The notes beneath the pieces were generated by a model. That model had not been told where the DNA came from. It made no database searches and saw only the letters and a program-made list of their open reading frames with translations. Source: a candidate division WOR-3 bacterium (lineage in GTDB: Bacteria > Hydrothermota > 32-111). From it: a DNA stretch of 64,000 nucleotides. The translations under genes and the position numbers were made by a program. The DNA lies in the NCBI GenBank assembly GCA_037481815.1, contig JBBFKX010000001.1, forward strand, positions 672,001 through 736,000, given 5' to 3'. This document shows, in pieces, positions 1 through 64,000 of this stretch (the stretch's first letter is position 1; each line of letters opens with the position of its first letter).

Positions 1-440
1 TCGTAATTTCCGACTGGATCGTTCAGATTGAAAAAGATAAAGAAAATATTTTAGATGTTGATTACGAAAAATATTTTTTACAACTTGAAAGTATCGTTGA
101 TTTTAAAAATTTCAACATTTTAGGACATATTGACTACTATAAAAAATATTCAAAATTTTCAGACCATAAGATCACATTCAGAAGGTATGAAAAATATTAT
201 GAAAGAATCTTAAAAAAGATCATTAAAAATAACATTATCCTTGAAATAAACACAAGTGGACTCAGACACAAATGCAAAGAGCAGTTCCCATCGACCGAGA
301 TACTTTCACTTTACAGAGATTTTGGTGGAAAATATGTTTCTACAGGTTCTGACTCACACAAAACTGGAGATGTTGCTTTCGGGTTTGAAAATCTTGAAAA
401 AATTATCAAAAATTTTAATTTTGAAATTTTTAAACCATAA
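1..440 (+). CDS. PHP-family phosphoesterase (HisJ/HisK histidinol-phosphatase-like), 5'-truncated by window edge
   Basis: Frame starting at nt 3 is open to TAA at 438-440: ...NILGHIDYYKK...LEINTSGLR...VSTGSDSH...; GHxD, EINTSG and GSDxH are PHP-family motifs. Not in the ORF track because the start lies outside the window. Confidence 0.85.
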   Translation, partial: VISDWIVQIEKDKENILDVDYEKYFLQLESIVDFKNFNILGHIDYYKKYSKFSDHKITFRRYEKYYERILKKIIKNNIILEINTSGLRHKCKEQFPSTEILSLYRDFGGKYVSTGSDSHKTGDVAFGFENLEKIIKNFNFEIFKP

Positions 441-449
441 GGAGAAAAT

Positions 450-1700
450 ATGATTCCAAAAGAAATTTTCAAAAAAAGAAGGGAAAAAGTTTTAAAATCG
501 ATGGAAAAGAATTCGGTTCTTCTTTTAGATTCGGCGTCTTTTAAAGAAAAAAATCCTGAAAACAACTACATCTACAGGCAGAGTTCAAATTTCTTTTATC
601 TTACAGGTTACAAAGAACCTTCATCGACACTTTTGCTTTACAAAGGTGAAAAGGAAGAAAAAGAGATTCTCTTTGTCGAGGAGAACAATCCTTACTATGA
701 GGTCTGGACTGGGAAGAAAAAATCTGATAAAGAGGTAAAAGAGGAAACTGGAATTGAAAATGTTTTTTACAATAAAGATTTTTACTTCCATTTTGGGAAC
801 TATGTTAACAGAGGGGTAATATGTTATTTTGATTTTGCAAATGAAAGAGTTTCAGAATTTCTGGGATACAATCATTACAAAATTTCAAAACTCAGAGAAC
901 ATTTCCCCCAGATAAAATCTTTCTTACCAGCAAACAATCTGATATATCCCCTAAGGTCGATAAAAGATAAATATGAGATAGAATGTATAAAAAGGGCTAT
1001 AGAAATAACAAAACAGGGAATAATCAACTGTATGAAAAATGCACACGAAGGAATGTTCGAATATGAGATTCAGGCAGAACTTGAGTATATATTTTTGAAA
1101 AATGGTGTTTTTGTTCCCGCTTTCCCTTCAATAGTTGCTTCTGGAAAAAATGGTGCGACTTTACACTACACATCAAACAACCAGAAAGTAAAAAAAGATG
1201 ATCTCGTTCTTATAGATGTTGGGGCAGAATATGAACTCTATTCTGCTGATATAACAAGGGTTTTCCCACCAAAAAGAAAATTTTCGGAAAAGGAAAAAAG
1301 TTTGTATCAGCCATTACTTGAGATACAGGAAAAGATCATCGATTCGATAAAACCTGGTGTTAGTATGAAAGAGTTGAATGAAAAAACTAACGAACTGATC
1401 GGAAAACTGCTTGTAAAATTAAACTATATCAAAGATATTAAGGATGTAAAAAAATATTATCCGCATTCAATCGGACATATGCTGGGGCTTGATACTCATG
1501 ATGTTTCATCTGTTCCAAGATATATGCCTGAACTTCAAGAAAATATGGTTTTAACGATTGAACCCGGGATCTATATTCCTGAAGAAGGGATTGGACTCAG
1601 GATTGAAGATGATATACTCGTTACAAAAAATGGATACAAAAATCTTTCAATCGAAATTCCCAAAACGATAAAAGATATTGAAAAAGTTGTTGGAGTTTAA
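450..1700 (+). CDS. pepP: Xaa-Pro aminopeptidase (M24B)
   Basis: YRQSSNFFYLTG N-domain; LHY, DVGAE..YSADITR, HSIGHMLGLDTHD, TIEPGIY, RIEDD metal ligands; AGGAG RBS. Confidence 0.93.
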   Translation: MIPKEIFKKRREKVLKSMEKNSVLLLDSASFKEKNPENNYIYRQSSNFFYLTGYKEPSSTLLLYKGEKEEKEILFVEENNPYYEVWTGKKKSDKEVKEETGIENVFYNKDFYFHFGNYVNRGVICYFDFANERVSEFLGYNHYKISKLREHFPQIKSFLPANNLIYPLRSIKDKYEIECIKRAIEITKQGIINCMKNAHEGMFEYEIQAELEYIFLKNGVFVPAFPSIVASGKNGATLHYTSNNQKVKKDDLVLIDVGAEYELYSADITRVFPPKRKFSEKEKSLYQPLLEIQEKIIDSIKPGVSMKELNEKTNELIGKLLVKLNYIKDIKDVKKYYPHSIGHMLGLDTHDVSSVPRYMPELQENMVLTIEPGIYIPEEGIGLRIEDDILVTKNGYKNLSIEIPKTIKDIEKVVGV

Positions 1701-1701
1701 T

Positions 1702-2514
1702 ATGCATAGAATAATTTTTCATTTCGGTAACATCACACTTTACTCGTATGGTTTAATGCAGGCGATCGGATTTCTTGCTTCACTATTTGTAATATTTCAA
1801 CTTTCAAAAAAATCAAAAATCTCAAAAGATATTCTGTTTGATCTATCTGTCTGGGTTATAATAGGTGGAATAATTGGAGCGAGGATCTGGTTTGTTGTTG
1901 AAAATTTTAACATATACAAAGATGATCTTTTGTCAATAATAAAAATCTGGGAAGGAGGAATGGTATTCTACGGTGGTTTCATTGGCGGAGTGATATCAGG
2001 GATAGTTTACATCAGAAGAAACCATCTTGATCTATTAAAGGTTGGTGATATTTTTATGACCTCGTTTCCACTTGGAATATTCTTCGGTAGAATCGGTTGT
2101 TTTCTTAACGGATGCTGTTATGGTAAAATTTCTGAAACTTTTGGTTTAAGATTTCCAAGAGAAAACTTTCCACCACCTTATCAAGAACAACTTGAAAAAG
2201 GTTTAATCAAACCTGATGCGTGTTGTTCTCTTCCTGTTATCCCTACACAACTGATAGAGTCATTTACAATGCTTATAGTTTTTTTTATTCTATATTATCT
2301 TTACAATAGAAAAAAATTTTTTGATGGATTTATTTTTTATTCTTTTTTTATAATTTATGGTATCGAAAGATTTCTTGTTGATTTTTTAAGGGAGTATTCA
2401 AAAAATGCTCTGGTTTTCAAAACCTTTTCCCTTTCCCAGATAACCTCTTTTCTTATAATTCTTTTCTCTTCAATTCTTTTATTTTCAACTTATAAAAAAT
2501 CAAAAAAGGTATAA
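1702..2514 (+). CDS. lgt: Prolipoprotein diacylglyceryl transferase
   Basis: YGLM, IIGARI, IWEGGMVFYGG, GRIGCFLNGCCYG, PTQL, RFLVDFLR motifs. ATG at 1702 directly after the pepP stop is preferred over TTG at 1678. Confidence 0.93.
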   Translation: MHRIIFHFGNITLYSYGLMQAIGFLASLFVIFQLSKKSKISKDILFDLSVWVIIGGIIGARIWFVVENFNIYKDDLLSIIKIWEGGMVFYGGFIGGVISGIVYIRRNHLDLLKVGDIFMTSFPLGIFFGRIGCFLNGCCYGKISETFGLRFPRENFPPPYQEQLEKGLIKPDACCSLPVIPTQLIESFTMLIVFFILYYLYNRKKFFDGFIFYSFFIIYGIERFLVDFLREYSKNALVFKTFSLSQITSFLIILFSSILLFSTYKKSKKV

Positions 2515-2543
2515 AAAAAGCCCCCTTAAAAAGGGGGCTTTTT
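2515..2543. terminator. Bidirectional intrinsic terminator between convergent lgt and subtilase
   Basis: aaaaagccccct-taaaa-agggggcttttt; A-tract on the left, T-tract on the right. Confidence 0.88.
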
Positions 2544-2559
2544 CTATATTTAGATTCTC

Positions 2560-5500
2560 TTATTTCAGATAGGTCATCTTCATAGTTGATTCGAATCCTG
2601 ATGCAGAGAGTTTGTAGAAGTAAACACCTGCTGCGACACTCTTTCCAGAATTATCTTTACCGTCCCATTTTGCTGTATACCAGGAAACATCTTTGACTTC
2701 GTTCACAAGTGTTTTAACAAGTTTACCTGTTATATCGTAAACAGCAAGAGTAACCTTTCCTTTTACTGGAACAGCGTACTCGATAACTGTTACATCTTTG
2801 AATGGATTTGGCTGATTCTGTGAAAGAGTATAAGTTGTAGGTCTTGGTTTACCTGAAGCAACAACCTTAACAACTGGATGCTCTGTTTTCACACCATTCT
2901 TTGATACATCGGAAACTTTGTAGTAGTATACAGTTCCACCATAGACCTTTGTATCTGTGAATGTATATGTTGAAGGAGCATTCTTTGCTTCAAGTGTTCC
3001 AACCTTTTCAAAGTTGATTCCATCGACAGATCTTTCGATTATCCATGAAGCGTTATTGAATTCAGATGTTGTTGACCATTTGAGTGTTATCATATTGTTT
3101 TCAGATATTGCAGAGATTTCAGTCATCTGAACTCTTGTAAGTGTTGTAGCAGCGTCAACGACGACAACTGATCCTTCAAACGCATCACCCCAGTTAGAAG
3201 GTGTCTTTGCTGGAGAAGCATCTCTACCTCTGACCCAGATCTTTACTGTTCCTGCTGGCCATCCAACTGTTGAAGAGACAGTCGCTGTGACCTGTTCATA
3301 CAGTTCATCAAACGCACCATCAACTGCTGTCATTGGATTACCTGTTCCTGCTGGTGCTGGTGTTGGGCCATAAGACCATTCAGCAGCACTGATGTTTGAC
3401 ATACCTGTTGATGAATCACAAACGATTGCTGTTATTGTGAATGAGGTTGGAAGTCCAAGTCCTGCGGCGTTACCAACTGGTGATGGTGTTGTCTGAATTG
3501 AACCAGCATAAACTATCGGTCCAAGATAATCACCACCAACTCTTGAAATTGTGAAGTTACCTGTTGTTGCTTCACCTGTCATTGCAGGATAAACATTTTT
3601 ATCGTTTACTTTTACTTTGATTCTATACTCATTACCATTAAGTAGTGATGAAACATCCCATGTGTATGGTGAAGTTAACGTTGTTCCCTTTGTAATCAAG
3701 ATCCATGAATCACCACCATTTGGTGAATAGTATAGATATGTTGTATCTATTGTTGCACCACCATAAGCGGTTGCTGTCCATGAGATTGAAATTGTATTGG
3801 TTGTATAAGTGTTTCCGGCAACTGGTGAACTTATCGTAACATCTGGATGATCATGACCGATAAGCCATATAAGGTTGTTGTTCAAAATATTGGTTCTTGT
3901 TGTTGATGTGGCATTTGCCGTATCTATCTGTGTTATTTCAAATGCATTGAATATAACTCTTGTCTTATATCCACCCCAGACACCAACACCAAGTGTTCCA
4001 AGGTTGTTCGTTGATTCCCATTTTGTTCCTACAACTGGACCTGTTGCTGCATTCCATCTCCAGACATTGGTTGAAGTTCCAGCAACGAACGCTGCTGAGA
4101 CACCATACATAGAGTCACCATCAGCACCAGATCTATATGGGTTGTATGGAACACCTGCTGTGTAAGCACCTGAAATTGGATCACCAGAAACTCCATAGAG
4201 TGTGAAGTTTCCTGTTGCAACGATATCACCAACATATCTACCCATCAAATAATTTATAATAAATAGTGAATCGTTTCTGTCAGTTCCAACATAACTAAAA
4301 CCTTCACTTGAAGCCATCGCCCAACCGAAATCATGACCTGTATATGCGATTCTACCACCACCTTCTTCATAAAGTTTCAATGATTCTTCCTGTGGTTTTG
4401 TGAGTGGTGGATAGTTCTCCTGACCTGACTGTAAGAATATCGCCTTGAAGTTTCTCATAAGGTTTGTGACAGGGATCTGACCGAAGTTGTTCAAAGATGT
4501 CTGATACCATGCATAATTCCATCCACCCTGTTCTATAGCATAAACCAAGAAGTCAGGATGAGCAAATAGTTCACCTTCAAGGTTATCATCTGTTACAAGA
4601 ACTAAAATGTCTGCACCTGCGATATCAACTGTTGCAAACTGGTAATGTTTACCATTGTTATCATCTCTTACTGTATTTCCTTTATGATCTTTTGATTCAA
4701 CATCAAAATAGTATACAGTGTTTGGTGTAAGACCTGAAACTATTATTGCCTGATCACCTGAATGATCGTAAACAAGGTTTGGATTCTCCGCTGTTTCATA
4801 TCCGAGTGCTGTTGTTGGTCCATAATATACCTTTCCTGTTGTTGGCTCTGTTGTTGTCCAGGCGATGAATCCTCTTGTTCCTTCCGCTTTCTCACATCTT
4901 ACATTGTAAATTGTGAATGTAGCGTTATCTATTAGAGCCCTTGCTGTAATTGTTGCCACTGGGTTTGTATCTTTGTAAACAGCCCAGATAGTATCGGTTT
5001 TGTTGACACCAAGGAAACCATCGTTGAAATTTGATGATATTGGTGCCTGATAAGCCATCTGGATTGAACCTTTGTAGATTCCCGTTATTCCTGTTACTGT
5101 AACATATTCAGTATCACCAAGTTTTGAATAAACTTTTATATTTATAAAATTAGTAGGTATGCTATCATTCATAGTATCATTATCTAAATTCATATCTGTC
5201 ACAGTTATAGTAGCTATAGAATCTATAACTGAATAGACAGCTTTATCAAATTTCACATAACCGTTATTCAAATTATTAACAGAATAGGATACAACTATTG
5301 CGTATGGTTGAGGTGAAACAGGACAGTCGGTTGCAACAACTCTAACTCTCCATGTTCCTGTTGCAGGAGTTAAGCTTCTGTATTGCTCTATTGTATTTAA
5401 ATGATCTGTTCCTGAAACAAGTGTTCCTGTTGGATTGTAAACCTGTAAATCAAGATCGTTTACAAGAGTTGTATCTGTAACTGTGTTATCACCAAAGAAT

Positions 5501-7428
5501 GGTGCTGGATAATCTGTCCATACCAATGTAACTCTCAATTCGTTTGCACCATCTGTAACATTGAACTGGTATTCAACATATTCACCAGTTAAAAGTCCAT
5601 CCTGATTATCATCAAAAACAACCGCTTTTGGAGATGTTGATGGAGCAACACTGAAGAGCAAGCAGTTGTTCAACTGTAACCTTCCAAAACCGTAGTTGTT
5701 GTTTGGTATCGTCTGACCACAATCGTTCGCTGAATTAACAGCGAGTGCTCTTATGAGTGCTGATGAAGGATTTGTGATCGCGTTTGCTGCTATTCTTGAA
5801 CCTGTTGGATAAAATCCTTGTGCAAGATAATCTCTTATTAACGCTATTGCACCTGCTGAGAATGGTGTTGCCATTGAAGTTCCCTGCATGTTAACATAGT
5901 TTGATGTTGCTCCTGATGTTCCACCATCAGCGGACATAACATCTTCACCAGGTGTTAGAAGTGTAACACCATACCTTCCATCAGCGGTTGGACCTCTTGA
6001 TGAGAATGATGAAACAGATGTTGGAGAAACCTCAGAGCATGAACCTGCTGCATAAACATCTTTTGCACATGCCGTTCCAGATATTGTTCCAGCTGCTGAA
6101 CCATCGTTACCTGCTGCAAAATGGACATTGAAATCCTTATGATCCCACATGTAAGCATCTGTCAACTGACAGCCCTCATCATAAGCACCTGCAAGTTCAG
6201 GATATGATGAAACAGAAGGACCATAGGAGTTTGAAGTTATCCTTGCACCATGAACATACATCGTATCAAACATTGAATAACAATCTATTGGAATCCATAA
6301 GAAATCATCAACAGTGTTTCCAGCATCCATGAACAAAATTTTTGCTTCTTTTGCTATACCATCATAGTTTGATGTGGCAAGACGTTCATCAGAACCTGCT
6401 GCTGTTCCTGATGTGTGTGTTCCGTGGTAACTTGCCAATGCTTCATCTCCAAAGTTCAATGTATCAAGAAAATCTGGATGTGTTGGAAGATATGCGATAA
6501 CCTTTCTATGTGTTGGATAGTATCCCCATGTTGTCAATGGAACCGCTGGATCATAGAACTGATAATGTCCCATCGTAATACCTGAATCAGAAACATTTAT
6601 TATCTGTCCATTTCCTCTAACTCCTCTGTTCCAGATTACTGTATCCGAAGTAACCGTTGTTCCATTCATTATAATCGCTCTACCATTATCGTTTCTTGGA
6701 TATTTTTTCGCATACTGCATCATAAGATAAACATCTTTAATCTTTGCAACCTCTGCGATCATATTTTCTGGAATTTCAATCAAGAATGTTGCAAGAGCGG
6801 TTGTTGGTTGTGATTTATCAAGTATCTTGGCACCAAGTTTTTTCAGGTTATCAAGTGTTTCATAATATGAACCATTTCTGAACAATCTGACAACTATCTC
6901 TCTTTTCACATCTGACTTTGAATTCAAAAATTTTGGAGATGCTTTGTAAGCAGGATGCCAGAGTGAAACAAATTTTATGTATGGGAGTTGTGAAATCTTT
7001 TCAACATCACTATCCCTCATTTTCACAATGTAACCATAATTATGAACTGGCCATTCAAACTTCACATCATAGTTTGAAAGTTCACTTTTATATTTTTCAA
7101 GAACAGGACCTGAGAACTTCAAAATGTAATAGTTTGTGCCATCTTTTGTGAGTTTTGCTTTCAATTCTGATGGAATGTTTGGCTCTCCATTTCTCACATC
7201 AAAATCATGGTATGGAAGATGGAGAATGTTGGCATCCTTCATCACTTTTACCATCTCTTTTCCCTTTGTGATGGATTTAAACCCATCAGCAAGAGGATTG
7301 AAATAAGTTCCATTATCCATTGTTGGTGCACTGTTTTCAATAACTGTCGCTTTGTTGTTCACCGATTTTGCACCAACAAAAAGAAGGATAAGGGAAACAA
7401 GAAGCATCACTGTTAAAAATCGCTTCAT
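2560..7428 (-). CDS. Large secreted S8 subtilase (Kp43-like catalytic domain) with accessory beta-sandwich/FN3/Ig domains and C-terminal FlgD-Ig/T9SS type-A-like domain
   Basis: Signal peptide MKRFLTVMLL after AAGGAGG (start 7428, not 7473); triad VSDSG / HGTHTSG / GTSMATP; oxyanion AAGNDG; C-terminus LSQNQPNPF..VYDITGKLVKTL..WDGKD..GVYFYKL..K. Confidence 0.92.
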   Translation of the reverse strand: MKRFLTVMLLVSLILLFVGAKSVNNKATVIENSAPTMDNGTYFNPLADGFKSITKGKEMVKVMKDANILHLPYHDFDVRNGEPNIPSELKAKLTKDGTNYYILKFSGPVLEKYKSELSNYDVKFEWPVHNYGYIVKMRDSDVEKISQLPYIKFVSLWHPAYKASPKFLNSKSDVKREIVVRLFRNGSYYETLDNLKKLGAKILDKSQPTTALATFLIEIPENMIAEVAKIKDVYLMMQYAKKYPRNDNGRAIIMNGTTVTSDTVIWNRGVRGNGQIINVSDSGITMGHYQFYDPAVPLTTWGYYPTHRKVIAYLPTHPDFLDTLNFGDEALASYHGTHTSGTAAGSDERLATSNYDGIAKEAKILFMDAGNTVDDFLWIPIDCYSMFDTMYVHGARITSNSYGPSVSSYPELAGAYDEGCQLTDAYMWDHKDFNVHFAAGNDGSAAGTISGTACAKDVYAAGSCSEVSPTSVSSFSSRGPTADGRYGVTLLTPGEDVMSADGGTSGATSNYVNMQGTSMATPFSAGAIALIRDYLAQGFYPTGSRIAANAITNPSSALIRALAVNSANDCGQTIPNNNYGFGRLQLNNCLLFSVAPSTSPKAVVFDDNQDGLLTGEYVEYQFNVTDGANELRVTLVWTDYPAPFFGDNTVTDTTLVNDLDLQVYNPTGTLVSGTDHLNTIEQYRSLTPATGTWRVRVVATDCPVSPQPYAIVVSYSVNNLNNGYVKFDKAVYSVIDSIATITVTDMNLDNDTMNDSIPTNFINIKVYSKLGDTEYVTVTGITGIYKGSIQMAYQAPISSNFNDGFLGVNKTDTIWAVYKDTNPVATITARALIDNATFTIYNVRCEKAEGTRGFIAWTTTEPTTGKVYYGPTTALGYETAENPNLVYDHSGDQAIIVSGLTPNTVYYFDVESKDHKGNTVRDDNNGKHYQFATVDIAGADILVLVTDDNLEGELFAHPDFLVYAIEQGGWNYAWYQTSLNNFGQIPVTNLMRNFKAIFLQSGQENYPPLTKPQEESLKLYEEGGGRIAYTGHDFGWAMASSEGFSYVGTDRNDSLFIINYLMGRYVGDIVATGNFTLYGVSGDPISGAYTAGVPYNPYRSGADGDSMYGVSAAFVAGTSTNVWRWNAATGPVVGTKWESTNNLGTLGVGVWGGYKTRVIFNAFEITQIDTANATSTTRTNILNNNLIWLIGHDHPDVTISSPVAGNTYTTNTISISWTATAYGGATIDTTYLYYSPNGGDSWILITKGTTLTSPYTWDVSSLLNGNEYRIKVKVNDKNVYPAMTGEATTGNFTISRVGGDYLGPIVYAGSIQTTPSPVGNAAGLGLPTSFTITAIVCDSSTGMSNISAAEWSYGPTPAPAGTGNPMTAVDGAFDELYEQVTATVSSTVGWPAGTVKIWVRGRDASPAKTPSNWGDAFEGSVVVVDAATTLTRVQMTEISAISENNMITLKWSTTSEFNNASWIIERSVDGINFEKVGTLEAKNAPSTYTFTDTKVYGGTVYYYKVSDVSKNGVKTEHPVVKVVASGKPRPTTYTLSQNQPNPFKDVTVIEYAVPVKGKVTLAVYDITGKLVKTLVNEVKDVSWYTAKWDGKDNSGKSVAAGVYFYKLSASGFESTMKMTYLK

Positions 7429-7485
7429 CTTACCTCCTTTTATCTTTTCACAAAATTTTTCAAAAACTTTCATAAGTTTACTTTA

Positions 7486-7501
7486 AGCAAAATTTATTCC
7501 A
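7486..7501 (-). promoter_or_regulatory. Putative sigma54 (-24/-12) promoter of the large subtilase
   Basis: Minus strand TGGAATAAATTTTGCT = GG-N10-GC, close to the TGGCAC-N5-TTGC consensus; equivalent motif upstream of the M6 protease. Confidence 0.6.
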
Positions 7502-7591
7502 TTAAAAGGTATAAGTATAATAAATTATTAAATATTGGTTAACTGTTCCAGGTAAAAATACAATAAACATGTGAAATTTTTGCATTTTTAC

Positions 7592-7623
7592 AATTTAGGG
7601 TGCAAATAAATGCACCCTAAATT
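7592..7623. other. Perfect 13-bp inverted repeat (terminator/stabilising hairpin or regulator site)
   Basis: aatttagggtgca-aataaa-tgcaccctaaatt, 10 nt past the stop of 7633..9447; no clear U-tract. Confidence 0.6.
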
Positions 7624-7632
7624 CCACTATAA

Positions 7633-9447
7633 TTATTTTATTAGGGTAAAATCTTTTGTCAAAACTTCTTTTGTATTTTTGTAAACTTTCAGAATGTATT
7701 TACCTGATGAAAGTTTCGAAAGATCAACGATTTTTTCTGTTGATACATTTTCAGTCAACACATTTCTCCCTGAAAGGTCAAATATTTTTAAGTTCACAGA
7801 GTTTATTGATGATACGGAAATTTTCAAAGGTGAAACAAATTTTATGTTGATATCTTTTGAAATTTTTGAAAGTTCATCAACACCTGAGACCTTTTCAATC
7901 CAGATCGAGTCAACTGTTGGAGTTGTTTCCATTTTTGATGTTGTAAAATCGATTCTATACTGGATATAGTGATGCCCTGCCTGATTTGTTATCGAAGATA
8001 TTGTTGCTAAGTTTGAAGAATAACTGTTGTATGTTGTTATAGATGGACATGATGCCCAGTCAGTTGCTGTTGCCATCGTTGAGTCGGATGATGATCTCAT
8101 CTTTAAAGTGAAGGTTGTAAACGATGGTTTGTTGAATGTTATGAATACATTATAAAGATCAAAATAATCTGATACTAATACAGCATCGTATTTGTCAATG
8201 TTAATCGCAGAAGAGATAAGATATCCATTTTTGAAGTAACTGTCATAATAGATCTTTCCACCTGTGGTTGAACTTGTGGTTCCGACACCATAGGAGTGTT
8301 CTCCCAGTTTTATAAATCCAACAGCAGCAACATCTGTGATAGCATCACAAAGGGTGAATGTTGCACCATTATCTGTTGATTTATATAAAGCACCTGGATA
8401 AGTTGCTGTAACATAAATCGTTGCACCATTATCAGGTGAATAGATTCCCGTAATATCTGAAGTATCTGGAATAACGCCAGTTGTATCAAGTGTTATCCAG
8501 TTCTGTCCACAATCATCAGACCTATATAGCCCACCACCAAAAGTTCCATAACTTCCTGTATAAAGTGATGTCCCTATTTTTTCAATCGTTGTTAAAGCAA
8601 ATGGCTCTCCATTATTTGTAAAATATGTATCAACAACACCTGATGGAACCCATGATCCGCCTCTATCATAGGAAATATAAACTGGCTCACCATACAAAAG
8701 ATTATCACCACATGCTATCAGCGTATCACCATTATATTTTATGATTTTATTAACCAAAAGATATCCAATCGTATCGATTTTTGTATATGTTGCAAACCTA
8801 TCGGTTGTTAAAAATATCTGTCCATCAAAATCTGCAGTTCCCACATCAGGATCACCACCTGCGATTAAAAATGTATCACCGTTAAGATGCACAATGTCAT
8901 AAACTCTTGCAGCTTCTATTGGTTGTAAAATGCCTGTTCCAGACCATGTTTTCATATCGCCACTTTTATAGATAAAACCAAAATTTATGGCACCCCAGTA
9001 TCCACCAGCAAAAATTGTATCGTTAACTTTTTCAAATGCTAAAAGTTCACAATTGTTCTGGTTTACAGGTAAAGTATCAAAACTTGTCCATGTTTGACCT
9101 TTACTTGTTGAATAAGAAAGGTTTGCTTTCTTTCCACCAACAGCAAAGATTGTATCATTAATGTTGATAAGATCATTGACAATAGTAACACTTCCTGCGG
9201 CAGCAGGAGGATATGTAGCAATCACTGCAAAATTTGTATCCTCAATAAAGTCAAGGGTTAAAGGCGTTGTTAAAAAGTGTATCCTTTCAGAAGTTAAAAA
9301 CTTTGTGTTATCATCATAAACCTGCTGTCCAGGTCCACCAGCCCATGATGTCTGTTTGAAAGGATATTTCACATTAGGTCCTGTATAGGAGAAGAGCAGA
9401 ATTGAAACAATTAAAAGAACAGTTAGAACAAGTAACTTTTTGAACAT
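7633..9447 (-). CDS. Exported Asp-box/BNR-repeat beta-propeller protein with T9SS type-A-like C-terminal domain
   Basis: Signal peptide; STSKGQTW, SYDRGGSW, SDDCGQNW, STDNGATF Asp-boxes; C-terminal IFDLSGRNV..LSSGKYILKV..K; GGAGG RBS. Confidence 0.8.
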   Translation of the reverse strand: MFKKLLVLTVLLIVSILLFSYTGPNVKYPFKQTSWAGGPGQQVYDDNTKFLTSERIHFLTTPLTLDFIEDTNFAVIATYPPAAAGSVTIVNDLININDTIFAVGGKKANLSYSTSKGQTWTSFDTLPVNQNNCELLAFEKVNDTIFAGGYWGAINFGFIYKSGDMKTWSGTGILQPIEAARVYDIVHLNGDTFLIAGGDPDVGTADFDGQIFLTTDRFATYTKIDTIGYLLVNKIIKYNGDTLIACGDNLLYGEPVYISYDRGGSWVPSGVVDTYFTNNGEPFALTTIEKIGTSLYTGSYGTFGGGLYRSDDCGQNWITLDTTGVIPDTSDITGIYSPDNGATIYVTATYPGALYKSTDNGATFTLCDAITDVAAVGFIKLGEHSYGVGTTSSTTGGKIYYDSYFKNGYLISSAINIDKYDAVLVSDYFDLYNVFITFNKPSFTTFTLKMRSSSDSTMATATDWASCPSITTYNSYSSNLATISSITNQAGHHYIQYRIDFTTSKMETTPTVDSIWIEKVSGVDELSKISKDINIKFVSPLKISVSSINSVNLKIFDLSGRNVLTENVSTEKIVDLSKLSSGKYILKVYKNTKEVLTKDFTLIK

Positions 9448-9458
9448 AAAACCTCCAG

Positions 9459-11618
9459 TTAAAATTTAACAATCTTTTTGATTTTTCCCCCTTCAAGTTT
9501 CTTAAAATAAACTCCCCTTTTTAAAACACCTTCAACAACTTTTCTTCCACTTAAATCATAAATTTCATTTTTATTTATAAAACTAAATTTGGATATTTCA
9601 ACATCAATATCCATCTCTTTTGTTTCTCCCCCATAACTTAAAAGTTTAAGATTATAACTATTTTTACCTATTTTGGGTGTTCTGTCAAGAGCAAAGTTGT
9701 TGTAAATTTCAACTTTTTTTGAAAGAGTTTTATTGACACATTCCAGAATTCTATAATTTATATCGTTCAAAATAATTTTTACATAATTTTGATTCTTTTC
9801 AATTGAAAAAATTATCTGATCAGTTCTGACCGATTGACTCCTTAAACTTCTGAAAACATTTAAAAATCCATAACCTGTAAAAAGTTCATAATCTCTATCA
9901 ACTGACACTATATCTGCACCTTTTTTTATAAGTTCATAAAGTTGATTCACATTCAAATTCGAATCAGCCTGAAGAAGTTGAACCAAAGCAACACCTGTAA
10001 AAATCGATGAATAACTTGTCCCAAAGAAAAATCCAAAAGAGTCCTTGTATCCTATACCATCACTTCCGAATTTATAACTTAAAATATATTTACCTGGAGA
10101 GTATATATCAGGTTTTAAATTGTCTTCACTCTTTGAGTTGAAAGATGAGATTGTAAAAAGTGTATCCTCACTCACAAAAAGATATGTGTTTCTTCTTGAA
10201 AGGTATGAGCCAGAAGATATCACATTTTCAATCAAAGCGGGATCACATAAAGTTTTCTTTCTGTCTCCATCAACAAAATTTTCATATGATGGTTTTACAA
10301 ATGTTCCACCTCTTGAAATGAAAAATTCAACTGGATTCTCTTTCAATGTTTTAAAGATCTGGATTCCAAGGTAACTTTTGCTTTGATGTTCAAATACAAG
10401 ATGTGAAAAATTTTTTTCATCGTTAAACCCAAAACCTAAGAAGAAATCTTTACCATAACAATAAAAAACCGGATTATCTTTTAAATCGATCCAATCAGAA
10501 ACAAGTAAACTCCCATCTGATACAACAAAAAATCTTATCGAAAGATCGTTGTCGTTTGATATATCCAGATCAAGGTTTTTTGAAGAATCTGTAAGTATAA
10601 GAACAGAACTGTTTGAAAGAATATCCTCATTTTTTACACTATAGGTATCATAAACCTTTGCATGTATCTTCAGATTCCCGAGGTTTCCAGCAGGAACAGA
10701 GATTCCTCTTTTTGTACCGGTTAATGGAAAAAGTTTTTTGATCCCCTCTTCAAACAGATCTTGCCCATTATGGAAGCCCCAATAATAGTTTAATGGCATA
10801 AAAACAACAAACGGTTTTTGAAAATATTCACATTTCTGTACAAGATATTTTAATCCATCAAGAACATTTTTTGTGTTCAAATATGTGTTGACCGCTATTA
10901 TTTTTGATTTTTTTATCAAACCCTCTGAAAAGTAGGATTCGGAAGAGAGGATCGAAAGAAGAGATGTTCCATGACCTTTAACATCCTCCATATAATAGTT
11001 CAAAACATTTAAAGAATCTATCTCTTCTCCATAACCAAAATTTTCTGGTGGGAATGGAGAAAAGCCCTTCTGGTTCCAGATAAGTTTGAACTTTGAAAGA
11101 TTATCCTTTTTGAAAATTACAAGTGAGGGTAAAAAACCTTCATCTATAAAACCGATGTTTACACCTTCACCATCATATCCCATATCAACCATCTGTGAAA
11201 TTCTTGTCCAGTAAGCACCACTATCAGCCGACTGGAACATCGGTTTTGAAATTTCACAAAAATTCAAAAAGTTCGAATCTGAAAGTTCTTTCAAGTGTGA
11301 AAAATCGATATAGCCCGTTATCAAAGAATCAGAGATCACAACACTTTCAAAAAGGAATGTTTTTAAACTGTTGACATCACCTTTTAATATAACTGGGATC
11401 TGCGATTTTCTATTCTTTTGAAACTCATACTGGTAGGAAATTATCGAATCTGCGTCTGGAGGATCAAAAACAAATTTTTCTTTGAGTTCACTCAAAAAGA
11501 TCTCATTTCCTAAATCCTCTGAAAAATATGAGATCAAGGTGGGGTCAAGTTTGGAAAGGTTTAAAGAAAAGAGGTTGAAAAAAATAACCAGAGGAAAAAT
11601 TTTAAAAAAAATTTTCAT
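9459..11618 (-). CDS. Divergent S8 subtilase (Csp-like, interrupted catalytic domain) with short CTD-like tail
   Basis: IGFIDEG / GHGTSL / GTSYSS triad, PAGNLG, KPDIYSPG, GYGFLN; tail IYDLSGRKV..GVYF..KKIVK. Confidence 0.75.
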   Translation of the reverse strand: MKIFFKIFPLVIFFNLFSLNLSKLDPTLISYFSEDLGNEIFLSELKEKFVFDPPDADSIISYQYEFQKNRKSQIPVILKGDVNSLKTFLFESVVISDSLITGYIDFSHLKELSDSNFLNFCEISKPMFQSADSGAYWTRISQMVDMGYDGEGVNIGFIDEGFLPSLVIFKKDNLSKFKLIWNQKGFSPFPPENFGYGEEIDSLNVLNYYMEDVKGHGTSLLSILSSESYFSEGLIKKSKIIAVNTYLNTKNVLDGLKYLVQKCEYFQKPFVVFMPLNYYWGFHNGQDLFEEGIKKLFPLTGTKRGISVPAGNLGNLKIHAKVYDTYSVKNEDILSNSSVLILTDSSKNLDLDISNDNDLSIRFFVVSDGSLLVSDWIDLKDNPVFYCYGKDFFLGFGFNDEKNFSHLVFEHQSKSYLGIQIFKTLKENPVEFFISRGGTFVKPSYENFVDGDRKKTLCDPALIENVISSGSYLSRRNTYLFVSEDTLFTISSFNSKSEDNLKPDIYSPGKYILSYKFGSDGIGYKDSFGFFFGTSYSSIFTGVALVQLLQADSNLNVNQLYELIKKGADIVSVDRDYELFTGYGFLNVFRSLRSQSVRTDQIIFSIEKNQNYVKIILNDINYRILECVNKTLSKKVEIYNNFALDRTPKIGKNSYNLKLLSYGGETKEMDIDVEISKFSFINKNEIYDLSGRKVVEGVLKRGVYFKKLEGGKIKKIVKF

Positions 11619-11625
11619 AATATTT

Positions 11626-11704
11626 ATTGTAAACCTAAAGTTAGAGTGTTGTCAACAATTATCTTAAAACAAACTATTGACATTTAAAAATTTTTTCGTA
11701 TTAT
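11626..11704. promoter_or_regulatory. Divergent sigma70 promoters (subtilase operon on -, tRNA-Phe/Leu on +)
   Basis: Minus: TTGACA (11655-11650)-18-TACAAT (11631-11626). Plus: TTGACA (11677-11682)-16-TATTAT (11699-11704). Confidence 0.7.
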
Positions 11705-11715
11705 TTTTGTTTTAA

Positions 11716-11788
<73 letters not shown>

Positions 11789-11792
11789 CTCT

Positions 11793-11873
11793 GCCGGGGT
11801 GGCGAAACTGGCAGACGCGCACGTTTGAGGGGCGTGTGGGCTTCCCGTAGGGGTTCAAGTCCCCTCCCCGGCA
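11793..11873 (+). tRNA. tRNA-Leu (GAG)
   Basis: GCCGGGG/CCCCGGC acceptor stem, anticodon loop TT-GAG-GG, variable arm, GTTCAAGTC; CCA not encoded. Confidence 0.95.
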
Positions 11874-11878
11874 TTAAA

Positions 11879-13564
11879 TCAAAAGGTTGTTGGTGGTATT
11901 TCATCTTTCAAAGATTTTTTCCTCTCATTCTTTATGGCAACATATATCGAATAGAAAATATTCCCTGAAAGTATAATAAAACCTATCAAAAAGAAAAATA
12001 AAGCACCCCAGTTTATTCCTCTATATTTTTCATAAAGCACATAGATAACAGAAATAATGAAAAGAAATACAAGATATAGTTTCCCGACATTTGAAACATC
12101 TTTTAAGTTCTTTCCATTACTCACAAAAATTGAGATCAAAAGTGTTAAGAAAACAACAAGAAAACCACCTAAAATCCTCGCTGTTAAAGAATAACCTTCG
12201 TAAGGTTTTTTAAACTCGCTGAATATCGAATATGAAAGAAGCACTATCAAAAATATAGGAACAATATATTTTATCGATATCTCAAAAATTTTATCAACAT
12301 TTATCTCTGAAACCGAATTTATAAAACTTCTCAACCTGTCACTACCAAAAAACCATGCAACAATAATAGTTTCCAAAAGACCAACAACCAAAAGCCCGTA
12401 GGTTAAAATCCAGTGGTCAACGATATCGAGCCATAATATTCCACTTCCAAAACAGTACAAAAGTCCAAACAAAAGATCTATACCAACTATTATTAACACA
12501 GATTTTCTTCTTGAAAAGTTGAATCTATCTTTAAGACCTGTAACAACCGCCTCTATAAGTGAAACAAGAGATGTTAAACCTAAAAATAAAAGCATCAAAA
12601 AAAATAAGACCCCAAAAATGTTAGGGAACGCTGGAATCTTCGCGATCGCTTCAGGATATGTTACAAATGCGAGTCCCGGACCTCCCAACCTTAACGAATC
12701 AATAGATACATTGTTTGAAAATGCAAGGAATCCAACAGTTGAAAAAACTGTTATTCCTGCTATAAACTCAACAAGAGAGTTCGTAAATCCAGTTATTTTA
12801 GCGTTGTTTGCTATATCGGTTTTTTCATCCCTGTAACTCGCATACGCAATAAGAATTCCAAATCCAAGAGAGAGTGTGTAAAATATCTGTGAAAACGCCT
12901 CGATCCAGACATTTAAAGAAAGAAGTTTTTTAAAATCAGGAGTGAAGAATTTTTCCACTCCATTCAAAGAACCTTTAAGAGTGATACCCCTTAAAAGAAG
13001 AACAAAAAGAATAAAAAAAGATAATGGTAACAAAAATGTGTTGAACTTCCCAAGTGTTTTGATTCCTTTTATTATTATAAAACCTGTGATCAACCATATT
13101 ACAACCAGTCCTATGAATATGTTCAAATTAAAAGTTGAAAAATCAAAAGGTGTTGAGGATACATTTAAAAAATCGTTGAAGAAAAAGTTCACACTACCTG
13201 ATATGTTCCACGAAAGATTTAAAGAGAAGAAAAGATAGTTCAAAGCCCATGACAGAACAACAGCATAGTATGAACAGATAACAGTTCCAACAAATATTGC
13301 AAACCATCCAAGCCATTCCCATTTTTTTGAAATCATCGAAAAAGTTTTTGCAGCCGAACCCTGAAACTTCTGTCCTATCGCTGTTTCCATCATCAACAAA
13401 GGGATCCCCGCGACAAAAAGTGCAACAAAGTATGGTATAAGAAATGCACCACCACCATTTCTATAAGCGATAAAAGGGAATCTCCACACATTACCAAGAC
13501 CAACAGCGGAACCTATTGTTGAAAGCACAAAAGCGACTCTTGAACCCCACCTTTCTCTTTCCAT
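11879..13564 (-). CDS. Sodium-dependent amino-acid transporter, NSS/SNF family, with extra C-terminal TM segments
   Basis: RERWGSR, GSAVGLGNVWRFP, GGGAFLIPY, QIFYTLSLGFG, GPGLAFVTYP; AGGAGG RBS. Confidence 0.93.
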   Translation of the reverse strand: MERERWGSRVAFVLSTIGSAVGLGNVWRFPFIAYRNGGGAFLIPYFVALFVAGIPLLMMETAIGQKFQGSAAKTFSMISKKWEWLGWFAIFVGTVICSYYAVVLSWALNYLFFSLNLSWNISGSVNFFFNDFLNVSSTPFDFSTFNLNIFIGLVVIWLITGFIIIKGIKTLGKFNTFLLPLSFFILFVLLLRGITLKGSLNGVEKFFTPDFKKLLSLNVWIEAFSQIFYTLSLGFGILIAYASYRDEKTDIANNAKITGFTNSLVEFIAGITVFSTVGFLAFSNNVSIDSLRLGGPGLAFVTYPEAIAKIPAFPNIFGVLFFLMLLFLGLTSLVSLIEAVVTGLKDRFNFSRRKSVLIIVGIDLLFGLLYCFGSGILWLDIVDHWILTYGLLVVGLLETIIVAWFFGSDRLRSFINSVSEINVDKIFEISIKYIVPIFLIVLLSYSIFSEFKKPYEGYSLTARILGGFLVVFLTLLISIFVSNGKNLKDVSNVGKLYLVFLFIISVIYVLYEKYRGINWGALFFFLIGFIILSGNIFYSIYVAIKNERKKSLKDEIPPTTF

Positions 13565-13572
13565 TGAACCTC

Positions 13573-14577
13573 CTATTTTTGTATAACACCGGAAAGAACA
13601 ACTTTATCTTCATTATATAAAACAGATATTTGGCCTGGAGTGACACCATAGATGTAATCTTTTGTTTTCACTTTAACAAGATTTCTTTGTTTTTCTATTG
13701 AACAATCAACCTCTTCGTTTCTGTATCTTATTTTCACTTTTAAATCACTTTCCTCAACTGAAAATTTTTCTATCGGATAAATAAAAAACTCCTTCACTTT
13801 TAAACCTTCCCTCTTGCATACAACTATTCGATTTTCCTGTGGTATTATTTTTTTTACAAAGAGTTTTTCATCCATTCCTCCGATCTTAACATTCTGTCCG
13901 ATTGTGAATTTGAAATATCCTGAATGTTTTTTCAAAACTTTTCCTTTTTCATCCACCATCTCTCCCTCTTGATCTGAGAAATTATTTTCTTTCAAAAAAG
14001 ATACATAATCGTCTTTTATAAAACAGATATCCTGACTCTCCTTTTCAAAAAATTTTATACCATAACCTGACACAAACTTTTTCACTTCATCTTTCGTTGA
14101 AAAAGATGTTATCGAATTTTCAAAAAATTTTAAGTGTTCCATTTTTACGGTTGAAACATAATAGGATTGATCCTTCCTCTTATCTTTACCTTTGTAAAGA
14201 AAACCATCCTCTACTCTTATGTAATGACCCGTACTGAATTTTTCGATTCCAAGATCTTTCGCCTTTGATAAAAAAAGAGGGAATTTTACCAATCTGTTGC
14301 ATAATGCACACGGATTTGGAGTTTTTCCTTCTCTGTATGTCTTTATAAAATAATCTATGATGGTTTCTTTAAAAAATTTTCTTTTATCTTCAAAAATCAA
14401 ACGGAAGCCGATATTTTTATAAATTTCTTCAACTTTATTTTTTTCAAACAAATTTTTTTCAGTTAAAATCAAAAAATATGGAAAAACTTTATAATCTAAA
14501 TTTTTAAAATATAAAACTGAGGCAAGAGAATCGATACCACCTGAAACCCCGACAAGAATTTTTTTCATATCATTCAA
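13573..14577 (-). CDS. mnmA: tRNA 2-thiouridine(34) synthase
   Basis: SGGIDS PP-loop, TPNPCALCN, TGHY, KDQSY, ESQDICF, TPGQ; start may be 14568. Confidence 0.92.
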   Translation of the reverse strand: MNDMKKILVGVSGGIDSLASVLYFKNLDYKVFPYFLILTEKNLFEKNKVEEIYKNIGFRLIFEDKRKFFKETIIDYFIKTYREGKTPNPCALCNRLVKFPLFLSKAKDLGIEKFSTGHYIRVEDGFLYKGKDKRKDQSYYVSTVKMEHLKFFENSITSFSTKDEVKKFVSGYGIKFFEKESQDICFIKDDYVSFLKENNFSDQEGEMVDEKGKVLKKHSGYFKFTIGQNVKIGGMDEKLFVKKIIPQENRIVVCKREGLKVKEFFIYPIEKFSVEESDLKVKIRYRNEEVDCSIEKQRNLVKVKTKDYIYGVTPGQISVLYNEDKVVLSGVIQK

Positions 14578-16246
14578 ATTTTACATAAATATAATCGACT
14601 TTCAATAGTTGGTTGTAAAAAGGTGAAAAGATTACTCTGTAATCTTTACCTTTTATCTGGGTTTCAAGTGTTATATTTTCAAGACCAAAATTTACCTTAT
14701 CAAGTATATTTCTGACCTTTCCCTCTTTTCCACTTTCAAAAATTTCGTAAATATTCTTTTGGGCAAAAATTTCTTCAAAAAACTTATTTTTTACAACGAT
14801 ATTCCCATTTTTATCTATCACACATAAAGGTTTATCGCTATCATACCATAAAGGAAAAATTTCAGCAAAAATATCTTCTGAAACTTTCCATTCTTTAGCG
14901 GTGTTGTATTCAAAACCAAAAAGAAGGATGAAAATGTTTTCTTTATGTTCAAAAGATGTTATGTTGAAAAGAATGTTAACAATACTCTTCCCAATTTTAA
15001 TCGGTATAAAAACCATTTTTGAAATTTCATTCTCTATAACAAAATTCAAAGAATCTTTAACAAAACTCGATTTCTCCTCTAAAACAAGATCAAAGAAATT
15101 TTTTTTGAATGTTACCCTGTTATTCGAAAAAAATATTTCACCATTCTCTTTTATAGTAAAAAGATATATACCCTTCGTTTTCAAGATTCCTGAAAGTATC
15201 TTTTCATAAAACTCTTTTTCAGATTCAGTAAGATTTTTTTCTTCAAAAATCTCTTTGAAAATCTCTATATCTTCACTCACCCTTTCCTGTAAATATTTTA
15301 TAAAGAAAATCGCTACTATGATTATCAAAATAAATATGAGTACAATGAAAAAGGTCTGCCATCTAAAGATCGAATCAAAAATCTCTTTAACCTCCACCTC
15401 AGGAGAATAACAGTATATATACCATTTTGAACCATAAACTTCAATATGAGATTTCACAAGAATGAATTTTTCGTTTCTTTTAAAAATACCGAAAGAGTTC
15501 AACGATGATAACCTCAGTGAAATAAAATTCTGGTTTGAATCTATCAGTGAAGTATCATCTATAAAAAAGAATTTGTTGATGTTCGATATATTTTCAAACT
15601 CTTTGAAAAAATCTGGAGAATAAACTATCTTTCCATCACCGTTAAAAACGATCAAAAATGAATTTTCTGTTGGTTTTATATCTGACAGGTATTCTTCATA
15701 TAAAAGGTTAAAAGGAAGAAGATAGGTAAACGCTCCATCAAAAACTCGATTTTTGAAAACTGGATGCGCAAGTGCTATTGCTTTAAAACCCTGAACTGCA
15801 AGAAACGGTTTTGAGATAACAAACCTTTTTTCTGTAAAAACTTTTTTGTTATGTTCCTGATAAAGAACATTCTGGTTTATGAACTCTTTTTGATATGGTG
15901 AGGTGTATGAGATCTTTCCTGTTCTATCGATTCTTGTGACAGCAGCATATCTTTTATGATTTATTTTCTGTATTGAATCTATTAAAAATTTTCCAAGGGG
16001 AGTCAAACTTATTATATCTTTATTTTTGCTATATATTGAAAGTTCCTCGATGTTTCTCTGTAAACAGTTGTATATACCGTGTTTTGCTGTTTCTATAAGA
16101 CCTTTTGTTATCGAAAGATGGTTCTCGTATACAAGACGAATCAAAAACATATTCGTGAGTAAATACACGAACGATAATATCATTAAAAATACTATTACAA
16201 AAACAAGAAAGGATTTAAAAAGGTTTTTTATATTCCCATTCGCCAT
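14570..16246 (-). CDS. Membrane sensor protein: TM - Cache-like periplasmic domain - TM - PAS-like cytoplasmic region, no output domain
   Basis: Two TM helices flank VISKPFLAVQGFKAIALAHPVF (dCache-like); C-terminal LCVIDKNGNIVVKNKFF is PAS-like; no HisKA/GGDEF/MCP motifs. Confidence 0.65.
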   Translation of the reverse strand: MANGNIKNLFKSFLVFVIVFLMILSFVYLLTNMFLIRLVYENHLSITKGLIETAKHGIYNCLQRNIEELSIYSKNKDIISLTPLGKFLIDSIQKINHKRYAAVTRIDRTGKISYTSPYQKEFINQNVLYQEHNKKVFTEKRFVISKPFLAVQGFKAIALAHPVFKNRVFDGAFTYLLPFNLLYEEYLSDIKPTENSFLIVFNGDGKIVYSPDFFKEFENISNINKFFFIDDTSLIDSNQNFISLRLSSLNSFGIFKRNEKFILVKSHIEVYGSKWYIYCYSPEVEVKEIFDSIFRWQTFFIVLIFILIIIVAIFFIKYLQERVSEDIEIFKEIFEEKNLTESEKEFYEKILSGILKTKGIYLFTIKENGEIFFSNNRVTFKKNFFDLVLEEKSSFVKDSLNFVIENEISKMVFIPIKIGKSIVNILFNITSFEHKENIFILLFGFEYNTAKEWKVSEDIFAEIFPLWYDSDKPLCVIDKNGNIVVKNKFFEEIFAQKNIYEIFESGKEGKVRNILDKVNFGLENITLETQIKGKDYRVIFSPFYNQLLKVDYIYVKFE

Positions 16247-16253
16247 TAATAAA

Positions 16254-16282
16254 ATTTTATGGTAGATTTAAAGTTAAGTCAA
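16254..16282 (-). promoter_or_regulatory. sigma70 promoter, leaderless start
   Basis: TTGACT-17-TAAAAT, 7 nt before ATG 16246. Confidence 0.7.
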
Positions 16283-16286
16283 TAGA

Positions 16287-17387
16287 TTAAAATATCAAAA
16301 AAGAAGTATCACCTTTTTTGTAAAATGACATTTTATATCCGTTGTTTCCAAGTATTTCCCTTTTGATATGATCTTTTGAAAGATTTTTTATCGCTTCCGC
16401 AAGATTTTTGTAATCTTTTTCCTTTACAATTATACAGTTGAAACCATCTATCAAAACATCTTTTGAACCACCTGAGCCAGTTGCAATGATCGGTAATCTA
16501 AAAGCTCCAGCTTCAAGGTAAACTATTCCAAATCCCTCAAAATCTCCTTTATGGTAAAAAACAGGTAAAACGAAAATGTCAGATTCCTCATAGAGTTTGT
16601 AAACTTCACTGTTTTTTAAATCCGTCTTTATGAAAACTTTTTCTTCAAGTTTAAAATCTTTTATCAACTTTTCAAGTTTTTCTCTATAACTTCCATTTCC
16701 GACGATATAGTACCTAAAATCTATTTCCTCTTTTAAAGTTTCGAGAGCCTTTAAAACATACTGGATACCTTTTCTTGGAGTGAACTGTGCAACTGATATC
16801 AAATTTATCGTACATTTCTTTTTATACTCTTTTTGTTCGATCCTTTTACCTGTGTATCTTGGTGAGATTATAAAAATTTCTTTTCTGGTGATTTTTTTTA
16901 AAATACTTTCAGTGTAAGAACTTATAGTTATTATCCTGTCAACTCTGTTCAACAAAAATTTTCTTAAAATGTTTATAAAACCTGATTTTCTTTTAAGATA
17001 TCGATCAAAAATGTTTACATCCGTTCCATAAGCAAAACAAACAATTTTCGTTTTGGGATAAAATTTTTTGTAAAGATATGAAAATATCGTTGTTGGTATA
17101 ACCGATTCAGAGTAAATGTAATCTATCCTTCCCCTATTTTTGAAAAGAAATTTTATTATCTTAAAGTAAAAATCCAGCCGATTAAATCTCCCCTTTAGTG
17201 GAAGATTGTTTGATCTGATGATATCTCTGAAAATCCTCAAATCCTCTTCAGGTTCAGTGAAAAGAGGTGTCTGGGTTATCACGACGAGTTGATCTTTGTA
17301 TTTGTATTCTTTGAAAACGCTGTAAAGATAATGTGAAATTCCACCTCTATATGGGGGAAAAGATATCGACAGTAAAACCTTTATCAT
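16287..17387 (-). CDS. Glycosyltransferase family 4
   Basis: FPPYRGGI, RKG, DIFVLP, EGFGIVYLEA (ExxxxxxxE motif). Confidence 0.9.
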   Translation of the reverse strand: MIKVLLSISFPPYRGGISHYLYSVFKEYKYKDQLVVITQTPLFTEPEEDLRIFRDIIRSNNLPLKGRFNRLDFYFKIIKFLFKNRGRIDYIYSESVIPTTIFSYLYKKFYPKTKIVCFAYGTDVNIFDRYLKRKSGFINILRKFLLNRVDRIITISSYTESILKKITRKEIFIISPRYTGKRIEQKEYKKKCTINLISVAQFTPRKGIQYVLKALETLKEEIDFRYYIVGNGSYREKLEKLIKDFKLEEKVFIKTDLKNSEVYKLYEESDIFVLPVFYHKGDFEGFGIVYLEAGAFRLPIIATGSGGSKDVLIDGFNCIIVKEKDYKNLAEAIKNLSKDHIKREILGNNGYKMSFYKKGDTSFLIF

Positions 17388-18406
17388 TTTAACCTTAAAT
17401 TTCCATCGTTATCAATTTCAATCAAATTCTTTTTAAAATCTGATTCGGTCAAACTTTTCATCAGTTTTACAACCTCATAATCTTTATCGAATATAACTCC
17501 TTTAAACTTTTCCTGTTTAAAAGGATATATTTTACCTGAAACAAAATTTCCAAGTGTATCGAGTTCAACATATAAAATAGGTGCTAATCCATTTATCCCC
17601 GAAATGTTGATTCCAGAAAATGTCATAAAATTACCAAGAGAGTAAGCGATAAGTTTTCCTCTGTAAAGTTCAAGTGCCCTCACAACGTGTGGACCATGGC
17701 CTATCACAAGATCAGCACCAGCATCTATAACCGTATGTGCAAACCTGTATATGTTCCCTCTATATTCACCATACATATATTCTACTGTATCCTTTATGTG
17801 TAGAGCATTTTTCCCTTCCTGTCCACCATGAAAAGTAACTATGACTATATCGTACAATTTTGAAAGTGAATCGATTAGATTATAACTTTTCTTTAAATCT
17901 GTAAGATCGTTCATAAGAGAGTAGTTCGAAAAACCAACAACACAAATTTTTTTATTGTTTATATCAAAAAATCCAAAGTCGTTTAAAAAGCCAGTATACT
18001 GTATCAAGTTTTCAGAAAGAACCTTTTTTGTTCTTGAAACTGAGATATCACCAAAATCTCTTATATGATTGTTCGCTATATTCAAAACATTGAATCCAGC
18101 ATATTTTAATGTTTTAACATATTTTTCTGGTGTTCTGAAAGCATAACTTTTTCCCTCAACAACATTTTTTCTTAAACTTCCAGAATCAGATAGCGCGGAT
18201 TCAAGATTCCCGATCCTGATATCACCTTTTTTTATTATAGATTCAGCTTCCTGAAAAAGATAGAACCCATCACCTTCTGGAACAGAAGGCGATGGATAAA
18301 CTGTTCCAACCATTATGTCACCAACAGCAGTTATCTTTATCGTTTCACTCTTTAAAAGAGAAATGAAAAAAAACATGAAATATAAAATAATGTTAAATTT
18401 TTTCAA
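17384..18406 (-). CDS. CapA-family metallophosphoesterase (exported)
   Basis: AVGDIM, GNLE, ANNHIRDFG, TFHGG, IGHGPHV, YSLGNF. Confidence 0.9.
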   Translation of the reverse strand: MKKFNIILYFMFFFISLLKSETIKITAVGDIMVGTVYPSPSVPEGDGFYLFQEAESIIKKGDIRIGNLESALSDSGSLRKNVVEGKSYAFRTPEKYVKTLKYAGFNVLNIANNHIRDFGDISVSRTKKVLSENLIQYTGFLNDFGFFDINNKKICVVGFSNYSLMNDLTDLKKSYNLIDSLSKLYDIVIVTFHGGQEGKNALHIKDTVEYMYGEYRGNIYRFAHTVIDAGADLVIGHGPHVVRALELYRGKLIAYSLGNFMTFSGINISGINGLAPILYVELDTLGNFVSGKIYPFKQEKFKGVIFDKDYEVVKLMKSLTESDFKKNLIEIDNDGNLRLK

Positions 18407-18887
18407 ATCTAACTCCTTTTTGATCTATCAATGCATAAGTTTTTTCTTTTGAAAGAAAAAGTGAAAACGCTCCGGGATTCACAACAACCTTTCCGTTTTC
18501 AACTCTTGATTCAATTTTATGGGTATGACCATAAAAAATATATTTCGGATGCTCTTTTTGAATGTAATCCTCCAAAAAGAATGGTTCATGCATCAAAATT
18601 ATATATTCAAACGGTTCCAAAAAAATTTCAAAAGGAGATGTTGAGAATGATATCGATAGATCCCTTAAAATTTTTGATGTTACAAGATCCAATCTATCAT
18701 TGTTGCCCTTTACAAGATAAAACTCATCCGATAGTTCTCTTATGATCGAAAGGTTGTAAAAATCAACAACATCACCAAGATGAATCGTTGCTAAAAATCT
18801 TTCTTTTTCATATCTTTTTTTTAAAAATTTGAAGGATCCAGTATCGTTATGAGTATCAGATATCAAAAGAATTCTTTTATCTTCCAT
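18393..18887 (-). CDS. YfcE/MJ0936-type metallophosphoesterase
   Basis: ISDTH, HLGD, KGNND, YGHTH, NPGA. Confidence 0.88.
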   Translation of the reverse strand: MEDKRILLISDTHNDTGSFKFLKKRYEKERFLATIHLGDVVDFYNLSIIRELSDEFYLVKGNNDRLDLVTSKILRDLSISFSTSPFEIFLEPFEYIILMHEPFFLEDYIQKEHPKYIFYGHTHKIESRVENGKVVVNPGAFSLFLSKEKTYALIDQKGVRFEKI

Positions 18888-19657
18888 AACACCAAAAACA
18901 ATCCGATCAAAAATGTGTAAATTGAAAAAAGATAAAACTTTTTGCTTCTCAACACTTTATAAAGCACAATCAGAGCCAAATAACCGGTCAAAAAAGAGAC
19001 AACAATTCCAGCAAAAATTTTCATATCAAAAAAGAATTTTACATCTATAAACTCTTTGATGAAAGAACCCAAAATTATAGGCATAGCCATAAAGAAAGAG
19101 AAATCCGATGCCTTTTCAGGTTCAACACCAAGAAAAAGTGCTGTTGAGATTGTTGTTCCAGATCTTGAAATCCCAGGCAAAAGCGCTATCGTTTGAAACA
19201 ACCCGATAACCATCGATTCAAAGATGTTCACACTCTTCATCCTGTTTTTTGAAAATTTTGTTGAAAAAAGGATAAGAGAGAGAATAAGATAAAAGATACC
19301 TATCAAAAAAAGATCTGTAAAAACTTTTTCAACAAAATCGTTCAACAATATTCCAACAATTGCTGCAGGGATTATTCCGATAAGGACAAGTGATGCAAAA
19401 TTTATATTCTCTTTTTTTTCCCTTTTATCCTTTAAATCAAAATATATACCTTTTAAAAGATCAACTATTTTTGCTCGAAAGAAAACCAGGAGTGAAAAGA
19501 ATGTTCCAAGATGTAAAGATGTTTCAAAAAAAAGATTTTTTGTTGTGAGTCCAAAGAAATTTTTCAGAATTGCTATGTGACCTGAAGAGGAAACAGGTAA
19601 AAATTCTGTGATCCCCTGAACCAACCCGAACAATGAATGGTAAAAAAGTTCTTTCAT
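18863..19657 (-). CDS. uppP: Undecaprenyl-diphosphate phosphatase
   Basis: QGITEFLPVSSSGH, HLGT, PGISRSG. Confidence 0.93.
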   Translation of the reverse strand: MKELFYHSLFGLVQGITEFLPVSSSGHIAILKNFFGLTTKNLFFETSLHLGTFFSLLVFFRAKIVDLLKGIYFDLKDKREKKENINFASLVLIGIIPAAIVGILLNDFVEKVFTDLFLIGIFYLILSLILFSTKFSKNRMKSVNIFESMVIGLFQTIALLPGISRSGTTISTALFLGVEPEKASDFSFFMAMPIILGSFIKEFIDVKFFFDMKIFAGIVVSFLTGYLALIVLYKVLRSKKFYLFSIYTFLIGLFLVLWKIKEFF

Positions 19658-20499
19658 TTTCCTCCAAGAAATATCGCAAAAAGTCCAATAAGCATATCAT
19701 ATTTTATCAAAGAGTTTACAACTCTTTTCGTCTTTAAATCGTTGAATATATAAAAGATCAAAAGCAAAACTATTAAAATCAGATCTACACCAAAGAACGC
19801 AACAAGCATATACAATTTGTTGTATATCCCTAAAAGATAAGGGATGAAAGTTAAGATGATAAGTATGATGAAAACAACTATAGCAACAAAAAGGGAGTTC
19901 TCTTCACCCAAAACTATCGGTAATGTTCTCCTTCCAATATACTTATCACCGTTGACATCCTCAATATCCTTCAAAATTTCTCTACCGAGTGTCATAAAGA
20001 ATGCAAATAGAGCAGGGAATACACCTTTTGATATATCACCGGCGATTTCAGAGCCAAAAATGAAAAGGAGTCCTGAAAGAAGTGAGATTATAAAGTTTCC
20101 CAAAAAAGGGATCCTTTTCAATTTATAAGAATAAAAGTAAAGTAATACAGTTGAGAAAAAAACTACCAGAAACAATCGGAATGATAGAAAAAAAGATATA
20201 AAAAATGATAAAATCGAAAACAAAAAATAAATGAAGTAAATAAACTTTATGTTGAACTTTGATTTAACAAGTGGCCTTTGTGGCTTGTTGATTCTGTCAG
20301 TTTCAAGGTCGAATATATCGTTTATTATGTTACCAGCGAACATTACAAAAAATACAGAAAATATGCCTAAATATAATCGAAAATCTTTTAGATTGAATTT
20401 TACAAGCAAATATGAAACAAAAACACCAAACCCACCTATCAAAGCGTTGTTGATTCTTAAAAGTTTGATTAAATCAAAAAATTTATTGCTTTTTACCAT
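19654..20499 (-). CDS. UbiA-family prenyltransferase, DGGGP-synthase-like
   Basis: NDIFDLETDRINKPQRPL and REILKDIEDVNGD..RTLPIVLG, the pattern typical of geranylgeranylglycerol-phosphate geranylgeranyltransferases. Confidence 0.8.
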   Translation of the reverse strand: MVKSNKFFDLIKLLRINNALIGGFGVFVSYLLVKFNLKDFRLYLGIFSVFFVMFAGNIINDIFDLETDRINKPQRPLVKSKFNIKFIYFIYFLFSILSFFISFFLSFRLFLVVFFSTVLLYFYSYKLKRIPFLGNFIISLLSGLLFIFGSEIAGDISKGVFPALFAFFMTLGREILKDIEDVNGDKYIGRRTLPIVLGEENSLFVAIVVFIILIILTFIPYLLGIYNKLYMLVAFFGVDLILIVLLLIFYIFNDLKTKRVVNSLIKYDMLIGLFAIFLGGK

Positions 20500-21388
20500 C
20501 TTCCTTAAAAAGTTCTTTTAAACTTCCCAGCGACGAGAGGATGCCTGTTGCTTCGTATGGAATGAAGATCTTTGAACCGTTTCCATTTGCAATCTTTTCA
20601 AGTGCTTCAAGATATTTTAAAGTAATAACATCATTCGTTGCCTTACCATCATGTATTGCCTGAAAAACTGACTTTATCGCCTGTGCCTGACCTAATGCAA
20701 CCAAAATCTGCGCCTGTTGTTCACCTTCAGCAACTTTGATTTTACTCTCTCTTTCTCCTTCAGCGATCAAAATTTTTGATTGTTTTTCACCCTCAGCAAG
20801 AAGTATTGTGGCTCTTTTCTCTCTTTCTGCCTTCATCTGCTTTGTCATCGCTTCCTGTATCTCATCCGGTGGGTTTATGTTCTTAAGTTCAACTCTGTTA
20901 ACCTTCACTCCCCACTTGTTCGTTGCATCATCAAGAATCACCTGTAGTTCGCTGTTAATCTTTGCTCTTGAAACGAGTGTCTCATCAAGTGTCAGATCTC
21001 CTATGACATTTCTTAAAGTTGTTATTGTTAACTTCTCTATAGCATAAACGATGTTGGTTATCTCATACATCGCTTTGTATGGTTCAGTTATCTGATAATA
21101 GATAACAGTATCTATCTGCATCGTTACATTGTCTTTTGTTATAACAGGTTGCGGGGGAAAATCGAGAACCTGTTCCCTTAAATCGATTCTCACAAGATAT
21201 CTTGGCCCAAACGCTATCGGCCTAATCGTATCTATAATAGGTATTATCACATGGATTCCACTTTTCAGTGTTGCTCTGTATTTACCAAACCTCTCTATTA
21301 TCACAACCTCTGCCTGTCGCACAATTATAACAGCTTTTGATAAAAAGATTATAACAGCAAAAATGATAAAAAACCATAAAAGTATCAT
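20483..21388 (-). CDS. SPFH/band-7 (QmcA/stomatin-like) membrane protein
   Basis: N-terminal TM, IERFGKY, IDLREQ, VITKDNV, QMKAEREKRA..AEGE repeats. Confidence 0.92.
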   Translation of the reverse strand: MILLWFFIIFAVIIFLSKAVIIVRQAEVVIIERFGKYRATLKSGIHVIIPIIDTIRPIAFGPRYLVRIDLREQVLDFPPQPVITKDNVTMQIDTVIYYQITEPYKAMYEITNIVYAIEKLTITTLRNVIGDLTLDETLVSRAKINSELQVILDDATNKWGVKVNRVELKNINPPDEIQEAMTKQMKAEREKRATILLAEGEKQSKILIAEGERESKIKVAEGEQQAQILVALGQAQAIKSVFQAIHDGKATNDVITLKYLEALEKIANGNGSKIFIPYEATGILSSLGSLKELFKEDGKKQ

Positions 21389-22818
21389 ACTCTCTCCTTT
21401 TTAGATTTAAAAACCAGATTCCCTTCTTTGTAAGTTTCAACTATTTTTACATCATCTTCATCAATTCTTTTATCTGTAACTATAAAATCAGCCTTAAAAC
21501 CTTTTGAAAGTTTTCCAAATTTTTTTTCTTCTTGAACTATCTTTGCACTCCCCTCAGTATAACACTTGAATCCATTTATAAAATCAATCCTTTGCTCTTC
21601 AAAAAGAGCTTTCTTCAAAGAATTTAAACCATAAAGTGGTGAAGGAGGCATACAGTCAGACCCAAAACCTAATGGTATTTTCTTGTTGAAAATGTATCCA
21701 AACACATTGTTAAATTCAAAATAATTCTTACTCAACCTCTCCTCATACATCTGCCCTTTTAAACCCCAGTTTCCAATAAAATTCGGTTGCATCGAAAGGA
21801 ATATCCCTTTTTCTCTGACCTGTTCTATCTGTTCTTTTGAAGAGATTTCAAAATGTTCGATTCTGTGCCCTTCTGGATTTGAAAGATTTTTGAGAACAAA
21901 ATCTGTTGCCCTGTCTCCAATCGAATGTATTGCGAGTTGATAACCTTTTTCTTTTGCAAGCGAAACTATTTTTTTAAAGTTTTTTTCACTTATAAAAATT
22001 TTTCCTTTCTGTCCGTTTTTATATTTTTTATAAACAGCAGCAGTGAAAGCACCTATGGATCCATCAGTAAAAATTTTCAGACCTTTCAATTTTATTCTAT
22101 CTCTATCTTTCCACTTTGAGAGTTTTTTTTCATACTCCCATGGAAAATAAAAAAATATATCAAGGACACTATCTGTTTCACTGTAAACATCAAGTGAATC
22201 AAAAGTAGCCATATCTGAAACGGATGTGATACCAAGAGATAAAAATTTTTCCTGTGCAACCCTGAACGCTTTAAAAAGTTCTTTTTTCTCAGGTTTGAAA
22301 ATCGTATTCAATTTTAAAACTATACCTTCTTTCAGAACACCGTCATCATTACAATCCTGAAAATTTCCTGAATTTTTCAAAAATTTTATCGACTCACTGT
22401 TAAAAACAGCGATATGTCCACAAACTCTTCTTGCGATAACCGGAACATCTCTAAAATGTTGATCAAGAATTTTCTTGTTCAGTGTTTCTTTTTTTAAAAA
22501 CTTTGTTTCATCATAACCTTCGGCTATAACAAATTTTGATTCATTGTTATCTTTTAGGTATTTTTTGATCCTTTCCACGATTTCATCAACACTTTTAACA
22601 CCGGTGAGATTACACCTTAAAAGGTTGAGTCCATACCAGATAATATGTGTGTGTGAATCAAAAAAGGAAGGATAGATATATCTGTTCTTTAAAACTATGT
22701 GCTTATCAAAAACTTTACATTTTTCATTAGCTAAAGAAACAACTTTTCCATTTTCAACTATAAGAAAATTTTTAAAACCTTTTCCATCAAAAATGTTCGA
22801 TTCGAATAGGATCTTCAT
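21385..22818 (-). CDS. Amidohydrolase family 3 (YtcJ-like)
   Basis: [37 protein letters not shown]. Confidence 0.85.
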
Positions 22819-24548
22819 GATTCTATATCCAGAAACGGTCTTAACATATCAGCTCTATTTTTATGAGCGAGTTTCTCAAGTGCTTTTGCCTCTATCTGCC
22901 TGACTCTTTCCCTTGTGACATCGAGTATCTCGCCGACCTCTTCGAGTGTTCTCTGGTAACCATCCTGCAAACCGAACCTCAACTTTAGAACCGTCTGCTG
23001 TCTTGGAGAAAGATCTGAAAGCACAAGATCAAGTTTTTCTCTCAACATCGAAAGCATCGCATGATGTTGTGGTGATTTCTGATCAACATCTTCGATAACA
23101 TCACTGAACTTTGATTCATCACTATCTCCTATAGGTTTGTCAAGTGATATTGTTTCCTGTGCTATCTTATATACACTCTTTATCTTCTCAAGTGGCATAT
23201 CAAGTTTTTCAGCGATCTCCTCCTCCGATGGTTCTCTTCCAAGTTCCTGCATCAGATTTCTTGTAACCTTAACAACCTTATGCATAACCTCGATCATATG
23301 GACTGGAACCCTTATAGTTCTTGCCTGATCTGCGATCGCTCTTGTGATCGATTGTCTGATCCACCATGTAGCGTATGTGCTGAATTTGTATCCTTTCTGA
23401 TAATCAAATTTTTCCACCGCCTTCATCAAACCAACATTTCCTTCCTGTATAAGATCCATAAATTCAAGTCCTCTGTTGGTGTATCTTTTCGCTATCGAAA
23501 TCACAAGTCGAACATTCGATTCCATCATCCTTTCTTTCGCTCTGTTGAGTTTTCTTTCATACTCGTTAAGATTTTTTACTATTTTGCAGAACTCATCACA
23601 ATCGCATTTCAAATTCTGTTCATAATCTTTTATTTTATTGTGAATCCTCTCAATCTCAAATGAAGCATTTTTGAAATCTTCCCTTTTAATATTCTTTCTT
23701 TTATATTTCAATGGAACAGTTCCCTGTGCTTTCGCATTCTTTAAAATATCATCTATAGAAGCATCAAACCTCTTTTCGATCATTCTCAACTTTTCCTTTT
23801 CAAACTCTATCTCTTTCGATAGTTCCCTGTACTCTTTTATATACTGGTTCAAAAGCAGAGGATTCAACTGTAGTTCCTCAATATAACTTATAAGATTTTT
23901 AAAAACTTTTTCAACTTTCTGGTCAGTAGCAATTTTTTCTTCCTTTCTCATCTTGGCATAACCTTTTTTCAACTCTTTTATCTTTTTTAAACTCTCTTTA
24001 ACTTTCGCATATATGTTTTTTAACCTTTGAATCTTTTTCTTCTGTGAAAGTTCTGATGAGATTTTTGGATCCTCTATGTGAAAGTATTGATCGATAGATT
24101 CACCTTCAACAACAACTTTGTTGAAGAATTCATCAAGGTAGGAAAATGTTTTTTCAACTGAAAAAAGGTTTGTCAATATTCCCCTTCTTCCTTCCTCAAT
24201 CATTTTTGAAATTTCTATCTCTTCTTCCTTCGTTAGAAGATCTATCGATTTCATCTCGTTAAGATACATTTTTATCGGATCATCGTTTCTGACCTCTTCT
24301 ACTTCCCTTTTTTCATCTTCACCTCTGATATAAGATTCTCCGATAGTTTTCTCGGTTTCATCCTCAACAAGAACTATTCCAAGACCTTGCATCCTCTTTA
24401 TCAGTGTCTCTATAAGATCAACTCTAAAATCATCAGGCAGAATCTCGTTCAACTTCTGATAGGAAAGTTCCCCTCCATTGGAACTTTCTTTTACTATCAT
24501 TTCAATAATCTCATCAAGAGGATCGTAGTTCTTGCTATTTTTTACCAT
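22815..24548 (-). CDS. rpoD: RNA polymerase primary sigma factor
   Basis: [62 protein letters not shown]. Confidence 0.97.
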
Positions 24549-26252
24549 TTACTTTCCCCCTTTAAGTTTTTTCTGTATAAGGATCTTTATTTCAAGTAAT
24601 CTATCCCTTTCCTCTTCATCTGTACAGTTTTTTATTTGAGTTTCCAGTTCTTTTATCTTTCTTTCAAGTTTTTTCCTCTTTAATATTGAAAGAACGTCTT
24701 TTATCTTCTTTTCATCTGGAAGATTGTTTGAGTAGTAATCCATTCTTTCAATAATTTTATTTTTAAGATTATTAATTTTATCATTCTTTAACAAAAAATC
24801 AACATTGTTTTCCCACTTTTCCTCTATAGAATTGCATACAGAAACAAAAACACCTTTGAGATTCAGGTCAAGAAAATCCTCCTCTTCGATTTCAGAGCAA
24901 AAAGTTTTACACAAATTTTTATCCACAAGCATCATAGATACGATATCAACATAAACATTTATAAGACCAGCATCATTTTTTTCATCCTTTGTTTTTTTGT
25001 ACTCTTTAACTTCTTCAAGATTCACTTCAAAACCCAACTCTTTTTTTACCATATCCCTGTATAAAAATTTCAGAGATTTATCCTGAATTCCATTTATTGA
25101 AGATGAAAGAAACGTTAGAAGATGTTTTCTGGAAAGCATCCTATCCTTTTCCCTTTTCAAAAAATAATCTGATGAAAATTTTATGATATCAACAAAATCT
25201 TTACGCAAAAATTCATGTGTTAACTTTTGAGTGTTTTTTACCAGTTCGTCTGGATCCTTAAAATTTTCGTTTTTATAAACCTCAACTATCAGACCTTCCT
25301 TTAAAAGTATTGGTATCGATCTCATCGTCGCATTCTGCCCTGCATCGTCTGAATCGTACATTAAAACAACCTTTTCACAGAACTTTTTTAAAATCTTTGC
25401 CTGATTTTCAGTACAGGCAGTTCCAAGTTGAGCAACAATGTTTTTTATACCACTTTTGTAAAGAGAGATAAAGTCCATATAACCTTCAACAAGGATAGCA
25501 TAATTTTCCTCAGATATAAATTTTCTGCTCAAATTCAAACCATAAAGAAAATCCCCCTTTTTATAAACCGGTGTTTGTTGCGTGTTAACATATTTTGGAA
25601 GTTCATCTCCAAGCACTCTTCCACCAAACCCGAGAATATTTCCGGTTATGGAAAAAATTGGAAACATTATTCTGTTGTAAAAAACCTCTCGATATTTCCC
25701 TTCATCATTTTTTACGACCAATCCTGCTTTGATAAAATCTTCTAAATTCAATCTGTTTTCTTTTATGTTTTTCAAAAGTGTTCTCTCGCCATCAGCATAT
25801 CCAAGCATAAACAAAGAAATCTCTTCTTCATTCAAACCTCTTTGTTCAAGATAGGAAAGTACATTTTTGTTTTTTTTTAAACTTTTATGATAGACATCAC
25901 ATGCGAATCTGTTAACTTCAAAGATGATCGATGCGATGCCCCTTTCCTGAGTTTTCAGATAATTTTTAATATCGATTCCACTTTTTCTTGCAAGTATTTC
26001 AACAGCATCCTTAAAATCAACATTTTCGATAAACTGGATAAAGGTTATAACATCACCTCCCTTACCACAACCAAAACAATGGAAAAAACCTCGCTGTGGA
26101 TGAACGAAAAAGGAAGGCGTTTTTTCTGAATGGAAAGGACATAAACCCTTGAGTGAACTTCCACTCTTTTTCAACTTAACATATTCTGAAACAACAGAAT
26201 CTATAGGATTTAACTCTTTTATCTTAAAAATTAGATCTTCATAGTTGAGCAT
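24549..26252 (-). CDS. dnaG: DNA primase
   Basis: CPFHSEKTPSF..CFGC zinc finger, RIMFPI, PKYVNT, VEGYMD, YDSDDAG, KDPDE. Confidence 0.97.
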   Translation of the reverse strand: MLNYEDLIFKIKELNPIDSVVSEYVKLKKSGSSLKGLCPFHSEKTPSFFVHPQRGFFHCFGCGKGGDVITFIQFIENVDFKDAVEILARKSGIDIKNYLKTQERGIASIIFEVNRFACDVYHKSLKKNKNVLSYLEQRGLNEEEISLFMLGYADGERTLLKNIKENRLNLEDFIKAGLVVKNDEGKYREVFYNRIMFPIFSITGNILGFGGRVLGDELPKYVNTQQTPVYKKGDFLYGLNLSRKFISEENYAILVEGYMDFISLYKSGIKNIVAQLGTACTENQAKILKKFCEKVVLMYDSDDAGQNATMRSIPILLKEGLIVEVYKNENFKDPDELVKNTQKLTHEFLRKDFVDIIKFSSDYFLKREKDRMLSRKHLLTFLSSSINGIQDKSLKFLYRDMVKKELGFEVNLEEVKEYKKTKDEKNDAGLINVYVDIVSMMLVDKNLCKTFCSEIEEEDFLDLNLKGVFVSVCNSIEEKWENNVDFLLKNDKINNLKNKIIERMDYYSNNLPDEKKIKDVLSILKRKKLERKIKELETQIKNCTDEEERDRLLEIKILIQKKLKGGK

Positions 26253-26258
26253 AAATTT

Positions 26259-26323
26259 AATATAATCTTATTTTATTAAAAATCAATATTATAATTGACT
26301 ATTTGGGATCATACCAATATAAT
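26259..26323. promoter_or_regulatory. Divergent sigma70 promoters (dnaG on -, diguanylate cyclase on +)
   Basis: Minus: TTGATT-16-TATATT, 6 nt before dnaG ATG. Plus: TTGACT (26295)-17-TATAAT (26318), 8 nt before ATG 26332. Confidence 0.65.
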
Positions 26324-26331
26324 AGTTTTTT

Positions 26332-28335
26332 ATGAGAGATCTCAACCTTATTCTTTCGATCCTGTTACTATTTATAATTTCTGGAATTATGAATTTAACC
26401 GTTTCCTTTGAAATAATTAATTTTGTACAAATATTTCTTAGTTTATTTTTTACACTCTTTCTTCTATTTTATTTCATTAGATTTTTTTTCTACCCCAACC
26501 ATCTCTTCTTTCTTTTACCTTTAACTTTTCTTGTACCATTTTTGAACAAAGATCTTGGGTGGTTTTTGTATTTTATCCTTGTTTCCCTTTCAACATTACT
26601 TGCGATTTTAGATTATGAAAGGAAAAAGGTTTATTTCTATTTCTTTCTCTTCACATCTTTTTTATGGATAAGAACCTCTTTTCACAACAACGACAAGATT
26701 CTATATTCAAGCGTTATAACGATAACAACTTTTTTAACTCTGCTTCTTGGTGATAAAGAAAAATCCAAAAAAAGAAATCTTGAAGAAAAGTATGAAAACC
26801 TTTCATCAAAAAACAAAATCATAGAGGTCTCTCCGTTTATGCTTGAAAAAGAACAGGTTTTAAGCGATGATCTTGAAAAAAATAAGATGATTTTAAATAC
26901 CATAGATGATGCTATAGTTTCACTCCTTTCAACTTTGAAAATCCTTCTGAACAACAAAAGTGTGGTTTTTTTCCTGTTGAATAAAAAAAATGGTTATCTT
27001 TTCATTGAACAGGGACTCTCGAATGAAGATATAAATCTTAAAAAAACCGTTTCCAACAAGGAGAATTTTCTTTATTCTGTTGTCAACGATCTAAAAAATA
27101 TAAAGGATAATTTTTTCACAGGGGATATTTCAAAGTTATCACTTTACAAGCAAGACACGATCGTTCGATCGATTATTTCTTTACCTGTTATCAAATCTGG
27201 AGAATGTGTTGGGGTTTTATATGTTGATGATACAGAAGAGGAAAAATTTACAGATAAGGATGTGCAGACGATTAAACTCTTTTCTGATCAGATTGGAATG
27301 ATATTAAACTTTGCAGAATACGCTCAACAGGCAAAAACTGAAGCAACAGTTATCTCCATTTTAAACGAGATAACACATAAACTTTCAAAAACACTCGATT
27401 TTGAAGAGATAATCAAAATAATAACAGGTTCTTTAAAGATCATAATAGATTTTTCAAACTATTTTCTTGTTTCCTTTGAGAAATCGAATCTTAAGATTTT
27501 GATTACCGATTCGAACATAAAAAGATATCCTGAAACGATCTCAGAGAACAGTTTTTTACACCTTGCATTCAAACAGGATAACGTTTTCTATAAAACCAAA
27601 CTTCTTGATAGAGATATTCCGATTTATCTTTTTCATAAAGGCGATAATATAGGACTTTTTGACTCAGCGATATCAATACCAGTTTTTCTTGATGACGAGA
27701 AAAGAATATTTTTGATTTTGATATCTGGTGAAAATCTTTCGATAGATTCGGGGAAAAATTTTCTTTTAAATTTTATCTCCGATATCGCAATAACAGCTTC
27801 AGAAAAATCTTTTTTATACCAGAAGACAAAAGATCTTGCGATCAAAGATGGGTTAACCGGAATCTATAACCATAGGTTCTTTCAGGATGAACTCACAAAA
27901 ATTCTTTTGAATTCACAGCGTTCTGATAAAAAGGTCTCTCTTGGACTTTTAGATATAGATTATTTCAAGAAGTTCAACGATACTTATGGCCACCAGATAG
28001 GTGATCTTGTTTTAAAACATATTGCCACCATCTTACAGGAATCTTTGAGAAAAACTGATCTTGTTGCAAGATACGGAGGTGAAGAGTTCGTTATAGTTTT
28101 GACCAACATAAAGGATGACTCTTTTGAAAATGTTTTTGAAAATATCAGAAAAAAGATTGAGGATACTAAAATCAGAATTTCATCAAACAAAGAATTGAGC
28201 GTTACTGTTAGTATCGGTTTTTCTCTATTTCCAGATGACACAAAAGATAAAAACCTTTTGATTAACTTTGCGGATTCTGCTCTGTATAAAGCAAAAGAAC
28301 TTGGAAGAAATAGGGTCGTCAGATATCAAAAATAA
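26332..28335 (+). CDS. Membrane-anchored GAF-domain diguanylate cyclase
   Basis: N-terminal TM helices, GAF-like SLPV..GVLYVD, DGLTGIYN, DIDYFKKFNDTYGH, RKTD I-site, RYGGEEF. Confidence 0.93.
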   Translation: MRDLNLILSILLLFIISGIMNLTVSFEIINFVQIFLSLFFTLFLLFYFIRFFFYPNHLFFLLPLTFLVPFLNKDLGWFLYFILVSLSTLLAILDYERKKVYFYFFLFTSFLWIRTSFHNNDKILYSSVITITTFLTLLLGDKEKSKKRNLEEKYENLSSKNKIIEVSPFMLEKEQVLSDDLEKNKMILNTIDDAIVSLLSTLKILLNNKSVVFFLLNKKNGYLFIEQGLSNEDINLKKTVSNKENFLYSVVNDLKNIKDNFFTGDISKLSLYKQDTIVRSIISLPVIKSGECVGVLYVDDTEEEKFTDKDVQTIKLFSDQIGMILNFAEYAQQAKTEATVISILNEITHKLSKTLDFEEIIKIITGSLKIIIDFSNYFLVSFEKSNLKILITDSNIKRYPETISENSFLHLAFKQDNVFYKTKLLDRDIPIYLFHKGDNIGLFDSAISIPVFLDDEKRIFLILISGENLSIDSGKNFLLNFISDIAITASEKSFLYQKTKDLAIKDGLTGIYNHRFFQDELTKILLNSQRSDKKVSLGLLDIDYFKKFNDTYGHQIGDLVLKHIATILQESLRKTDLVARYGGEEFVIVLTNIKDDSFENVFENIRKKIEDTKIRISSNKELSVTVSIGFSLFPDDTKDKNLLINFADSALYKAKELGRNRVVRYQK

Positions 28336-28985
28336 TCTTTGATTTTAAGGTATAGAAGGTAGGTGGAAAAAACATCCATGGAACAATATTTTGCGATTTC
28401 AAGAAATTTTTCCTCTCTATAAAATTTTTCAACATCTTTTCCTGACATATTGATTTTTGGAGAAGGTATATCAAAAATTTTGCAGTATATATCAAGGGAA
28501 TTCCCTTTCAAAAGACCACTCAAAGTTAAAACATCGTAGACATCATAGTGCTCCTCTTTTTTAAACCTGGGGGTGTTGATATTCCTTGAAGGTTTTACAC
28601 CATTGATTATCGCTCTGAAAGTTATAAAAGGACAATCGAACCTTAACCCGTTGAAAGTGATAAACCTTGAACATCTTTTAATCCTATCGTAAAAATTTTC
28701 CAGAATTTCCTTTTCGTTTGCTATTGTGAACATTCTTTTGTAACCGTTATAATCATCGATATAACTGTTATCAAAAAGAGTATTCTGTGATGACTGGTAA
28801 AATGTTTCAATGATGTTTTTATCAACATCAAGAATCGAAAGAGCAACAATTTTTCCAGATGAAGGATATAAACCTTTTTTTTCTTTGAAATCTTTATCCT
28901 TATCTAAAAAGTATTCTAAAACTTTTTCATCGATCTTGTCATCATCTATTCCAAAAGTTTCTATATCAAAACATATCTCACCCAT
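28326..28985 (-). CDS. Stand-alone PolB-like 3'-5' exonuclease (DEDDy, RNase H-like fold)
   Basis: FDIET (ExoI), FNGLRFD (ExoII), YCSMDV (ExoIII). Confidence 0.85.
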   Translation of the reverse strand: MGEICFDIETFGIDDDKIDEKVLEYFLDKDKDFKEKKGLYPSSGKIVALSILDVDKNIIETFYQSSQNTLFDNSYIDDYNGYKRMFTIANEKEILENFYDRIKRCSRFITFNGLRFDCPFITFRAIINGVKPSRNINTPRFKKEEHYDVYDVLTLSGLLKGNSLDIYCKIFDIPSPKINMSGKDVEKFYREEKFLEIAKYCSMDVFSTYLLYLKIKDYF

Positions 28986-29640
28986 TTTTTTCTCCTATCA
29001 AAATTTGTTTGAGTTCGAAAACATCGTTTGCAAAAAATGTAGGTTTTATAAGTTTTTTTTCGTTTTCATCAATATAACCATAACAAACGATTATGGAATC
29101 TATAGAGTTAAAGATCGCACCATCAAAATCACTTTTCCTATCTCCAACCATAACCGTACTTGTTTTTTCAATATTGAATCTTGTTAGAATCGAATTTATC
29201 AACTCCTCTTTACTCGCATTCGATCCATCCATTTCTGTCCCCTGAACATATTTAAAGAAGTTCATAAGAGAAAAATGCTCTAAAATCTTCTGAGCGAATC
29301 TCGTTGGTTTTATAGTTGCAAGAAAAAGATTTTTTCCATTTCTGCTCAACCCATCTAAAAGTTCATATACACCATTATACAACTTATTTCTGTACATTCC
29401 TTCATCTTCAAATTTTTTTCTGTACAAACTCACAGCAAGATCTATTTTTTCTTTATCTTCGGTTTTAAGAACTTCTCTGTAAATTTTAAAAAGAGGTTCA
29501 CCAATATATTTTTCCAACTTCTTTTTTTCAATTTTTATTCCAAAATGTTGAAGTGAATAATCGAGAGAATCTATGATCCCCTCTTTAGAATCCGTTAAAG
29601 TTCCATCTAGATCGAATATTATATTTTTATAATTTTTCAT
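28978..29640 (-). CDS. HAD-family phosphatase (Gph/5'-nucleotidase-like)
   Basis: FDLDGTL, ATIK, K, VGDRKSD. Confidence 0.9.
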   Translation of the reverse strand: MKNYKNIIFDLDGTLTDSKEGIIDSLDYSLQHFGIKIEKKKLEKYIGEPLFKIYREVLKTEDKEKIDLAVSLYRKKFEDEGMYRNKLYNGVYELLDGLSRNGKNLFLATIKPTRFAQKILEHFSLMNFFKYVQGTEMDGSNASKEELINSILTRFNIEKTSTVMVGDRKSDFDGAIFNSIDSIIVCYGYIDENEKKLIKPTFFANDVFELKQILIGEKNG

Positions 29641-30185
29641 CGATTCAATCTCTCAATTAAACTTTCATAATGGTTTATTCTTTCCTTTAGAACAGTTTTT
29701 TTTAAATTTTCATTTTTTATCCTGTCATTCATAAAACCTTCGATTTCAAGGTAATTTTCAAGGAAATCAAAATAAACTCTTTGATTCTCTATCGATGAAT
29801 TTAACCTGAAAATTGAGTTTTTTATAAGTTCATAGAGTTTTCCAACACTTTCGGTCGGATATTTCTGTTTTCTTAAAATTTTAATCATTCCAACAATTAT
29901 ATTAAATTTTTCCAGATCTTTCACGACACCTTCCGGGTAAAACAGTATCTGTGCTTTCGTTATAATATTAAGTTCCCTGTTCTCTTTATAAAATATTTCG
30001 AGAGAGTTAACAGAGAGTTGTTCAAGAGGTGATTGCAACCTTCTGTTTTTTCTATAAAGACCTTTCACAAGAAAATTTTTACAACCAAATATCGGTGTAA
30101 AAACTTCTATAAGTCCACTGCTTTCAAGGTACTTGTTTTTTTTGAAAACTATTCCTTCAGTTTCTATATACGAAGTTTTTATCAT
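29637..30185 (-). CDS. recO: DNA repair protein RecO (short form)
   Basis: N-terminal OB fold ETEGIVFK..YLESSGLIEVFT..G; position after the ybeY cluster; only 182 aa, no Zn-finger cysteines. Confidence 0.75.
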   Translation of the reverse strand: MIKTSYIETEGIVFKKNKYLESSGLIEVFTPIFGCKNFLVKGLYRKNRRLQSPLEQLSVNSLEIFYKENRELNIITKAQILFYPEGVVKDLEKFNIIVGMIKILRKQKYPTESVGKLYELIKNSIFRLNSSIENQRVYFDFLENYLEIEGFMNDRIKNENLKKTVLKERINHYESLIERLNR

Positions 30186-31021
30186 CTTCTCGGGAAACCT
30201 TTACCCATAACCTCATAAACATTAGATACAACAACAAAAGCATCCTTATCTATATCCTCAATGATTTTACTCAAAATCGAGATCTCTCTTCTTGCAACAA
30301 CACAGTAAAGAATTGTTTTTTCTTCCTTTGAATACATCCCTTTTCCGTTGAAACCCGAAACTCCCCTTCTGAGTTTGTTTATTATTTCATTTGAAATCTC
30401 TTCAGGTTTGTTTGTGAATATGAAAACTCCCTTTGCATAGTCCTGCCCCTCCAGCACAAGATCTATCATTTTACTTGAAAGATAGAGCGAAAGATACGAG
30501 TAGAGTATCAGTTCATAACTTTTAAAAATAAGCCCCGTAAGACCGATAACTATCGAATCAACTATAAAAATAGATGTTCCTATTGAGATCGAAGTAAATC
30601 TGTTTATCATCCTTCCGATAATATCACTTCCACCTGTGGAGCCTTTTCCTTTGAATACAAAACCAAGACCTATACCTAAAATCACTCCTCCATAAAGTGT
30701 TGCGAGCAACTGGTTTCCTTCAAAAATCAGAAATTTAAAATAACTCAATATATCTGAAAAAAAACCTATCAAAAGAATTGAAATCAATGTTCTGATAACA
30801 AAAAGGGTTCCAAAAAGTTTTATACTACCGATAAGCAGAGGGATGTTTAAAACTATCATCATGATACCAAAAGGTGTTTTGAAGACATGATGTAAAACCA
30901 TCGATATACCTGAGATACCACCTGTACTGATCTTTCCAGGAACAAGGAAAAAAGTATACCCAACAGAGCATAATATTATTCCTAAAGCAAGGTAAAAGAT
31001 ATCTTTTGTGTTTATTCTCAT
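30182..31021 (-). CDS. YitT-family membrane protein
   Basis: GGISG, NIPL, GSTGGSD, GKGMYS, D..AFV..EVMGKGF. Confidence 0.9.
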   Translation of the reverse strand: MRINTKDIFYLALGIILCSVGYTFFLVPGKISTGGISGISMVLHHVFKTPFGIMMIVLNIPLLIGSIKLFGTLFVIRTLISILLIGFFSDILSYFKFLIFEGNQLLATLYGGVILGIGLGFVFKGKGSTGGSDIIGRMINRFTSISIGTSIFIVDSIVIGLTGLIFKSYELILYSYLSLYLSSKMIDLVLEGQDYAKGVFIFTNKPEEISNEIINKLRRGVSGFNGKGMYSKEEKTILYCVVARREISILSKIIEDIDKDAFVVVSNVYEVMGKGFPRR

Positions 31022-32232
31022 TTTTTGAACTCCTCGATCTTCACTTTTTTTACAACCATATTTTTAACCTCAAGAACTATTATTTTAATCTTATTATCCA
31101 CAATTACAACATCATTTTTTTCAGGGAATCTTTTTAAAGTATATACTATAAACCCAGACAGTGTTGCAAAATTTTTATTTTTTATATTTACATTGTACCT
31201 TTCACAAAAATCGTCTATGGAAATATCTCCATTTTCTATACCAAGAAGATTTTCTCGTTCCTCGGTTATGTCATGCTCATCTTCAATATCTCCAAAAATC
31301 ACCTCTATTATATCCTCTTTTGTAACGATACCTTCAAATCCACCATATTCATCGATTACTATTGCAAAATTTTCACCAACCGAATTCATCTCATTCAAAA
31401 CACTTCCAATCGAAACAGATTCGCTTACAAATAAAGGTTTTTTTAAAACTTTTTTTATCTCAAACTCTTTCGTTTTTAAAAGATCAAATATGTTTAGAAC
31501 CCCAATTATGTTGTCAATACTATCTTTGTAAACTGGTATTTTTGAGTATATTTTTTTTGAACTTCCTAAGATTTTTTTGAACTCTTCTTCTTTAACTTCA
31601 TCGGAAACCATTAAAACTTCTTTTCTTTTAACAGATATATCTTTTACCCTCATATCTTTTATTTTAAAAATCCCTTTAACGATATCCTCCTCTATACCAG
31701 TATTCTCATCAAAATCAAGATTTTTTAACAACAACTCCCTTATATTTTCACTTTCAAGAATTACTTTACTCAAACCTTTTTGTTCCTTTACTATTAAGAT
31801 TTGATTTACCTTCGAAATCAACTTGATCAAAGGGTAGAGTAAAAAATAGAGGTTTTTTACTGGATAAAAAAATATGATAGAATAAAACTCACTTTTCTCA
31901 GAAACTAAATATTTGGGCAGTACTTCTCCCAAAACCATTATCAAAAGCGAAATGTAAAGTGTAGAAACAAGAGGTGAAAAAATTAAATTTTTTTCAACAA
32001 AAAATTTTTCCATAAAGATAGTTACAAGGATATTACAAAAATTGTTTGATATCAGAATCGTATAAAGATAGTTTTGTGGTTTATTGAGAAAATTTAGGAG
32101 TTTCAAATAAGTTTTGTTCTTTTTTGATTTTATTTTTAAAAATATCTTATTCGATGAAACGAAAGACATTTCACTCGCTGAAAGTGAAAAGGAAAACATC
32201 AGGAAAATAAAAGCAAAAAAGAGATTATACAT
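31018..32232 (-). CDS. CNNM/CorB-TlyC family protein (DUF21 + CBS pair + CorC-HlyC)
   Basis: SASEMS, ILISNN, GEVLPK, SKIPVY, VIDEYGG..GIVT.EDI.E.IFGDIEDEHD, TLSG. Confidence 0.9.
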   Translation of the reverse strand: MYNLFFAFIFLMFSFSLSASEMSFVSSNKIFLKIKSKKNKTYLKLLNFLNKPQNYLYTILISNNFCNILVTIFMEKFFVEKNLIFSPLVSTLYISLLIMVLGEVLPKYLVSEKSEFYSIIFFYPVKNLYFLLYPLIKLISKVNQILIVKEQKGLSKVILESENIRELLLKNLDFDENTGIEEDIVKGIFKIKDMRVKDISVKRKEVLMVSDEVKEEEFKKILGSSKKIYSKIPVYKDSIDNIIGVLNIFDLLKTKEFEIKKVLKKPLFVSESVSIGSVLNEMNSVGENFAIVIDEYGGFEGIVTKEDIIEVIFGDIEDEHDITEERENLLGIENGDISIDDFCERYNVNIKNKNFATLSGFIVYTLKRFPEKNDVVIVDNKIKIIVLEVKNMVVKKVKIEEFKK

Positions 32233-33142
32233 TTGTTATCTTTAAACCTTTCAAAATTTTGTATACTATGTCGTCGAGTGTAACTATTGAGAGAAAGATA
32301 TCATCTTTAAATATAAAAACTATATGGATCTTTTTATCTATCATGATGTTCAAGATTTCATGTAATTTTTGATCATATTCAACACTTTCAAAACCTTTTA
32401 TGTATAGATCAATAACTTCTCTTTCATCTTTAAAAAGGAGATCTTTGATATATAAAACTCCAACAGGATTTTCCTTCTCGAAAACAGGTATCCTTGAAAA
32501 TTTTTTTTCTTTATATAATGAAAGTGCATCCCTTACAAGAGAACCTTTTTCCATTTTAACAATTTTTTCTTTCTGTGGAGCAAATTCGTAAATATTTTTA
32601 TCCTTCAACTCATAATAACTCTTTAAAAACATGTATTCGTTTTCTATATTTTCTTTATGTTCTTCAAGAAAATAATATATCGACTCAAAATCTGTTTCAA
32701 TTTTTTTTATCTTTATCTTCTTCTCTTTAACAAAAATCCCAAAAATGTATTGAAAAACTTTGAAAGCAGGAAAAAAGAACAAAAAACTTTTTAAAAACAT
32801 ACTTTTTCTGTATATGGACAAAGTTTTTGGCAAAATCTCACAGAAAAAAAGGATATAAAATAGCAGAAAAAGAATTTCAAACACTTTGTAATCTATTTTT
32901 ATTTCCAGTTTACTGATGATTTTGTTAAACAGTATAACTATACCAACATTGAAAAATGTATTCAATGAAATAAGAAAAAATAAAAGCGTATTTTTTTCTT
33001 CTGAAAGTTTTTCCAAAAAACTTATTTTTTTTGAAAATTTTTTCAGTTCAAAAGTTGATAAGGAAAAGAAAGATGTTTCTATCCCAGAAATTAAAAAAGA
33101 TGAAAGTGAGAAAAACAAAAAAAGTAATATATCAAACATCAA
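32225..33142 (-). CDS. Second CNNM-family protein (DUF21 + CBS pair, no CorC domain)
   Basis: SGIETSFFSL, CEILPK, FSRIPVF, IVTLDDI. Confidence 0.82.
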   Translation of the reverse strand: MMFDILLFLFFSLSSFLISGIETSFFSLSTFELKKFSKKISFLEKLSEEKNTLLFFLISLNTFFNVGIVILFNKIISKLEIKIDYKVFEILFLLFYILFFCEILPKTLSIYRKSMFLKSFLFFFPAFKVFQYIFGIFVKEKKIKIKKIETDFESIYYFLEEHKENIENEYMFLKSYYELKDKNIYEFAPQKEKIVKMEKGSLVRDALSLYKEKKFSRIPVFEKENPVGVLYIKDLLFKDEREVIDLYIKGFESVEYDQKLHEILNIMIDKKIHIVFIFKDDIFLSIVTLDDIVYKILKGLKITNV

Positions 33143-33561
33143 ACTATAAGTGAAAGATACTTTTCTTCAAGTTCAATAAACTTTTTGAAATCATTTTCCC
33201 TTTTGTGATCATAACCAACAAGATGTAAAACTCCATGCACCATTCTTCTTAAAATATCTTTTTCGGTATCAGGTTTAATCTGCTGAACACAGATATAAAC
33301 ATCTCCCAGCATATTGTATGAATACTTTGTAAATTTTCCTTCTACAAGGGAAAACGATATTACATCTGTTGGTTTATCGATCCTTCTATATTTTTTATTC
33401 ATCATCCTGATCTCATGTTCATCAACGAAAATGAAATTCACAACAAAACCGGTAAGGCCATTTAGAAGCAAAACATCCTCTATCCAGAGTTTTAATTCTT
33501 TAACACTTTTTTTAACTTTTCTTGGTTTCTTATAAATGTTGATTTTATTTTTTTGCAACAT
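33139..33561 (-). CDS. ybeY: rRNA maturation endoribonuclease YbeY
   Basis: N..YR..DKPTDVISF, LGDVYIC, HGVLHLVGYDH. Confidence 0.95.
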   Translation of the reverse strand: MLQKNKINIYKKPRKVKKSVKELKLWIEDVLLLNGLTGFVVNFIFVDEHEIRMMNKKYRRIDKPTDVISFSLVEGKFTKYSYNMLGDVYICVQQIKPDTEKDILRRMVHGVLHLVGYDHKRENDFKKFIELEEKYLSLIV

Positions 33562-35680
33562 AATCTATCCTTGGATGGTATATACCTTTAAAAAACTCGA
33601 ATGAAACCTCTTTTATCTTTTCGATATCTTTAAGTGTGATCTCAGATTCTATAAATTGATTCTCCTCGATCCTGTTATTTATAATCTTTTCGATGATTTC
33701 CTTTAAAATTTCATCATCGGTAATACTAATACTTCTTACAGCGGCTTCGATCGAATCGGAAAGCATCACTATCGTCTCCTCTTTACTTGAAGGTAAAGGC
33801 CCGGGATACCTGAACTGTTCTGGATTAAAGTTTTTCTTGGATTCTTTAGCTTTTTCGTAAAAGTATCCAACTGTTGTAGTGCCATGATGTGTTATAATAA
33901 ATCTGCGTATCGTTTCAGGGAGTTTATACTTTTGGGCGAGTTTTAAACCGTTCTGAACATGTTCGATTATTATTTCAGCAGAGATCTCATAGGGAAGATT
34001 CTCATGAGGATTTACACCTTTAAACTGGTTCTCTATAAAATATTCTGGTTTTTGCATCTTTCCAATATCGTGATAGTATGAACCTACACGAACAAGTAAC
34101 ACATCAGCATCTATCTCCTGTGCGATCTTTTCAGCAAGTCGACTAACTATTATGCTATGATTATACGTACCTGATGTTTTTTCTGAAAGTTCTTTTAAAA
34201 GTTCGTTGTTTAGATCCGATAGTTCAAAAAGTGTTACATTCGTTAACCTCTGCAAAAGGTTTTCGATATATTTTATTGAAAACATCATCAAAACAAAAGA
34301 TAAAACCGGATTAATAAAACTGTAGACCATCGATATAAAAATGTTTGACATCGATGATTCTCGATAGAGTTCTATGAAAAACGCAAGGGAAAGATTTATC
34401 ACTGAAATTTTAAAAACTATACCAAAAAAGTTCTTCTTCAAATTTTCATCTTTTATAAAGAATATCGAATATATCGATGAGATCAAAACAGCAAGTAGTC
34501 CATACAACCTCATTCCAGAATACAGAATCAGGGACGTTAGAATGAATAATAGTGTTATCAACGAAAAAGTTTTACTGTAAAGGAGTGAAAGAAGAATTGA
34601 AGTCAAAATAAGTGGAACTATATACTCAATGTTTGGGAATTCATAGAGAAAACCATAAACTCCAAGATTTATCAAATAAAGAGAAGAGACAAAAAGTTTA
34701 TCCCTCTTTTTTAAGTATAACTTTGAAAATTGTGTGTTTATGAAAACAAGATAGAGTATGAACGAAATTATAAGTATTAAATTTTTATATAAGGTGTTTA
34801 GAATTTTTTGCTTTAAATTTTCTTCACCTTTTAGAAATCTGTTGAGTGAATAAATTTTATCTTCAACCGTTTGATCTACAACCTGGTTGGCTTTCACAAT
34901 CACTTCGCCTTTTAAAACTATACCAACTTTTTCGGAAACTTCATTTTTTGCTTTTTCTCTTCTGAATGATGTTTCATCTCTATCAAAAAGAATGTTAGGT
35001 TTTAGAAGATATTGGAACATCTCCAGACCATATTTTAGAAGGTATGAATTACCTGAATATTTTTTTATTATCTCTTTTTTCAGATACTCGTTTGCCTGGG
35101 CAAGATCAAATATTTCATTCTCATATTTTAATGTTTCCCTGTTTGATCTTTTCAAAGAAATTTTTCTATCTTTACCAAACGGTATTACACTTTTATCACC
35201 TATAACTCCAATTTCAAGTACCTTTTTCAAAGAACTTTCAACGAAATTTAAAACATTCTTCGATTGATCAGAGATAAGTATATTTATAAGATCATCAGAA
35301 AGATTTTTTATACTATCTTTTAAAACTTTTCTTTTTATATCATTTTTCCATATATTCTTATTCAAGGAATCGACAAAATTTTTTAAAGAATTAAAGTTGT
35401 TTAAAATTTCAAGGTTTCTATTTTCATCGTAAACAAGAACCGGTGGAGTGTTATCGTACGCTCTCTCTTTCTCTTTTATTAATATATCCTTATTTTTTAT
35501 AATATCAAAAGTAAAGGGAGCAACTATATCCTTAGGTGAAATATCTCCCTTTTTCAACTGTGGAATCTTTGAAAAGGTTGATGGATAAAAAATATTGAAA
35601 AAGATAACGAGAATAAGGATAAGAATTATATCAAAATAGAATTTTTTCAAATTATTTTTTATTGTATGAAGAATATGCAT
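33545..35680 (-). CDS. 7TM-HD (PgpH/YqfF-like) phosphohydrolase, putative c-di-AMP phosphodiesterase
   Basis: Large extracytoplasmic domain, 7 [40 protein letters not shown]. Confidence 0.88.
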
Positions 35681-36572
35681 CGATTATATCCTTTACAAGT
35701 GGATGTCTTACAACATCTTCAGATGTAAGATGAACGAATGAAATCTCCTTAATATCTTTAACTATATCCTGTAATTCGACAAGACCTGATGACGATCTTA
35801 TCGACAGATCTATCTGTGTTATATCACCTGTTATTATAGCTTTTGACCTTACTCCCAACCTTGTTAAAAACATTTTCATCTGCATCGATGTTGTATTCTG
35901 TGCTTCATCAAGAAGTAGATAAGAATTTGAAAGAGTCCTTCCCCTCATGTATGCAAGCGGAGCGATCTCAACTATCCCATCCCTAATCATCCTATCGATT
36001 CGATCCTTATCAGCAAGATCATATAAAGCATCGTAGAGAGGTCTTAGATATGGATCAATTTTTTCCTTCAAATCACCTGGCAAAAATCCAAGATTTTCTC
36101 CCGCTTCAACAGCAGGTCTTGTTAAAATTATTTTTGAAACATTTTTTTTCAAAAGTTCATTCAACGCTTTTGCTACTGCAAGAAAAGTTTTTCCAGTGCC
36201 CGCTGGTCCAATTGCAACAACTATATCGTATCTATTTAAAGATTCTATATACTTTTCCTGCCCTTTTGTCCTTGCTTTTATAATCTTTTTTGGTAAATAA
36301 TAAATATTTTGATCTTTTCCAAAAGAAAGATCGTTTATACTCTTTGAAATTGAACTTACAACATCTGTTCTTTCAAGATACCCTTTGTCATTTTCAATTT
36401 CAATAAGTTTTGAAACAATATTTTTCAACTTTAAAAAGTTATCTTCACTTCCCTCAAAAAAGTAATTCCCCTCTGTAAAGATTATATTACCCTTCAAATT
36501 TGAATCTATAAGATCTTTGTAATTAGGGTACCTGTTGAAAAATAATCTAATTTTTTCTTCTATTTGAAACAT
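35652..36572 (-). CDS. phoH: PhoH-family ATPase
   Basis: [47 protein letters not shown]. Confidence 0.95.
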
Positions 36573-36579
36573 AACATTT

Positions 36580-36605
36580 GATGGGCTGTTTTTAAACAGC
36601 CCATC
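36580..36605. terminator. Strong hairpin between LysM gene and phoH (terminator or mRNA stabiliser)
   Basis: gatgggctgttt-tt-aaacagcccatc; no long U-tract on the minus strand. Confidence 0.65.
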
Positions 36606-36617
36606 TGAAATTTAAAC

Positions 36618-37034
36618 TTATGGTCTTGGAATCGTTAACTTCCAGTTTGGATATATGAGATTTGGATCCTTTATCAATCTTTTGTTTGCTCTGTAGATTT
36701 CAGGCCATCTCTTCCATCCACCCTTTCCATAAACTTCTTTATATTCGGCAAGTTTAGAAAGCCAATCACCAGGTTTTACAATATAGAATCCTCTTGTTTC
36801 TTTGAGATTGTTCAGTTCTGCTATAAGATTCTCTTTTTCTTTTCTCAAGTTCTCAACCTCTGTCATCAGTGGAGAATGAGTATTTTTGCACTCTTCAATC
36901 TTTGCGTTTGCTGCATCAAGTCTTGCCTGTTCTTTTGCTATAGCATCAAGAACATCTTTTTCAGTCATCGTCTGAGCAAAGATAACCGTTGAGAGGATCA
37001 CCAATAAAACGACAATAAAAAGTTTACTTTTCAT
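36618..37034 (-). CDS. Exported coiled-coil + LysM peptidoglycan-binding protein
   Basis: Signal peptide ending IFA; heptad region; YIVKPGDWLSKLA..WPEIYRAN..IKDPNLIYP..LTIP. Confidence 0.9.
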   Translation of the reverse strand: MKSKLFIVVLLVILSTVIFAQTMTEKDVLDAIAKEQARLDAANAKIEECKNTHSPLMTEVENLRKEKENLIAELNNLKETRGFYIVKPGDWLSKLAEYKEVYGKGGWKRWPEIYRANKRLIKDPNLIYPNWKLTIPRP

Positions 37035-37046
37035 CTTTCACCTCTC

Positions 37047-37292
37047 TTATTTATAAATTTGTATTTCTTTCTTCAACTCTTCGATCTCTTTCAGAAGAGT
37101 TTCTTTTTCTTTTAGTAACTCTTCAACCTTTTTCTGACAATCAGCATACTGTGCTTCTGCCTGATCTGCTGCCATCTTCAATTCTTCAAGTTGAGAAAGT
37201 TGTGCCTGAGTGGCTTTCTTTGGACCACATCCAGTTATAAATAAAGAAAGGAGAAGAAGTGATAGTACCAATACAATTAAAATTTTCTTCAT
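37047..37292 (-). CDS. Small coiled-coil lipoprotein (Lpp-like size, C-terminal Lys)
   Basis: Lipobox ITG-C22, AGGAGG RBS, 60-aa mature heptad-repeat chain ending ..IYK. Confidence 0.85.
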   Translation of the reverse strand: MKKILIVLVLSLLLLSLFITGCGPKKATQAQLSQLEELKMAADQAEAQYADCQKKVEELLKEKETLLKEIEELKKEIQIYK

Positions 37293-37312
37293 TTAAAACC
37301 TCCTTTGATAAC

Positions 37313-37340
37313 ATTTTACCATTTTTTATCTATATGTCAA
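37313..37340 (-). promoter_or_regulatory. sigma70 promoter of the lipoprotein-LysM operon
   Basis: TTGACA-16-TAAAAT with extended TG. Confidence 0.7.
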
Positions 37341-37346
37341 TATACA

Positions 37347-38151
<805 letters not shown>

Positions 38152-38159
<8 letters not shown>

Positions 38160-38334
38160 TCAGAATAAAATTCATCCCTGTTGAATATGGTGAAACGGAA
38201 ACCGTTTTCACATTGCTACCATTACTGTATGTATAACAGCAACACTGGGAAATGTTGAATGTGAATGTGAATGATGCGAATACAAAAACTGAAACAAGAA
38301 TCAAAACTAAAACGATAAAAAGATTGAGTTTCAT
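38152..38334 (-). CDS. Small secreted peptide with CCC motif
   Basis: AAGGAGG RBS; 20-aa signal peptide ending VFA; stop overlaps the next start (ATGAGTAA). Confidence 0.65.
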
Positions 38335-38366
38335 TAAAACCTCCTTTTATTTATAAGTTTATAAAA

Positions 38367-38999
38367 TTATTTCAAAAAATCAATAGTTTTTATCCTGTAA
38401 TTTTTTATATTTTCCACAATTCCTTTCAATTTATCATAAGTTGTTATCTCGACTGGGAAAAAATTGTCATCGTATCTGTAAAAGGTTGACATGATTGTAT
38501 CTGTTCCTTTTATGAAAAATATTGAATCGTATAGAAAATTTTTATCAAAAAAAATTTTAACATTATCCACTTTACCATTTTTCAAAGAAAAATCAAAGCA
38601 GTTATTTTTCAATGTATACTTTGTGTTCTTAAGTTTTGTTATTGGGTTCAAGGTTGTTATTATTTCAAGATCTTCAAGAAGCGAATTATTTTTTTCATAT
38701 ATTTTTCTCCCATCCTTTTCCTCAAAAACACCTTTTCCGTTGTAACCTATGACAAACGACTTGTTTTTATCAACAAGAAAAAGTTTTGTTGAATCTTCTG
38801 TTAATATAACTTTACCATTTATGTTGCCAATGATTTCTCCGGAAAATAGTTTCAAATTTTTTATGAAAAAAAATTCATAATTATAAAAACTGTTTTTGTT
38901 TATTATTGAGTCAATATAAGAATCGTCTGCTGTTAGAAAAAGGGAGGACACAAGAAAAAAAAAGCCGGTTAAAACCGGCTTTATTTTATTCCTCAACAA
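38367..38999 (-). CDS. Exported beta-rich hypothetical protein
   Basis: 210-aa ORF, TTG start overlapping the ferredoxin end, signal-peptide-like N-terminus; exact start uncertain (38999 or 38996). Confidence 0.6.
   Translation of the reverse strand: MLRNKIKPVLTGFFFLVSSLFLTADDSYIDSIINKNSFYNYEFFFIKNLKLFSGEIIGNINGKVILTEDSTKLFLVDKNKSFVIGYNGKGVFEEKDGRKIYEKNNSLLEDLEIITTLNPITKLKNTKYTLKNNCFDFSLKNGKVDNVKIFFDKNFLYDSIFFIKGTDTIMSTFYRYDDNFFPVEITTYDKLKGIVENIKNYRIKTIDFLK
38955..38982 (-). terminator. Intrinsic terminator after ferredoxin
   Basis: Minus strand aaagccggtt-tt-aaccggc followed by a 9-T tract. Confidence 0.85.
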
Positions 39000-39168
39000 T
39001 AGCCTCTGTTGGACAATTATCTATTGCCTCATCAAGGTCGCAGGAGTCAAAATCAGCATCATCTTTAACCTGTGCTTTTGAATCATCGTTAAGTTCAAAA
39101 ACATCTGGACAGGTATTGATACAAACACCACAACCTATACATTTTTCCTGATCAACTTTCACTTTCAT
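38986..39168 (-). CDS. fdx: Monocluster [4Fe-4S]/[3Fe-4S] ferredoxin
   Basis: CIGCGVC...CP and C-terminal CPTEAI; AGGAG RBS. Confidence 0.93.
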   Translation of the reverse strand: MKVKVDQEKCIGCGVCINTCPDVFELNDDSKAQVKDDADFDSCDLDEAIDNCPTEAIVEE

Positions 39169-39196
39169 CCTAAACTCCTTTTTTAGTGTTTTTTTT

Positions 39197-39271
39197 AATA
39201 TAATAGAATAAAAAAATAAGTCAATACCATTTTCAAAAATCTCTTGACAAATTTTTTCTCGACAATATAAT
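39197..39271. promoter_or_regulatory. Divergent sigma70 promoters (ferredoxin on -, tRNA-fMet on +)
   Basis: Minus: TTGACT-16-TATATT (39224-39197). Plus: TTGACA-16-TATAAT (39244-39271). Confidence 0.72.
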
Positions 39272-39284
39272 TAACATTTAAAAT

Positions 39285-39359
<75 letters not shown>

Positions 39360-39360
39360 A

Positions 39361-40131
39361 TCATTTATATTCAAAAGTTTGAAATTTCACAGGCCTCAAT
39401 ATTCTGTTAAATCTTATAAATTTCCAGATTTTCCAGACAGGTTGTGTTTTATCTATAGAAAAATAGTAAAGGAATGGTGTTCCAACAATATACTTTCTAT
39501 GTAAGGGTCCCCAGAACCTTGAATCATCAGAATTATCACGGTTATCTCCTAACATAAAGTAATGATCTGGAGGCACAACAACAGGACCAAAATTGTCTCT
39601 TGGGAGAATTGAAAAATATCTGTTCATATAAAACTCACCTTTTTCCCATAACTTTTGATACTCTGTGGGAGAAAGATAACCTTTATAAAAATCGTTTATA
39701 TGTGGATAAACCATAGAATCTATATGTTGAACGAATGGTTCGTTGTAAGTTTTTCCATTGATATACAAAATTTTATTTCTTATCTCTATCGTATCCCCTG
39801 GAAGTCCAACACATCTTTTTACAAAAGGTCTTCCATCGTAAGGGAATTTGAAAACTACTATATCACCTCTCTTGGGATTTCTATACCTAATTATCTCCTC
39901 AGAAGTTATTGGAACATTCGTTGAATATTTCAATCTGTTAACAAAAAGGAAGTCGTTTATTTGAAGTGTGTTCAACATTGAACCTGAAAACACCATGTAC
40001 GACTGGATAAAAAACGATTTCAAAAGAAATGTTGCAACAACAGCAAAAAGTATCGCATCTATCCAATCAATGATTTTTTCCTCTTTTGTTTTGACTCTTT
40101 TCTCTTTCTTATCTCTTTTAAAAAAATTCAT
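39361..40131 (-). CDS. lepB: Signal peptidase I
   Basis: SGSMLNTL (Ser), RGDIVVF, FVKR (Lys), LGDNRDNSDDSRFWG. Confidence 0.95.
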   Translation of the reverse strand: MNFFKRDKKEKRVKTKEEKIIDWIDAILFAVVATFLLKSFFIQSYMVFSGSMLNTLQINDFLFVNRLKYSTNVPITSEEIIRYRNPKRGDIVVFKFPYDGRPFVKRCVGLPGDTIEIRNKILYINGKTYNEPFVQHIDSMVYPHINDFYKGYLSPTEYQKLWEKGEFYMNRYFSILPRDNFGPVVVPPDHYFMLGDNRDNSDDSRFWGPLHRKYIVGTPFLYYFSIDKTQPVWKIWKFIRFNRILRPVKFQTFEYK

Positions 40132-40167
40132 AGCAAAAGTATAACCGACAAAAAATATAAGTCAATA

Positions 40168-41508
40168 TCACTTGAGTTCTGAAACTATTTCTGAAAGTGT
40201 TGGATGTATAAAAACTGTTTCTTTTAAAATCTTGTAATCAAGATTATTTTGAACAAACGGTAAAAGTTGATGGATTATAACATCACTATCTTTTCCAACA
40301 ATGTCAACACCTAAAATTTTATCATCTTTTGAAAGATAAACTCTTAATTCACCTGTTCTTGATTCGTATGCAGCAGCTCTTCCATTTTCCGCATAACTCG
40401 ATTTTAGAACATTATACTCTATTCCCTCACACTTCAATTGATCTTCGCTTTTACCAGAATGTGAAATCGGCGGAACCGTAAAAACAGAGTATGGGATAAA
40501 ACAATAATCGATTCTTTCACTTTTGATACCACAAATATTTTTTGCTGCTATCAAACCATCATAATAACCTTTGTGAGCAAGCATTGGTCCTTCTGTCACA
40601 TCACCTGTTGCATATATGTTTTCAGCATCAGTTTTCTTGTATCTATCAGTTATTATAAAACCTTTTGTATCGGTTTTAATATCATAATTTTCAATCTCAA
40701 CACCAACAACTGGCTTTCTTCCGATAGCGACAATGAGTTTATCAAAATTTAAACTCTCTCCTGAAGAAAGAATTACCTTTTTATTTTCTTTATCAACTGA
40801 AACAACTTTACTTGACCCTAAAAATTTTATTCCAGTTTTCTGCAAAATTTTTTTTGAACTATCTTTAATAAAACTATTCTCCGTTGAGGGAAGCGGTGTA
40901 TCAAACATTTCAACAACTGAAACTTCACTTCCAAAAAAAGAAAAATATGTTGCAAACTCACAACCTATAACACCACCACCTATTATAACAAGTTTTTTGG
41001 GAATCTCTTTTAAAGAGAGAGCATCCCTTGAATTCAAAATAGTTTCACCATCAAAATCAACAAATGGTAAAGAAATATCTTTACTTCCTGTTGCTATTAT
41101 CAGATCATCAAACTCAAACTTTTCACCATTTTCAGTTTCAACAATATTGTTATCTTTCAGATGTGCTGTAGAAAAAACTATATCTATCCCAAGGTTTAAA
41201 AGTTTTTTATAAAGACCTGTTTGAAGAATTTTTACAATCCTCTCTTTTCTCTCAAATATTTTTGAAAAATCAAATGAAAATGAGGTCTTTATACCAAACT
41301 TTTCTGACACATTTAAACTTTCTATCATCTCTGCTGTTGAGATAAAAGTTTTTGTTGGAATACATCCATAGTTAAGACACACTCCACCAATTTTATCCTT
41401 TTCTATTATCAAAACACTTTTTGAACTATCAAACTCTTTTATTCTTTCAGCAGCATAATAACCACCAGAACCACCACCTACGATAATAACATTATATTTT
41501 TTCATCAT
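40168..41508 (-). CDS. lpdA: Dihydrolipoyl dehydrogenase
   Basis: GGGSGG, GGVCLNYGCIP redox disulfide, GGGVIGCE, MLAHKG, HPTLSE. Confidence 0.9.
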   Translation of the reverse strand: MMKKYNVIIVGGGSGGYYAAERIKEFDSSKSVLIIEKDKIGGVCLNYGCIPTKTFISTAEMIESLNVSEKFGIKTSFSFDFSKIFERKERIVKILQTGLYKKLLNLGIDIVFSTAHLKDNNIVETENGEKFEFDDLIIATGSKDISLPFVDFDGETILNSRDALSLKEIPKKLVIIGGGVIGCEFATYFSFFGSEVSVVEMFDTPLPSTENSFIKDSSKKILQKTGIKFLGSSKVVSVDKENKKVILSSGESLNFDKLIVAIGRKPVVGVEIENYDIKTDTKGFIITDRYKKTDAENIYATGDVTEGPMLAHKGYYDGLIAAKNICGIKSERIDYCFIPYSVFTVPPISHSGKSEDQLKCEGIEYNVLKSSYAENGRAAAYESRTGELRVYLSKDDKILGVDIVGKDSDVIIHQLLPFVQNNLDYKILKETVFIHPTLSEIVSELK

Positions 41509-41568
41509 CTTGCTCCTTCTTTGCTCTCTTAATGATAATAATTTTTCTTAAGTGTGTCAACACTAAAA

Positions 41569-41746
41569 GTGAAATTTTTGCACTTAAAGTAAAACTGTTT
41601 CCGCTTCTTTTTATTTATAAATTATAATTAATCAATAATTTATACCTATAACGAAGATAAATTGTGCAATTTTTTTCGCGACTATATTCCTTAATGTATA
41701 TTAACTATTGAAAATATAATGGTTTAATTGTGGTATATTTTTTGCT
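41569..41746 (+). promoter_or_regulatory. Putative sigma54 promoter region of the M6 protease: upstream palindrome, IHF site, -24/-12 element
   Basis: GTGAAATTTTTGCAC (41569-41583); AATCAATAATTTA = WATCAANNNNTTR (41630-41642); TGGTATATTTTTTGCT = GG-N10-GC (41731-41746). Confidence 0.65.
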
Positions 41747-41786
41747 TTTACATCTCTCAAATTTTGAGAAAATGATAGGAGGTTAA

Positions 41787-44700
41787 ATGAAAAAACTTTT
41801 CACATTTACATTGCTCCTTCTCTTTGTGGCTGTAGCAGTTTTTGCTGTTCCAGCAAGACCTGGTTTCAGGGTCTTTGAGCAACCGGATGGAACAAAGTTT
41901 ATTGCTCAATTAAAGGGAGATGAGCATTTCCATTTTGCTGAAACTGAGGATAGGTATGCTATCATCAGAAACAGTGAGGGATGGTGGACTTATGCCAACA
42001 AAGTTGATGGAATTTTGGTTCCTTCGCTTTTCATAGTTGGAAAGGATAATCCACCATTTCCAAAAGGTTTAAGACCTGACCCGGATAAGGTTGCTGCTCT
42101 TCCAGGAAACGAGTTCAAAATGATAAACTGGACAAAACTTTTCAATATCAACGATGAGGCAGCAACAAAAGCGGGTTACACAGACAGAAAATTTTTGGTC
42201 ATACTTGGATGCTTTGATGATTCATCATTTTTAGGTACAGTAAAACCAGCAACAAGATGGGATATCAACTCCTGGACATTAAGGTCTGGTTTTACTTCAG
42301 GAAGATATGGTGGAACCGCACATGATTCGTTATACTGGGATTCAGTATTCTTTTCAAACTCTCCAGGTTCCTTTAAAACATTTTTTAAAGAGATCTCTTT
42401 TGGAAGATGGCTTATCGATACTGCATGCCATGTTCAGGGACCAGTTTCATCAGGTAAAACTTATGGAGCATACGGCGATGGTGCAGAGTTGACATACATG
42501 CAAGACATTATTTACAGAAGTTCAGGAAGGATGAAAACAACACCACACAGAGCAGATCAGAATGCATATTCTGACTACGATGGTGATGGCGATGGTTATG
42601 TTGATCACTGGATTGTTGTTCGTGCTGGTGGTGAACAGTCAGCAACAGGATCTTTAAAAGACATGTGGGCAACAAAATATACAACAACTGTTTCAACAAC
42701 TACTGGTGCAACAGTTAGAAACCCGACCAACGCTGGAGAGTTAACCGATTCTTTAGCAAATACATGGACTTTAACACAACTTCTTGATACACAATTTGTC
42801 AGATCATACACGATGGGTATAGGTGTTCATGCTCATGAGTCATTCCATGCTTTCAGTGCACCTGATCTTTATGATTATGGTTATGAAGGTGAACCAGCAG
42901 ATGTATGGAGTTTGATGGATGGAGGATCATGGACAGGTGATGGAATACAATCAGGCTCAAGGCCACCACATCCAGGTGCAATGCTTCAGTACTCATTCAG
43001 AGGTTATCCTGAAAGTGGTGATACAACGGCAGGATTTATGCCTGATGATTGGGATCAGTTGATAACAACAAATGGAAGATATTTTGTGGTTGGTCTTGCT
43101 GCTGATTCTTCAAAAGGTGGTCCAAGATTCATCATGGCAAGAAACGCTGCAATGACAACAGCAGGAGAATATTTCTTTATTGAAAATAGATGTAATAAAG
43201 GATTCTTTGAATCATGCTTACCTGAGCATGGTTTGATTATCGTTCATTATGACCAGTCAGAAAAGGGAACATATTATAATGATGGTCCTGACTATTATAC
43301 ATACTGGGTAGAACAGAGGGGCTTTGATCCACAATTACATGTAACTTATCCAAATGATACAATCTATAGAGATGCAGGTCAGGCACCATATTTTGCTGGT
43401 GATGATTATGAATTCACAAACCTCACAAAAGCAGGTGCAAATGTTAACGGGTCAACAACTAACTTTGGCCCATACATAATATCAATTTCAGCACCTGGCG
43501 ATACGATGTGGTTTACAATCGATAACGCAACAGTTCCAGCCACAGCATCATTTGCTTATAAATCACATACAGTTTATGATACTTTAACAAATTATTCAAA
43601 TAACAATGGTACTGTTGATCCAGATGAAGTTGTTGATCTTGTGATTGCAGTGAAAAATGTTGGTGGAAACGCATCGAGTGTTGCTGCTAAGTTAAGACAT
43701 AAATATGGTCTTGTAACTGTTCTTGATTCAACTGCAAACTATGGAACGATCAACTCACTTGCAACAGTTTCAAACACTGGTGATGTATTCAGAATCAAAG
43801 TAAAACCAGGTTGTCCAACAGATACAATACTCTTCTTCACACTTTACTTTACATCTTCAAACGGTTCAAACGAAGCAGAGTTTGGTATAAAACTTAATTC
43901 AACACCTCTTGTTTATACAACAACATTAAGAACCTCTGTATCGAGTTCTCTGACTGATGCTGCAGGAATTGATCTTATGTACTTCCCAGACATTAACGAC
44001 TGGCTATTTATGGCTGCTGGAACTGGACTTGGAAACTTTATGGGCACAGGTGCTAAAAAGATGTTTATACTTGATCTTTCAACATGGGGAACAGTTATAA
44101 AAGATTCATTCGTGTATGCTGGTGCAAACTACCTTATGTGTATGGATCATGATGCACAGGGAAGAATCTGGTATTCTTCTGGTGACTCAGCATACTGCTA
44201 TGACATTTCATCAGGTTCACCTGTTAATGTTGGAAGATTAAGATGGCCAAACTCTGATTATGCTGGAACAGTAATGAAAAGAGTCAGAGGAATAACATTT
44301 GATAACAACGACTCACTCTACGGTTACTGGCAGACATATGGAACATTTGAAGAATCAATCTATGGAGTTAGAAAGACACTTGGAACTTTATCGACAATAT
44401 GGGATAGAGCAGCACTTCTTGATGGAACAAGTTATGGTGGAAAGTGGAACAACGGTAGAGGTATTGAATGGGATGGAACATGTCTCTGGTCAGTCAACAT
44501 ATTTGAGAATTTGATATTTAGAAAATATCCAATAAACAATCCTTCAGTTCCTTCAAACCTTGAATTCAAGACAATCAACACAATCTCCTGTCCTTCAGTT
44601 GTTGGAAGTTATCCTGCTTATGATATTGCATTACAGGCAGTTTCTTCTGACGGAGTTACACCTGCTGTTCCTTATGCTTTTGGAAACAAATATTATATGT

Positions 44701-45602
44701 GGACTATGAATATGGACAACTCAGAAGTTACAAAAATAGATGTAACCGCACTTGTTCTCCCACAGCAGGTTGATCTTGTTACTTCTGCTTGCACATTCAA
44801 CGATGCTAAAGATAGTGTGACGCTTGTTTGGAAGAAGAACCCATTGAATGACTTTGTTACAAAATACATTGTCTACAGATCACAGGATGCAAACTTCTAT
44901 GCTACTTCAAAAGATTCTGTGTTAACAACAACAGACACAACCGCAAAATTTGTCATACCAAACACAAAAGGTCTCCATTACTTCAAAGTCAGAGCGGTTA
45001 ACTATCAGGGTTACTCATTCAACACATCTGATGAGGTTTATGTTGTTAACAACACAACAACAGCACTCAACACTGTTTCACTTGTTGCAACACAAAAAGG
45101 TACAGATGTTTACCTTGAATGGGAGAAAGAAGGTATAAACAGTGGTTCAGCATGGGAAGTTTCAAGAGCGAAAGATAATGGGCAGTTTGAGGTTGTTGGT
45201 TCTGTTGATTTCAAATCAACAAAATTTGTTGATAACAAGATCTCTGAAAACGGAACCTACACATACAAACTTGACCTTGTAAAACTCGGTGGTGAAAAGG
45301 TAACATATGGACAGGCCTCAATTAAATTCTTCAATCCTTATGTGTTCAAACTCTATCAACTTGACAAGAATCCAGTCAAAGGTAGTTTCAATATAAACTA
45401 CTCAATCGATAGAGAGGACTATGTTACTTTGAAAGTGTACTCAGTTACAGGTCAGGTTGTTGCCACACTTGCAAACGGAGTTATGACTCCAGGTAGATAC
45501 ACAGCAAAAGTTGATGAAAAGAAACTTTCAGCAGGTATCTACTATGTTGTTCTAACTCAGGGAACAAAGAAAGATAATATCAAGGTTACAGTTTTAAAGT
45601 AA
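41787..45602 (+). CDS. Secreted M6-family (immune inhibitor A-like) metalloprotease with C-terminal T9SS type-A-like domain
   Basis: Signal peptide + AVPA..QPDG..GDEH propeptide; DYDGDGDGYVD; HESFH..APDLYD; WSLM.GGSW; EYFFIENR; C-terminal VYSVTGQVV..LSAGIYYV..K; AGGAGG RBS. Confidence 0.92.
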   Translation: MKKLFTFTLLLLFVAVAVFAVPARPGFRVFEQPDGTKFIAQLKGDEHFHFAETEDRYAIIRNSEGWWTYANKVDGILVPSLFIVGKDNPPFPKGLRPDPDKVAALPGNEFKMINWTKLFNINDEAATKAGYTDRKFLVILGCFDDSSFLGTVKPATRWDINSWTLRSGFTSGRYGGTAHDSLYWDSVFFSNSPGSFKTFFKEISFGRWLIDTACHVQGPVSSGKTYGAYGDGAELTYMQDIIYRSSGRMKTTPHRADQNAYSDYDGDGDGYVDHWIVVRAGGEQSATGSLKDMWATKYTTTVSTTTGATVRNPTNAGELTDSLANTWTLTQLLDTQFVRSYTMGIGVHAHESFHAFSAPDLYDYGYEGEPADVWSLMDGGSWTGDGIQSGSRPPHPGAMLQYSFRGYPESGDTTAGFMPDDWDQLITTNGRYFVVGLAADSSKGGPRFIMARNAAMTTAGEYFFIENRCNKGFFESCLPEHGLIIVHYDQSEKGTYYNDGPDYYTYWVEQRGFDPQLHVTYPNDTIYRDAGQAPYFAGDDYEFTNLTKAGANVNGSTTNFGPYIISISAPGDTMWFTIDNATVPATASFAYKSHTVYDTLTNYSNNNGTVDPDEVVDLVIAVKNVGGNASSVAAKLRHKYGLVTVLDSTANYGTINSLATVSNTGDVFRIKVKPGCPTDTILFFTLYFTSSNGSNEAEFGIKLNSTPLVYTTTLRTSVSSSLTDAAGIDLMYFPDINDWLFMAAGTGLGNFMGTGAKKMFILDLSTWGTVIKDSFVYAGANYLMCMDHDAQGRIWYSSGDSAYCYDISSGSPVNVGRLRWPNSDYAGTVMKRVRGITFDNNDSLYGYWQTYGTFEESIYGVRKTLGTLSTIWDRAALLDGTSYGGKWNNGRGIEWDGTCLWSVNIFENLIFRKYPINNPSVPSNLEFKTINTISCPSVVGSYPAYDIALQAVSSDGVTPAVPYAFGNKYYMWTMNMDNSEVTKIDVTALVLPQQVDLVTSACTFNDAKDSVTLVWKKNPLNDFVTKYIVYRSQDANFYATSKDSVLTTTDTTAKFVIPNTKGLHYFKVRAVNYQGYSFNTSDEVYVVNNTTTALNTVSLVATQKGTDVYLEWEKEGINSGSAWEVSRAKDNGQFEVVGSVDFKSTKFVDNKISENGTYTYKLDLVKLGGEKVTYGQASIKFFNPYVFKLYQLDKNPVKGSFNINYSIDREDYVTLKVYSVTGQVVATLANGVMTPGRYTAKVDEKKLSAGIYYVVLTQGTKKDNIKVTVLK

Positions 45603-45614
45603 CCAAATTAAAAT

Positions 45615-45641
45615 AAAAGGGGGCTTTTTAAGCCCCCTTTT
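45615..45641. terminator. Bidirectional intrinsic terminator
   Basis: aaaagggggctt-ttt-aagccccctttt between convergent genes. Confidence 0.88.
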
Positions 45642-46781
45642 TTATTTATAAACTTTTTCAAGAATCTCTTTTGAAATTTTTTCCCAGGTAAAATTCGAAG
45701 AAAAATTTCTCAAGTATTCCCTATCCCATCTGTATTCAACCGCTTCAACAAGTTTTTTTACAAATTCTTGCTTATCCCTTTTTTCAACGATAAAACCTGT
45801 TTTATAATCCTTAACAACTTCTCTTACACCACCGACATCAAATGAAACAACAGGAACACCAGAAGAAAACGACTCAAAAAGTATCGTCGGGAACCCTTCT
45901 GATCTACTTGTTATCAAGGTCAAAAATGCTTTTCTATATATATCTTTCATTCTAATTCTTTCAACAAAACCCTGAAAACCAACATAATCGTTTATTTTAT
46001 ATTCATCGATTCTTTTTAAAACCTGCTCCTTCAATGGCCCATCTCCAACGATTATCAATTTAAAATCTTTTCTTATTTTTAAAAACTCATTAAAAATATC
46101 TATCAACAATAGAGGATCTTTTACCTCTGTTAACCTCCCAACAAAAAGAAGATTTTTTGACTCATCTGTAGATTCGAATATCTCTTTTATGCCGTTTCTG
46201 ATAACAATTGAGTTTTCGATTTTAAAATCATTTTTAAGAATCCTTTGCATTTTTTCACTAACAACTATAACCTTTTTTGATTTTTTAAGATAATAGTTTA
46301 CCAGGAACTTATCAAACGGTCTTCTGTTTATAAACATGAGATCAGACCCATGTATAGTGACAACAAAAGGGATTTTTTTTAACCTTGAAAGGATATACCC
46401 GGAAAATCCATCTGGGAAAAGTGTATGGGAATGGATAATATCAAATCGCTCGTCTTTTGTTTTTAAATAAAGTAGAAAAGAAATTAAAAAGGAGTCAAAA
46501 TGTTTAGAAAATACTTTTGGATATTTTAAAAATTTAAAATCATTTTTATCTTGTTTTATTTTGAACTTTTCTAATATTTTTTCCCTTTTACTGGTAAAAA
46601 AAATCAAAAATATTTCTTTTATTGAAGGGTTTATTCTAACTGGAACAAAAACTTTTAAATCGCATACTTTCTTCAGTTCTTCTACTTGTTCATAAATATA
46701 TATCCCTGTTGAAGGTGTTAACCGTTGGGGTGAATCTGGCCAGAGATGGGAGATCAAAAGGACTTTTTTATCCTTTCTCAT
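45642..46781 (-). CDS. Glycosyltransferase family 4 (TuaC-like)
   Basis: IIHSH..FPDG, TIHGSD, FVGRL..K, SEGFPTILFE, VGGVREV. Confidence 0.9.
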   Translation of the reverse strand: MRKDKKVLLISHLWPDSPQRLTPSTGIYIYEQVEELKKVCDLKVFVPVRINPSIKEIFLIFFTSKREKILEKFKIKQDKNDFKFLKYPKVFSKHFDSFLISFLLYLKTKDERFDIIHSHTLFPDGFSGYILSRLKKIPFVVTIHGSDLMFINRRPFDKFLVNYYLKKSKKVIVVSEKMQRILKNDFKIENSIVIRNGIKEIFESTDESKNLLFVGRLTEVKDPLLLIDIFNEFLKIRKDFKLIIVGDGPLKEQVLKRIDEYKINDYVGFQGFVERIRMKDIYRKAFLTLITSRSEGFPTILFESFSSGVPVVSFDVGGVREVVKDYKTGFIVEKRDKQEFVKKLVEAVEYRWDREYLRNFSSNFTWEKISKEILEKVYK

Positions 46782-47862
46782 ACTCTATAAGTTTTATTTT
46801 CAGATCTTTATCTATATTTTTTTGTTCGATATCCCTTTCATCCTTGACTATGAATTGTTGAAATTTATCGATTGTTTTTATATGAACCAATTTCCTTTCT
46901 CCATCAAAAACACCAAATATGTTATGTTTTTCAGGTGAAGGGAAAGGTCCATCAACACCACCAGTTTCAAAATAGATTTCAAAAACTTTTTTCCTCTCTT
47001 TAAAAAAACCTTTTTCAACAAACTCCCTTTTTAATTTTCCATCAATATTTTCTGGAACTTTTATTCCAACAGAATCGAGGAGTAAGGGTAGAAAATCTAC
47101 AGTTGAATGGAGAGAGTTTTCTTCTTCCTTTTTGTTTTCTCCATATTTTATTACAAAATTATGTAAGGTATAATTGTAAAGAAAAACTCCATAAGCCCTT
47201 TCACCAAAAATCTCACCTGTTGATGCACCATGATCTGAAAGAATCCAAATATTGCTATTTTCATTCAATTTTTTTTCTTTTAACAGAGAAAGGATTTTTT
47301 TTAAATACTCTCCAGAAATTCTTATATCATTTTTGTATCTTTCTCTATTTTTTTCAAGATTGTTGAAATATTCTTCGGATCTATCATTATAAACATTTAA
47401 AACATTGTTAACAAGTGATGTATGTATTTTTGAATAGTGTAGATATAGAAAAAATGGTTTATATTCTTTCATTTTCTCAGCGTTTTCTTGGACAAACTCT
47501 ATATGTTTTTTTTCAACATCCTGATTGTATTCATCGTGTAGAGTATAAACATCAAAACCTCTATTAGCCATAACAACTGGACTTGGAATGTTCGCAAAAG
47601 TTGAATAACCATTTTCTTTCAAATACTGTGGTATTATCTTAACATTCTGTTTTAGATCGTTAGGTCTGAAATATCCATTAACACCATTATTTTTCGGATA
47701 AAGCCCCGTAAAAATCGTATGCATTGAACCGATTGTATATGGTGATGCTGTATAGAACCTGTTGTACCAGATCGATTTTGAAAACAGTTCCTGATACATA
47801 AAATCTTCTTTTACAAAATCGTACCTTGCTCCATCTATCACTATTAAAATTATGTTCTTCAT
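46768..47862 (-). CDS. Sulfatase/alkaline-phosphatase-superfamily hydrolase or transferase (Thr nucleophile)
   Basis: IVIDGARYD, SPYTIGSMHTIFTG, FLYLH..H, SDHG; no signal peptide. Confidence 0.8.
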   Translation of the reverse strand: MKNIILIVIDGARYDFVKEDFMYQELFSKSIWYNRFYTASPYTIGSMHTIFTGLYPKNNGVNGYFRPNDLKQNVKIIPQYLKENGYSTFANIPSPVVMANRGFDVYTLHDEYNQDVEKKHIEFVQENAEKMKEYKPFFLYLHYSKIHTSLVNNVLNVYNDRSEEYFNNLEKNRERYKNDIRISGEYLKKILSLLKEKKLNENSNIWILSDHGASTGEIFGERAYGVFLYNYTLHNFVIKYGENKKEEENSLHSTVDFLPLLLDSVGIKVPENIDGKLKREFVEKGFFKERKKVFEIYFETGGVDGPFPSPEKHNIFGVFDGERKLVHIKTIDKFQQFIVKDERDIEQKNIDKDLKIKLIEYEKG

Positions 47863-48608
47863 TTTTTATTTTTTAGCAAATTTTTATATATAACTTCTCT
47901 TGCGTATGAAAGATCCTCAAAAGTATCGACCTCAGTCCATAAAAGTCCATCAGTGTAAACTGGTTTGAAAAAAACTCCTTCTTTTGATATGTCAACGAGA
48001 AGATCTTCATAGTATTTACCTTTCGCTGAAAAATCAAATGAATCATAATGTTTCATCATAGCTTTTATTGAGTCAAATTTCACCATCGTTATACCGATAT
48101 ACTCACCAACAGAGTCCTCTATTCTATTTTTTTTGGACAGAGAGGAAACATATCCATCTTTTAACAGAACCTTCATCTCCTCCTCTCCGAGAGTTTTAAC
48201 ATTGTCTACAACAATACAGTTTTCATAGTGAGTTAGAACTTTTTTGAGAATTTCACCATCAAAAATAATATCACTGTTAAAAATTATAAAATCTTTTGTT
48301 ATATGTGGTAATGCTGTAAAAAGTGTATAACAGTTGTTATATTCTTTATATTTTTTGTTTTCAACAAAAGTAAAATTTATATCTTTAAACTTTTTTCTTA
48401 AACTTAAAACATAACTTTTTAAAACAGAAAATTGGTGACCTCCAACGATCAAAATATCTTTTAATCCATTTTTATAAATATTTTCTATAATAAGGCCTAT
48501 GAAAGTTGTTCTTCCGACTCTTAACATCGTCTTTGGTTTTTTTTCCGTATCTGGCTTCAACCTTTCGCCTGTTCCTGCTGCAAGAATAACTGCTTGAAAA
48601 TTTTTCAT
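47859..48608 (-). CDS. LicC/PntC-like cytidylyltransferase (NTP transferase)
   Basis: LAAGTGERL..KPK, N..Y..YNN..TL, NSD, EEEMKV, GEYIGI, YYED, WTEVDTFEDL. Confidence 0.85.
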   Translation of the reverse strand: MKNFQAVILAAGTGERLKPDTEKKPKTMLRVGRTTFIGLIIENIYKNGLKDILIVGGHQFSVLKSYVLSLRKKFKDINFTFVENKKYKEYNNCYTLFTALPHITKDFIIFNSDIIFDGEILKKVLTHYENCIVVDNVKTLGEEEMKVLLKDGYVSSLSKKNRIEDSVGEYIGITMVKFDSIKAMMKHYDSFDFSAKGKYYEDLLVDISKEGVFFKPVYTDGLLWTEVDTFEDLSYAREVIYKNLLKNKK

Positions 48609-48610
48609 CT

Positions 48611-50110
48611 TTACTCCCTATCTTTCAGATAACCTAATCTTCTCAATTCCTCTTTTACAAATTCATCATCAACTTTTACTTCCTCTTTTTTCCTTTTTAC
48701 CAGAAAATCGTAAGAATCTATCATTGTTGTTTCAGAGAATTTATAGAGAGGTTTTCCATCAAAATCTTTTGCCAATGGCAGGTTTAAAAAAGAAAGAAGT
48801 GATGGAAGAAAATCGTATATTGTTGAGTTTCCAATATTCCCCTTAAATTTCAGACCTTTATCATAAATCATAAAAATCCCTGTCTTGTCATGATCAGCAG
48901 ATCTTTCAATATCGTTAACATCAACAAGGGAAAGAAAATCAAAATAATCCGTTCCAATAAGAACTTTAAGGTTTGAAAGATCCTCCTCTTTAAACTTACC
49001 TTTGTCAAACTGAGTAACCTTTAAAAAAATTCTTCCACTCTCATCTTTTTCAACAACTTCAAAAAATCTTTCTCCTGAGGGTTTAATTATTATGTTTTTA
49101 AAGAAACCGATAAGATTTTCTGGATCCAATCCACTATTCTCTTTTACAACGATAACAGAGTTTAACCCGACAAAATAGATTTCAACTTTTCCAAGAATAT
49201 TTGTTTTTTCAAGAAAACTTTTCTGTTTTAGAGACAATGTTTTAAAACTCCCCTCTCTTATAGGTTTCATTCCGTGATCCGAGATTATGAAAAGAGATGA
49301 ATTTTTATTGTTTTCATATATTGTTCGTAAACTGTTGTCTATCTCTATGTATGCCTTTAAAAGAAAATCTCCATATTTTTTTCTTTCTTCATCAGAAACT
49401 TCGGGGAAATTTTCTCTGTCCGAATATTTCCAGAAATAGTGTGCTGCAGAATCTGACAAAGGAATGAAGAAAAACGATACATCGGTTTTAAAATTTTTTA
49501 CAAGATTCAAAAAAAGTGATAGATTTATCCTGTTCAAAAAAATTAATCTTTTAAAAAGTTTTAATTTTTTATCGTAAAATTTTTCAACCAACATATTAGA
49601 TGAAAGTTGTGTCAATGTTAAAAAATCCACTCCGATTTTTTTTAACTTAAAAAACAAGAATATATTTTTTAAAAGATTTCCTTTTTTCTTTCCTCTGAGT
49701 TCCATTATCGGAGAAAGATATGAAGGGAAAGTCCTGTTATCCCTAGCCATCGAGCATGGTATAGTGAACCCACCATAATTTTCAGGTGGCCAGGTCAACT
49801 CCCATCCAAAAGTTCCAACAGAGTATCCATAATGGTTCAAGATTTCAAACCATCTTGCTGAAACTATATCCTGCTGTAGATTAAAAAATGATAAAATTTT
49901 ATGTTTTTCTGCTTTTTTTCCAGTTGCTAGCGATGTCCATATTGTTGGTGAGATTGGAACCCTTGTATCCTGCTCAACAGAATCCATATAAGAGTATATC
50001 GAGTTTTCCTTCAAAAACTTAAAAAATGGCAGTTTACCCTCTTCTATAAATCTATCTATCAGAGTGAATGTCCCACCATCTATTCCAACAATAATAACTT
50101 TTTTCTTCAT
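48611..50110 (-). CDS. Alkaline-phosphatase-superfamily (nucleotide pyrophosphatase-like) protein
   Basis: GIDGGT, PISPTIWTSLATG, D..AHYFW, SDHG, ADH, terminal LRRLGYL. Confidence 0.85.
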   Translation of the reverse strand: MKKKVIIVGIDGGTFTLIDRFIEEGKLPFFKFLKENSIYSYMDSVEQDTRVPISPTIWTSLATGKKAEKHKILSFFNLQQDIVSARWFEILNHYGYSVGTFGWELTWPPENYGGFTIPCSMARDNRTFPSYLSPIMELRGKKKGNLLKNIFLFFKLKKIGVDFLTLTQLSSNMLVEKFYDKKLKLFKRLIFLNRINLSLFLNLVKNFKTDVSFFFIPLSDSAAHYFWKYSDRENFPEVSDEERKKYGDFLLKAYIEIDNSLRTIYENNKNSSLFIISDHGMKPIREGSFKTLSLKQKSFLEKTNILGKVEIYFVGLNSVIVVKENSGLDPENLIGFFKNIIIKPSGERFFEVVEKDESGRIFLKVTQFDKGKFKEEDLSNLKVLIGTDYFDFLSLVDVNDIERSADHDKTGIFMIYDKGLKFKGNIGNSTIYDFLPSLLSFLNLPLAKDFDGKPLYKFSETTMIDSYDFLVKRKKEEVKVDDEFVKEELRRLGYLKDRE

Positions 50111-50258
50111 AATTTTACATTATACAAACATAGAAATTTTATTCAAGTTAAATTTAGAAAAATAAAAAATACTTAAAAGTTTTCATTTTTTATATAAATA
50201 ATTATTGACACAATTTGAATATTAAAATATTATTTAAAAAATAAAATCAAAAGGGATT

Positions 50259-50879
50259 ATGATCTATAGGAAGTTAAAAGAGGTTGCTAAAGAAATATAT
50301 GTTGGACTAAATGTAAAAAATTATCTTGATAAAACCGAGATTGCACAAAACGATTCAGAAAAAAAGATTACACTTTATATCCCCATTATAAATATTTCCA
50401 ACATAACAGAGGATGGATTCTTTGTAGGGGATTTTAAAAGATTAAAAATCGTTTCCCAAAGAGAGATATTAAAGTATACTGTAAAGGAAAAAGACGTGAT
50501 TTTTAACTCCCGCGGTACAGCTTTAAAAGTTGCAATAGTCGATGAAGAACGGGCAGGTTACATCATAACATCAAATATGATCGCTGTCAGTTTGCTTGAT
50601 GAATTTATCACTCCCGAAATTTTCGAATTTTATTTAAGAAGTGAAAAGGGTTTTTATGAATTGATGAAATTATCTTTTTCTTCAAAAAATTCTATCAGAT
50701 TAACTAAGGAAAGTGTTGAAGAACTCAAAGTACCAATCTTAAAACCTAAGGAGTTAGTCAGTTTATCTGGATTGTTGAACGACTATAAAATAATTAAAAG
50801 CATAGCAAAAAATATATCAGCTGATCTTGATAAAATGTCATATTATATTATGAAAATTTTAAATAAAGATGAAAAATAA
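50259..50879 (+). CDS. hsdS: Half-size type I R-M specificity subunit (single TRD)
   Basis: KLKEVA.I..G, IPIINISNI, YTVKEKDVIF..RGT..KVAIV, P.IFEFYLRS, LTKESVEELKVPI then a helix; preceded by TTGACA-17-TATTAT (50205-50233). Confidence 0.72.
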   Translation: MIYRKLKEVAKEIYVGLNVKNYLDKTEIAQNDSEKKITLYIPIINISNITEDGFFVGDFKRLKIVSQREILKYTVKEKDVIFNSRGTALKVAIVDEERAGYIITSNMIAVSLLDEFITPEIFEFYLRSEKGFYELMKLSFSSKNSIRLTKESVEELKVPILKPKELVSLSGLLNDYKIIKSIAKNISADLDKMSYYIMKILNKDEK

Positions 50880-52335
50880 AAGTTTTGATAATCAAAAATT
50901 GAAAATAGAATGCCTTAAAAAATATAGAAAAATACTTAGTAAGGTTAATAAATCAAGATTTTCGTTTTTGGGGAATTTAGGTTCAGATTTTTTAAAACTC
51001 TTATTCATAAAATATATTTACTTGAATGAAGAAAATATCAAAAAATTTATCATTTTAGATGAGGGGCTTTCATGGAAAAACCTTTCTGAGATAAAAGAAG
51101 ACGTAGGAATATTTATTGATAAGATTTTCGAAAATTTAGCTAAAAATAATGAAAATTTATCAGTTTTTTCCTTTCTCGAAAATTTTTCTGAGCAAAAACA
51201 TCGAAGAGTTCCTTTTGACAAAAGATTTTCATTAAAATCAAGAGAAAAAATTTTAATCGATTTCATTGAGGAGTTAAACAAAGATTCATTTTTAAATCAA
51301 AAAAATACATTTAACTTATTTGTTAAAGAGATAATCACCCATCAACAGCATTTTTACTATAGAATAAATGGATTAAAATATAGAGAAAATACTAATGAAG
51401 TATTGAATTATTTAAATAGATATATCGAACAAAAAATAAAAAACAAAGAAGATCTATCTTTTTACATCCCCTATTTTAAAAGAAGTGAGTTCTATTTTGA
51501 TATAATACTAAAAGTTGCTACCCAAAAAAGTACTTTAAAAATTTACTGCAACGAATTTTGGGGGGAAGCACCTGCTTTGACAATGTTGAAACTTTTTTTG
51601 AATGGAATTTACAATGTTGAAATCAGAGCAAAGAAAGAACCATGGTTTGTTGATTTTTTTAAAGATGAAAAAGAAGATTTAAAAAAATATGACCTTGTTT
51701 TTGTTGATATGATTGATGAAAAATATGATATAGATGAAGAACAATATCGAAAGTTAAAAGAAAAAATTGAAACGGATTTAAAACTCTACTTAGATTCAAA
51801 AAATATAATATATTCTTTTCTTCTTGATAGTTTAAATGAAAAAGGGGTTCTTATTCTGCTCACCAACTACAATTTTCTAACCGTTTCTGGAAGTAAAAAG
51901 GAAGTGAGAAAATTTTTAGTTGAAAACAATTATCTTGATGAGGTTATATCGATATATGGGTTTTTAAAATCGCCTGTCGGGTATGATCCCGTTATAGTTC
52001 TTGTTGATAAAAACAGAGAGAAAAACAGAAAGGTAACATTTGTTGATCTTGAAAGAGTGGTTACTAAGTTGTCACAGAAAAATAAAAGTGAAGAAAAAAA
52101 TATTTTGAATGAGAATCTTGATATATTAAAAGATATAGAGTACGCAATGGTTCAAAAAAAGAATGAAGATATAAAAGAGAATGATTACAACTTTAATGTA
52201 TTCAAATATCTTTCTTATCTGCCTCAAGATTACAATGAAGCATTAGAGGAAATTGCTAAAAGGTTAAATGGAACAACAGAAGAATTTCAAAAAAGATTGA
52301 ATGAATTTTTGATAAAAATAAAAAAATTGAAATAA
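50869..52335 (+). CDS. HsdM-like protein with degenerate SAM-binding and catalytic motifs (pseudo-methyltransferase)
   Basis: HsdM scaffold recognisable (LLFIKY..W..L..IDKIFENL; CNE..L..LFLNGI; L..KGVL..FL..G..KEVRKFLVENNYLDEVI; IKENDYNFNV.KY), but motif I reads YIPYFKRSEF and motif IV reads VFVDMID; ORF uninterrupted. Confidence 0.72.
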   Translation: MKNKSFDNQKLKIECLKKYRKILSKVNKSRFSFLGNLGSDFLKLLFIKYIYLNEENIKKFIILDEGLSWKNLSEIKEDVGIFIDKIFENLAKNNENLSVFSFLENFSEQKHRRVPFDKRFSLKSREKILIDFIEELNKDSFLNQKNTFNLFVKEIITHQQHFYYRINGLKYRENTNEVLNYLNRYIEQKIKNKEDLSFYIPYFKRSEFYFDIILKVATQKSTLKIYCNEFWGEAPALTMLKLFLNGIYNVEIRAKKEPWFVDFFKDEKEDLKKYDLVFVDMIDEKYDIDEEQYRKLKEKIETDLKLYLDSKNIIYSFLLDSLNEKGVLILLTNYNFLTVSGSKKEVRKFLVENNYLDEVISIYGFLKSPVGYDPVIVLVDKNREKNRKVTFVDLERVVTKLSQKNKSEEKNILNENLDILKDIEYAMVQKKNEDIKENDYNFNVFKYLSYLPQDYNEALEEIAKRLNGTTEEFQKRLNEFLIKIKKLK

Positions 52336-52488
52336 ATAAAAGACCAGTACATCCTTCACATTTTAAGATAAAATAAAAGATAAAAAACTGAATGTATCTA
52401 TTTTAATCTATAAAGTTTATTTTTACCGAAATTAGTTAGGTATATATTAAATTATAAAACATTCTTTTAGAATATTTTAATATTCATA

Positions 52489-52516
52489 TTGACTTTTTTG
52501 TATTTTATGATATAAT
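52489..52516 (+). promoter_or_regulatory. sigma70 promoter of the MoxR operon
   Basis: TTGACT-16-TATAAT with extended TG. Confidence 0.72.
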
Positions 52517-52582
52517 ATTATCGGTTGGAGAAACTACAAACAGCAGTTCTAAACAAAAACGGAAACAAAAAGGGGGGTTATA

Positions 52583-53983
52583 ATGGAAACGTGTGTTAAG
52601 ATGGCTGACTACTTTTCAGGTTTTCTTGAAGAACTTGGAATTTTTGGTTACACGAATCTGGAACTACCAATAATAATTACTTTAGCAACACAAGATCCAA
52701 TACTTTTCGTTGGAACACATGGAACCGCTAAAACGATTCTCTGTAAAAGAATTGCTGAAACACTTTCTTTAAAATATCATTGTTACGATGCTTCAAAAGT
52801 CCTATTTGAAGATATTTTGGGATTTCCAAATCCAAATTCACTCAGAGAGGGGAAAATTGAGTATATAAGTACTCCGATTTCAATATGGGATAAAGAATTT
52901 ATTCTTATCGATGAAATCTCAAGAGCAAATTTTCAAACTCAAAGTAAATGGCTTGAAATTATTAGATCAAAAAAAATCATGGGTTTGGAAATTAAAAATC
53001 TAAAATACATTTTCGCTGCTATGAATCCCCAAAATTATGTTGGTACATTTGAAATCGACAAAGCACTTTTAGGAAGATTTTCGATGATCGTAGAAATACC
53101 CGATTTAAAATGTATGGATGATAATACCATAAAAAAAATTATAACTACCATACATTCAGATGATGCCAGAGGATTTATAAGAAACAGACCAGAATTTAAA
53201 AGCTCAAATTTTAAAAAGAATTTAGAAAATATAATAAACAAAATAAAAAATGATTTTTATAATAAAAAATATTTTGACATCTCAATAAATTTTGTTCAGA
53301 TTTTAATCAAATTGCTATTAGAAGAAAATATTGAAATAGATGGAAGACGTGCTGGAATGATATTTAGAAATGTTCATAGCGCAATATCTATTTATGACAA
53401 CGATTTTAAAGATAAACAGTTTAAAAATATCTTGAGCTGGATCTCTTTATATACAATCCCTTCGTTTGATAAAAAAGAAAAAGAAAAAATAAAAATTTGC
53501 ATTAAAAAGAGCACAGATATTTTAATCGATAAAAAAAATAAATATTACTTTTTCATCAAAAAAAATATCTTCTCTACATTAAATGAGTTTGCTTCTAATT
53601 ACAATAACCTTCAAAATGAAGAAAAAGAGGAGTTCTTTCTAAAACTTCTTGAATATTATCAGGAGTTAAAAAACGAAAAAGATATTGAAAAAATTCTTGA
53701 AATTTATCAGATCTCTTTTTTCCTTGAAAATTTTGTTGAAAACGAGCTAACCAATGGTAACGAGAAAATAGTGGAAATGTTTCAAATGGTTCAAAAACCT
53801 TTTTTATTTCCTAATCAAAAAAATTTTTTCAAAATACTTATTGTATTGAACCAGAAAGAGAAGTATAAAATCAATTACTTTATTGTTACTATATTAAGTA
53901 ATCTTGATCTCCAAAACGATAACGATATTATTGAACTTTATTATATTTCATTAAAATCTATGGAGGTAAACCATGCTCGTTAA
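52583..53983 (+). CDS. MoxR-family AAA+ ATPase with C-terminal helical extension
   Basis: Walker A GTHGTAKT, Walker B ILIDEISRA, sensor-1 AAMNP, R-finger DKALLGRF, sensor-2 DGRR. Confidence 0.88.
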   Translation: METCVKMADYFSGFLEELGIFGYTNLELPIIITLATQDPILFVGTHGTAKTILCKRIAETLSLKYHCYDASKVLFEDILGFPNPNSLREGKIEYISTPISIWDKEFILIDEISRANFQTQSKWLEIIRSKKIMGLEIKNLKYIFAAMNPQNYVGTFEIDKALLGRFSMIVEIPDLKCMDDNTIKKIITTIHSDDARGFIRNRPEFKSSNFKKNLENIINKIKNDFYNKKYFDISINFVQILIKLLLEENIEIDGRRAGMIFRNVHSAISIYDNDFKDKQFKNILSWISLYTIPSFDKKEKEKIKICIKKSTDILIDKKNKYYFFIKKNIFSTLNEFASNYNNLQNEEKEEFFLKLLEYYQELKNEKDIEKILEIYQISFFLENFVENELTNGNEKIVEMFQMVQKPFLFPNQKNFFKILIVLNQKEKYKINYFIVTILSNLDLQNDNDIIELYYISLKSMEVNHAR

Positions 53984-55007
53984 CGGATTCAAATTGTTAT
54001 TCGATTTTAAAGAACATAAAACAAGTTTTTATGAGCGAATAAATGTTGAGTACCCTTTTGTTGAATGCTACAATAATCTCGAAAAGTTTCTTTTTGAAGA
54101 AAAAAACGAAATCTTTAAACCTTTTAAATTGAACCTATCGGATGGATCCATAAAATACGGAATTTTATCTTATTCTTCCATATCAGGTTTAAAAAATTTT
54201 TTAAAATCACAAAATAGTATTTACTCCATCGAAAACAAATCATTAATTTTAAGTCAGATCGAAAACGAATCATATCACATGAAAAAATCTTATCGTTTTA
54301 CAAGGGACAAATTCAAACTAGTAAACCATGGAATGTTACACAAAAAATTTTTTATGAACTACAAAGATGATATCTTTTTTTTAAAAAAGGAATCAATAGA
54401 CCCTTACAATTTTTATGACGACTCAGATTTTAATATAACATTTTCGTATAGTTTAACTGAAAAGGATTATAAAGATTTGAGGTTGAGATTGTTCAGAACT
54501 TTGTTTCTAATTCCTCCACAGAAAAATGAAAAACCAACAAAAACCTTTTGTTATAACTTTAAGAATTTTTTTTCAGTTAACAATGCCACTGAACTTCCTG
54601 AAGAAATACAGGAAGAATTTGAGAAATATGGTTTTCTCGGAAAGCCAAATTTTATCGAAAACTATTTTAACATGATAAATATAAAAATTAAGTACATCGT
54701 CAAAATTCCTGAAAAAGAAGAATTTAATAGATTACATCAGAATAAAAAAATAATAAAACCTAAACTTGAAAAAAATTTTTATTTTGTATTTTTTGATCCA
54801 TTCCCACAATATATTGAAGAAAAACTCGATAACACAAAACCAATAACGGATGTTGAACAAGCGTATTCGATCCTTATACATTCAGATTCAGGATATTATT
54901 TTAACTCAGAGAAAGATCCTTCTTTTAATCTCTTTTATGAAAAATTAGGGAAAAATAGTAAATATATATGTCTGGGAGAAGCCATACAGTTTCCAAAAAA
55001 GATTTAA
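53973..55007 (+). CDS. Hypothetical protein in the MoxR operon
   Basis: 344 aa, GGAGG RBS, overlaps the MoxR stop; no motif recognised. Confidence 0.75.
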   Translation: MLVNGFKLLFDFKEHKTSFYERINVEYPFVECYNNLEKFLFEEKNEIFKPFKLNLSDGSIKYGILSYSSISGLKNFLKSQNSIYSIENKSLILSQIENESYHMKKSYRFTRDKFKLVNHGMLHKKFFMNYKDDIFFLKKESIDPYNFYDDSDFNITFSYSLTEKDYKDLRLRLFRTLFLIPPQKNEKPTKTFCYNFKNFFSVNNATELPEEIQEEFEKYGFLGKPNFIENYFNMINIKIKYIVKIPEKEEFNRLHQNKKIIKPKLEKNFYFVFFDPFPQYIEEKLDNTKPITDVEQAYSILIHSDSGYYFNSEKDPSFNLFYEKLGKNSKYICLGEAIQFPKKI

Positions 55008-55016
55008 AGAGGTTTT

Positions 55017-56303
55017 ATGTCGAACAAAAATATCAAAAAAATATTCTCTGACATTTTAAATAAAAACTTTGAGCAATTTTCAAGTAAAATCACCTTTCTA
55101 TTTTCTAATGAAACTCCAACTGCCTGTGTAAAAAGAAATCAAAATAATTTTTTATTGGTGGTCAATAAGAATTTTATAGAAAAATACAATTTAAATTTAT
55201 TTGATATCGAATTTGTCTTACACCATGAACTCTCACATTTAAAATTCGGTGATCTCAATAAAATTTTTTCTACAAACCTTACCGAAAAAGAAAGAGTTGT
55301 TGTGAATATTGTTCTTGATATAACCATCAACTCGTTGTTAATCAAAAATCTCCCTTTTACAAAATATCTTACAATATTTGAAAAACTATACAATTTATCA
55401 AGTTTCCCCTCTTTTTTGCTTTATCCACCATCACTTTATGATTTTCACAAAAAAAAGGAAAGTTTAAAAAAATTGTTATTGGTAAAAGGTACAGATGAGT
55501 TTAATGCTGAATTTCTTCTTGATCTATACATAAAAATGTGGGATTTAAAAATTTCAGAAACTGAGGCATTTTACAGTTTAAAAGATTTTCTTGAAATTTT
55601 TGAAGATAATAATCCGATCTTTTTGGGTTCCCATGAAAAAAAAGGTTATTCAAACAGACCTCTTGATAAAATAATAAATCTGAGATTAGAAAAATCTGAT
55701 TGGAGAGATGGAAATAAAAACATCTATGAATTTTTGAAATTTATAAACAGTATGTTATCAGAAGGTGAAAATTTCGCTTCCAAAATAATCGAACAGAATA
55801 TTTTTTATAATGTGATCGATCATATCTCAAGAAAAGATATACTTTTCAATTTTTATAATGTTGAAAAATTACTCTACGAAAATAAAATTTTCAACGAAGA
55901 TTTTATAAAAAAAGACCTTTCAATTTATATCGATGTTTCCGGTTCATTTTTGAAAACCTATCCATTTATTGTTAAACTGATTTCACAGTTAAAAAATTTT
56001 TATTTTATAGAAATTTTTCAGTTCAGTTCAACGGTTGAAAAAATTAATTTTGATGACTTTTTAAAAGGAATTGTTGTAACAAACAATATGACCAGTATCA
56101 ATGCTGTTTTGAAGCATATAATTGATAACAATTACAAAAATGCACTTATCATAAGTGATGGTTTAATATCTAATCCTTCATATGACCTTATTTTTAAAAT
56201 AAAAGAAAAAAATATTAAAATATTCTCTATCATTACAAGGAAACATTCAGAAAATAAAATTAAACAATTTTCTTATAAATACTTTTTTCTTAAAATAAAC
56301 TAA
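55017..56303 (+). CDS. HExxH metallopeptidase + vWA protein (DUF2201-like architecture)
   Basis: PTACV, FVLHHELSH, NIVLDITIN; MIDAS IDVSGS..T..ISDG. Confidence 0.85.
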   Translation: MSNKNIKKIFSDILNKNFEQFSSKITFLFSNETPTACVKRNQNNFLLVVNKNFIEKYNLNLFDIEFVLHHELSHLKFGDLNKIFSTNLTEKERVVVNIVLDITINSLLIKNLPFTKYLTIFEKLYNLSSFPSFLLYPPSLYDFHKKKESLKKLLLVKGTDEFNAEFLLDLYIKMWDLKISETEAFYSLKDFLEIFEDNNPIFLGSHEKKGYSNRPLDKIINLRLEKSDWRDGNKNIYEFLKFINSMLSEGENFASKIIEQNIFYNVIDHISRKDILFNFYNVEKLLYENKIFNEDFIKKDLSIYIDVSGSFLKTYPFIVKLISQLKNFYFIEIFQFSSTVEKINFDDFLKGIVVTNNMTSINAVLKHIIDNNYKNALIISDGLISNPSYDLIFKIKEKNIKIFSIITRKHSENKIKQFSYKYFFLKIN

Positions 56304-56314
56304 AAGGAGGAGAA

Positions 56315-56764
56315 ATGAATAAAGAAGTTTCAAAATTTTCAGATGATAAAAATTTTTCAGTTACTATTGACTTAAAAGATGTATTTAAGGAACATAGGGT
56401 AAAAGTAAAGAAAAAGAAAATAAACTATGGAGGAAACATTAAATTTGGATTTAACTCATGTCAATATAAATTTTATAAAGATACATTTAAAGAAACAATT
56501 TTAAGAGCGATAGAGGGAGTTTTAACACACGAACCAGTTGATGAGAAAGAAAATTTTTTACAGGGAATCTCAGATAAACTTGAAATAAGTGTTAAATACA
56601 ACAATTTTGATGACTCTTCTGAAATAAGAATCAAAAAAATTTCTCATTCTGCTTTGATTACACTTGCATATTACCTTTTAAGGGTGATAAAAGTTTTTGA
56701 ATGTGAGGTTAAGAGTGATAGGGACCAAGGATATGGTCTTGTTGCTGTTGATGAAGCGATTTAA
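56315..56764 (+). CDS. Hypothetical protein, last gene of the MoxR operon
   Basis: 149 aa, AGGAGG RBS, lysine-rich patch RVKVKKKK. Confidence 0.72.
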   Translation: MNKEVSKFSDDKNFSVTIDLKDVFKEHRVKVKKKKINYGGNIKFGFNSCQYKFYKDTFKETILRAIEGVLTHEPVDEKENFLQGISDKLEISVKYNNFDDSSEIRIKKISHSALITLAYYLLRVIKVFECEVKSDRDQGYGLVAVDEAI

Positions 56765-56779
56765 AAAATTTTTAAAAAA

Positions 56780-56853
56780 CGGGAGCGACGAGACTCGAAC
56801 TCGCGACCTCTTGCGTGACAGGCAAGCGTTCTAACCAACTGAACTACGCCCCC
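56780..56853 (-). tRNA. tRNA-Asp (GTC)
   Basis: Reverse complement gggggcgtagttcagttggttagaacgcttgcctgtcacgcaagaggtcgcgagttcgagtctcgtcgctcccg; promoter TTGACA-17-TATTAT at 56896-56868; CCA not encoded. Confidence 0.96.
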
Positions 56854-56899
56854 GTTTAAGGGATGTTATAATATCATAGAAATAAAATTTTGTCAATAT

Positions 56900-59154
<2,255 letters not shown>

Positions 59155-59194
59155 AGTGTTAAATTATATCATAAATTCAGAGATTATCAACTAT

Positions 59195-59839
59195 CTAAAC
59201 ACCGATTTTTTCACAGAGTTTATTTAAAACACACAGACCACATTTTGGTTTTACAGGTTTACAAACATTCTGCCCCCATAAAACAAGTAATTCGTTGTAA
59301 ACTATCCAGTATTTTTTAGGTAAAACTTTCATCAGTTCGATTTCAGTTTCATAAGGGCTTTTTGTTTTTATTATTCCAAATCTGTTTGAAATCCTGTGAA
59401 CATGGGTATCAACACATATACCTTTTTTTCCGTAACCTAACGATAAAACAAGATTTGCAGTTTTTCGTCCGACACCCTTTAATTTCAAAAGTTGTTCCAT
59501 CTCATCAGGCACCTTTCCACCATATTTTTCAATTATCGTTTGAGAAACATTTTTTATCACTTTTGCTTTATTTCTATAGAATCCCGCTTTTTTTATCAGT
59601 TTTTCTATCTCGCTGTTTTCAAGTTTCACCATTTTATAAGGAGTATCTGCTACTTTGAAAAGTTTTAAAGATACCTCTTCTGTAATCTTATCTTTGGTTC
59701 TAAGCGAGATCAGAGTTGATATCAAGATTTTATAGGGAGTACTTTTTTCAAAAAGTTTACCTACAACGGGTTTTCCATATTTCTTTGTTTCCTTTAAGAG
59801 AATTTTTATAATCTTTATAAAAACTTTTTTATCCATCAA
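59195..59839 (-). CDS. nth: Endonuclease III
   Basis: LISLRTKD, HhH LKGVGRKTAN, VDTHVHR, C-x6-C-x2-C-x5-C cluster motif. Confidence 0.95.
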   Translation of the reverse strand: MMDKKVFIKIIKILLKETKKYGKPVVGKLFEKSTPYKILISTLISLRTKDKITEEVSLKLFKVADTPYKMVKLENSEIEKLIKKAGFYRNKAKVIKNVSQTIIEKYGGKVPDEMEQLLKLKGVGRKTANLVLSLGYGKKGICVDTHVHRISNRFGIIKTKSPYETEIELMKVLPKKYWIVYNELLVLWGQNVCKPVKPKCGLCVLNKLCEKIGV

Positions 59840-60717
59840 AATAACAATAAAGTTAAGGCAACATAGATAGATTCAAGCAAATATAACAATCGATAGAATC
59901 TTCTAAAATTTCTCGGGAAATTAAAATCGATATTCGATTTTAAAACTTTTATAAAATAATAGAGTTGTAGAAACATTCCAGGTAAAAAGGCAATTCCGGT
60001 ATAAATAGGAATTATTTTGAAAAATGATATCGTTAAAAAATATAGACAGGAGATAAAAAATATTGAAGTAGAAAGTATAAACGATCCTTTGATACCCAAT
60101 CTGTGTGCGATAGTGATGACATTGTTTTCTTTATCTGATTGATAATCAACATTGTAATGGTTTATATGTCCCGCTATTTCTATCAGTCCAAAGAACAGGG
60201 AAAAGAAGATAAGATCAAAAGAATAGTAACCCAAAATATATGAACCAAATATTGCAAGGAAAGGCATCGTCAGAAGATCAAGAAGAAAAGGGAAAAAAAC
60301 TCCCTTTTTAAACATAACGAGTGGATGTGTATAGAGAATCCAGCCAAGCATAAGAAAAATGAAATAGATTGTGAAATATGGATTTATAAAGAGAGAAAAG
60401 AAAATATTTGATAAAAAAAAGAACGATGAAATATAGAAAAGAAACTTTTTATCAACACCTTTAAACCTTTCTTCAAATTTCTTTTTTCTGTCCTTCAGGT
60501 CAAGCTCAAATGTTGCATAGTTGTTGTATGAAAGAACCTGCGATAAAAAAGAGAATACGGCAAGAATTCCAAAAAGTGTTTTGATGTTTATTTCAGGGAA
60601 TCCCAACCTGTATGTCGCATAGATGAATCCAGCGAAAGTTATAAAAAAATGTTGAATGTTCTCATAAGGTCGTATAGCAAAAAATAGAGATCTTAGATGG
60701 TTTTTAAGAGTTTTCAT
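59836..60717 (-). CDS. UbiA-superfamily prenyltransferase, divergent
   Basis: IRP near the N-terminus, multiple TMs, YTHP..K, DYQSDKENNVITIAHRLG; first Asp-rich motif degenerate (NNYATFELD); ATG 60717 preferred. Confidence 0.68.
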   Translation of the reverse strand: MKTLKNHLRSLFFAIRPYENIQHFFITFAGFIYATYRLGFPEINIKTLFGILAVFSFLSQVLSYNNYATFELDLKDRKKKFEERFKGVDKKFLFYISSFFFLSNIFFSLFINPYFTIYFIFLMLGWILYTHPLVMFKKGVFFPFLLDLLTMPFLAIFGSYILGYYSFDLIFFSLFFGLIEIAGHINHYNVDYQSDKENNVITIAHRLGIKGSFILSTSIFFISCLYFLTISFFKIIPIYTGIAFLPGMFLQLYYFIKVLKSNIDFNFPRNFRRFYRLLYLLESIYVALTLLLF

Positions 60718-62029
60718 TTTTAAGTATCCCTTCTGATGCAATTATACCTGATATCGCCGCTCCAACTATACCTCTTGATTTGCCAGCACCGTCACCTGCT
60801 ACAAAAATATTTTTTACATTCGTTTCAAGTTTTTCTGTGGTATTGTAAACAAGTGAATAGAATTTCACCTCAGGTGCGTATATTATATTTTCCTCTTTCA
60901 AAATCGTGTTTCCAAAAATTTTGTTAAGTTTTATCAGTGCTTCTTTTAACTCCTTAATTATCTTGTAAGGATAAGACATTCTTATATCTCCAGGTGTTAC
61001 AAGTTTTCCAACATTGAGTGTTGGCTTCACCCGATCAAACCATCTCGTTTTATCAAAAAATGTTTCCTCTTTGCTTCTTTTCTCATCAAGAAAGTCGCCA
61101 ACCCTTTGTATTATTGGCCTACCATTTCCAAGAATATTTGTTGAAATAGCTATCAATCGTCCATAAACAAAAGGATCGGTTAACGGTTCGGTCAAAATTA
61201 TTGTATCAAGAAGTGCAAAATTTGTGTTTTCAGTTTTACTGCTTTTTAAAGCATCTCCATTTACAAGAGTGAAATCATCATACCTTTCAAGTGTAACTCT
61301 GCCACCCGGATTGGTACAGAATGTTCTTAAAATGTTTCCATACTTTGATTTTATTTTGAACTTTGGGTCATAGATCACATCGGTTATAGGATACGATTCG
61401 TTTCTCATCTCAACTCTGATACCAACATCGATCTTTTTGCCGTTCGAATATGAGATGTTCAACCTATTCGAGATCTCCCTCAGCCATTTTGAACCACTTC
61501 TTCCAGGAGCCAAAATCACATATTTCCCTTCGAAACTTTCTCCTTTAGATGTCTCAAGGTTATAAAATTTATCTTTGATTTTTATATCAACTATTTCGGT
61601 TGAAAGTTTGAACTTTACTCCCTTCTTTTCAAGAAAATCTCTGAAGTTTTTTATAACATTTTTTGAAAGATCGGTTCCTATATGTCTCTGGATAGCGGGT
61701 ATGAATTCTACATCGTTTCTTTTTGCCCTTTCATCCCATTCCTTATAGAGTGTCTGGTCATCACCAAAAATCTGATCAGGTGCCCCAAATTTCAAAAATG
61801 TCTTATCGATAAACTCTATATACTCTTTTGCTTTATCTTTTGAAATCTTTAACTCATCAAGATCCATTCCAATTTCTGTTGAAAGGTTCAACTTACAATC
61901 GTTTAACATTCCACCTGAAGGAAATGGATTTTTGTCGATGATGAGAATCGAATCTTTACCCTCTTTTACAAGATTCAAGGCAGCGAAAAGACCAGCAGGT
62001 CCTGAACCAACAATTATTACTTCATACAT
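60704..62029 (-). CDS. FAD-dependent oxidoreductase (COG2509-like)
   Basis: GSGPAG, RHIGTD, APGRSG, RTFCTNPGG, YAPEVKFYS, AGDGAG.SRG. Confidence 0.85.
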   Translation of the reverse strand: MYEVIIVGSGPAGLFAALNLVKEGKDSILIIDKNPFPSGGMLNDCKLNLSTEIGMDLDELKISKDKAKEYIEFIDKTFLKFGAPDQIFGDDQTLYKEWDERAKRNDVEFIPAIQRHIGTDLSKNVIKNFRDFLEKKGVKFKLSTEIVDIKIKDKFYNLETSKGESFEGKYVILAPGRSGSKWLREISNRLNISYSNGKKIDVGIRVEMRNESYPITDVIYDPKFKIKSKYGNILRTFCTNPGGRVTLERYDDFTLVNGDALKSSKTENTNFALLDTIILTEPLTDPFVYGRLIAISTNILGNGRPIIQRVGDFLDEKRSKEETFFDKTRWFDRVKPTLNVGKLVTPGDIRMSYPYKIIKELKEALIKLNKIFGNTILKEENIIYAPEVKFYSLVYNTTEKLETNVKNIFVAGDGAGKSRGIVGAAISGIIASEGILKNENS

Positions 62030-62069
62030 AAAAGAAGATTATATCAAAAAAAAAAATGATGTAAATATT

Positions 62070-63095
62070 TTATAAATCAACAGGGATATCTGTTATAAGT
62101 TTTTCTCTTCGATCGCCCCTTTCTTTAACGAGTATTTTTCCTGCTCTTTTAACTGTTTCTTCGGTTATCATCAAGGTAGACTTTTCATCCTCTTTAAGAC
62201 AGATTTTGTTATCGTAAAGTTGATATTTTTCTCTATACTCCTGTGGAGTATAGTTTGGCATTATAACATTTGCTCCACTGTTTAACGCTTTTTCTCTTCC
62301 CTCTTTATCAAGAGTGGCCATAGAGGTCGTTGCAGGAATATTCGTGTTGATCGTAACCAATCTTAACAATGCGATGAAGTTCAAAACGAGTTCAAAATCA
62401 GGTGGTTTTTGGTCTTTCAAGGGTGTCTGGTGATGTGGAATGAAAGGGCCAACTCCAAGCATATCAAAATCATAAATTTTAAAAAACAGAATATCCTTTG
62501 CAAGGTCATCATGTGTTTGACCCGGAAGACCTATCATCACTCCAGTTCCCGTTTCATAACCAAGTTCCTTTAAAGTTAAAAGTGCTTCTAACCTTACATC
62601 GAAATCATCATCGGGATGTAATTTTTTAAAAAGTTCTCTATTTGTCGTTTCTATCCTCAACAGGAATCTATCTGCACCAGCTCTTTTCCATTCATAATAT
62701 CTTTCCCTTCTTCTTTCACCGACAGAGAGTGTTATTGCCATATCAAAATTTTTTTTCGTGTATTCGATTATCTCCGTTAGATCTCTGTCGTATATATCAA
62801 CCTCCCCACTCTGTAAAACAATTGTTCGAAAACCATCCTCATAACTTTTTTTTATCAACTCTTTTATCCGTTCTTTTTCAATAGTGTACCTTGGAATTTT
62901 ACTGTTGCTTTTTCTTATTCCACAATACAAACAATCTTTTTTACATAGATTTGAAAACTCGATTATACCTCTTAAATAAACATTTTTTCCGTAAATTTTT
63001 TCGGTTAAACTGTTCGCCTTTTCTCGAAGTAACAAAGAATCGTCTCCCTTACTTTTTAAAAGCAATGAAAGTTGCTCCAAGGTATAATCTTTCAT
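62070..63095 (-). CDS. hydE: [FeFe]-hydrogenase maturase, radical SAM
   Basis: RGIIEFSN.CKKDCLYC, VLQSGE, LRIET, GPFIPH..TPL, NIPATT, GANVIMPN, YQLYDNK. Confidence 0.93.
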   Translation of the reverse strand: MKDYTLEQLSLLLKSKGDDSLLLREKANSLTEKIYGKNVYLRGIIEFSNLCKKDCLYCGIRKSNSKIPRYTIEKERIKELIKKSYEDGFRTIVLQSGEVDIYDRDLTEIIEYTKKNFDMAITLSVGERRRERYYEWKRAGADRFLLRIETTNRELFKKLHPDDDFDVRLEALLTLKELGYETGTGVMIGLPGQTHDDLAKDILFFKIYDFDMLGVGPFIPHHQTPLKDQKPPDFELVLNFIALLRLVTINTNIPATTSMATLDKEGREKALNSGANVIMPNYTPQEYREKYQLYDNKICLKEDEKSTLMITEETVKRAGKILVKERGDRREKLITDIPVDL

Positions 63096-64000
63096 CTGTT
63101 CTCCGGGAAAATATTTATATACTCTCTATAGACATCATCAAAAACTCTTATAGTTCTTTTTAGCGCGTTATGTATGTGAGAGATTATAACACCATAATTC
63201 GTAACTGGTATGTTCTGCTCTTTTGCTTTTGAGATCCTTGAAAGAACCTCTTTTCTGTTAACCATACAACTTCCACAGAGAATCACAAGTTTTGACCCTT
63301 CAAGGTTTTGGTGTATCATTATCCCAGGATTCATCACAAAATTTAACTTTTTACCTGTATAATTTTCGATCCATTTTGGAAGTTTATATCTACCGATATC
63401 ATCCGGCTGCGGATGATGAGTACATGCTTCGGCAATAAAAATTTTATCACCATCCTTTAACTCTTTTAAGACCTTAAGACCTCTTACATACTCTATCAGA
63501 TCACCTTTCAACCTTGAGAAAACTATCGAATAAGTTGTGATATCAATATCCTCTGGAACAACTTTAGCAACAAAGTCAACAACCTGAGAATCGGTGATCA
63601 CGAGTTTTGGTTTTTTATTCAAAATTTTCAAACTCTGCTCAAGTTCGGTATGCTGAACAACAATGGAAATCGAATTTGCATCAAGAGCATCTCTTAACAC
63701 CTGCTCCTGTGGAAGTATAACTCTACCTTTCGGAGCAGCAGAATCAATCGGTATAACCTGTACAATTATGTCATTCTTTCCAACGATGTCTCTGATTATT
63801 ATATCGGATGTGATCACCTCTTTTAAAAGGGATGCGATCTTCTCTCTCAATTTTAAAATATTTTCTCCTGTTGAAGATGAAACTTCCATATATTCAAGAT
63901 TTTCAGTGTTTATCCAGTTTAAAACCTTTTTATCAGTTTTTTCAATATCCATCTTTGAAAAAACAACAAGGATCTTTTCACCTTTGTTTTTCATTTTCTT
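63092..64000 (-). CDS. hydF: [FeFe]-hydrogenase maturation GTPase, 5'-truncated by window edge
   Basis: SKMD (G4), PIDSAAPKGRVILPQ, ITDSQ, EACTHH..DIGR.KLP, CGSCM. Confidence 0.93.
   Translation of the reverse strand, partial: KKMKNKGEKILVVFSKMDIEKTDKKVLNWINTENLEYMEVSSSTGENILKLREKIASLLKEVITSDIIIRDIVGKNDIIVQVIPIDSAAPKGRVILPQEQVLRDALDANSISIVVQHTELEQSLKILNKKPKLVITDSQVVDFVAKVVPEDIDITTYSIVFSRLKGDLIEYVRGLKVLKELKDGDKIFIAEACTHHPQPDDIGRYKLPKWIENYTGKKLNFVMNPGIMIHQNLEGSKLVILCGSCMVNRKEVLSRISKAKEQNIPVTNYGVIISHIHNALKRTIRVFDDVYREYINIFPENR

Follow-up and report, generated by a model that had tools for sequence, protein, structure and literature searches.

Several described systems share parts with the locus analysed here, which lies within a 64,000-nt stretch of genomic DNA (the window) from a candidate division WOR-3 bacterium. 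Ronin of E. coli ECOR55 consists of hsdS and hsdM without hsdR; it is described as a sensor of Ocr, ArdA and Aop1 that can dispense with methyltransferase function (10.1101/2023.04.06.535777). The window locus is similar in having an hsdS and an hsdM in a genome without a full type I system, and in the proposed coupling of an anti-restriction-protein sensor to a separate effector. However, Ronin HsdM is reported to retain its catalytic motif, whereas the HsdM-like protein of the window (M*) lacks motifs I and IV and its HsdS-like partner (S) is half-size. The Ronin effector is given as a 61-aa membrane protein, RonA, whereas MoxR, X, peptidase-vWA and Y are linked here, and no RonA-like small ORF is found in the gap between M* and MoxR. 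The coupling apparently also differs, being described as sequestration in Ronin, whereas here it would run through a promoter palindrome.

Kaur et al. (2020, PMC7159879) described ternary conflict systems built around MoxR and vWA proteins. Like the window locus, these combine an AAA+ ATPase of the MoxR type with a vWA/MIDAS protein and a fast-diversifying third component, and their conserved operon framework includes peptidase domains as well as accessory or effector genes that vary. The third components described there are VMAP, iSTAND, FtsH or beta-propeller proteins. X fits none of them, having no Pfam match and scoring 24.7 bits against bpMoxR, below the cut-off of 27. The effectors presented are fused C-terminal to the vWA domain, whereas the zinc peptidase of the window is N-terminal to it. 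None of the linked systems covered by the accessible text of that paper includes an S/M* pair derived from restriction.

Phage MoxR and metallopeptidase-vWA pairs have been proposed to be virion-assembly chaperones (Iyer et al. 2021, PMC7824862). This phage and bacterial pair (PHROG 1297 and 1314) comprises the same two core proteins, with HExxH preceding vWA, but as far as it is described it differs from the window copy, which occurs in a chromosomal islet without phage genes, has X between the two core genes and has an S/M* unit upstream. Esub1 of Streptococcus pyogenes is a half-S homodimer with two identical TRDs that has been called transcription-factor-like and is targeted by a phage protein (PMC11754733). 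Esub1 and S are both half-size S-like proteins, each about 200 aa long and carrying a single TRD and a single C-terminal helix; however, the Esub1 gene is reported to lie away from any hsdM, and HsdM binding could not be shown, whereas S overlaps M* by 11 nt. In classical type I R-M, HsdS and HsdM are homologous to S and M*, and the C-terminal HsdM region is shared, but the genome here is without HsdR, M* is without SAM/catalytic motifs and S has one TRD. MADS methylates DNA and is described with kinase and ATPase-nuclease pairs (10.1101/2023.03.30.534895; PMC13662399). Its sole link to the locus is a weak PADLOC mad8 match of the window AAA+ domain (1.7e-4), and generic ABC ATPases match mad8 too.

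We tentatively read the locus as a recombination-exchanged accessory islet that holds one composite system in two transcription units, which we consider somewhat short of an even chance. With similarly guarded confidence, the half-S/dead-M complex may bind the palindrome and act as regulator or decoy sensor for the MoxR-protease module, in the manner of Ronin. The arrangement probably amounts to an undescribed wiring of a conflict or defence system, in which S/M* is apparently joined to an ATPase/zinc-protease machine via a shared DNA control site. The dead S/M* pair is the new part relative to the widespread MoxR core. As a whole, the interpretation given in the initial annotation is partly supported.

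An accessory islet beside tRNA-Asp

Table 1. Features of the locus, in window coordinates
Feature	Position	Strand	Remarks
S	50259-50879	+	206 aa, ORF intact
M*	50869-52335	+	488 aa, ORF intact
MoxR	52583-53983	+	466 aa, ORF intact
X	53973-55007	+	344 aa, ORF intact
Peptidase-vWA	55017-56303	+	428 aa, ORF intact
Y	56315-56764	+	149 aa, ORF intact
Accessory islet	50156..56778		Empty sites in G001, G004; identity drop vs G003
tRNA-Asp(gtc)	56779-56854	-	Right-hand islet marker; ARAGORN; Rfam tRNA 71 bits
Promoter P1 of S/M* unit	50205..50233	+	TTGACA-17-TATTAT, 11/12 consensus positions
Promoter P2 of MoxR unit	52489..52516	+	TTGACT-16-TATAAT, upstream TG, 11/12 consensus
Palindrome site 1	50217..50232		GAATATTAAAATATTA, 1 mismatch; spacer + 5/6 bases of P1 -10
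Palindrome site 2	52470..52485		GAATATTTTAATATTC, perfect; ends 3 nt before P2 -35
Palindrome site 3	56210..56225		AAATATTAAAATATTC, 1 mismatch; inside peptidase gene 3' end

The six intact, co-oriented genes of the initial annotation were recovered (Table 1) in an AT-rich islet of about 6.6 kb between tRNA-Asp and a core gene. S/M* and MoxR/X overlap by 11 nt each, and the intergenic gaps are 9 nt (X-peptidase), 11 nt (peptidase-Y) and 247 nt (M*-MoxR). On the left, the islet begins where the conserved promoter region of a 499-aa flanking gene ends; on the right, it extends to the base preceding the tRNA-Asp 3' end. That 3' end lies 14 nt from the stop codon of Y, and the initial annotation had already placed it beside the block. 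Both flanking genes (46768-50110 and 56900-60741) are encoded on the minus strand, as had been noted, and a 1271-aa plus-strand ORF is located farther left (41787-45602). The AT-richness originally judged by eye corresponds to a GC content of 0.245-0.279 (seven 1-kb bins, 50001 to 57000), below the 0.287-0.308 directly left and the 0.341-0.361 directly right. The reported lack of hsdR, nuclease and integrase also held: in Pfam, none of the six islet proteins shows a nuclease or integrase domain, and the islet contains no phage structural gene or enzyme client. A search of the entire genome (95% complete) gave no match to hsdR (TIGR00348) and none to N6_Mtase or Methylase_S outside the islet. 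The host organism is uncultured.

Comparison with related genomes, which the initial annotation had suggested, identifies the block as accessory rather than syntenic core. The peptidase gene is present in three of the six genomes of the genus (G000, G002 and G003), at the same site each time and with all six ORFs intact in the three species. G001 and G004 have clean empty sites, and G005 has another filler of 940 nt at the islet site. Nucleotide identity to G003 is 99-100% in the flanks and 88-95% in the islet, against a genome baseline of 77-79%. With no integrase and no att-like direct repeat at the islet, this pattern looks like exchange by homologous recombination rather than the tRNA-targeted insertion that had originally been envisaged. 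That a mobile element or prophage once inserted at tRNA-Asp and is now decaying as a non-functional remnant is very improbable; the adjoining tRNA 3' end, the low GC and the phage-like relatives would suit this reading, but the ORFs are intact in three species with dN/dS of 0.06-0.23 over all six genes, P1 and P2 are both conserved, and integrase, att-like repeat and phage structural gene are all missing.

Of 272 genomes in the phylum, only five (G000, G002, G003, G009 and G012) have a full-length M*. A sixth holder, G013, has an M* fragment at a contig end and its pieces are split over two contigs; M* adjoins MoxR-X-peptidase/vWA in the other five. The two halves of the block also occur together in another genus, with protein identities of 21-39% between the genera (S 39%, MoxR 38%, M 29%, peptidase 28%, X 21%). 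S is the best conserved islet protein between the two genera, and the sole protein with a DNA-recognition domain common to both. Two other genes intervene between M* and MoxR in genus g5. Both linked genera belong to one family, so the linkage is seen in only two related lineages, which counts against the composite reading.

Half-size HsdS and its HsdM-like partner

The HsdS-like S protein matches PF01420 (3.7e-6, Pfam) and PADLOC Specificity_I (3e-14), and its best solved match is Esub1 (8VSR/8VSQ, 1.2e-5, S residues 40-175). Its dN/dS is 0.06-0.14. M* matches PF02384 (2.4e-11, Pfam) but reaches only 36 bits against TIGR00497 (cut-off 243), and its alignment to solved HsdM structures is confined to residues 319-476. 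When the window M* and the M* and M2 proteins of G009 are aligned with three bona fide HsdM homologues, the window protein is found to lack SAM-binding motif I, catalytic motif IV and also the GEFYTP stretch, with the same losses in both G009 proteins. It keeps the C-terminal HsdM region, including ENDYNFN, and its dN/dS (0.11-0.12) indicates purifying selection. As judged from this alignment and these rates, M* is catalytically dead yet retained under selection, in agreement with its first description as a dead HsdM.

The MoxR core and its relatives

MoxR carries Walker A (GTHGTAKT at 44), Walker B (ILIDE at 107), AAMNP (at 145) and LLGRF (at 162), and by these motifs it is an intact MoxR-type AAA+ ATPase. 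It matches AAA_3 (1e-11) and AAA_5 (1.8e-7) in Pfam, PDB 2r44 (4.2e-9) and phrog_1297 (1.2e-10). The peptidase has an N-terminal HExxH zinc site (H70, E71, H74, D101, N105) and a C-terminal vWA domain with a MIDAS (D306-V-S-G-S310, T359, D381). These HExxH and MIDAS residues are invariant across 57 related sequences, which bears out the original zinc protease/vWA assignment. In the predicted model (pLDDT 81.5), the vWA domain matches solved structures with a Z of 13 and, in Foldseek, the NorD/MDN1 MIDAS. Full-length structural matches are to phage 'metallopeptidase / VWA-like' proteins, including those of phages PBS1 and S-TIM5, and phrog_1314 matches at 1e-9; a tblastn search of 50,697 phage records with the peptidase protein gave no match. 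X is the fast-evolving and very rare third component, with no match in Pfam, PADLOC, NCBIfam or PHROG, relatives in only 6 clusters (E<=0.001) among 1.84 billion representatives, and an unusable structure prediction (pLDDT 45.5). Y, an uncharacterised protein, has a conserved C-terminus (GYGLVA[VI]DEAI) and no predicted membrane helix. PADLOC, one of the checks initially proposed, did not recognise the system, and its model set does not cover X, Y or the peptidase-vWA protein.

MoxR-X-peptidase/vWA is a member of a widespread, uncharacterised three-gene core with a variable middle protein. The middle component is hypervariable, 19 proteins forming 8 unlinked sequence groups, and the variable partners of the core include nucleases, Macro, helicase-WYL and MetK-like proteins. 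Relatives also occur in phages. One core relative is followed by Macro and ClpB-like genes adjoining Cas6 (G056), another by PDDEXK_3 and PIF1-WYL (G233), and a third by DUF3782-PDDEXK_10 with WYL upstream (L053), while a fourth lies near ERCC4-NTase-HEPN and WYL (G060). A neighbour matches PADLOC models beyond generic ABC ATPases in 8 of 26 metagenome loci, a raw count without background control. Such nuclease, WYL, Cas6 and PADLOC candidate neighbours are of the kind that the proposed defence role had led one to expect. Most core relatives are without S/M*, so that S/M* is an add-on, which counts against a composite system.

If the MoxR/vWA pair were instead a housekeeping or phage-type chaperone-protease that matures or assembles X or Y as its client, it would have no conflict role and S/M* would merely be its transcription factor. 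We consider this quite unlikely. The fold matches include solved vWA partners of MoxR ATPases, NorD for example, and the PHROG 1297 and 1314 matches and full-length structural matches come from phage proteins. Because NorQ/NorD are maturation chaperones and the phage versions are proposed virion-assembly factors in the account available (PMC7824862), a non-defence role is possible. However, the islet is accessory even within its genus and contains neither an enzyme client nor a phage structural gene, the accessory genes of relatives are of nuclease, Macro, helicase-WYL and HEPN types, and the middle component is hypervariable.

Two promoters and a shared palindrome

Both promoters named in the initial annotation are good consensus matches (Table 1) and are the best plus-strand matches in the region, although promoter-like matches overall are not enriched (49 vs 42 +/- 5.8 in shuffles). 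The P1 core is kept in G002 and G003. Positions 52462-52520, from the palindrome to the P2 -10, are identical in G000, G002 and G003 except for one spacer base, and G009 has the same palindrome-P2 layout.

The 16-bp palindrome at the islet promoters is GAATATTNNAATATTC. Site 1 is also present in G002 and G003, site 2 is the sole perfect copy in the genome, and site 3, which is 90 nt upstream of the Y start codon, has positionally similar 2-mismatch sites in G002, G003, G009 and G013. The 15-mer GAATATTNNAATATT has 4 strand matches in the window (0.00 expected) and 4 sites in the 1.58-Mb genome, 3 of them within the islet. The expectation for the perfect 16-mer is about 0.1 copies per genome; G000, G002, G003 and G009 each have exactly one, always 2-3 nt upstream of the -35 in the promoter of the MoxR unit. 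In G012, a palindrome with 1 mismatch occupies this promoter position, and the palindrome directly follows M* in both G009 and G012. The perfect form is absent from G001, G004, G005 and G013, and no site with 2 or fewer mismatches is present in cassettes without S/M* (L053, L158, L159, L160; 54 kb). Two results count against the composite reading: the region upstream of S in G009 has no site even when 2 mismatches are allowed, and these AT-rich genomes each contain 2-9 sites with 1 mismatch, whether or not they carry the islet.

We infer the palindrome binder, the trigger, the protease substrates and the defence role. In the composite system, half-S would dimerise as Esub1 does, together with M*, to give a sequence-specific but methylation-incompetent DNA-binding complex. 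This complex would recognise the palindrome over the P1 -10, upstream of the P2 -35 and upstream of Y, and its binding would control expression of the MoxR-protease module. Titration or displacement of the complex, perhaps by invading DNA with the palindrome or, as in the decoy immunity of Ronin, by anti-restriction proteins that mimic DNA, would then switch the module. MoxR could subsequently remodel through the vWA MIDAS, and the zinc peptidase might act on X and/or Y as its client or effector. Type I enzymes have a non-specific 6-8 bp spacer in their recognition sites. The inner bases of the palindrome are conserved, so that GAA-N10-TTC or GAAT-N8-ATTC is an imperfect fit, and a host regulator encoded elsewhere could be the binder.

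The separate promoters had initially been taken to mean that the halves may be independent, which is countered by the same rare palindrome at both. It is unlikely that the locus consists of two independent modules at a shared variable site, with an unrelated host regulator binding the palindrome, S/M an orphan degenerate remnant or an Esub1-like regulator with its own targets, and MoxR/X/peptidase-vWA/Y a self-contained conflict cassette. The strength of the two promoters, the 247-nt gap, the absence of S/M* from most core relatives and the genes that intervene in genus g5 are consistent with such modules. A composite system is favoured by linkage in both genera and in five of six M* genomes (the sixth being split on two contigs), by purifying selection on M*, and by the palindrome, which in genus g1 is found at each of the two promoters and in G009 and G012 directly follows M*, with none in the examined cassettes that are without S/M*. 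One perfect palindrome also occurs in G006, without promoter context.

Layout and exchange of the islet

The six plus-strand genes of the initial annotation are confirmed as intact ORFs (see table). Their start and stop codons overlap or are closely spaced, and the genes flanking this islet lie on the minus strand. The AT-richness first judged by eye corresponds to a GC content of 0.245-0.279 inside the islet versus about 0.29-0.36 alongside. The two proposed promoters, P1 ahead of the S and M* genes (50205) and P2 ahead of the MoxR unit (52489), each agree with the consensus at 11 of 12 positions. No hsdR gene was found, as had been claimed: TIGR00348 has no match in this 95%-complete genome, and none of the six proteins contains a nuclease or helicase domain. 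No clear membrane helix is present in any of them, and an Rfam search of 49500-57500 returned the tRNA alone.

Features of the islet and its right boundary, in window coordinates
Feature	Position	Strand	Remarks
S	50259-50879	+	ORF, 206 aa
M (M*)	50869-52335	+	ORF
MoxR	52583-53983	+	ORF
X	53973-55007	+	ORF
Peptidase-vWA	55017-56303	+	ORF, 428 aa
Y	56315-56764	+	ORF
tRNA-Asp(gtc)	56779-56854	-	end 14 nt from Y stop codon
Palindrome site 1	50217-50232		covers spacer and most of -10 of P1
Palindrome site 2	52470-52485		perfect; ends 3 nt before -35 of P2
Palindrome site 3	56210-56225		90 nt upstream of Y

Set in an otherwise minus-strand housekeeping region, the islet is accessory, being present in three of six genomes of its genus (the window genome, G000, counted). 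The peptidase gene occurs in 5 of 41 related genomes: these three (G000, G002 and G003) and two of another genus. G002 and G003 carry the complete set of six genes at the corresponding position, flanked by the tRNA-Asp gene and a core gene for a 499-aa protein. This site is empty in G001 and G004, with 89 and about 160 nt between the two flanking genes. In G005, it is occupied by an unrelated filler of about 940 nt (L023:11218-12157, GC-richer by eye), and the tRNA-Asp site is therefore a variable hotspot. The suggestion that the tRNA 3' end served as an insertion site gained no support: an integrase was not found, and the other border shows no direct repeat of this end that could be an att site.

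Identity between the genomes G000 and G003 is 77-79% across most of the window and rises to 99-100% between about 48.0 and 63.5 kb, the islet itself being at 88-95%. Such a tract of about 15 kb, interrupted by the islet only, indicates that the region around gyrB and tRNA-Asp recombined recently between species. Synonymous divergence between the two genomes is 0.00-0.02 in gyrB, nth and the 499-aa gene versus 0.21-0.59 in the six islet genes. Taken together, the identity and divergence patterns imply that recombination between the conserved flanks replaced the islet. In its Y gene, G003 is nearer to G002 than to G000. In this uncultured phylum, homologous recombination across nearly identical flanks thus appears to exchange a defence-island-like cassette.

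Each of the six genes evolves under purifying selection (dN/dS 0.06-0.23). The islet is also found on contigs of three other studies (sludge, an oil facility and one unlabelled), and single contigs span the region from the 499-aa gene into MoxR, including the gap between M* and MoxR. No RNA datasets bearing the islet are listed. One run labelled RNA-Seq (X16) was rejected as expression evidence, being flagged as probably DNA, and covers short pieces only.

A half-size specificity subunit and its HsdM-like partner

The S protein is a half-size specificity subunit (PF01420, 3.7e-6; PADLOC Specificity_I, 3e-14) whose only Methylase_S stretch is at residues 34-160, and its alignment to the PADLOC S models covers one half of them. 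Its closest solved match is Esub1 (8VSR/8VSQ, E = 1.2e-5), a protein of about 200 aa that combines one TRD-like head with one C-terminal helix. S shares these features, and its dimerization and DNA binding are predicted. In the accessible text on Esub1, the authors call its dimer typical of a transcription factor (PMC11754733). S carries the DNA-recognition domain and is the best conserved islet protein between the two genera that have it. The conserved positions fall in the TRD, whose motifs are kept across genera (alignment A9).

The partner protein M* matches N6_Mtase (2.4e-11) and scores 36 bits against TIGR00497 (hsdM), for which the cut-off is 243. Solved HsdM structures align only to its C-terminal third. 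The earlier reading of M* as a dead HsdM is upheld by comparison with three bona fide HsdM homologues, relative to which motif I (DPTxGSGS), the GEFYTP stretch and motif IV (NPP[FY]) are missing. Where real HsdM proteins have DPT(M/C)GSGSLL and NPP(Y/F)S, the same columns of the alignment (A6) contain IPYFKRSEF and DMI in M*. The C-terminal ENDYN(L/F)N region is kept in this alignment; in type I enzymes, the C-terminal region of HsdM is the contact to HsdS. M* itself is under purifying selection (dN/dS 0.11-0.12). The window genome contains no N6_Mtase or Methylase_S gene besides S and M*. Type I restriction-modification systems have HsdR, an HsdM with SAM motif I (FxGxG type) and motif IV, and an HsdS with two TRDs. 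The locus has none of these and is therefore not a type I system.

Full-length M* occurs in one family only among 272 genomes of the phylum: in G000, G002 and G003, in G009 and G012 of a second genus (g5), and as a contig-end fragment in G013 of that genus. In the 17 other matching genomes, alignment is limited to the middle and C-terminal portion of the M* profile, in frames of ordinary HsdM length or in contig-end pieces. It had been conceded that the two halves of the islet might be independent; however, S/M* and the MoxR core are linked again in the second genus (G009, G012). The order in G009 is S (39% identical), M* (29%), a gene for a 104-aa protein, a WapI-like gene, MoxR (38%), X (21%) and peptidase-vWA (28%), followed 3' by four genes of no assigned family and a Bro-N/PDC-S13 gene. 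G012 has the same order up to its contig end, and G013 has parts on two contig ends. Because both genera are related, these are not independent cases of linkage. From these gene orders, we take the S/M* half to be the special part of the islet, linked to the core.

Loss of catalysis appears to be old and retained, since the M* of G009 also lacks motifs I and IV, as does the M2 protein of a second half-S/dead-M pair (S2, M2) in genus g5. In G009, this pair lies about 4 kb upstream of S/M* (L130:720-2649), and it is also present in G012 and G013. The two pairs are set apart by NTase-like, Bact_hydrolase, TPR and FGE-sulfatase genes. Other observations in G009 are that the WapI-like gene between M* and MoxR belongs to an immunity family (L017:6208-7401, together with the 104-aa gene) and that the downstream Bro-N protein matches PADLOC PDC-S13 at 7e-120 (L017:14043-14867).

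The MoxR/peptidase-vWA core

The MoxR protein has intact Walker A (GTHGTAKT at 44), Walker B (ILIDE at 107), sensor and arginine motifs, and matches AAA_3 (1e-11), PDB entry 2r44 (4.2e-9) and phrog_1297 (1.2e-10). The peptidase-vWA protein has no Pfam match above threshold and matches phrog_1314 (1e-9); the X gene sits between the two. In the peptidase-vWA protein, the peptidase domain is N-terminal, and the vWA domain forms the C-terminal end (residue 428). Across 57 aligned relatives, no variation occurs at the HExxH residues H70, E71 and H74, at D101 and N105, or at the MIDAS positions D306-V-S-G-S310, T359 and D381. In a model with a mean pLDDT of 81.5, the vWA domain scores Z of about 13 against solved structures, the MIDAS domains of NorD and MDN1 included, and vWA folds fill both lists among the PDB matches listed for the model. 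The whole model resembles phage metallopeptidase and VWA-like proteins over its full length (Foldseek, 5e-11 to 1e-8). A homologue with 82% identity is named by NCBI as candidate division WOR-3 bacterium. A tblastn search of phage records with the peptidase protein gave no match, and a contig profile search with the peptidase alignment returned one locus only, the G013 copy.

Neither X nor Y has a match in Pfam, PADLOC, NCBIfam or PHROG. Only six clusters among 1.84 billion representative proteins are related to X at E <= 0.001, its AlphaFold2 model from a six-sequence alignment has a mean pLDDT of 45.5, and a search of the ESM Atlas with X returned nothing. Comparison by hhalign with the middle protein of L053, a cassette without S/M*, gave E = 0.0019 at a probability of 14.5% over 119 columns, and the same comparison with that of L095 gave nothing. 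An AAA_21 or AbiEii-like assignment of Y was dropped, and no family is named, because the ESM Atlas leads reached only 0.87-0.90 with structural TM < 0.5. The Y proteins of all three species share a conserved tail, GYGLVA[VI]DEAI. An acidic tail is the sort of ligand that a MIDAS site could bind.

The MoxR half of the islet is, judging from its homologues, part of a widespread core. A metagenome scan yielded 80 loci, 26 of which have a MoxR homologue and a peptidase-vWA gene in the same order, usually with a small gene between them. Nineteen of these middle proteins fall into eight mutually unlinked sequence groups. Within the phylum, the peptidase profile matches 22 of 272 genomes. The core in G056 (L158) consists of MoxR, a 365-aa protein and the peptidase, followed by a Macro and a ClpB-like AAA protein adjoining Cas6. 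That in G233 (L159) has a 330-aa middle protein and is followed by PDDEXK_3 and a PIF1-WYL helicase, and in the vicinity of the G060 core (L160) are ERCC4-NTase-HEPN and a WYL-HTH regulator. Of the 26 metagenome loci, 8 have a neighbour no more than three or four genes away that matches a PADLOC model, a count that comes without a background rate. These neighbours include HNH PDLC04132 (4e-118), PDC-S41 (6e-271), PDC-S10, PDC-S70, WYL and a ThsC2-like HIT protein. We give a conflict or defence role of the locus an even chance; a MoxR-vWA pair can also be a plain maturation chaperone.

A diverged MetK-like gene directly follows peptidase-vWA in 11 of the 26 loci (L042, L044, L056, L068, L073, L075, L094, L098, L100, L102 and L103). 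Eight aligned copies are 28-33% identical to the true MetK at L073:6670-7806, with GAGDQG changed to [SAV][DN]DQ. The idea that these proteins are dead decoys found no support, as GHPDK and GGGA[WL]SGKD are retained. Literature searches did not find a cassette of MoxR, vWA and S-adenosylmethionine synthetase.

In the portion of Kaur et al. that was available (PMC7159879), MoxR-vWA ternary conflict systems share with the locus a MoxR with Walker A and B motifs and a vWA domain with a MIDAS site. The third component described there is VMAP, iSTAND, FtsH or a beta-propeller; X has no family match. Effector domains in that description are C-terminal to the vWA domain, whereas the peptidase of the locus is N-terminal and the vWA domain comes last. 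A conserved core with a hypervariable third protein and swapped accessory enzymes nevertheless resembles the ternary systems as presented there. The core also resembles the phage pair of MoxR and metallopeptidase-vWA in the available text of Iyer et al. (PMC7824862; PHROG 1297/1314), except that X lies between the two genes. It thus fits neither description exactly, because the vWA domain comes after the peptidase and X matches none of the named third components.

A palindrome at the promoters and its putative role

An inverted-repeat search paired the promoter regions 50211-50240 and 52462-52491, which have in common the element GAATATT-NN-AATATT(C). Its 15-mer has four strand matches in the window versus 0.00 in 100 shuffles, and only four sites in the 1.58-Mb genome, three of them in the islet. 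From base composition, about 0.1 copies of the perfect 16-mer would be expected per genome. G000, G002, G003 and G009 each contain a single copy, in every case at the promoter after M*. In G009, this promoter reads CGAATATTCAAATATTCG-C-TTGACA-17-TATGATATAAT, with the same layout as in the window, and G012 has one mismatch at the corresponding place. The P2 core from the palindrome through the extended -10 (52462-52520) is the same in G000, G002 and G003 except for one spacer base, whereas the coding DNA beside it differs by 5-19%. No perfect site is present in the islet-free genomes G001, G004 and G005, nor in G013, where the junction is unassembled.

Five stretches bearing S/M* have 3-4 sites with up to two mismatches per 6-8 kb, and 54 kb of cassettes without S/M* have none at this threshold. 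The background is six sites in 164 kb, two of which come from regions chosen for holding a site. The palindrome could instead belong to a chromosomal regulator encoded elsewhere. One-mismatch sites number 2-9 per genome with or without the islet, and for this reason only perfect or positioned copies carry weight. G006 has one perfect site, which lacks promoter context. Two points count against binding by S/M*: the S gene of G009 is not preceded by a site, and a classical type I bipartite site fits the conserved inner bases of the palindrome poorly. On balance, S/M* as the palindrome binder is a tentative assignment, a little short of an even prospect. Co-regulation of the S/M* and MoxR units is probable from the shared element.

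If S/M* is the binder, the half-size S would dimerize, as homology to Esub1 suggests, and present two identical TRDs. A complex of two S with M* would then bind the palindrome and control P1 (autoregulation), P2 and the promoter of Y. Its release, which DNA-mimic anti-restriction proteins or competing foreign DNA could cause, would switch on the MoxR-protease module, whose clients may be X, Y or both. As a whole, control of this module by palindrome-bound S/M* is quite possible but falls just below the point at which we would call it probable. A stricter version appears unlikely. It holds that a domesticated type I methyltransferase that has lost catalysis acts as an operator-binding "decoy repressor" (half-S dimer plus dead M on the 16-bp palindrome at the MoxR/peptidase-vWA promoters), and that phage DNA mimics or competing foreign DNA displace it, so that anti-restriction becomes the alarm signal.

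With S/M* as sensor, the locus would work most like Ronin on the sensor side and most like MoxR-vWA conflict systems on the output side. Ronin likewise has hsdS and hsdM without hsdR. In the accessible part of its description, methyltransferase activity is dispensable and the anti-restriction proteins Ocr, ArdA and Aop1 are sensed (10.1101/2023.04.06.535777). Ronin also has a tightly linked small membrane toxin, RonA. In the islet, the single plus-strand ORF of at least 20 aa in the gap between M* and MoxR is a non-hydrophobic one of 24 aa that overlaps the MoxR start. Membership in MADS was rejected, with only a weak mad8 match (1.7e-4), no kinase and no nuclease. The available descriptions of MADS give an eight-gene operon with an active methylase, a kinase and two ATPase-nuclease modules (10.1101/2023.03.30.534895; PMC13662399). 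A linkage of HsdS/HsdM with MoxR-vWA was not found described in the open literature, subscription-only journals lying outside this search; PMC10354927 has each term once.

MoxR and peptidase-vWA pairs are common in bacteria and phages, and to our knowledge neither their input signal nor their substrate has been established. Here, one such core is tied to a recognizable sensor-like part, a restriction-derived DNA-recognition complex predicted to be unable to methylate, and to a short, rare palindrome, which makes for a specific prediction. If the dead S/M complex binds this palindrome, it would offer a tractable handle on ATPase-protease switching, a second case of restriction-derived decoy sensing after Ronin with a different mechanism, and a function for half-size Esub1-like S proteins. 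Should the decoy-repressor reading be true, it would represent transcriptional decoy immunity and the first assigned input of the three-gene core.

Elsewhere in the window, a 1271-aa ORF lies on the plus strand at 41787-45602, and the GC content at 42-45 kb (0.37-0.41) is unlike that of its surroundings.

Follow-up and report, generated by a model that had tools for sequence, protein, structure and literature searches.

What does selection preserve in a type I DNA methyltransferase whose functional motifs have been replaced? This question is raised by a gene pair of a candidate division WOR-3 bacterium (Hydrothermota; 32-111; GCA_037481815.1, contig JBBFKX010000001.1, positions 672,001-736,000). 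The window is the whole 64,000-nt stretch of forward strand that was analysed, and all coordinates count from its position 1; the bacterium's own 1.58-Mb genome, 95% complete, was the basis for the hsdR, hsdM and motif searches. A sequence-only reading had described an S gene with a single TRD, an 11-nt overlap with an M gene of 488 aa, and no stops or frameshifts in the latter; this description proved accurate, and S is free of stops and frameshifts too. Rather than being an orphan on its own, the pair opens a conserved accessory island as its first and second genes. Selection maintains the dead methylase (M*) and the half-S (S) at the head of this island, where they probably act as a DNA-binding switch for its ATPase/protease module and not as a DNA-marking enzyme.

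50156..56764, no strand: accessory island of ~6.6 kb, flanked by a housekeeping gene and tRNA-Asp (homology break against G001; GC)
50259..50879, + strand: S, half HsdS with one TRD and a C-terminal helix region, 206 aa (Pfam, PADLOC, solved relatives)
50869..52335, + strand: M*, HsdM-fold protein without SAM-binding and catalytic motifs, 488 aa (Pfam, alignments, AlphaFold2 model, Foldseek, dN/dS)
52583..53983, + strand: MoxR-type AAA+ ATPase, 466 aa (AAA_3 E 1e-11, AAA_5, bpMoxR; Walker A/B intact)
53973..55007, + strand: X, always the central gene in the MoxR-X-vWA triad, 344 aa (family joined by iterative HMM)
55017..56303, + strand: protein with a HExxH metallopeptidase-like N-terminal part and a vWA-like C-terminal part, 428 aa (invariant residues; DUF2201_N match of a homologue)
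56315..56764, + strand: Y, found only in this genus, 149 aa (profile and homology searches)
56779..56854, - strand: tRNA-Asp (GTC), whose 3' end abuts the island (tRNA call)

An HsdM fold with replaced motifs

Residues 217-449 of M* match Pfam N6_Mtase (E 2.4e-11); HsdM_N gave no Pfam match, and the TIGR00497 equivalog score, 36.1 bits from the C-terminal part only, lies below the cut-off of 242.75. When the AlphaFold2 model (pLDDT 82.8, pTM 0.81) was compared with the PDB by Foldseek, the top matches were type I HsdM chains, with PacII M (7vs4) at E 2.8e-18, and further matches included 3lkd, 3khk, EcoR124I and EcoKI. These alignments span the full length in ~500 columns at TM 0.5-0.6. As modelled, M* is a gamma-class methyltransferase fold with an N-terminal helical domain.

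The functional motifs are replaced, as had been read from the letters. In the alignment with canonical HsdMs, M* reads 'RE--NTNEV' in the FyTP region, where the others read GEFYTP, 'IPYFKRS' in the columns of SAM-binding motif I (DPxxGSGS; D/E-P-x-x-G-x-G) and 'DMID' in those of catalytic motif IV (NPPF/Y). The alignment adds motif III (GDTL), read as lost with 'KKEPWF' in its place; motifs X, I, III and IV are all replaced. The C-terminal NDYNxN..Y is retained, with N438, N441 and Y447 invariant, and together with the fold match it upholds the earlier statement that HsdM landmarks are kept up to this motif. Relatives with dead motifs were found in five lineages, and the motif IV columns of other M* lineages read NIID/NVID, LPIL, AIFF or KIYT.

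The comparison of three orthologues from species-level genomes gave a dN/dS of 0.11-0.12 for M*, with no stops, and 0.06-0.14 for S; the range over all six island genes is 0.06-0.23, and gyrB shows 0.01-0.04. At such values decay of M* is ruled out. The whole of M*, including the N-terminal domain, is under selection, which suggests a role beyond holding S on DNA. Along with the dead relatives in five lineages, these values agree with the long selection for a non-enzymatic role that had been proposed. It is very improbable that M* is still a methyltransferase with an unconventional pocket, or that the pair is a decaying type I remnant: the fold is intact, and motif I is partly preserved in the M partners at two related loci (L083 and L035), but four motifs are replaced in M*, the dead form is conserved across genera in the comparison with genus g5, and a remnant is contradicted by a dN/dS of about 0.11 without stops in three species-level genomes.

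S carries a Methylase_S TRD (Pfam E 3.7e-6; 27.7 bits, cut-off 22) and matches Specificity_I of PADLOC (E 3e-14), in both cases as a single matched stretch in 206 aa rather than the two TRDs per chain. Its best solved relative is the Esub1 half-S homodimer (8vsq/8vsr, E 1.2e-5). Esub1 of Streptococcus pyogenes is described as a half-S with one TRD and a dimerisation helix, for which a transcription-factor-like role was proposed by its authors; in that description it stands alone, far from any hsdM, and HsdM binding could not be shown (PMC11754733), whereas the half-S of the window overlaps a dedicated M*. Profile searches of the own genome returned the S locus as the sole Methylase_S match and the M* locus as the sole N6_Mtase match, with no second hsdM, and TIGR00348 and PF04313 gave no match to hsdR. 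The absence of HsdR first noted beside the pair holds across this 95% complete genome, in which no active hsdM or hsdR partner was found.

Compared to the type I methyltransferase core (EcoKI, EcoR124I, PacII), the pair has the same M fold, Methylase_S TRD and overlapping hsdS/hsdM genes, and M* keeps the long C-terminal helix beside NDYNxN..Y. It differs in the four lost motifs, the one-TRD S, the lack of HsdR in the genome, and the presence of genes for a MoxR ATPase, for X and for a peptidase/vWA protein beside it. Half-S and M* would most likely assemble as in a type I methyltransferase, on a half-S homodimer, giving S2M*2. Such a complex would read DNA, with SAM binding and methylation lost.

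The accessory island and the MoxR-X-peptidase/vWA triad

Similarity to the island-less genome G001 ends at the island borders (~50156 and ~56764), and the GC content is 0.25 inside and 0.30-0.38 in the flanks. Three of the six genomes of the genus (G000, G003, G002) possess the island, while its site is empty in two (G001, G004) and occupied by other DNA in G005. Judged by these sequence comparisons, the island is a mobile accessory element of six genes. In tblastn searches of plasmid and phage collections the MoxR protein had no match at 1e-10. A look for transcripts of the island found no RNA run listed for it; three sludge-metagenome runs share 5-7% of sampled island words.

The ATPase scores 45.3 bits with AAA_3 (cut-off 27) and 31.7 bits with AAA_5 (cut-off 22). 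The Walker A, Walker B and MNP...GRF motifs are conserved in the alignment of its family; McrBC, suggested by the AAA_5 match, was dropped, the MNP...GRF motifs being read as MoxR-like. In PADLOC-DB v2, X, the peptidase/vWA protein and Y matched nothing, and the ATPase gave a weak match to mad8 (E 1.7e-4); MADS was dropped as well, there being no match to its other components. X matches nothing in Pfam, PADLOC, NCBIfam or PHROG, its model (pLDDT 72.6) has no PDB match (Foldseek best E 0.4, VIA-align wide best Z 2.8), and comparison with the Atlas gave no usable match. For Y, the Atlas scores were at most 0.90 with a poor Atlas model, and no family is named. In the peptidase/vWA protein, H70, E71, H74, DVSGS 306-310, T355, T359 and D381 are invariant in 8 sequences. 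The MIDAS-like residues (DVSGS, T355/T359, D381) are seen by alignment, Pfam VWA itself having no match, and a homologue matches DUF2201_N (E 4.8e-5). An HNH endonuclease label on the peptidase region (PHROG family, E 1e-9) was rejected and probably reflects the label of that family. Profiles of Pfam, PADLOC and NCBIfam detected no nuclease domain among the island proteins of the window.

MoxR/vWA pairs often mature metalloenzymes. A second precedent lies in genomic conflict: MoxR-vWA 'ternary' systems comprise a MoxR AAA+ ATPase, a vWA protein, possibly with a peptidase, and a further component. A term search of Kaur et al. (2020, eLife, PMC7159879) on these systems found no mention of a methylase or HsdS. 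The island has a comparable set, with a putative vWA part joined to a peptidase-like part, and differs in that the bpMoxR score of its MoxR protein, 24.7 bits, does not reach the cut-off of 27 and X matches no named family. The gene context of the triad points to conflict or defence, a role against which weigh the many housekeeping neighbours, the metalloenzyme maturation by other MoxR/vWA pairs and the weakness of the mad8 match. The MoxR AAA+ ATPase, X and the HExxH-peptidase/vWA protein would carry out the function of the island.

Recurrence was surveyed with an alignment of the MoxR subfamily, the peptidase/vWA alignment having no stretch conserved enough to serve as search query. It yielded 80 genome loci, of which 53 extend 2.5 kb or more upstream, and the metagenome and viral survey 83 MoxR loci (39 with at least 2.5 kb upstream). 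The triad is spread over many phyla, often has housekeeping genes as neighbours, and in both surveys is mostly found without S/M*. All five parts (S, M*, MoxR, X and peptidase/vWA) recur in a Desulfuromonas MAG, half-S, dead M and MoxR-X recur in one uncultured bacterium, and in genus g5 the counterparts of S, M*, MoxR, X and vWA stand together at 21-39% identity, with Y missing. Four of the 53 loci (L035, L037, L083, L060) have an S gene and a type I-derived partner beside the triad. The L083 partner matches N6_Mtase (E 1e-27) and HsdM_N, yet has 'KIYT' at the NPPF/Y position. No further M* was found among the 83 metagenome and viral loci; at L149 an ordinary active-type HsdM (DPACGTG, NPPF) lies 3 kb from the MoxR locus. 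A sister genus has an S-M*-TPR-FGE-sulfatase locus.

WYL-domain regulators of the BrxR/CapW type are sensor-repressors of defence operons. A WYL/WCX regulator lies at most two genes from the triad in 8 of 48 triad loci without S/M*, the same kind of slot as that of S/M*, and a like role is proposed here for the pair, although its fold and mode of reading DNA are unrelated to those of WYL regulators.

A candidate operator at three promoter-like sites

The promoter-like sites of the island and a 16-bp palindrome, GAATATT-NN-AATATTC, which has three island copies at such sites, are located as follows.

50205..50233, + strand: promoter-like site before S, TTGACA-17-TATTAT, 11/12 of the consensus (a consensus match only); invariant in three genomes
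50217..50232, no strand: palindrome copy 1, GAATATTAAAATATTA, 1 mismatch, between -35 and -10 of the S promoter-like site
52470..52485, no strand: palindrome copy 2, GAATATTTTAATATTC, the genome's only perfect copy, its end 3 nt upstream of the -35 hexamer at the MoxR promoter-like site
52489..52516, + strand: promoter-like site before the MoxR gene, TTGACT-16-TATAAT with TG (consensus match); invariant in three genomes
56210..56225, no strand: palindrome copy 3, AAATATTAAAATATTC, 1 mismatch, ~90 nt before the Y gene, with promoter-like hexamers nearby

With at most 1 mismatch allowed, only 5 sites exist in 1.58 Mb, and 3 of these are inside the 6.6-kb island. The motif was defined after inspection of the promoters and is nearly all A/T in an island of 25% GC, points that are answered in part by control palindromes with permuted half-sites, none of which (0/139) had more than one island match. 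The palindrome sites are invariant across the three orthologous islands. A perfect copy occurs once per genome in G000, G003, G002 and G009, always between M* and the next gene, and none occurs in the three island-less genomes of the genus. Copies with at most 2 mismatches are at equivalent places in g5; before S of G009 there is no copy within 2 mismatches. No shared palindrome was found at L035. At L083, where S and MoxR diverge, their intergenic region has three sites of the TAGYG-N7-CACTA type inside 107 bp, with none elsewhere in 8.2 kb of that locus. In g5, the promoter of the copy-2 S has TATACTTAAGTATA adjoining its -35. From the three S lineages with candidate sites that were compared, it appears that other S lineages accompany other symmetric sites.

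The idea of a symmetric M*/half-S regulator, one of the options raised by the sequence-only reading, gains direct support at the sequence level from a palindrome that marks the promoter-like sites of the locus and is rare elsewhere. The likely target of S2M*2 would be GAATATT-NN-AATATTC before S, the MoxR gene and the last gene. Type I sites consist of two short half-sites 6-8 nt apart, against which the palindrome arms are 2 nt apart, so that the frame of the site as given here is provisional.

Binding of the palindrome by some other protein, whether Y, X or a host regulator, is distinctly improbable; S/M* would then be structural, for example a substrate or scaffold of a MoxR/vWA chaperone. 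Y and X match no known fold, and an Xre-like HTH gene of the g5 islands lies just downstream of one palindrome copy, as such a reading would have it. However, g5 lacks Y and the own genome has no homologue of the HTH gene, yet the palindrome is common to both, and triads without S/M* (L031-L033) lack the site. The only recognisable DNA-reading parts common to the g1 and g5 islands are S and M*.

A proposed switch and its alternatives

With middling confidence, and on the strength of sequence comparison, we propose that S2M*2 binds DNA without methylating it and controls the MoxR/vWA-peptidase module, which is probably a conflict system. The complex would act as the island's own switch, with autorepression at the S promoter as the presumed direction, and would control the MoxR-X-peptidase/vWA genes. 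Against a repressor of this kind it may be said that a complex of ~160 kDa is large. A literature search outside subscription journals found no published account of a dead-HsdM regulator or of an HsdM, HsdS and MoxR arrangement.

The pair could instead serve defence directly, S2M*2 finding its site on incoming DNA and recruiting the MoxR ATPase and the peptidase/vWA protein in place of HsdR, in a system free of methylation. The gene order copies that of type I systems with the R gene swapped, and at L060 an HSDR_N_2 protein (HsdR N-terminal nuclease-like domain, E 1.5e-5) and a two-TRD S lie upstream of the triad. This proposal is hard to credit, as improbable as another binder of the palindrome, since the window island has no detected nuclease domain, the lack of methylation would leave no self-protection, and the only perfect site of the genome sits in the island itself.

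Another precedent is Ronin of E. coli, an hsdS-hsdM-ronA decoy without hsdR, which fires on Ocr, ArdA or Aop1, still works with the NPPF-motif mutant F287G, and is carried by genomes of which most lack a type I system, according to the account in bioRxiv 10.1101/2023.04.06.535777. As in that account, the island has a type I M/S pair without R, dispensable methylation chemistry and a host without type I restriction; it differs in that the HsdM of Ronin is canonical and the Ronin effector is a membrane protein of 61 aa, while the M of the island is naturally dead and linked to a MoxR/vWA triad. By analogy, S2M*2 might mimic a type I methyltransferase, and once Ocr- or ArdA-type proteins had bound to it, the MoxR/X/peptidase-vWA effector would be set free or activated by a protein-level mechanism. 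This is unlikely, although it deserves more weight than the other alternatives. The own genome has no hsdR or second hsdM, M* is dead yet under selection, and the island has the character of an accessory element, all of which fit; but the model does not need palindromes at promoters, presupposes a hypothetical contact between M*/S and the triad, and has to face the fact that the triad mostly occurs without S/M*.

A more speculative form of the proposed switch, for which we would claim slightly less than for the protein-level decoy, combines both ideas. Phage anti-restriction DNA mimics take the place of DNA on type I M/S cores; S2M*2 on the three palindromes would keep the MoxR/X/peptidase-vWA genes off, and its removal by the mimics would turn the effector on. 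If true, a dead restriction enzyme would have been turned into a transcriptional anti-anti-restriction alarm, and the pair would be a modular cassette attachable to different conflict systems, an idea that fits the S-M*-TPR-FGE-sulfatase locus.

If the proposed switch is correct, the core of a type I methyltransferase has been retained for the sole task of reading symmetric DNA sites in a programmable way, and a regulatory or sensing use would be added to the one known non-restriction use of such a core, Ronin. The pair would also give a first handle on the MoxR-X-peptidase/vWA triad of many phyla, and half-S/M* pairs whose TRDs can be exchanged might be used as modules for designed DNA binding.

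The S/M* pair and the selection acting on it

The six genes from S, a half HsdS, to Y, the last gene, are one island that ends beside tRNA-Asp. MoxR, X and the peptidase/vWA protein are together called the triad.

Genes of the island and the adjoining tRNA
50259-50879, + strand: S, half HsdS, 206 aa, single TRD (Pfam Methylase_S, E 3.7e-6)
50869-52335, + strand: M*, HsdM-fold protein, 488 aa (N6_Mtase, E 2.4e-11, residues 217-449)
52583-53983: MoxR-type AAA+ ATPase (AAA_3, AAA_5 and bpMoxR matches)
53973-55007: X, 344 aa, without family
55017-56303: peptidase/vWA protein, 428 aa
56315-56764: Y, 149 aa
56779-56854: tRNA-Asp, 3' end abutting the island

The sequence-only reading had described a catalytically dead HsdM, overlapping a single-TRD HsdS by 11 nt and without HsdR, and this description was right on all points checked. 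The overlap follows from the ORF coordinates, and among PADLOC models S matches those for type I specificity (E 3e-14). Its closest solved relative is Esub1 of S. pyogenes, which PMC11754733 presents as a half-S that is a homodimer in crystals. M* reaches only 36 bits against the hsdM equivalog, the cut-off of which is 243 bits. Alignment with canonical HsdMs shows that the FxTP region (RE--NTNEV), motif I (IPYFKRS) and motif IV (DMID) are replaced; motif III (GDTL) is read as replaced too, and the C-terminal NDYNxN..Y motif is retained. In the AlphaFold2 model of M* (pLDDT 82.8, pTM 0.81) the fold is kept, the top structural matches over the full length of the model being type I HsdM chains, with PacII M first (E 2.8e-18), followed by 3lkd, 3khk, EcoR124I and EcoKI. 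In the 1.58-Mb, 95% complete genome, S/M* is the sole locus with a match to N6_Mtase and likewise the sole one with a match to Methylase_S; searches for hsdR (TIGR00348) and HSDR_N (PF04313) came up empty.

Orthologues of M* with 93% and 89% identity exist in two of the five other genomes of the genus; in all three genomes the protein has 488 aa and no stops. Nei-Gojobori dN/dS among these genomes was 0.11-0.12 for M*, 0.06-0.14 for S and 0.10-0.23 for the four genes downstream of M*, with gyrB at 0.01-0.04 for comparison. The pair is not decaying, and the earlier argument for selection rather than recent decay is supported. Searched exhaustively with HMMER, 1.84 billion representative proteins yielded three matches below 1e-10: the query's own cluster, a paralogue with dead motifs from g5, the sister genus (P0006), and a canonical active methyltransferase (P0007). 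A second g5 paralogue, P0008, came next at 3.6e-10, and the remaining matches, as far as inspected, are canonical active methyltransferases.

The island and the distribution of its triad

The island borders, at about 50156 and 56764, are the points where homology with the island-less genome G001 ends; there, gyrB and tRNA-Asp are 216 bp from the upstream 499-aa gene. The site is empty in G004 too, and in G005 (L017, G005:C18:204900-206300) it is occupied by unrelated DNA of about 0.9 kb in which all ORFs are short. GC content is 0.25 in the island versus 0.30-0.38 in the flanks. Between the window genome and G003, a second island-bearing genome, dS is about 0.02 for the flanking genes (48611-50110 and 56900-58858) versus 0.21-0.59 for the island genes (50259-56764). 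The island alleles therefore have their own history, being either much older than the backbone divergence or exchanged.

Upstream, two glycosyltransferase/sulfatase-like genes (364 and 379 aa, 45642-47862) show a dS of 1.6-1.9 to G003 and about 0.5 to G002, opposite to the flanking pattern, which indicates a recombination tract in a surface-polysaccharide cluster. Before this cluster lies a secreted 1271-aa protein (41787-45602), which can be read as a peptidase-like N-terminal part with a C-terminal sorting-type tail.

In g5 the same order of S, M*, MoxR, X and peptidase/vWA protein is seen, with identities of 39%, 26-29%, 38%, 21-24% and 27%, respectively. Only in g5 is a gene for a 292-aa WapI-like immunity-domain protein (E about 1e-20) placed between M* and MoxR (L012 13523-14401, L011 2682-3560). 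An Xre-like HTH gene follows the g5 peptidase/vWA gene (L012 about 18322-18885, L034 3499-4056). On these contigs g5 has a second S-M* pair, 5-9 kb away from the one linked to MoxR and with genes for TPR and FGE-sulfatase-domain proteins after it (E about 1e-60 for the latter; L011 10903-15025, - strand; L012 5528-10799, + strand), which suggests that the S/M* cassette is modular.

Scanning the MoxR alignment against one genome per species gave 80 loci, spread over many phyla. Of these, 63 had a peptidase/vWA relative, mostly as MoxR-X-vWA, and an iterative profile united 29 of 31 middle genes into a single fast-evolving family. At least 2.5 kb upstream of MoxR was present in 53 loci, and type I-derived genes stood beside the triad in four.

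Loci with type I-derived genes beside the triad
L037: the g5 contig
L035, uncultured bacterium: 196-aa S and 371-aa M* with AIFF at the NPPF position
L083, Desulfuromonas MAG, divergent arrangement: 211-aa S and a 465-aa protein (N6_Mtase E 1e-27, HsdM_N) with KIYT at motif IV
L060, Planctomycetia MAG: HSDR_N_2-domain protein and two-TRD S

No M* was present in the 83 loci added by metagenome and viral scans, of which 39 had 2.5 kb or more of upstream sequence. From these scans, the triad is widespread as a module, with the dead M/half-S pair as a rare addition to it that recurs in distant lineages. Three large viral contigs (L115, L116 and L117, 103-181 kb) encode a MoxR of the same subfamily with 35-43% identity. 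In L083, an apparently active N6_N4 DNA methylase (452-1312, - strand, E 1.3e-45) and a further ORF (1-564, - strand) adjoin the dead-M/half-S/MoxR locus, apparently as a type II R-M system within the same island. In L035, a GC-rich inverted repeat of 20 nt and hairpin type, ATTCCTGC-N4-GCAGGAAT, occurs twice (3278-3297 and 3414-3433) in the 850 bp separating M* from MoxR.

In an alignment of eight relatives of the 428-aa protein, the HExxH residues H70, E71 and H74 are invariant, as are DVSGS (306-310), T355, T359 and D381, a set resembling a MIDAS site; one relative matches DUF2201_N, a putative metallopeptidase domain (E 4.8e-5). The surroundings of the triad suggest a conflict system. The island is an accessory element, a WYL/WCX regulator lies within two genes of the triad in 8 of 48 other triad loci, and neighbours include PD-(D/E)XK nucleases, PIN, AbiEii, Macro, a PIF1-WYL helicase and a type II methylase, though many others are housekeeping genes. 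MoxR-vWA conflict systems are a published class (PMC7159879). Against a conflict role, a term search of that paper brought up neither methylases nor HsdS, no PADLOC model covers the triad proteins, and X has no known fold.

A palindrome at promoter-like sites and its candidate reader

Both intergenic regions of the island are near-invariant across the three genomes, and both contain the 16-bp palindrome GAATATT-NN-AATATTC with a strong promoter-like site.

Promoter-like sites and palindrome copies
50205-50233: promoter-like site TTGACA-17-TATTAT, before S
50217-50232: palindrome copy 1, between -35 and -10 of the S site
52470-52485: palindrome copy 2, perfect, ending 3 nt before -35 of the MoxR site
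52489-52516: promoter-like site TTGACT-16-TATAAT, before MoxR
56210-56225: palindrome copy 3, about 90 nt before Y

With at most one mismatch, five sites exist in the whole genome, three of them in the island (0.4% of the genome); of 139 control palindromes made by permuting the half-sites, none exceeded one island match. Copy 2 is the only perfect copy in its genome. The perfect form is likewise single genome-wide in G003, G002 and the g5 genome G009, always between M* and the next gene, where the g5 genome G012 shows a copy with one mismatch. The three genomes of the genus without the island lack the perfect form and have 2-5 one-mismatch sites each. Allowing two mismatches, g5 also has copies immediately before S (G012) and at the 3' end of the peptidase/vWA gene (G009, G013). 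The g5 Xre-like HTH gene has a palindrome copy about 120-180 nt upstream.

Because the site is symmetric, its reader should be symmetric as well. Among the parts of the islands recognisable as DNA-reading, only S and M* are common to both genera; the window genome has no homologue of the g5 HTH gene, which also shows no similarity to Y, and the palindrome is absent from triads without S/M* (L031-L033). Other S lineages appear to be paired with other symmetric candidate sites. In L083, three TAGYG-N7-CACTA-type sites crowd into 107 bp between the divergent S and MoxR genes, with none elsewhere in the 8.2-kb locus. In each of the two g5 genomes, TATACTTAAGTATA adjoins the -35 of the copy-2 S gene.

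By sequence statistics and analogy, there is about an even chance that S and M* form an S2M*2 complex, which would bind DNA without methylating it and would control its own island. Such a complex would be large, and selection acts on all of M*; both points suggest that the complex senses something as well. A DNA-mimic sensor is plausible because of the precedent of Ronin, an hsdS-hsdM pair that lacks hsdR, is triggered by Ocr, ArdA or Aop1 and can do without its methyltransferase activity (bioRxiv 10.1101/2023.04.06.535777). That DNA-binding control and DNA-mimic sensing are combined in a 'decoy repressor' seems unlikely. In the literature covered, which leaves out most subscription journals, no description of a dead HsdM as a regulator and no HsdM/HsdS-MoxR linkage was found. 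The dead HsdM/half-S pair would be a further case of the type I M/S core in a non-restriction use.
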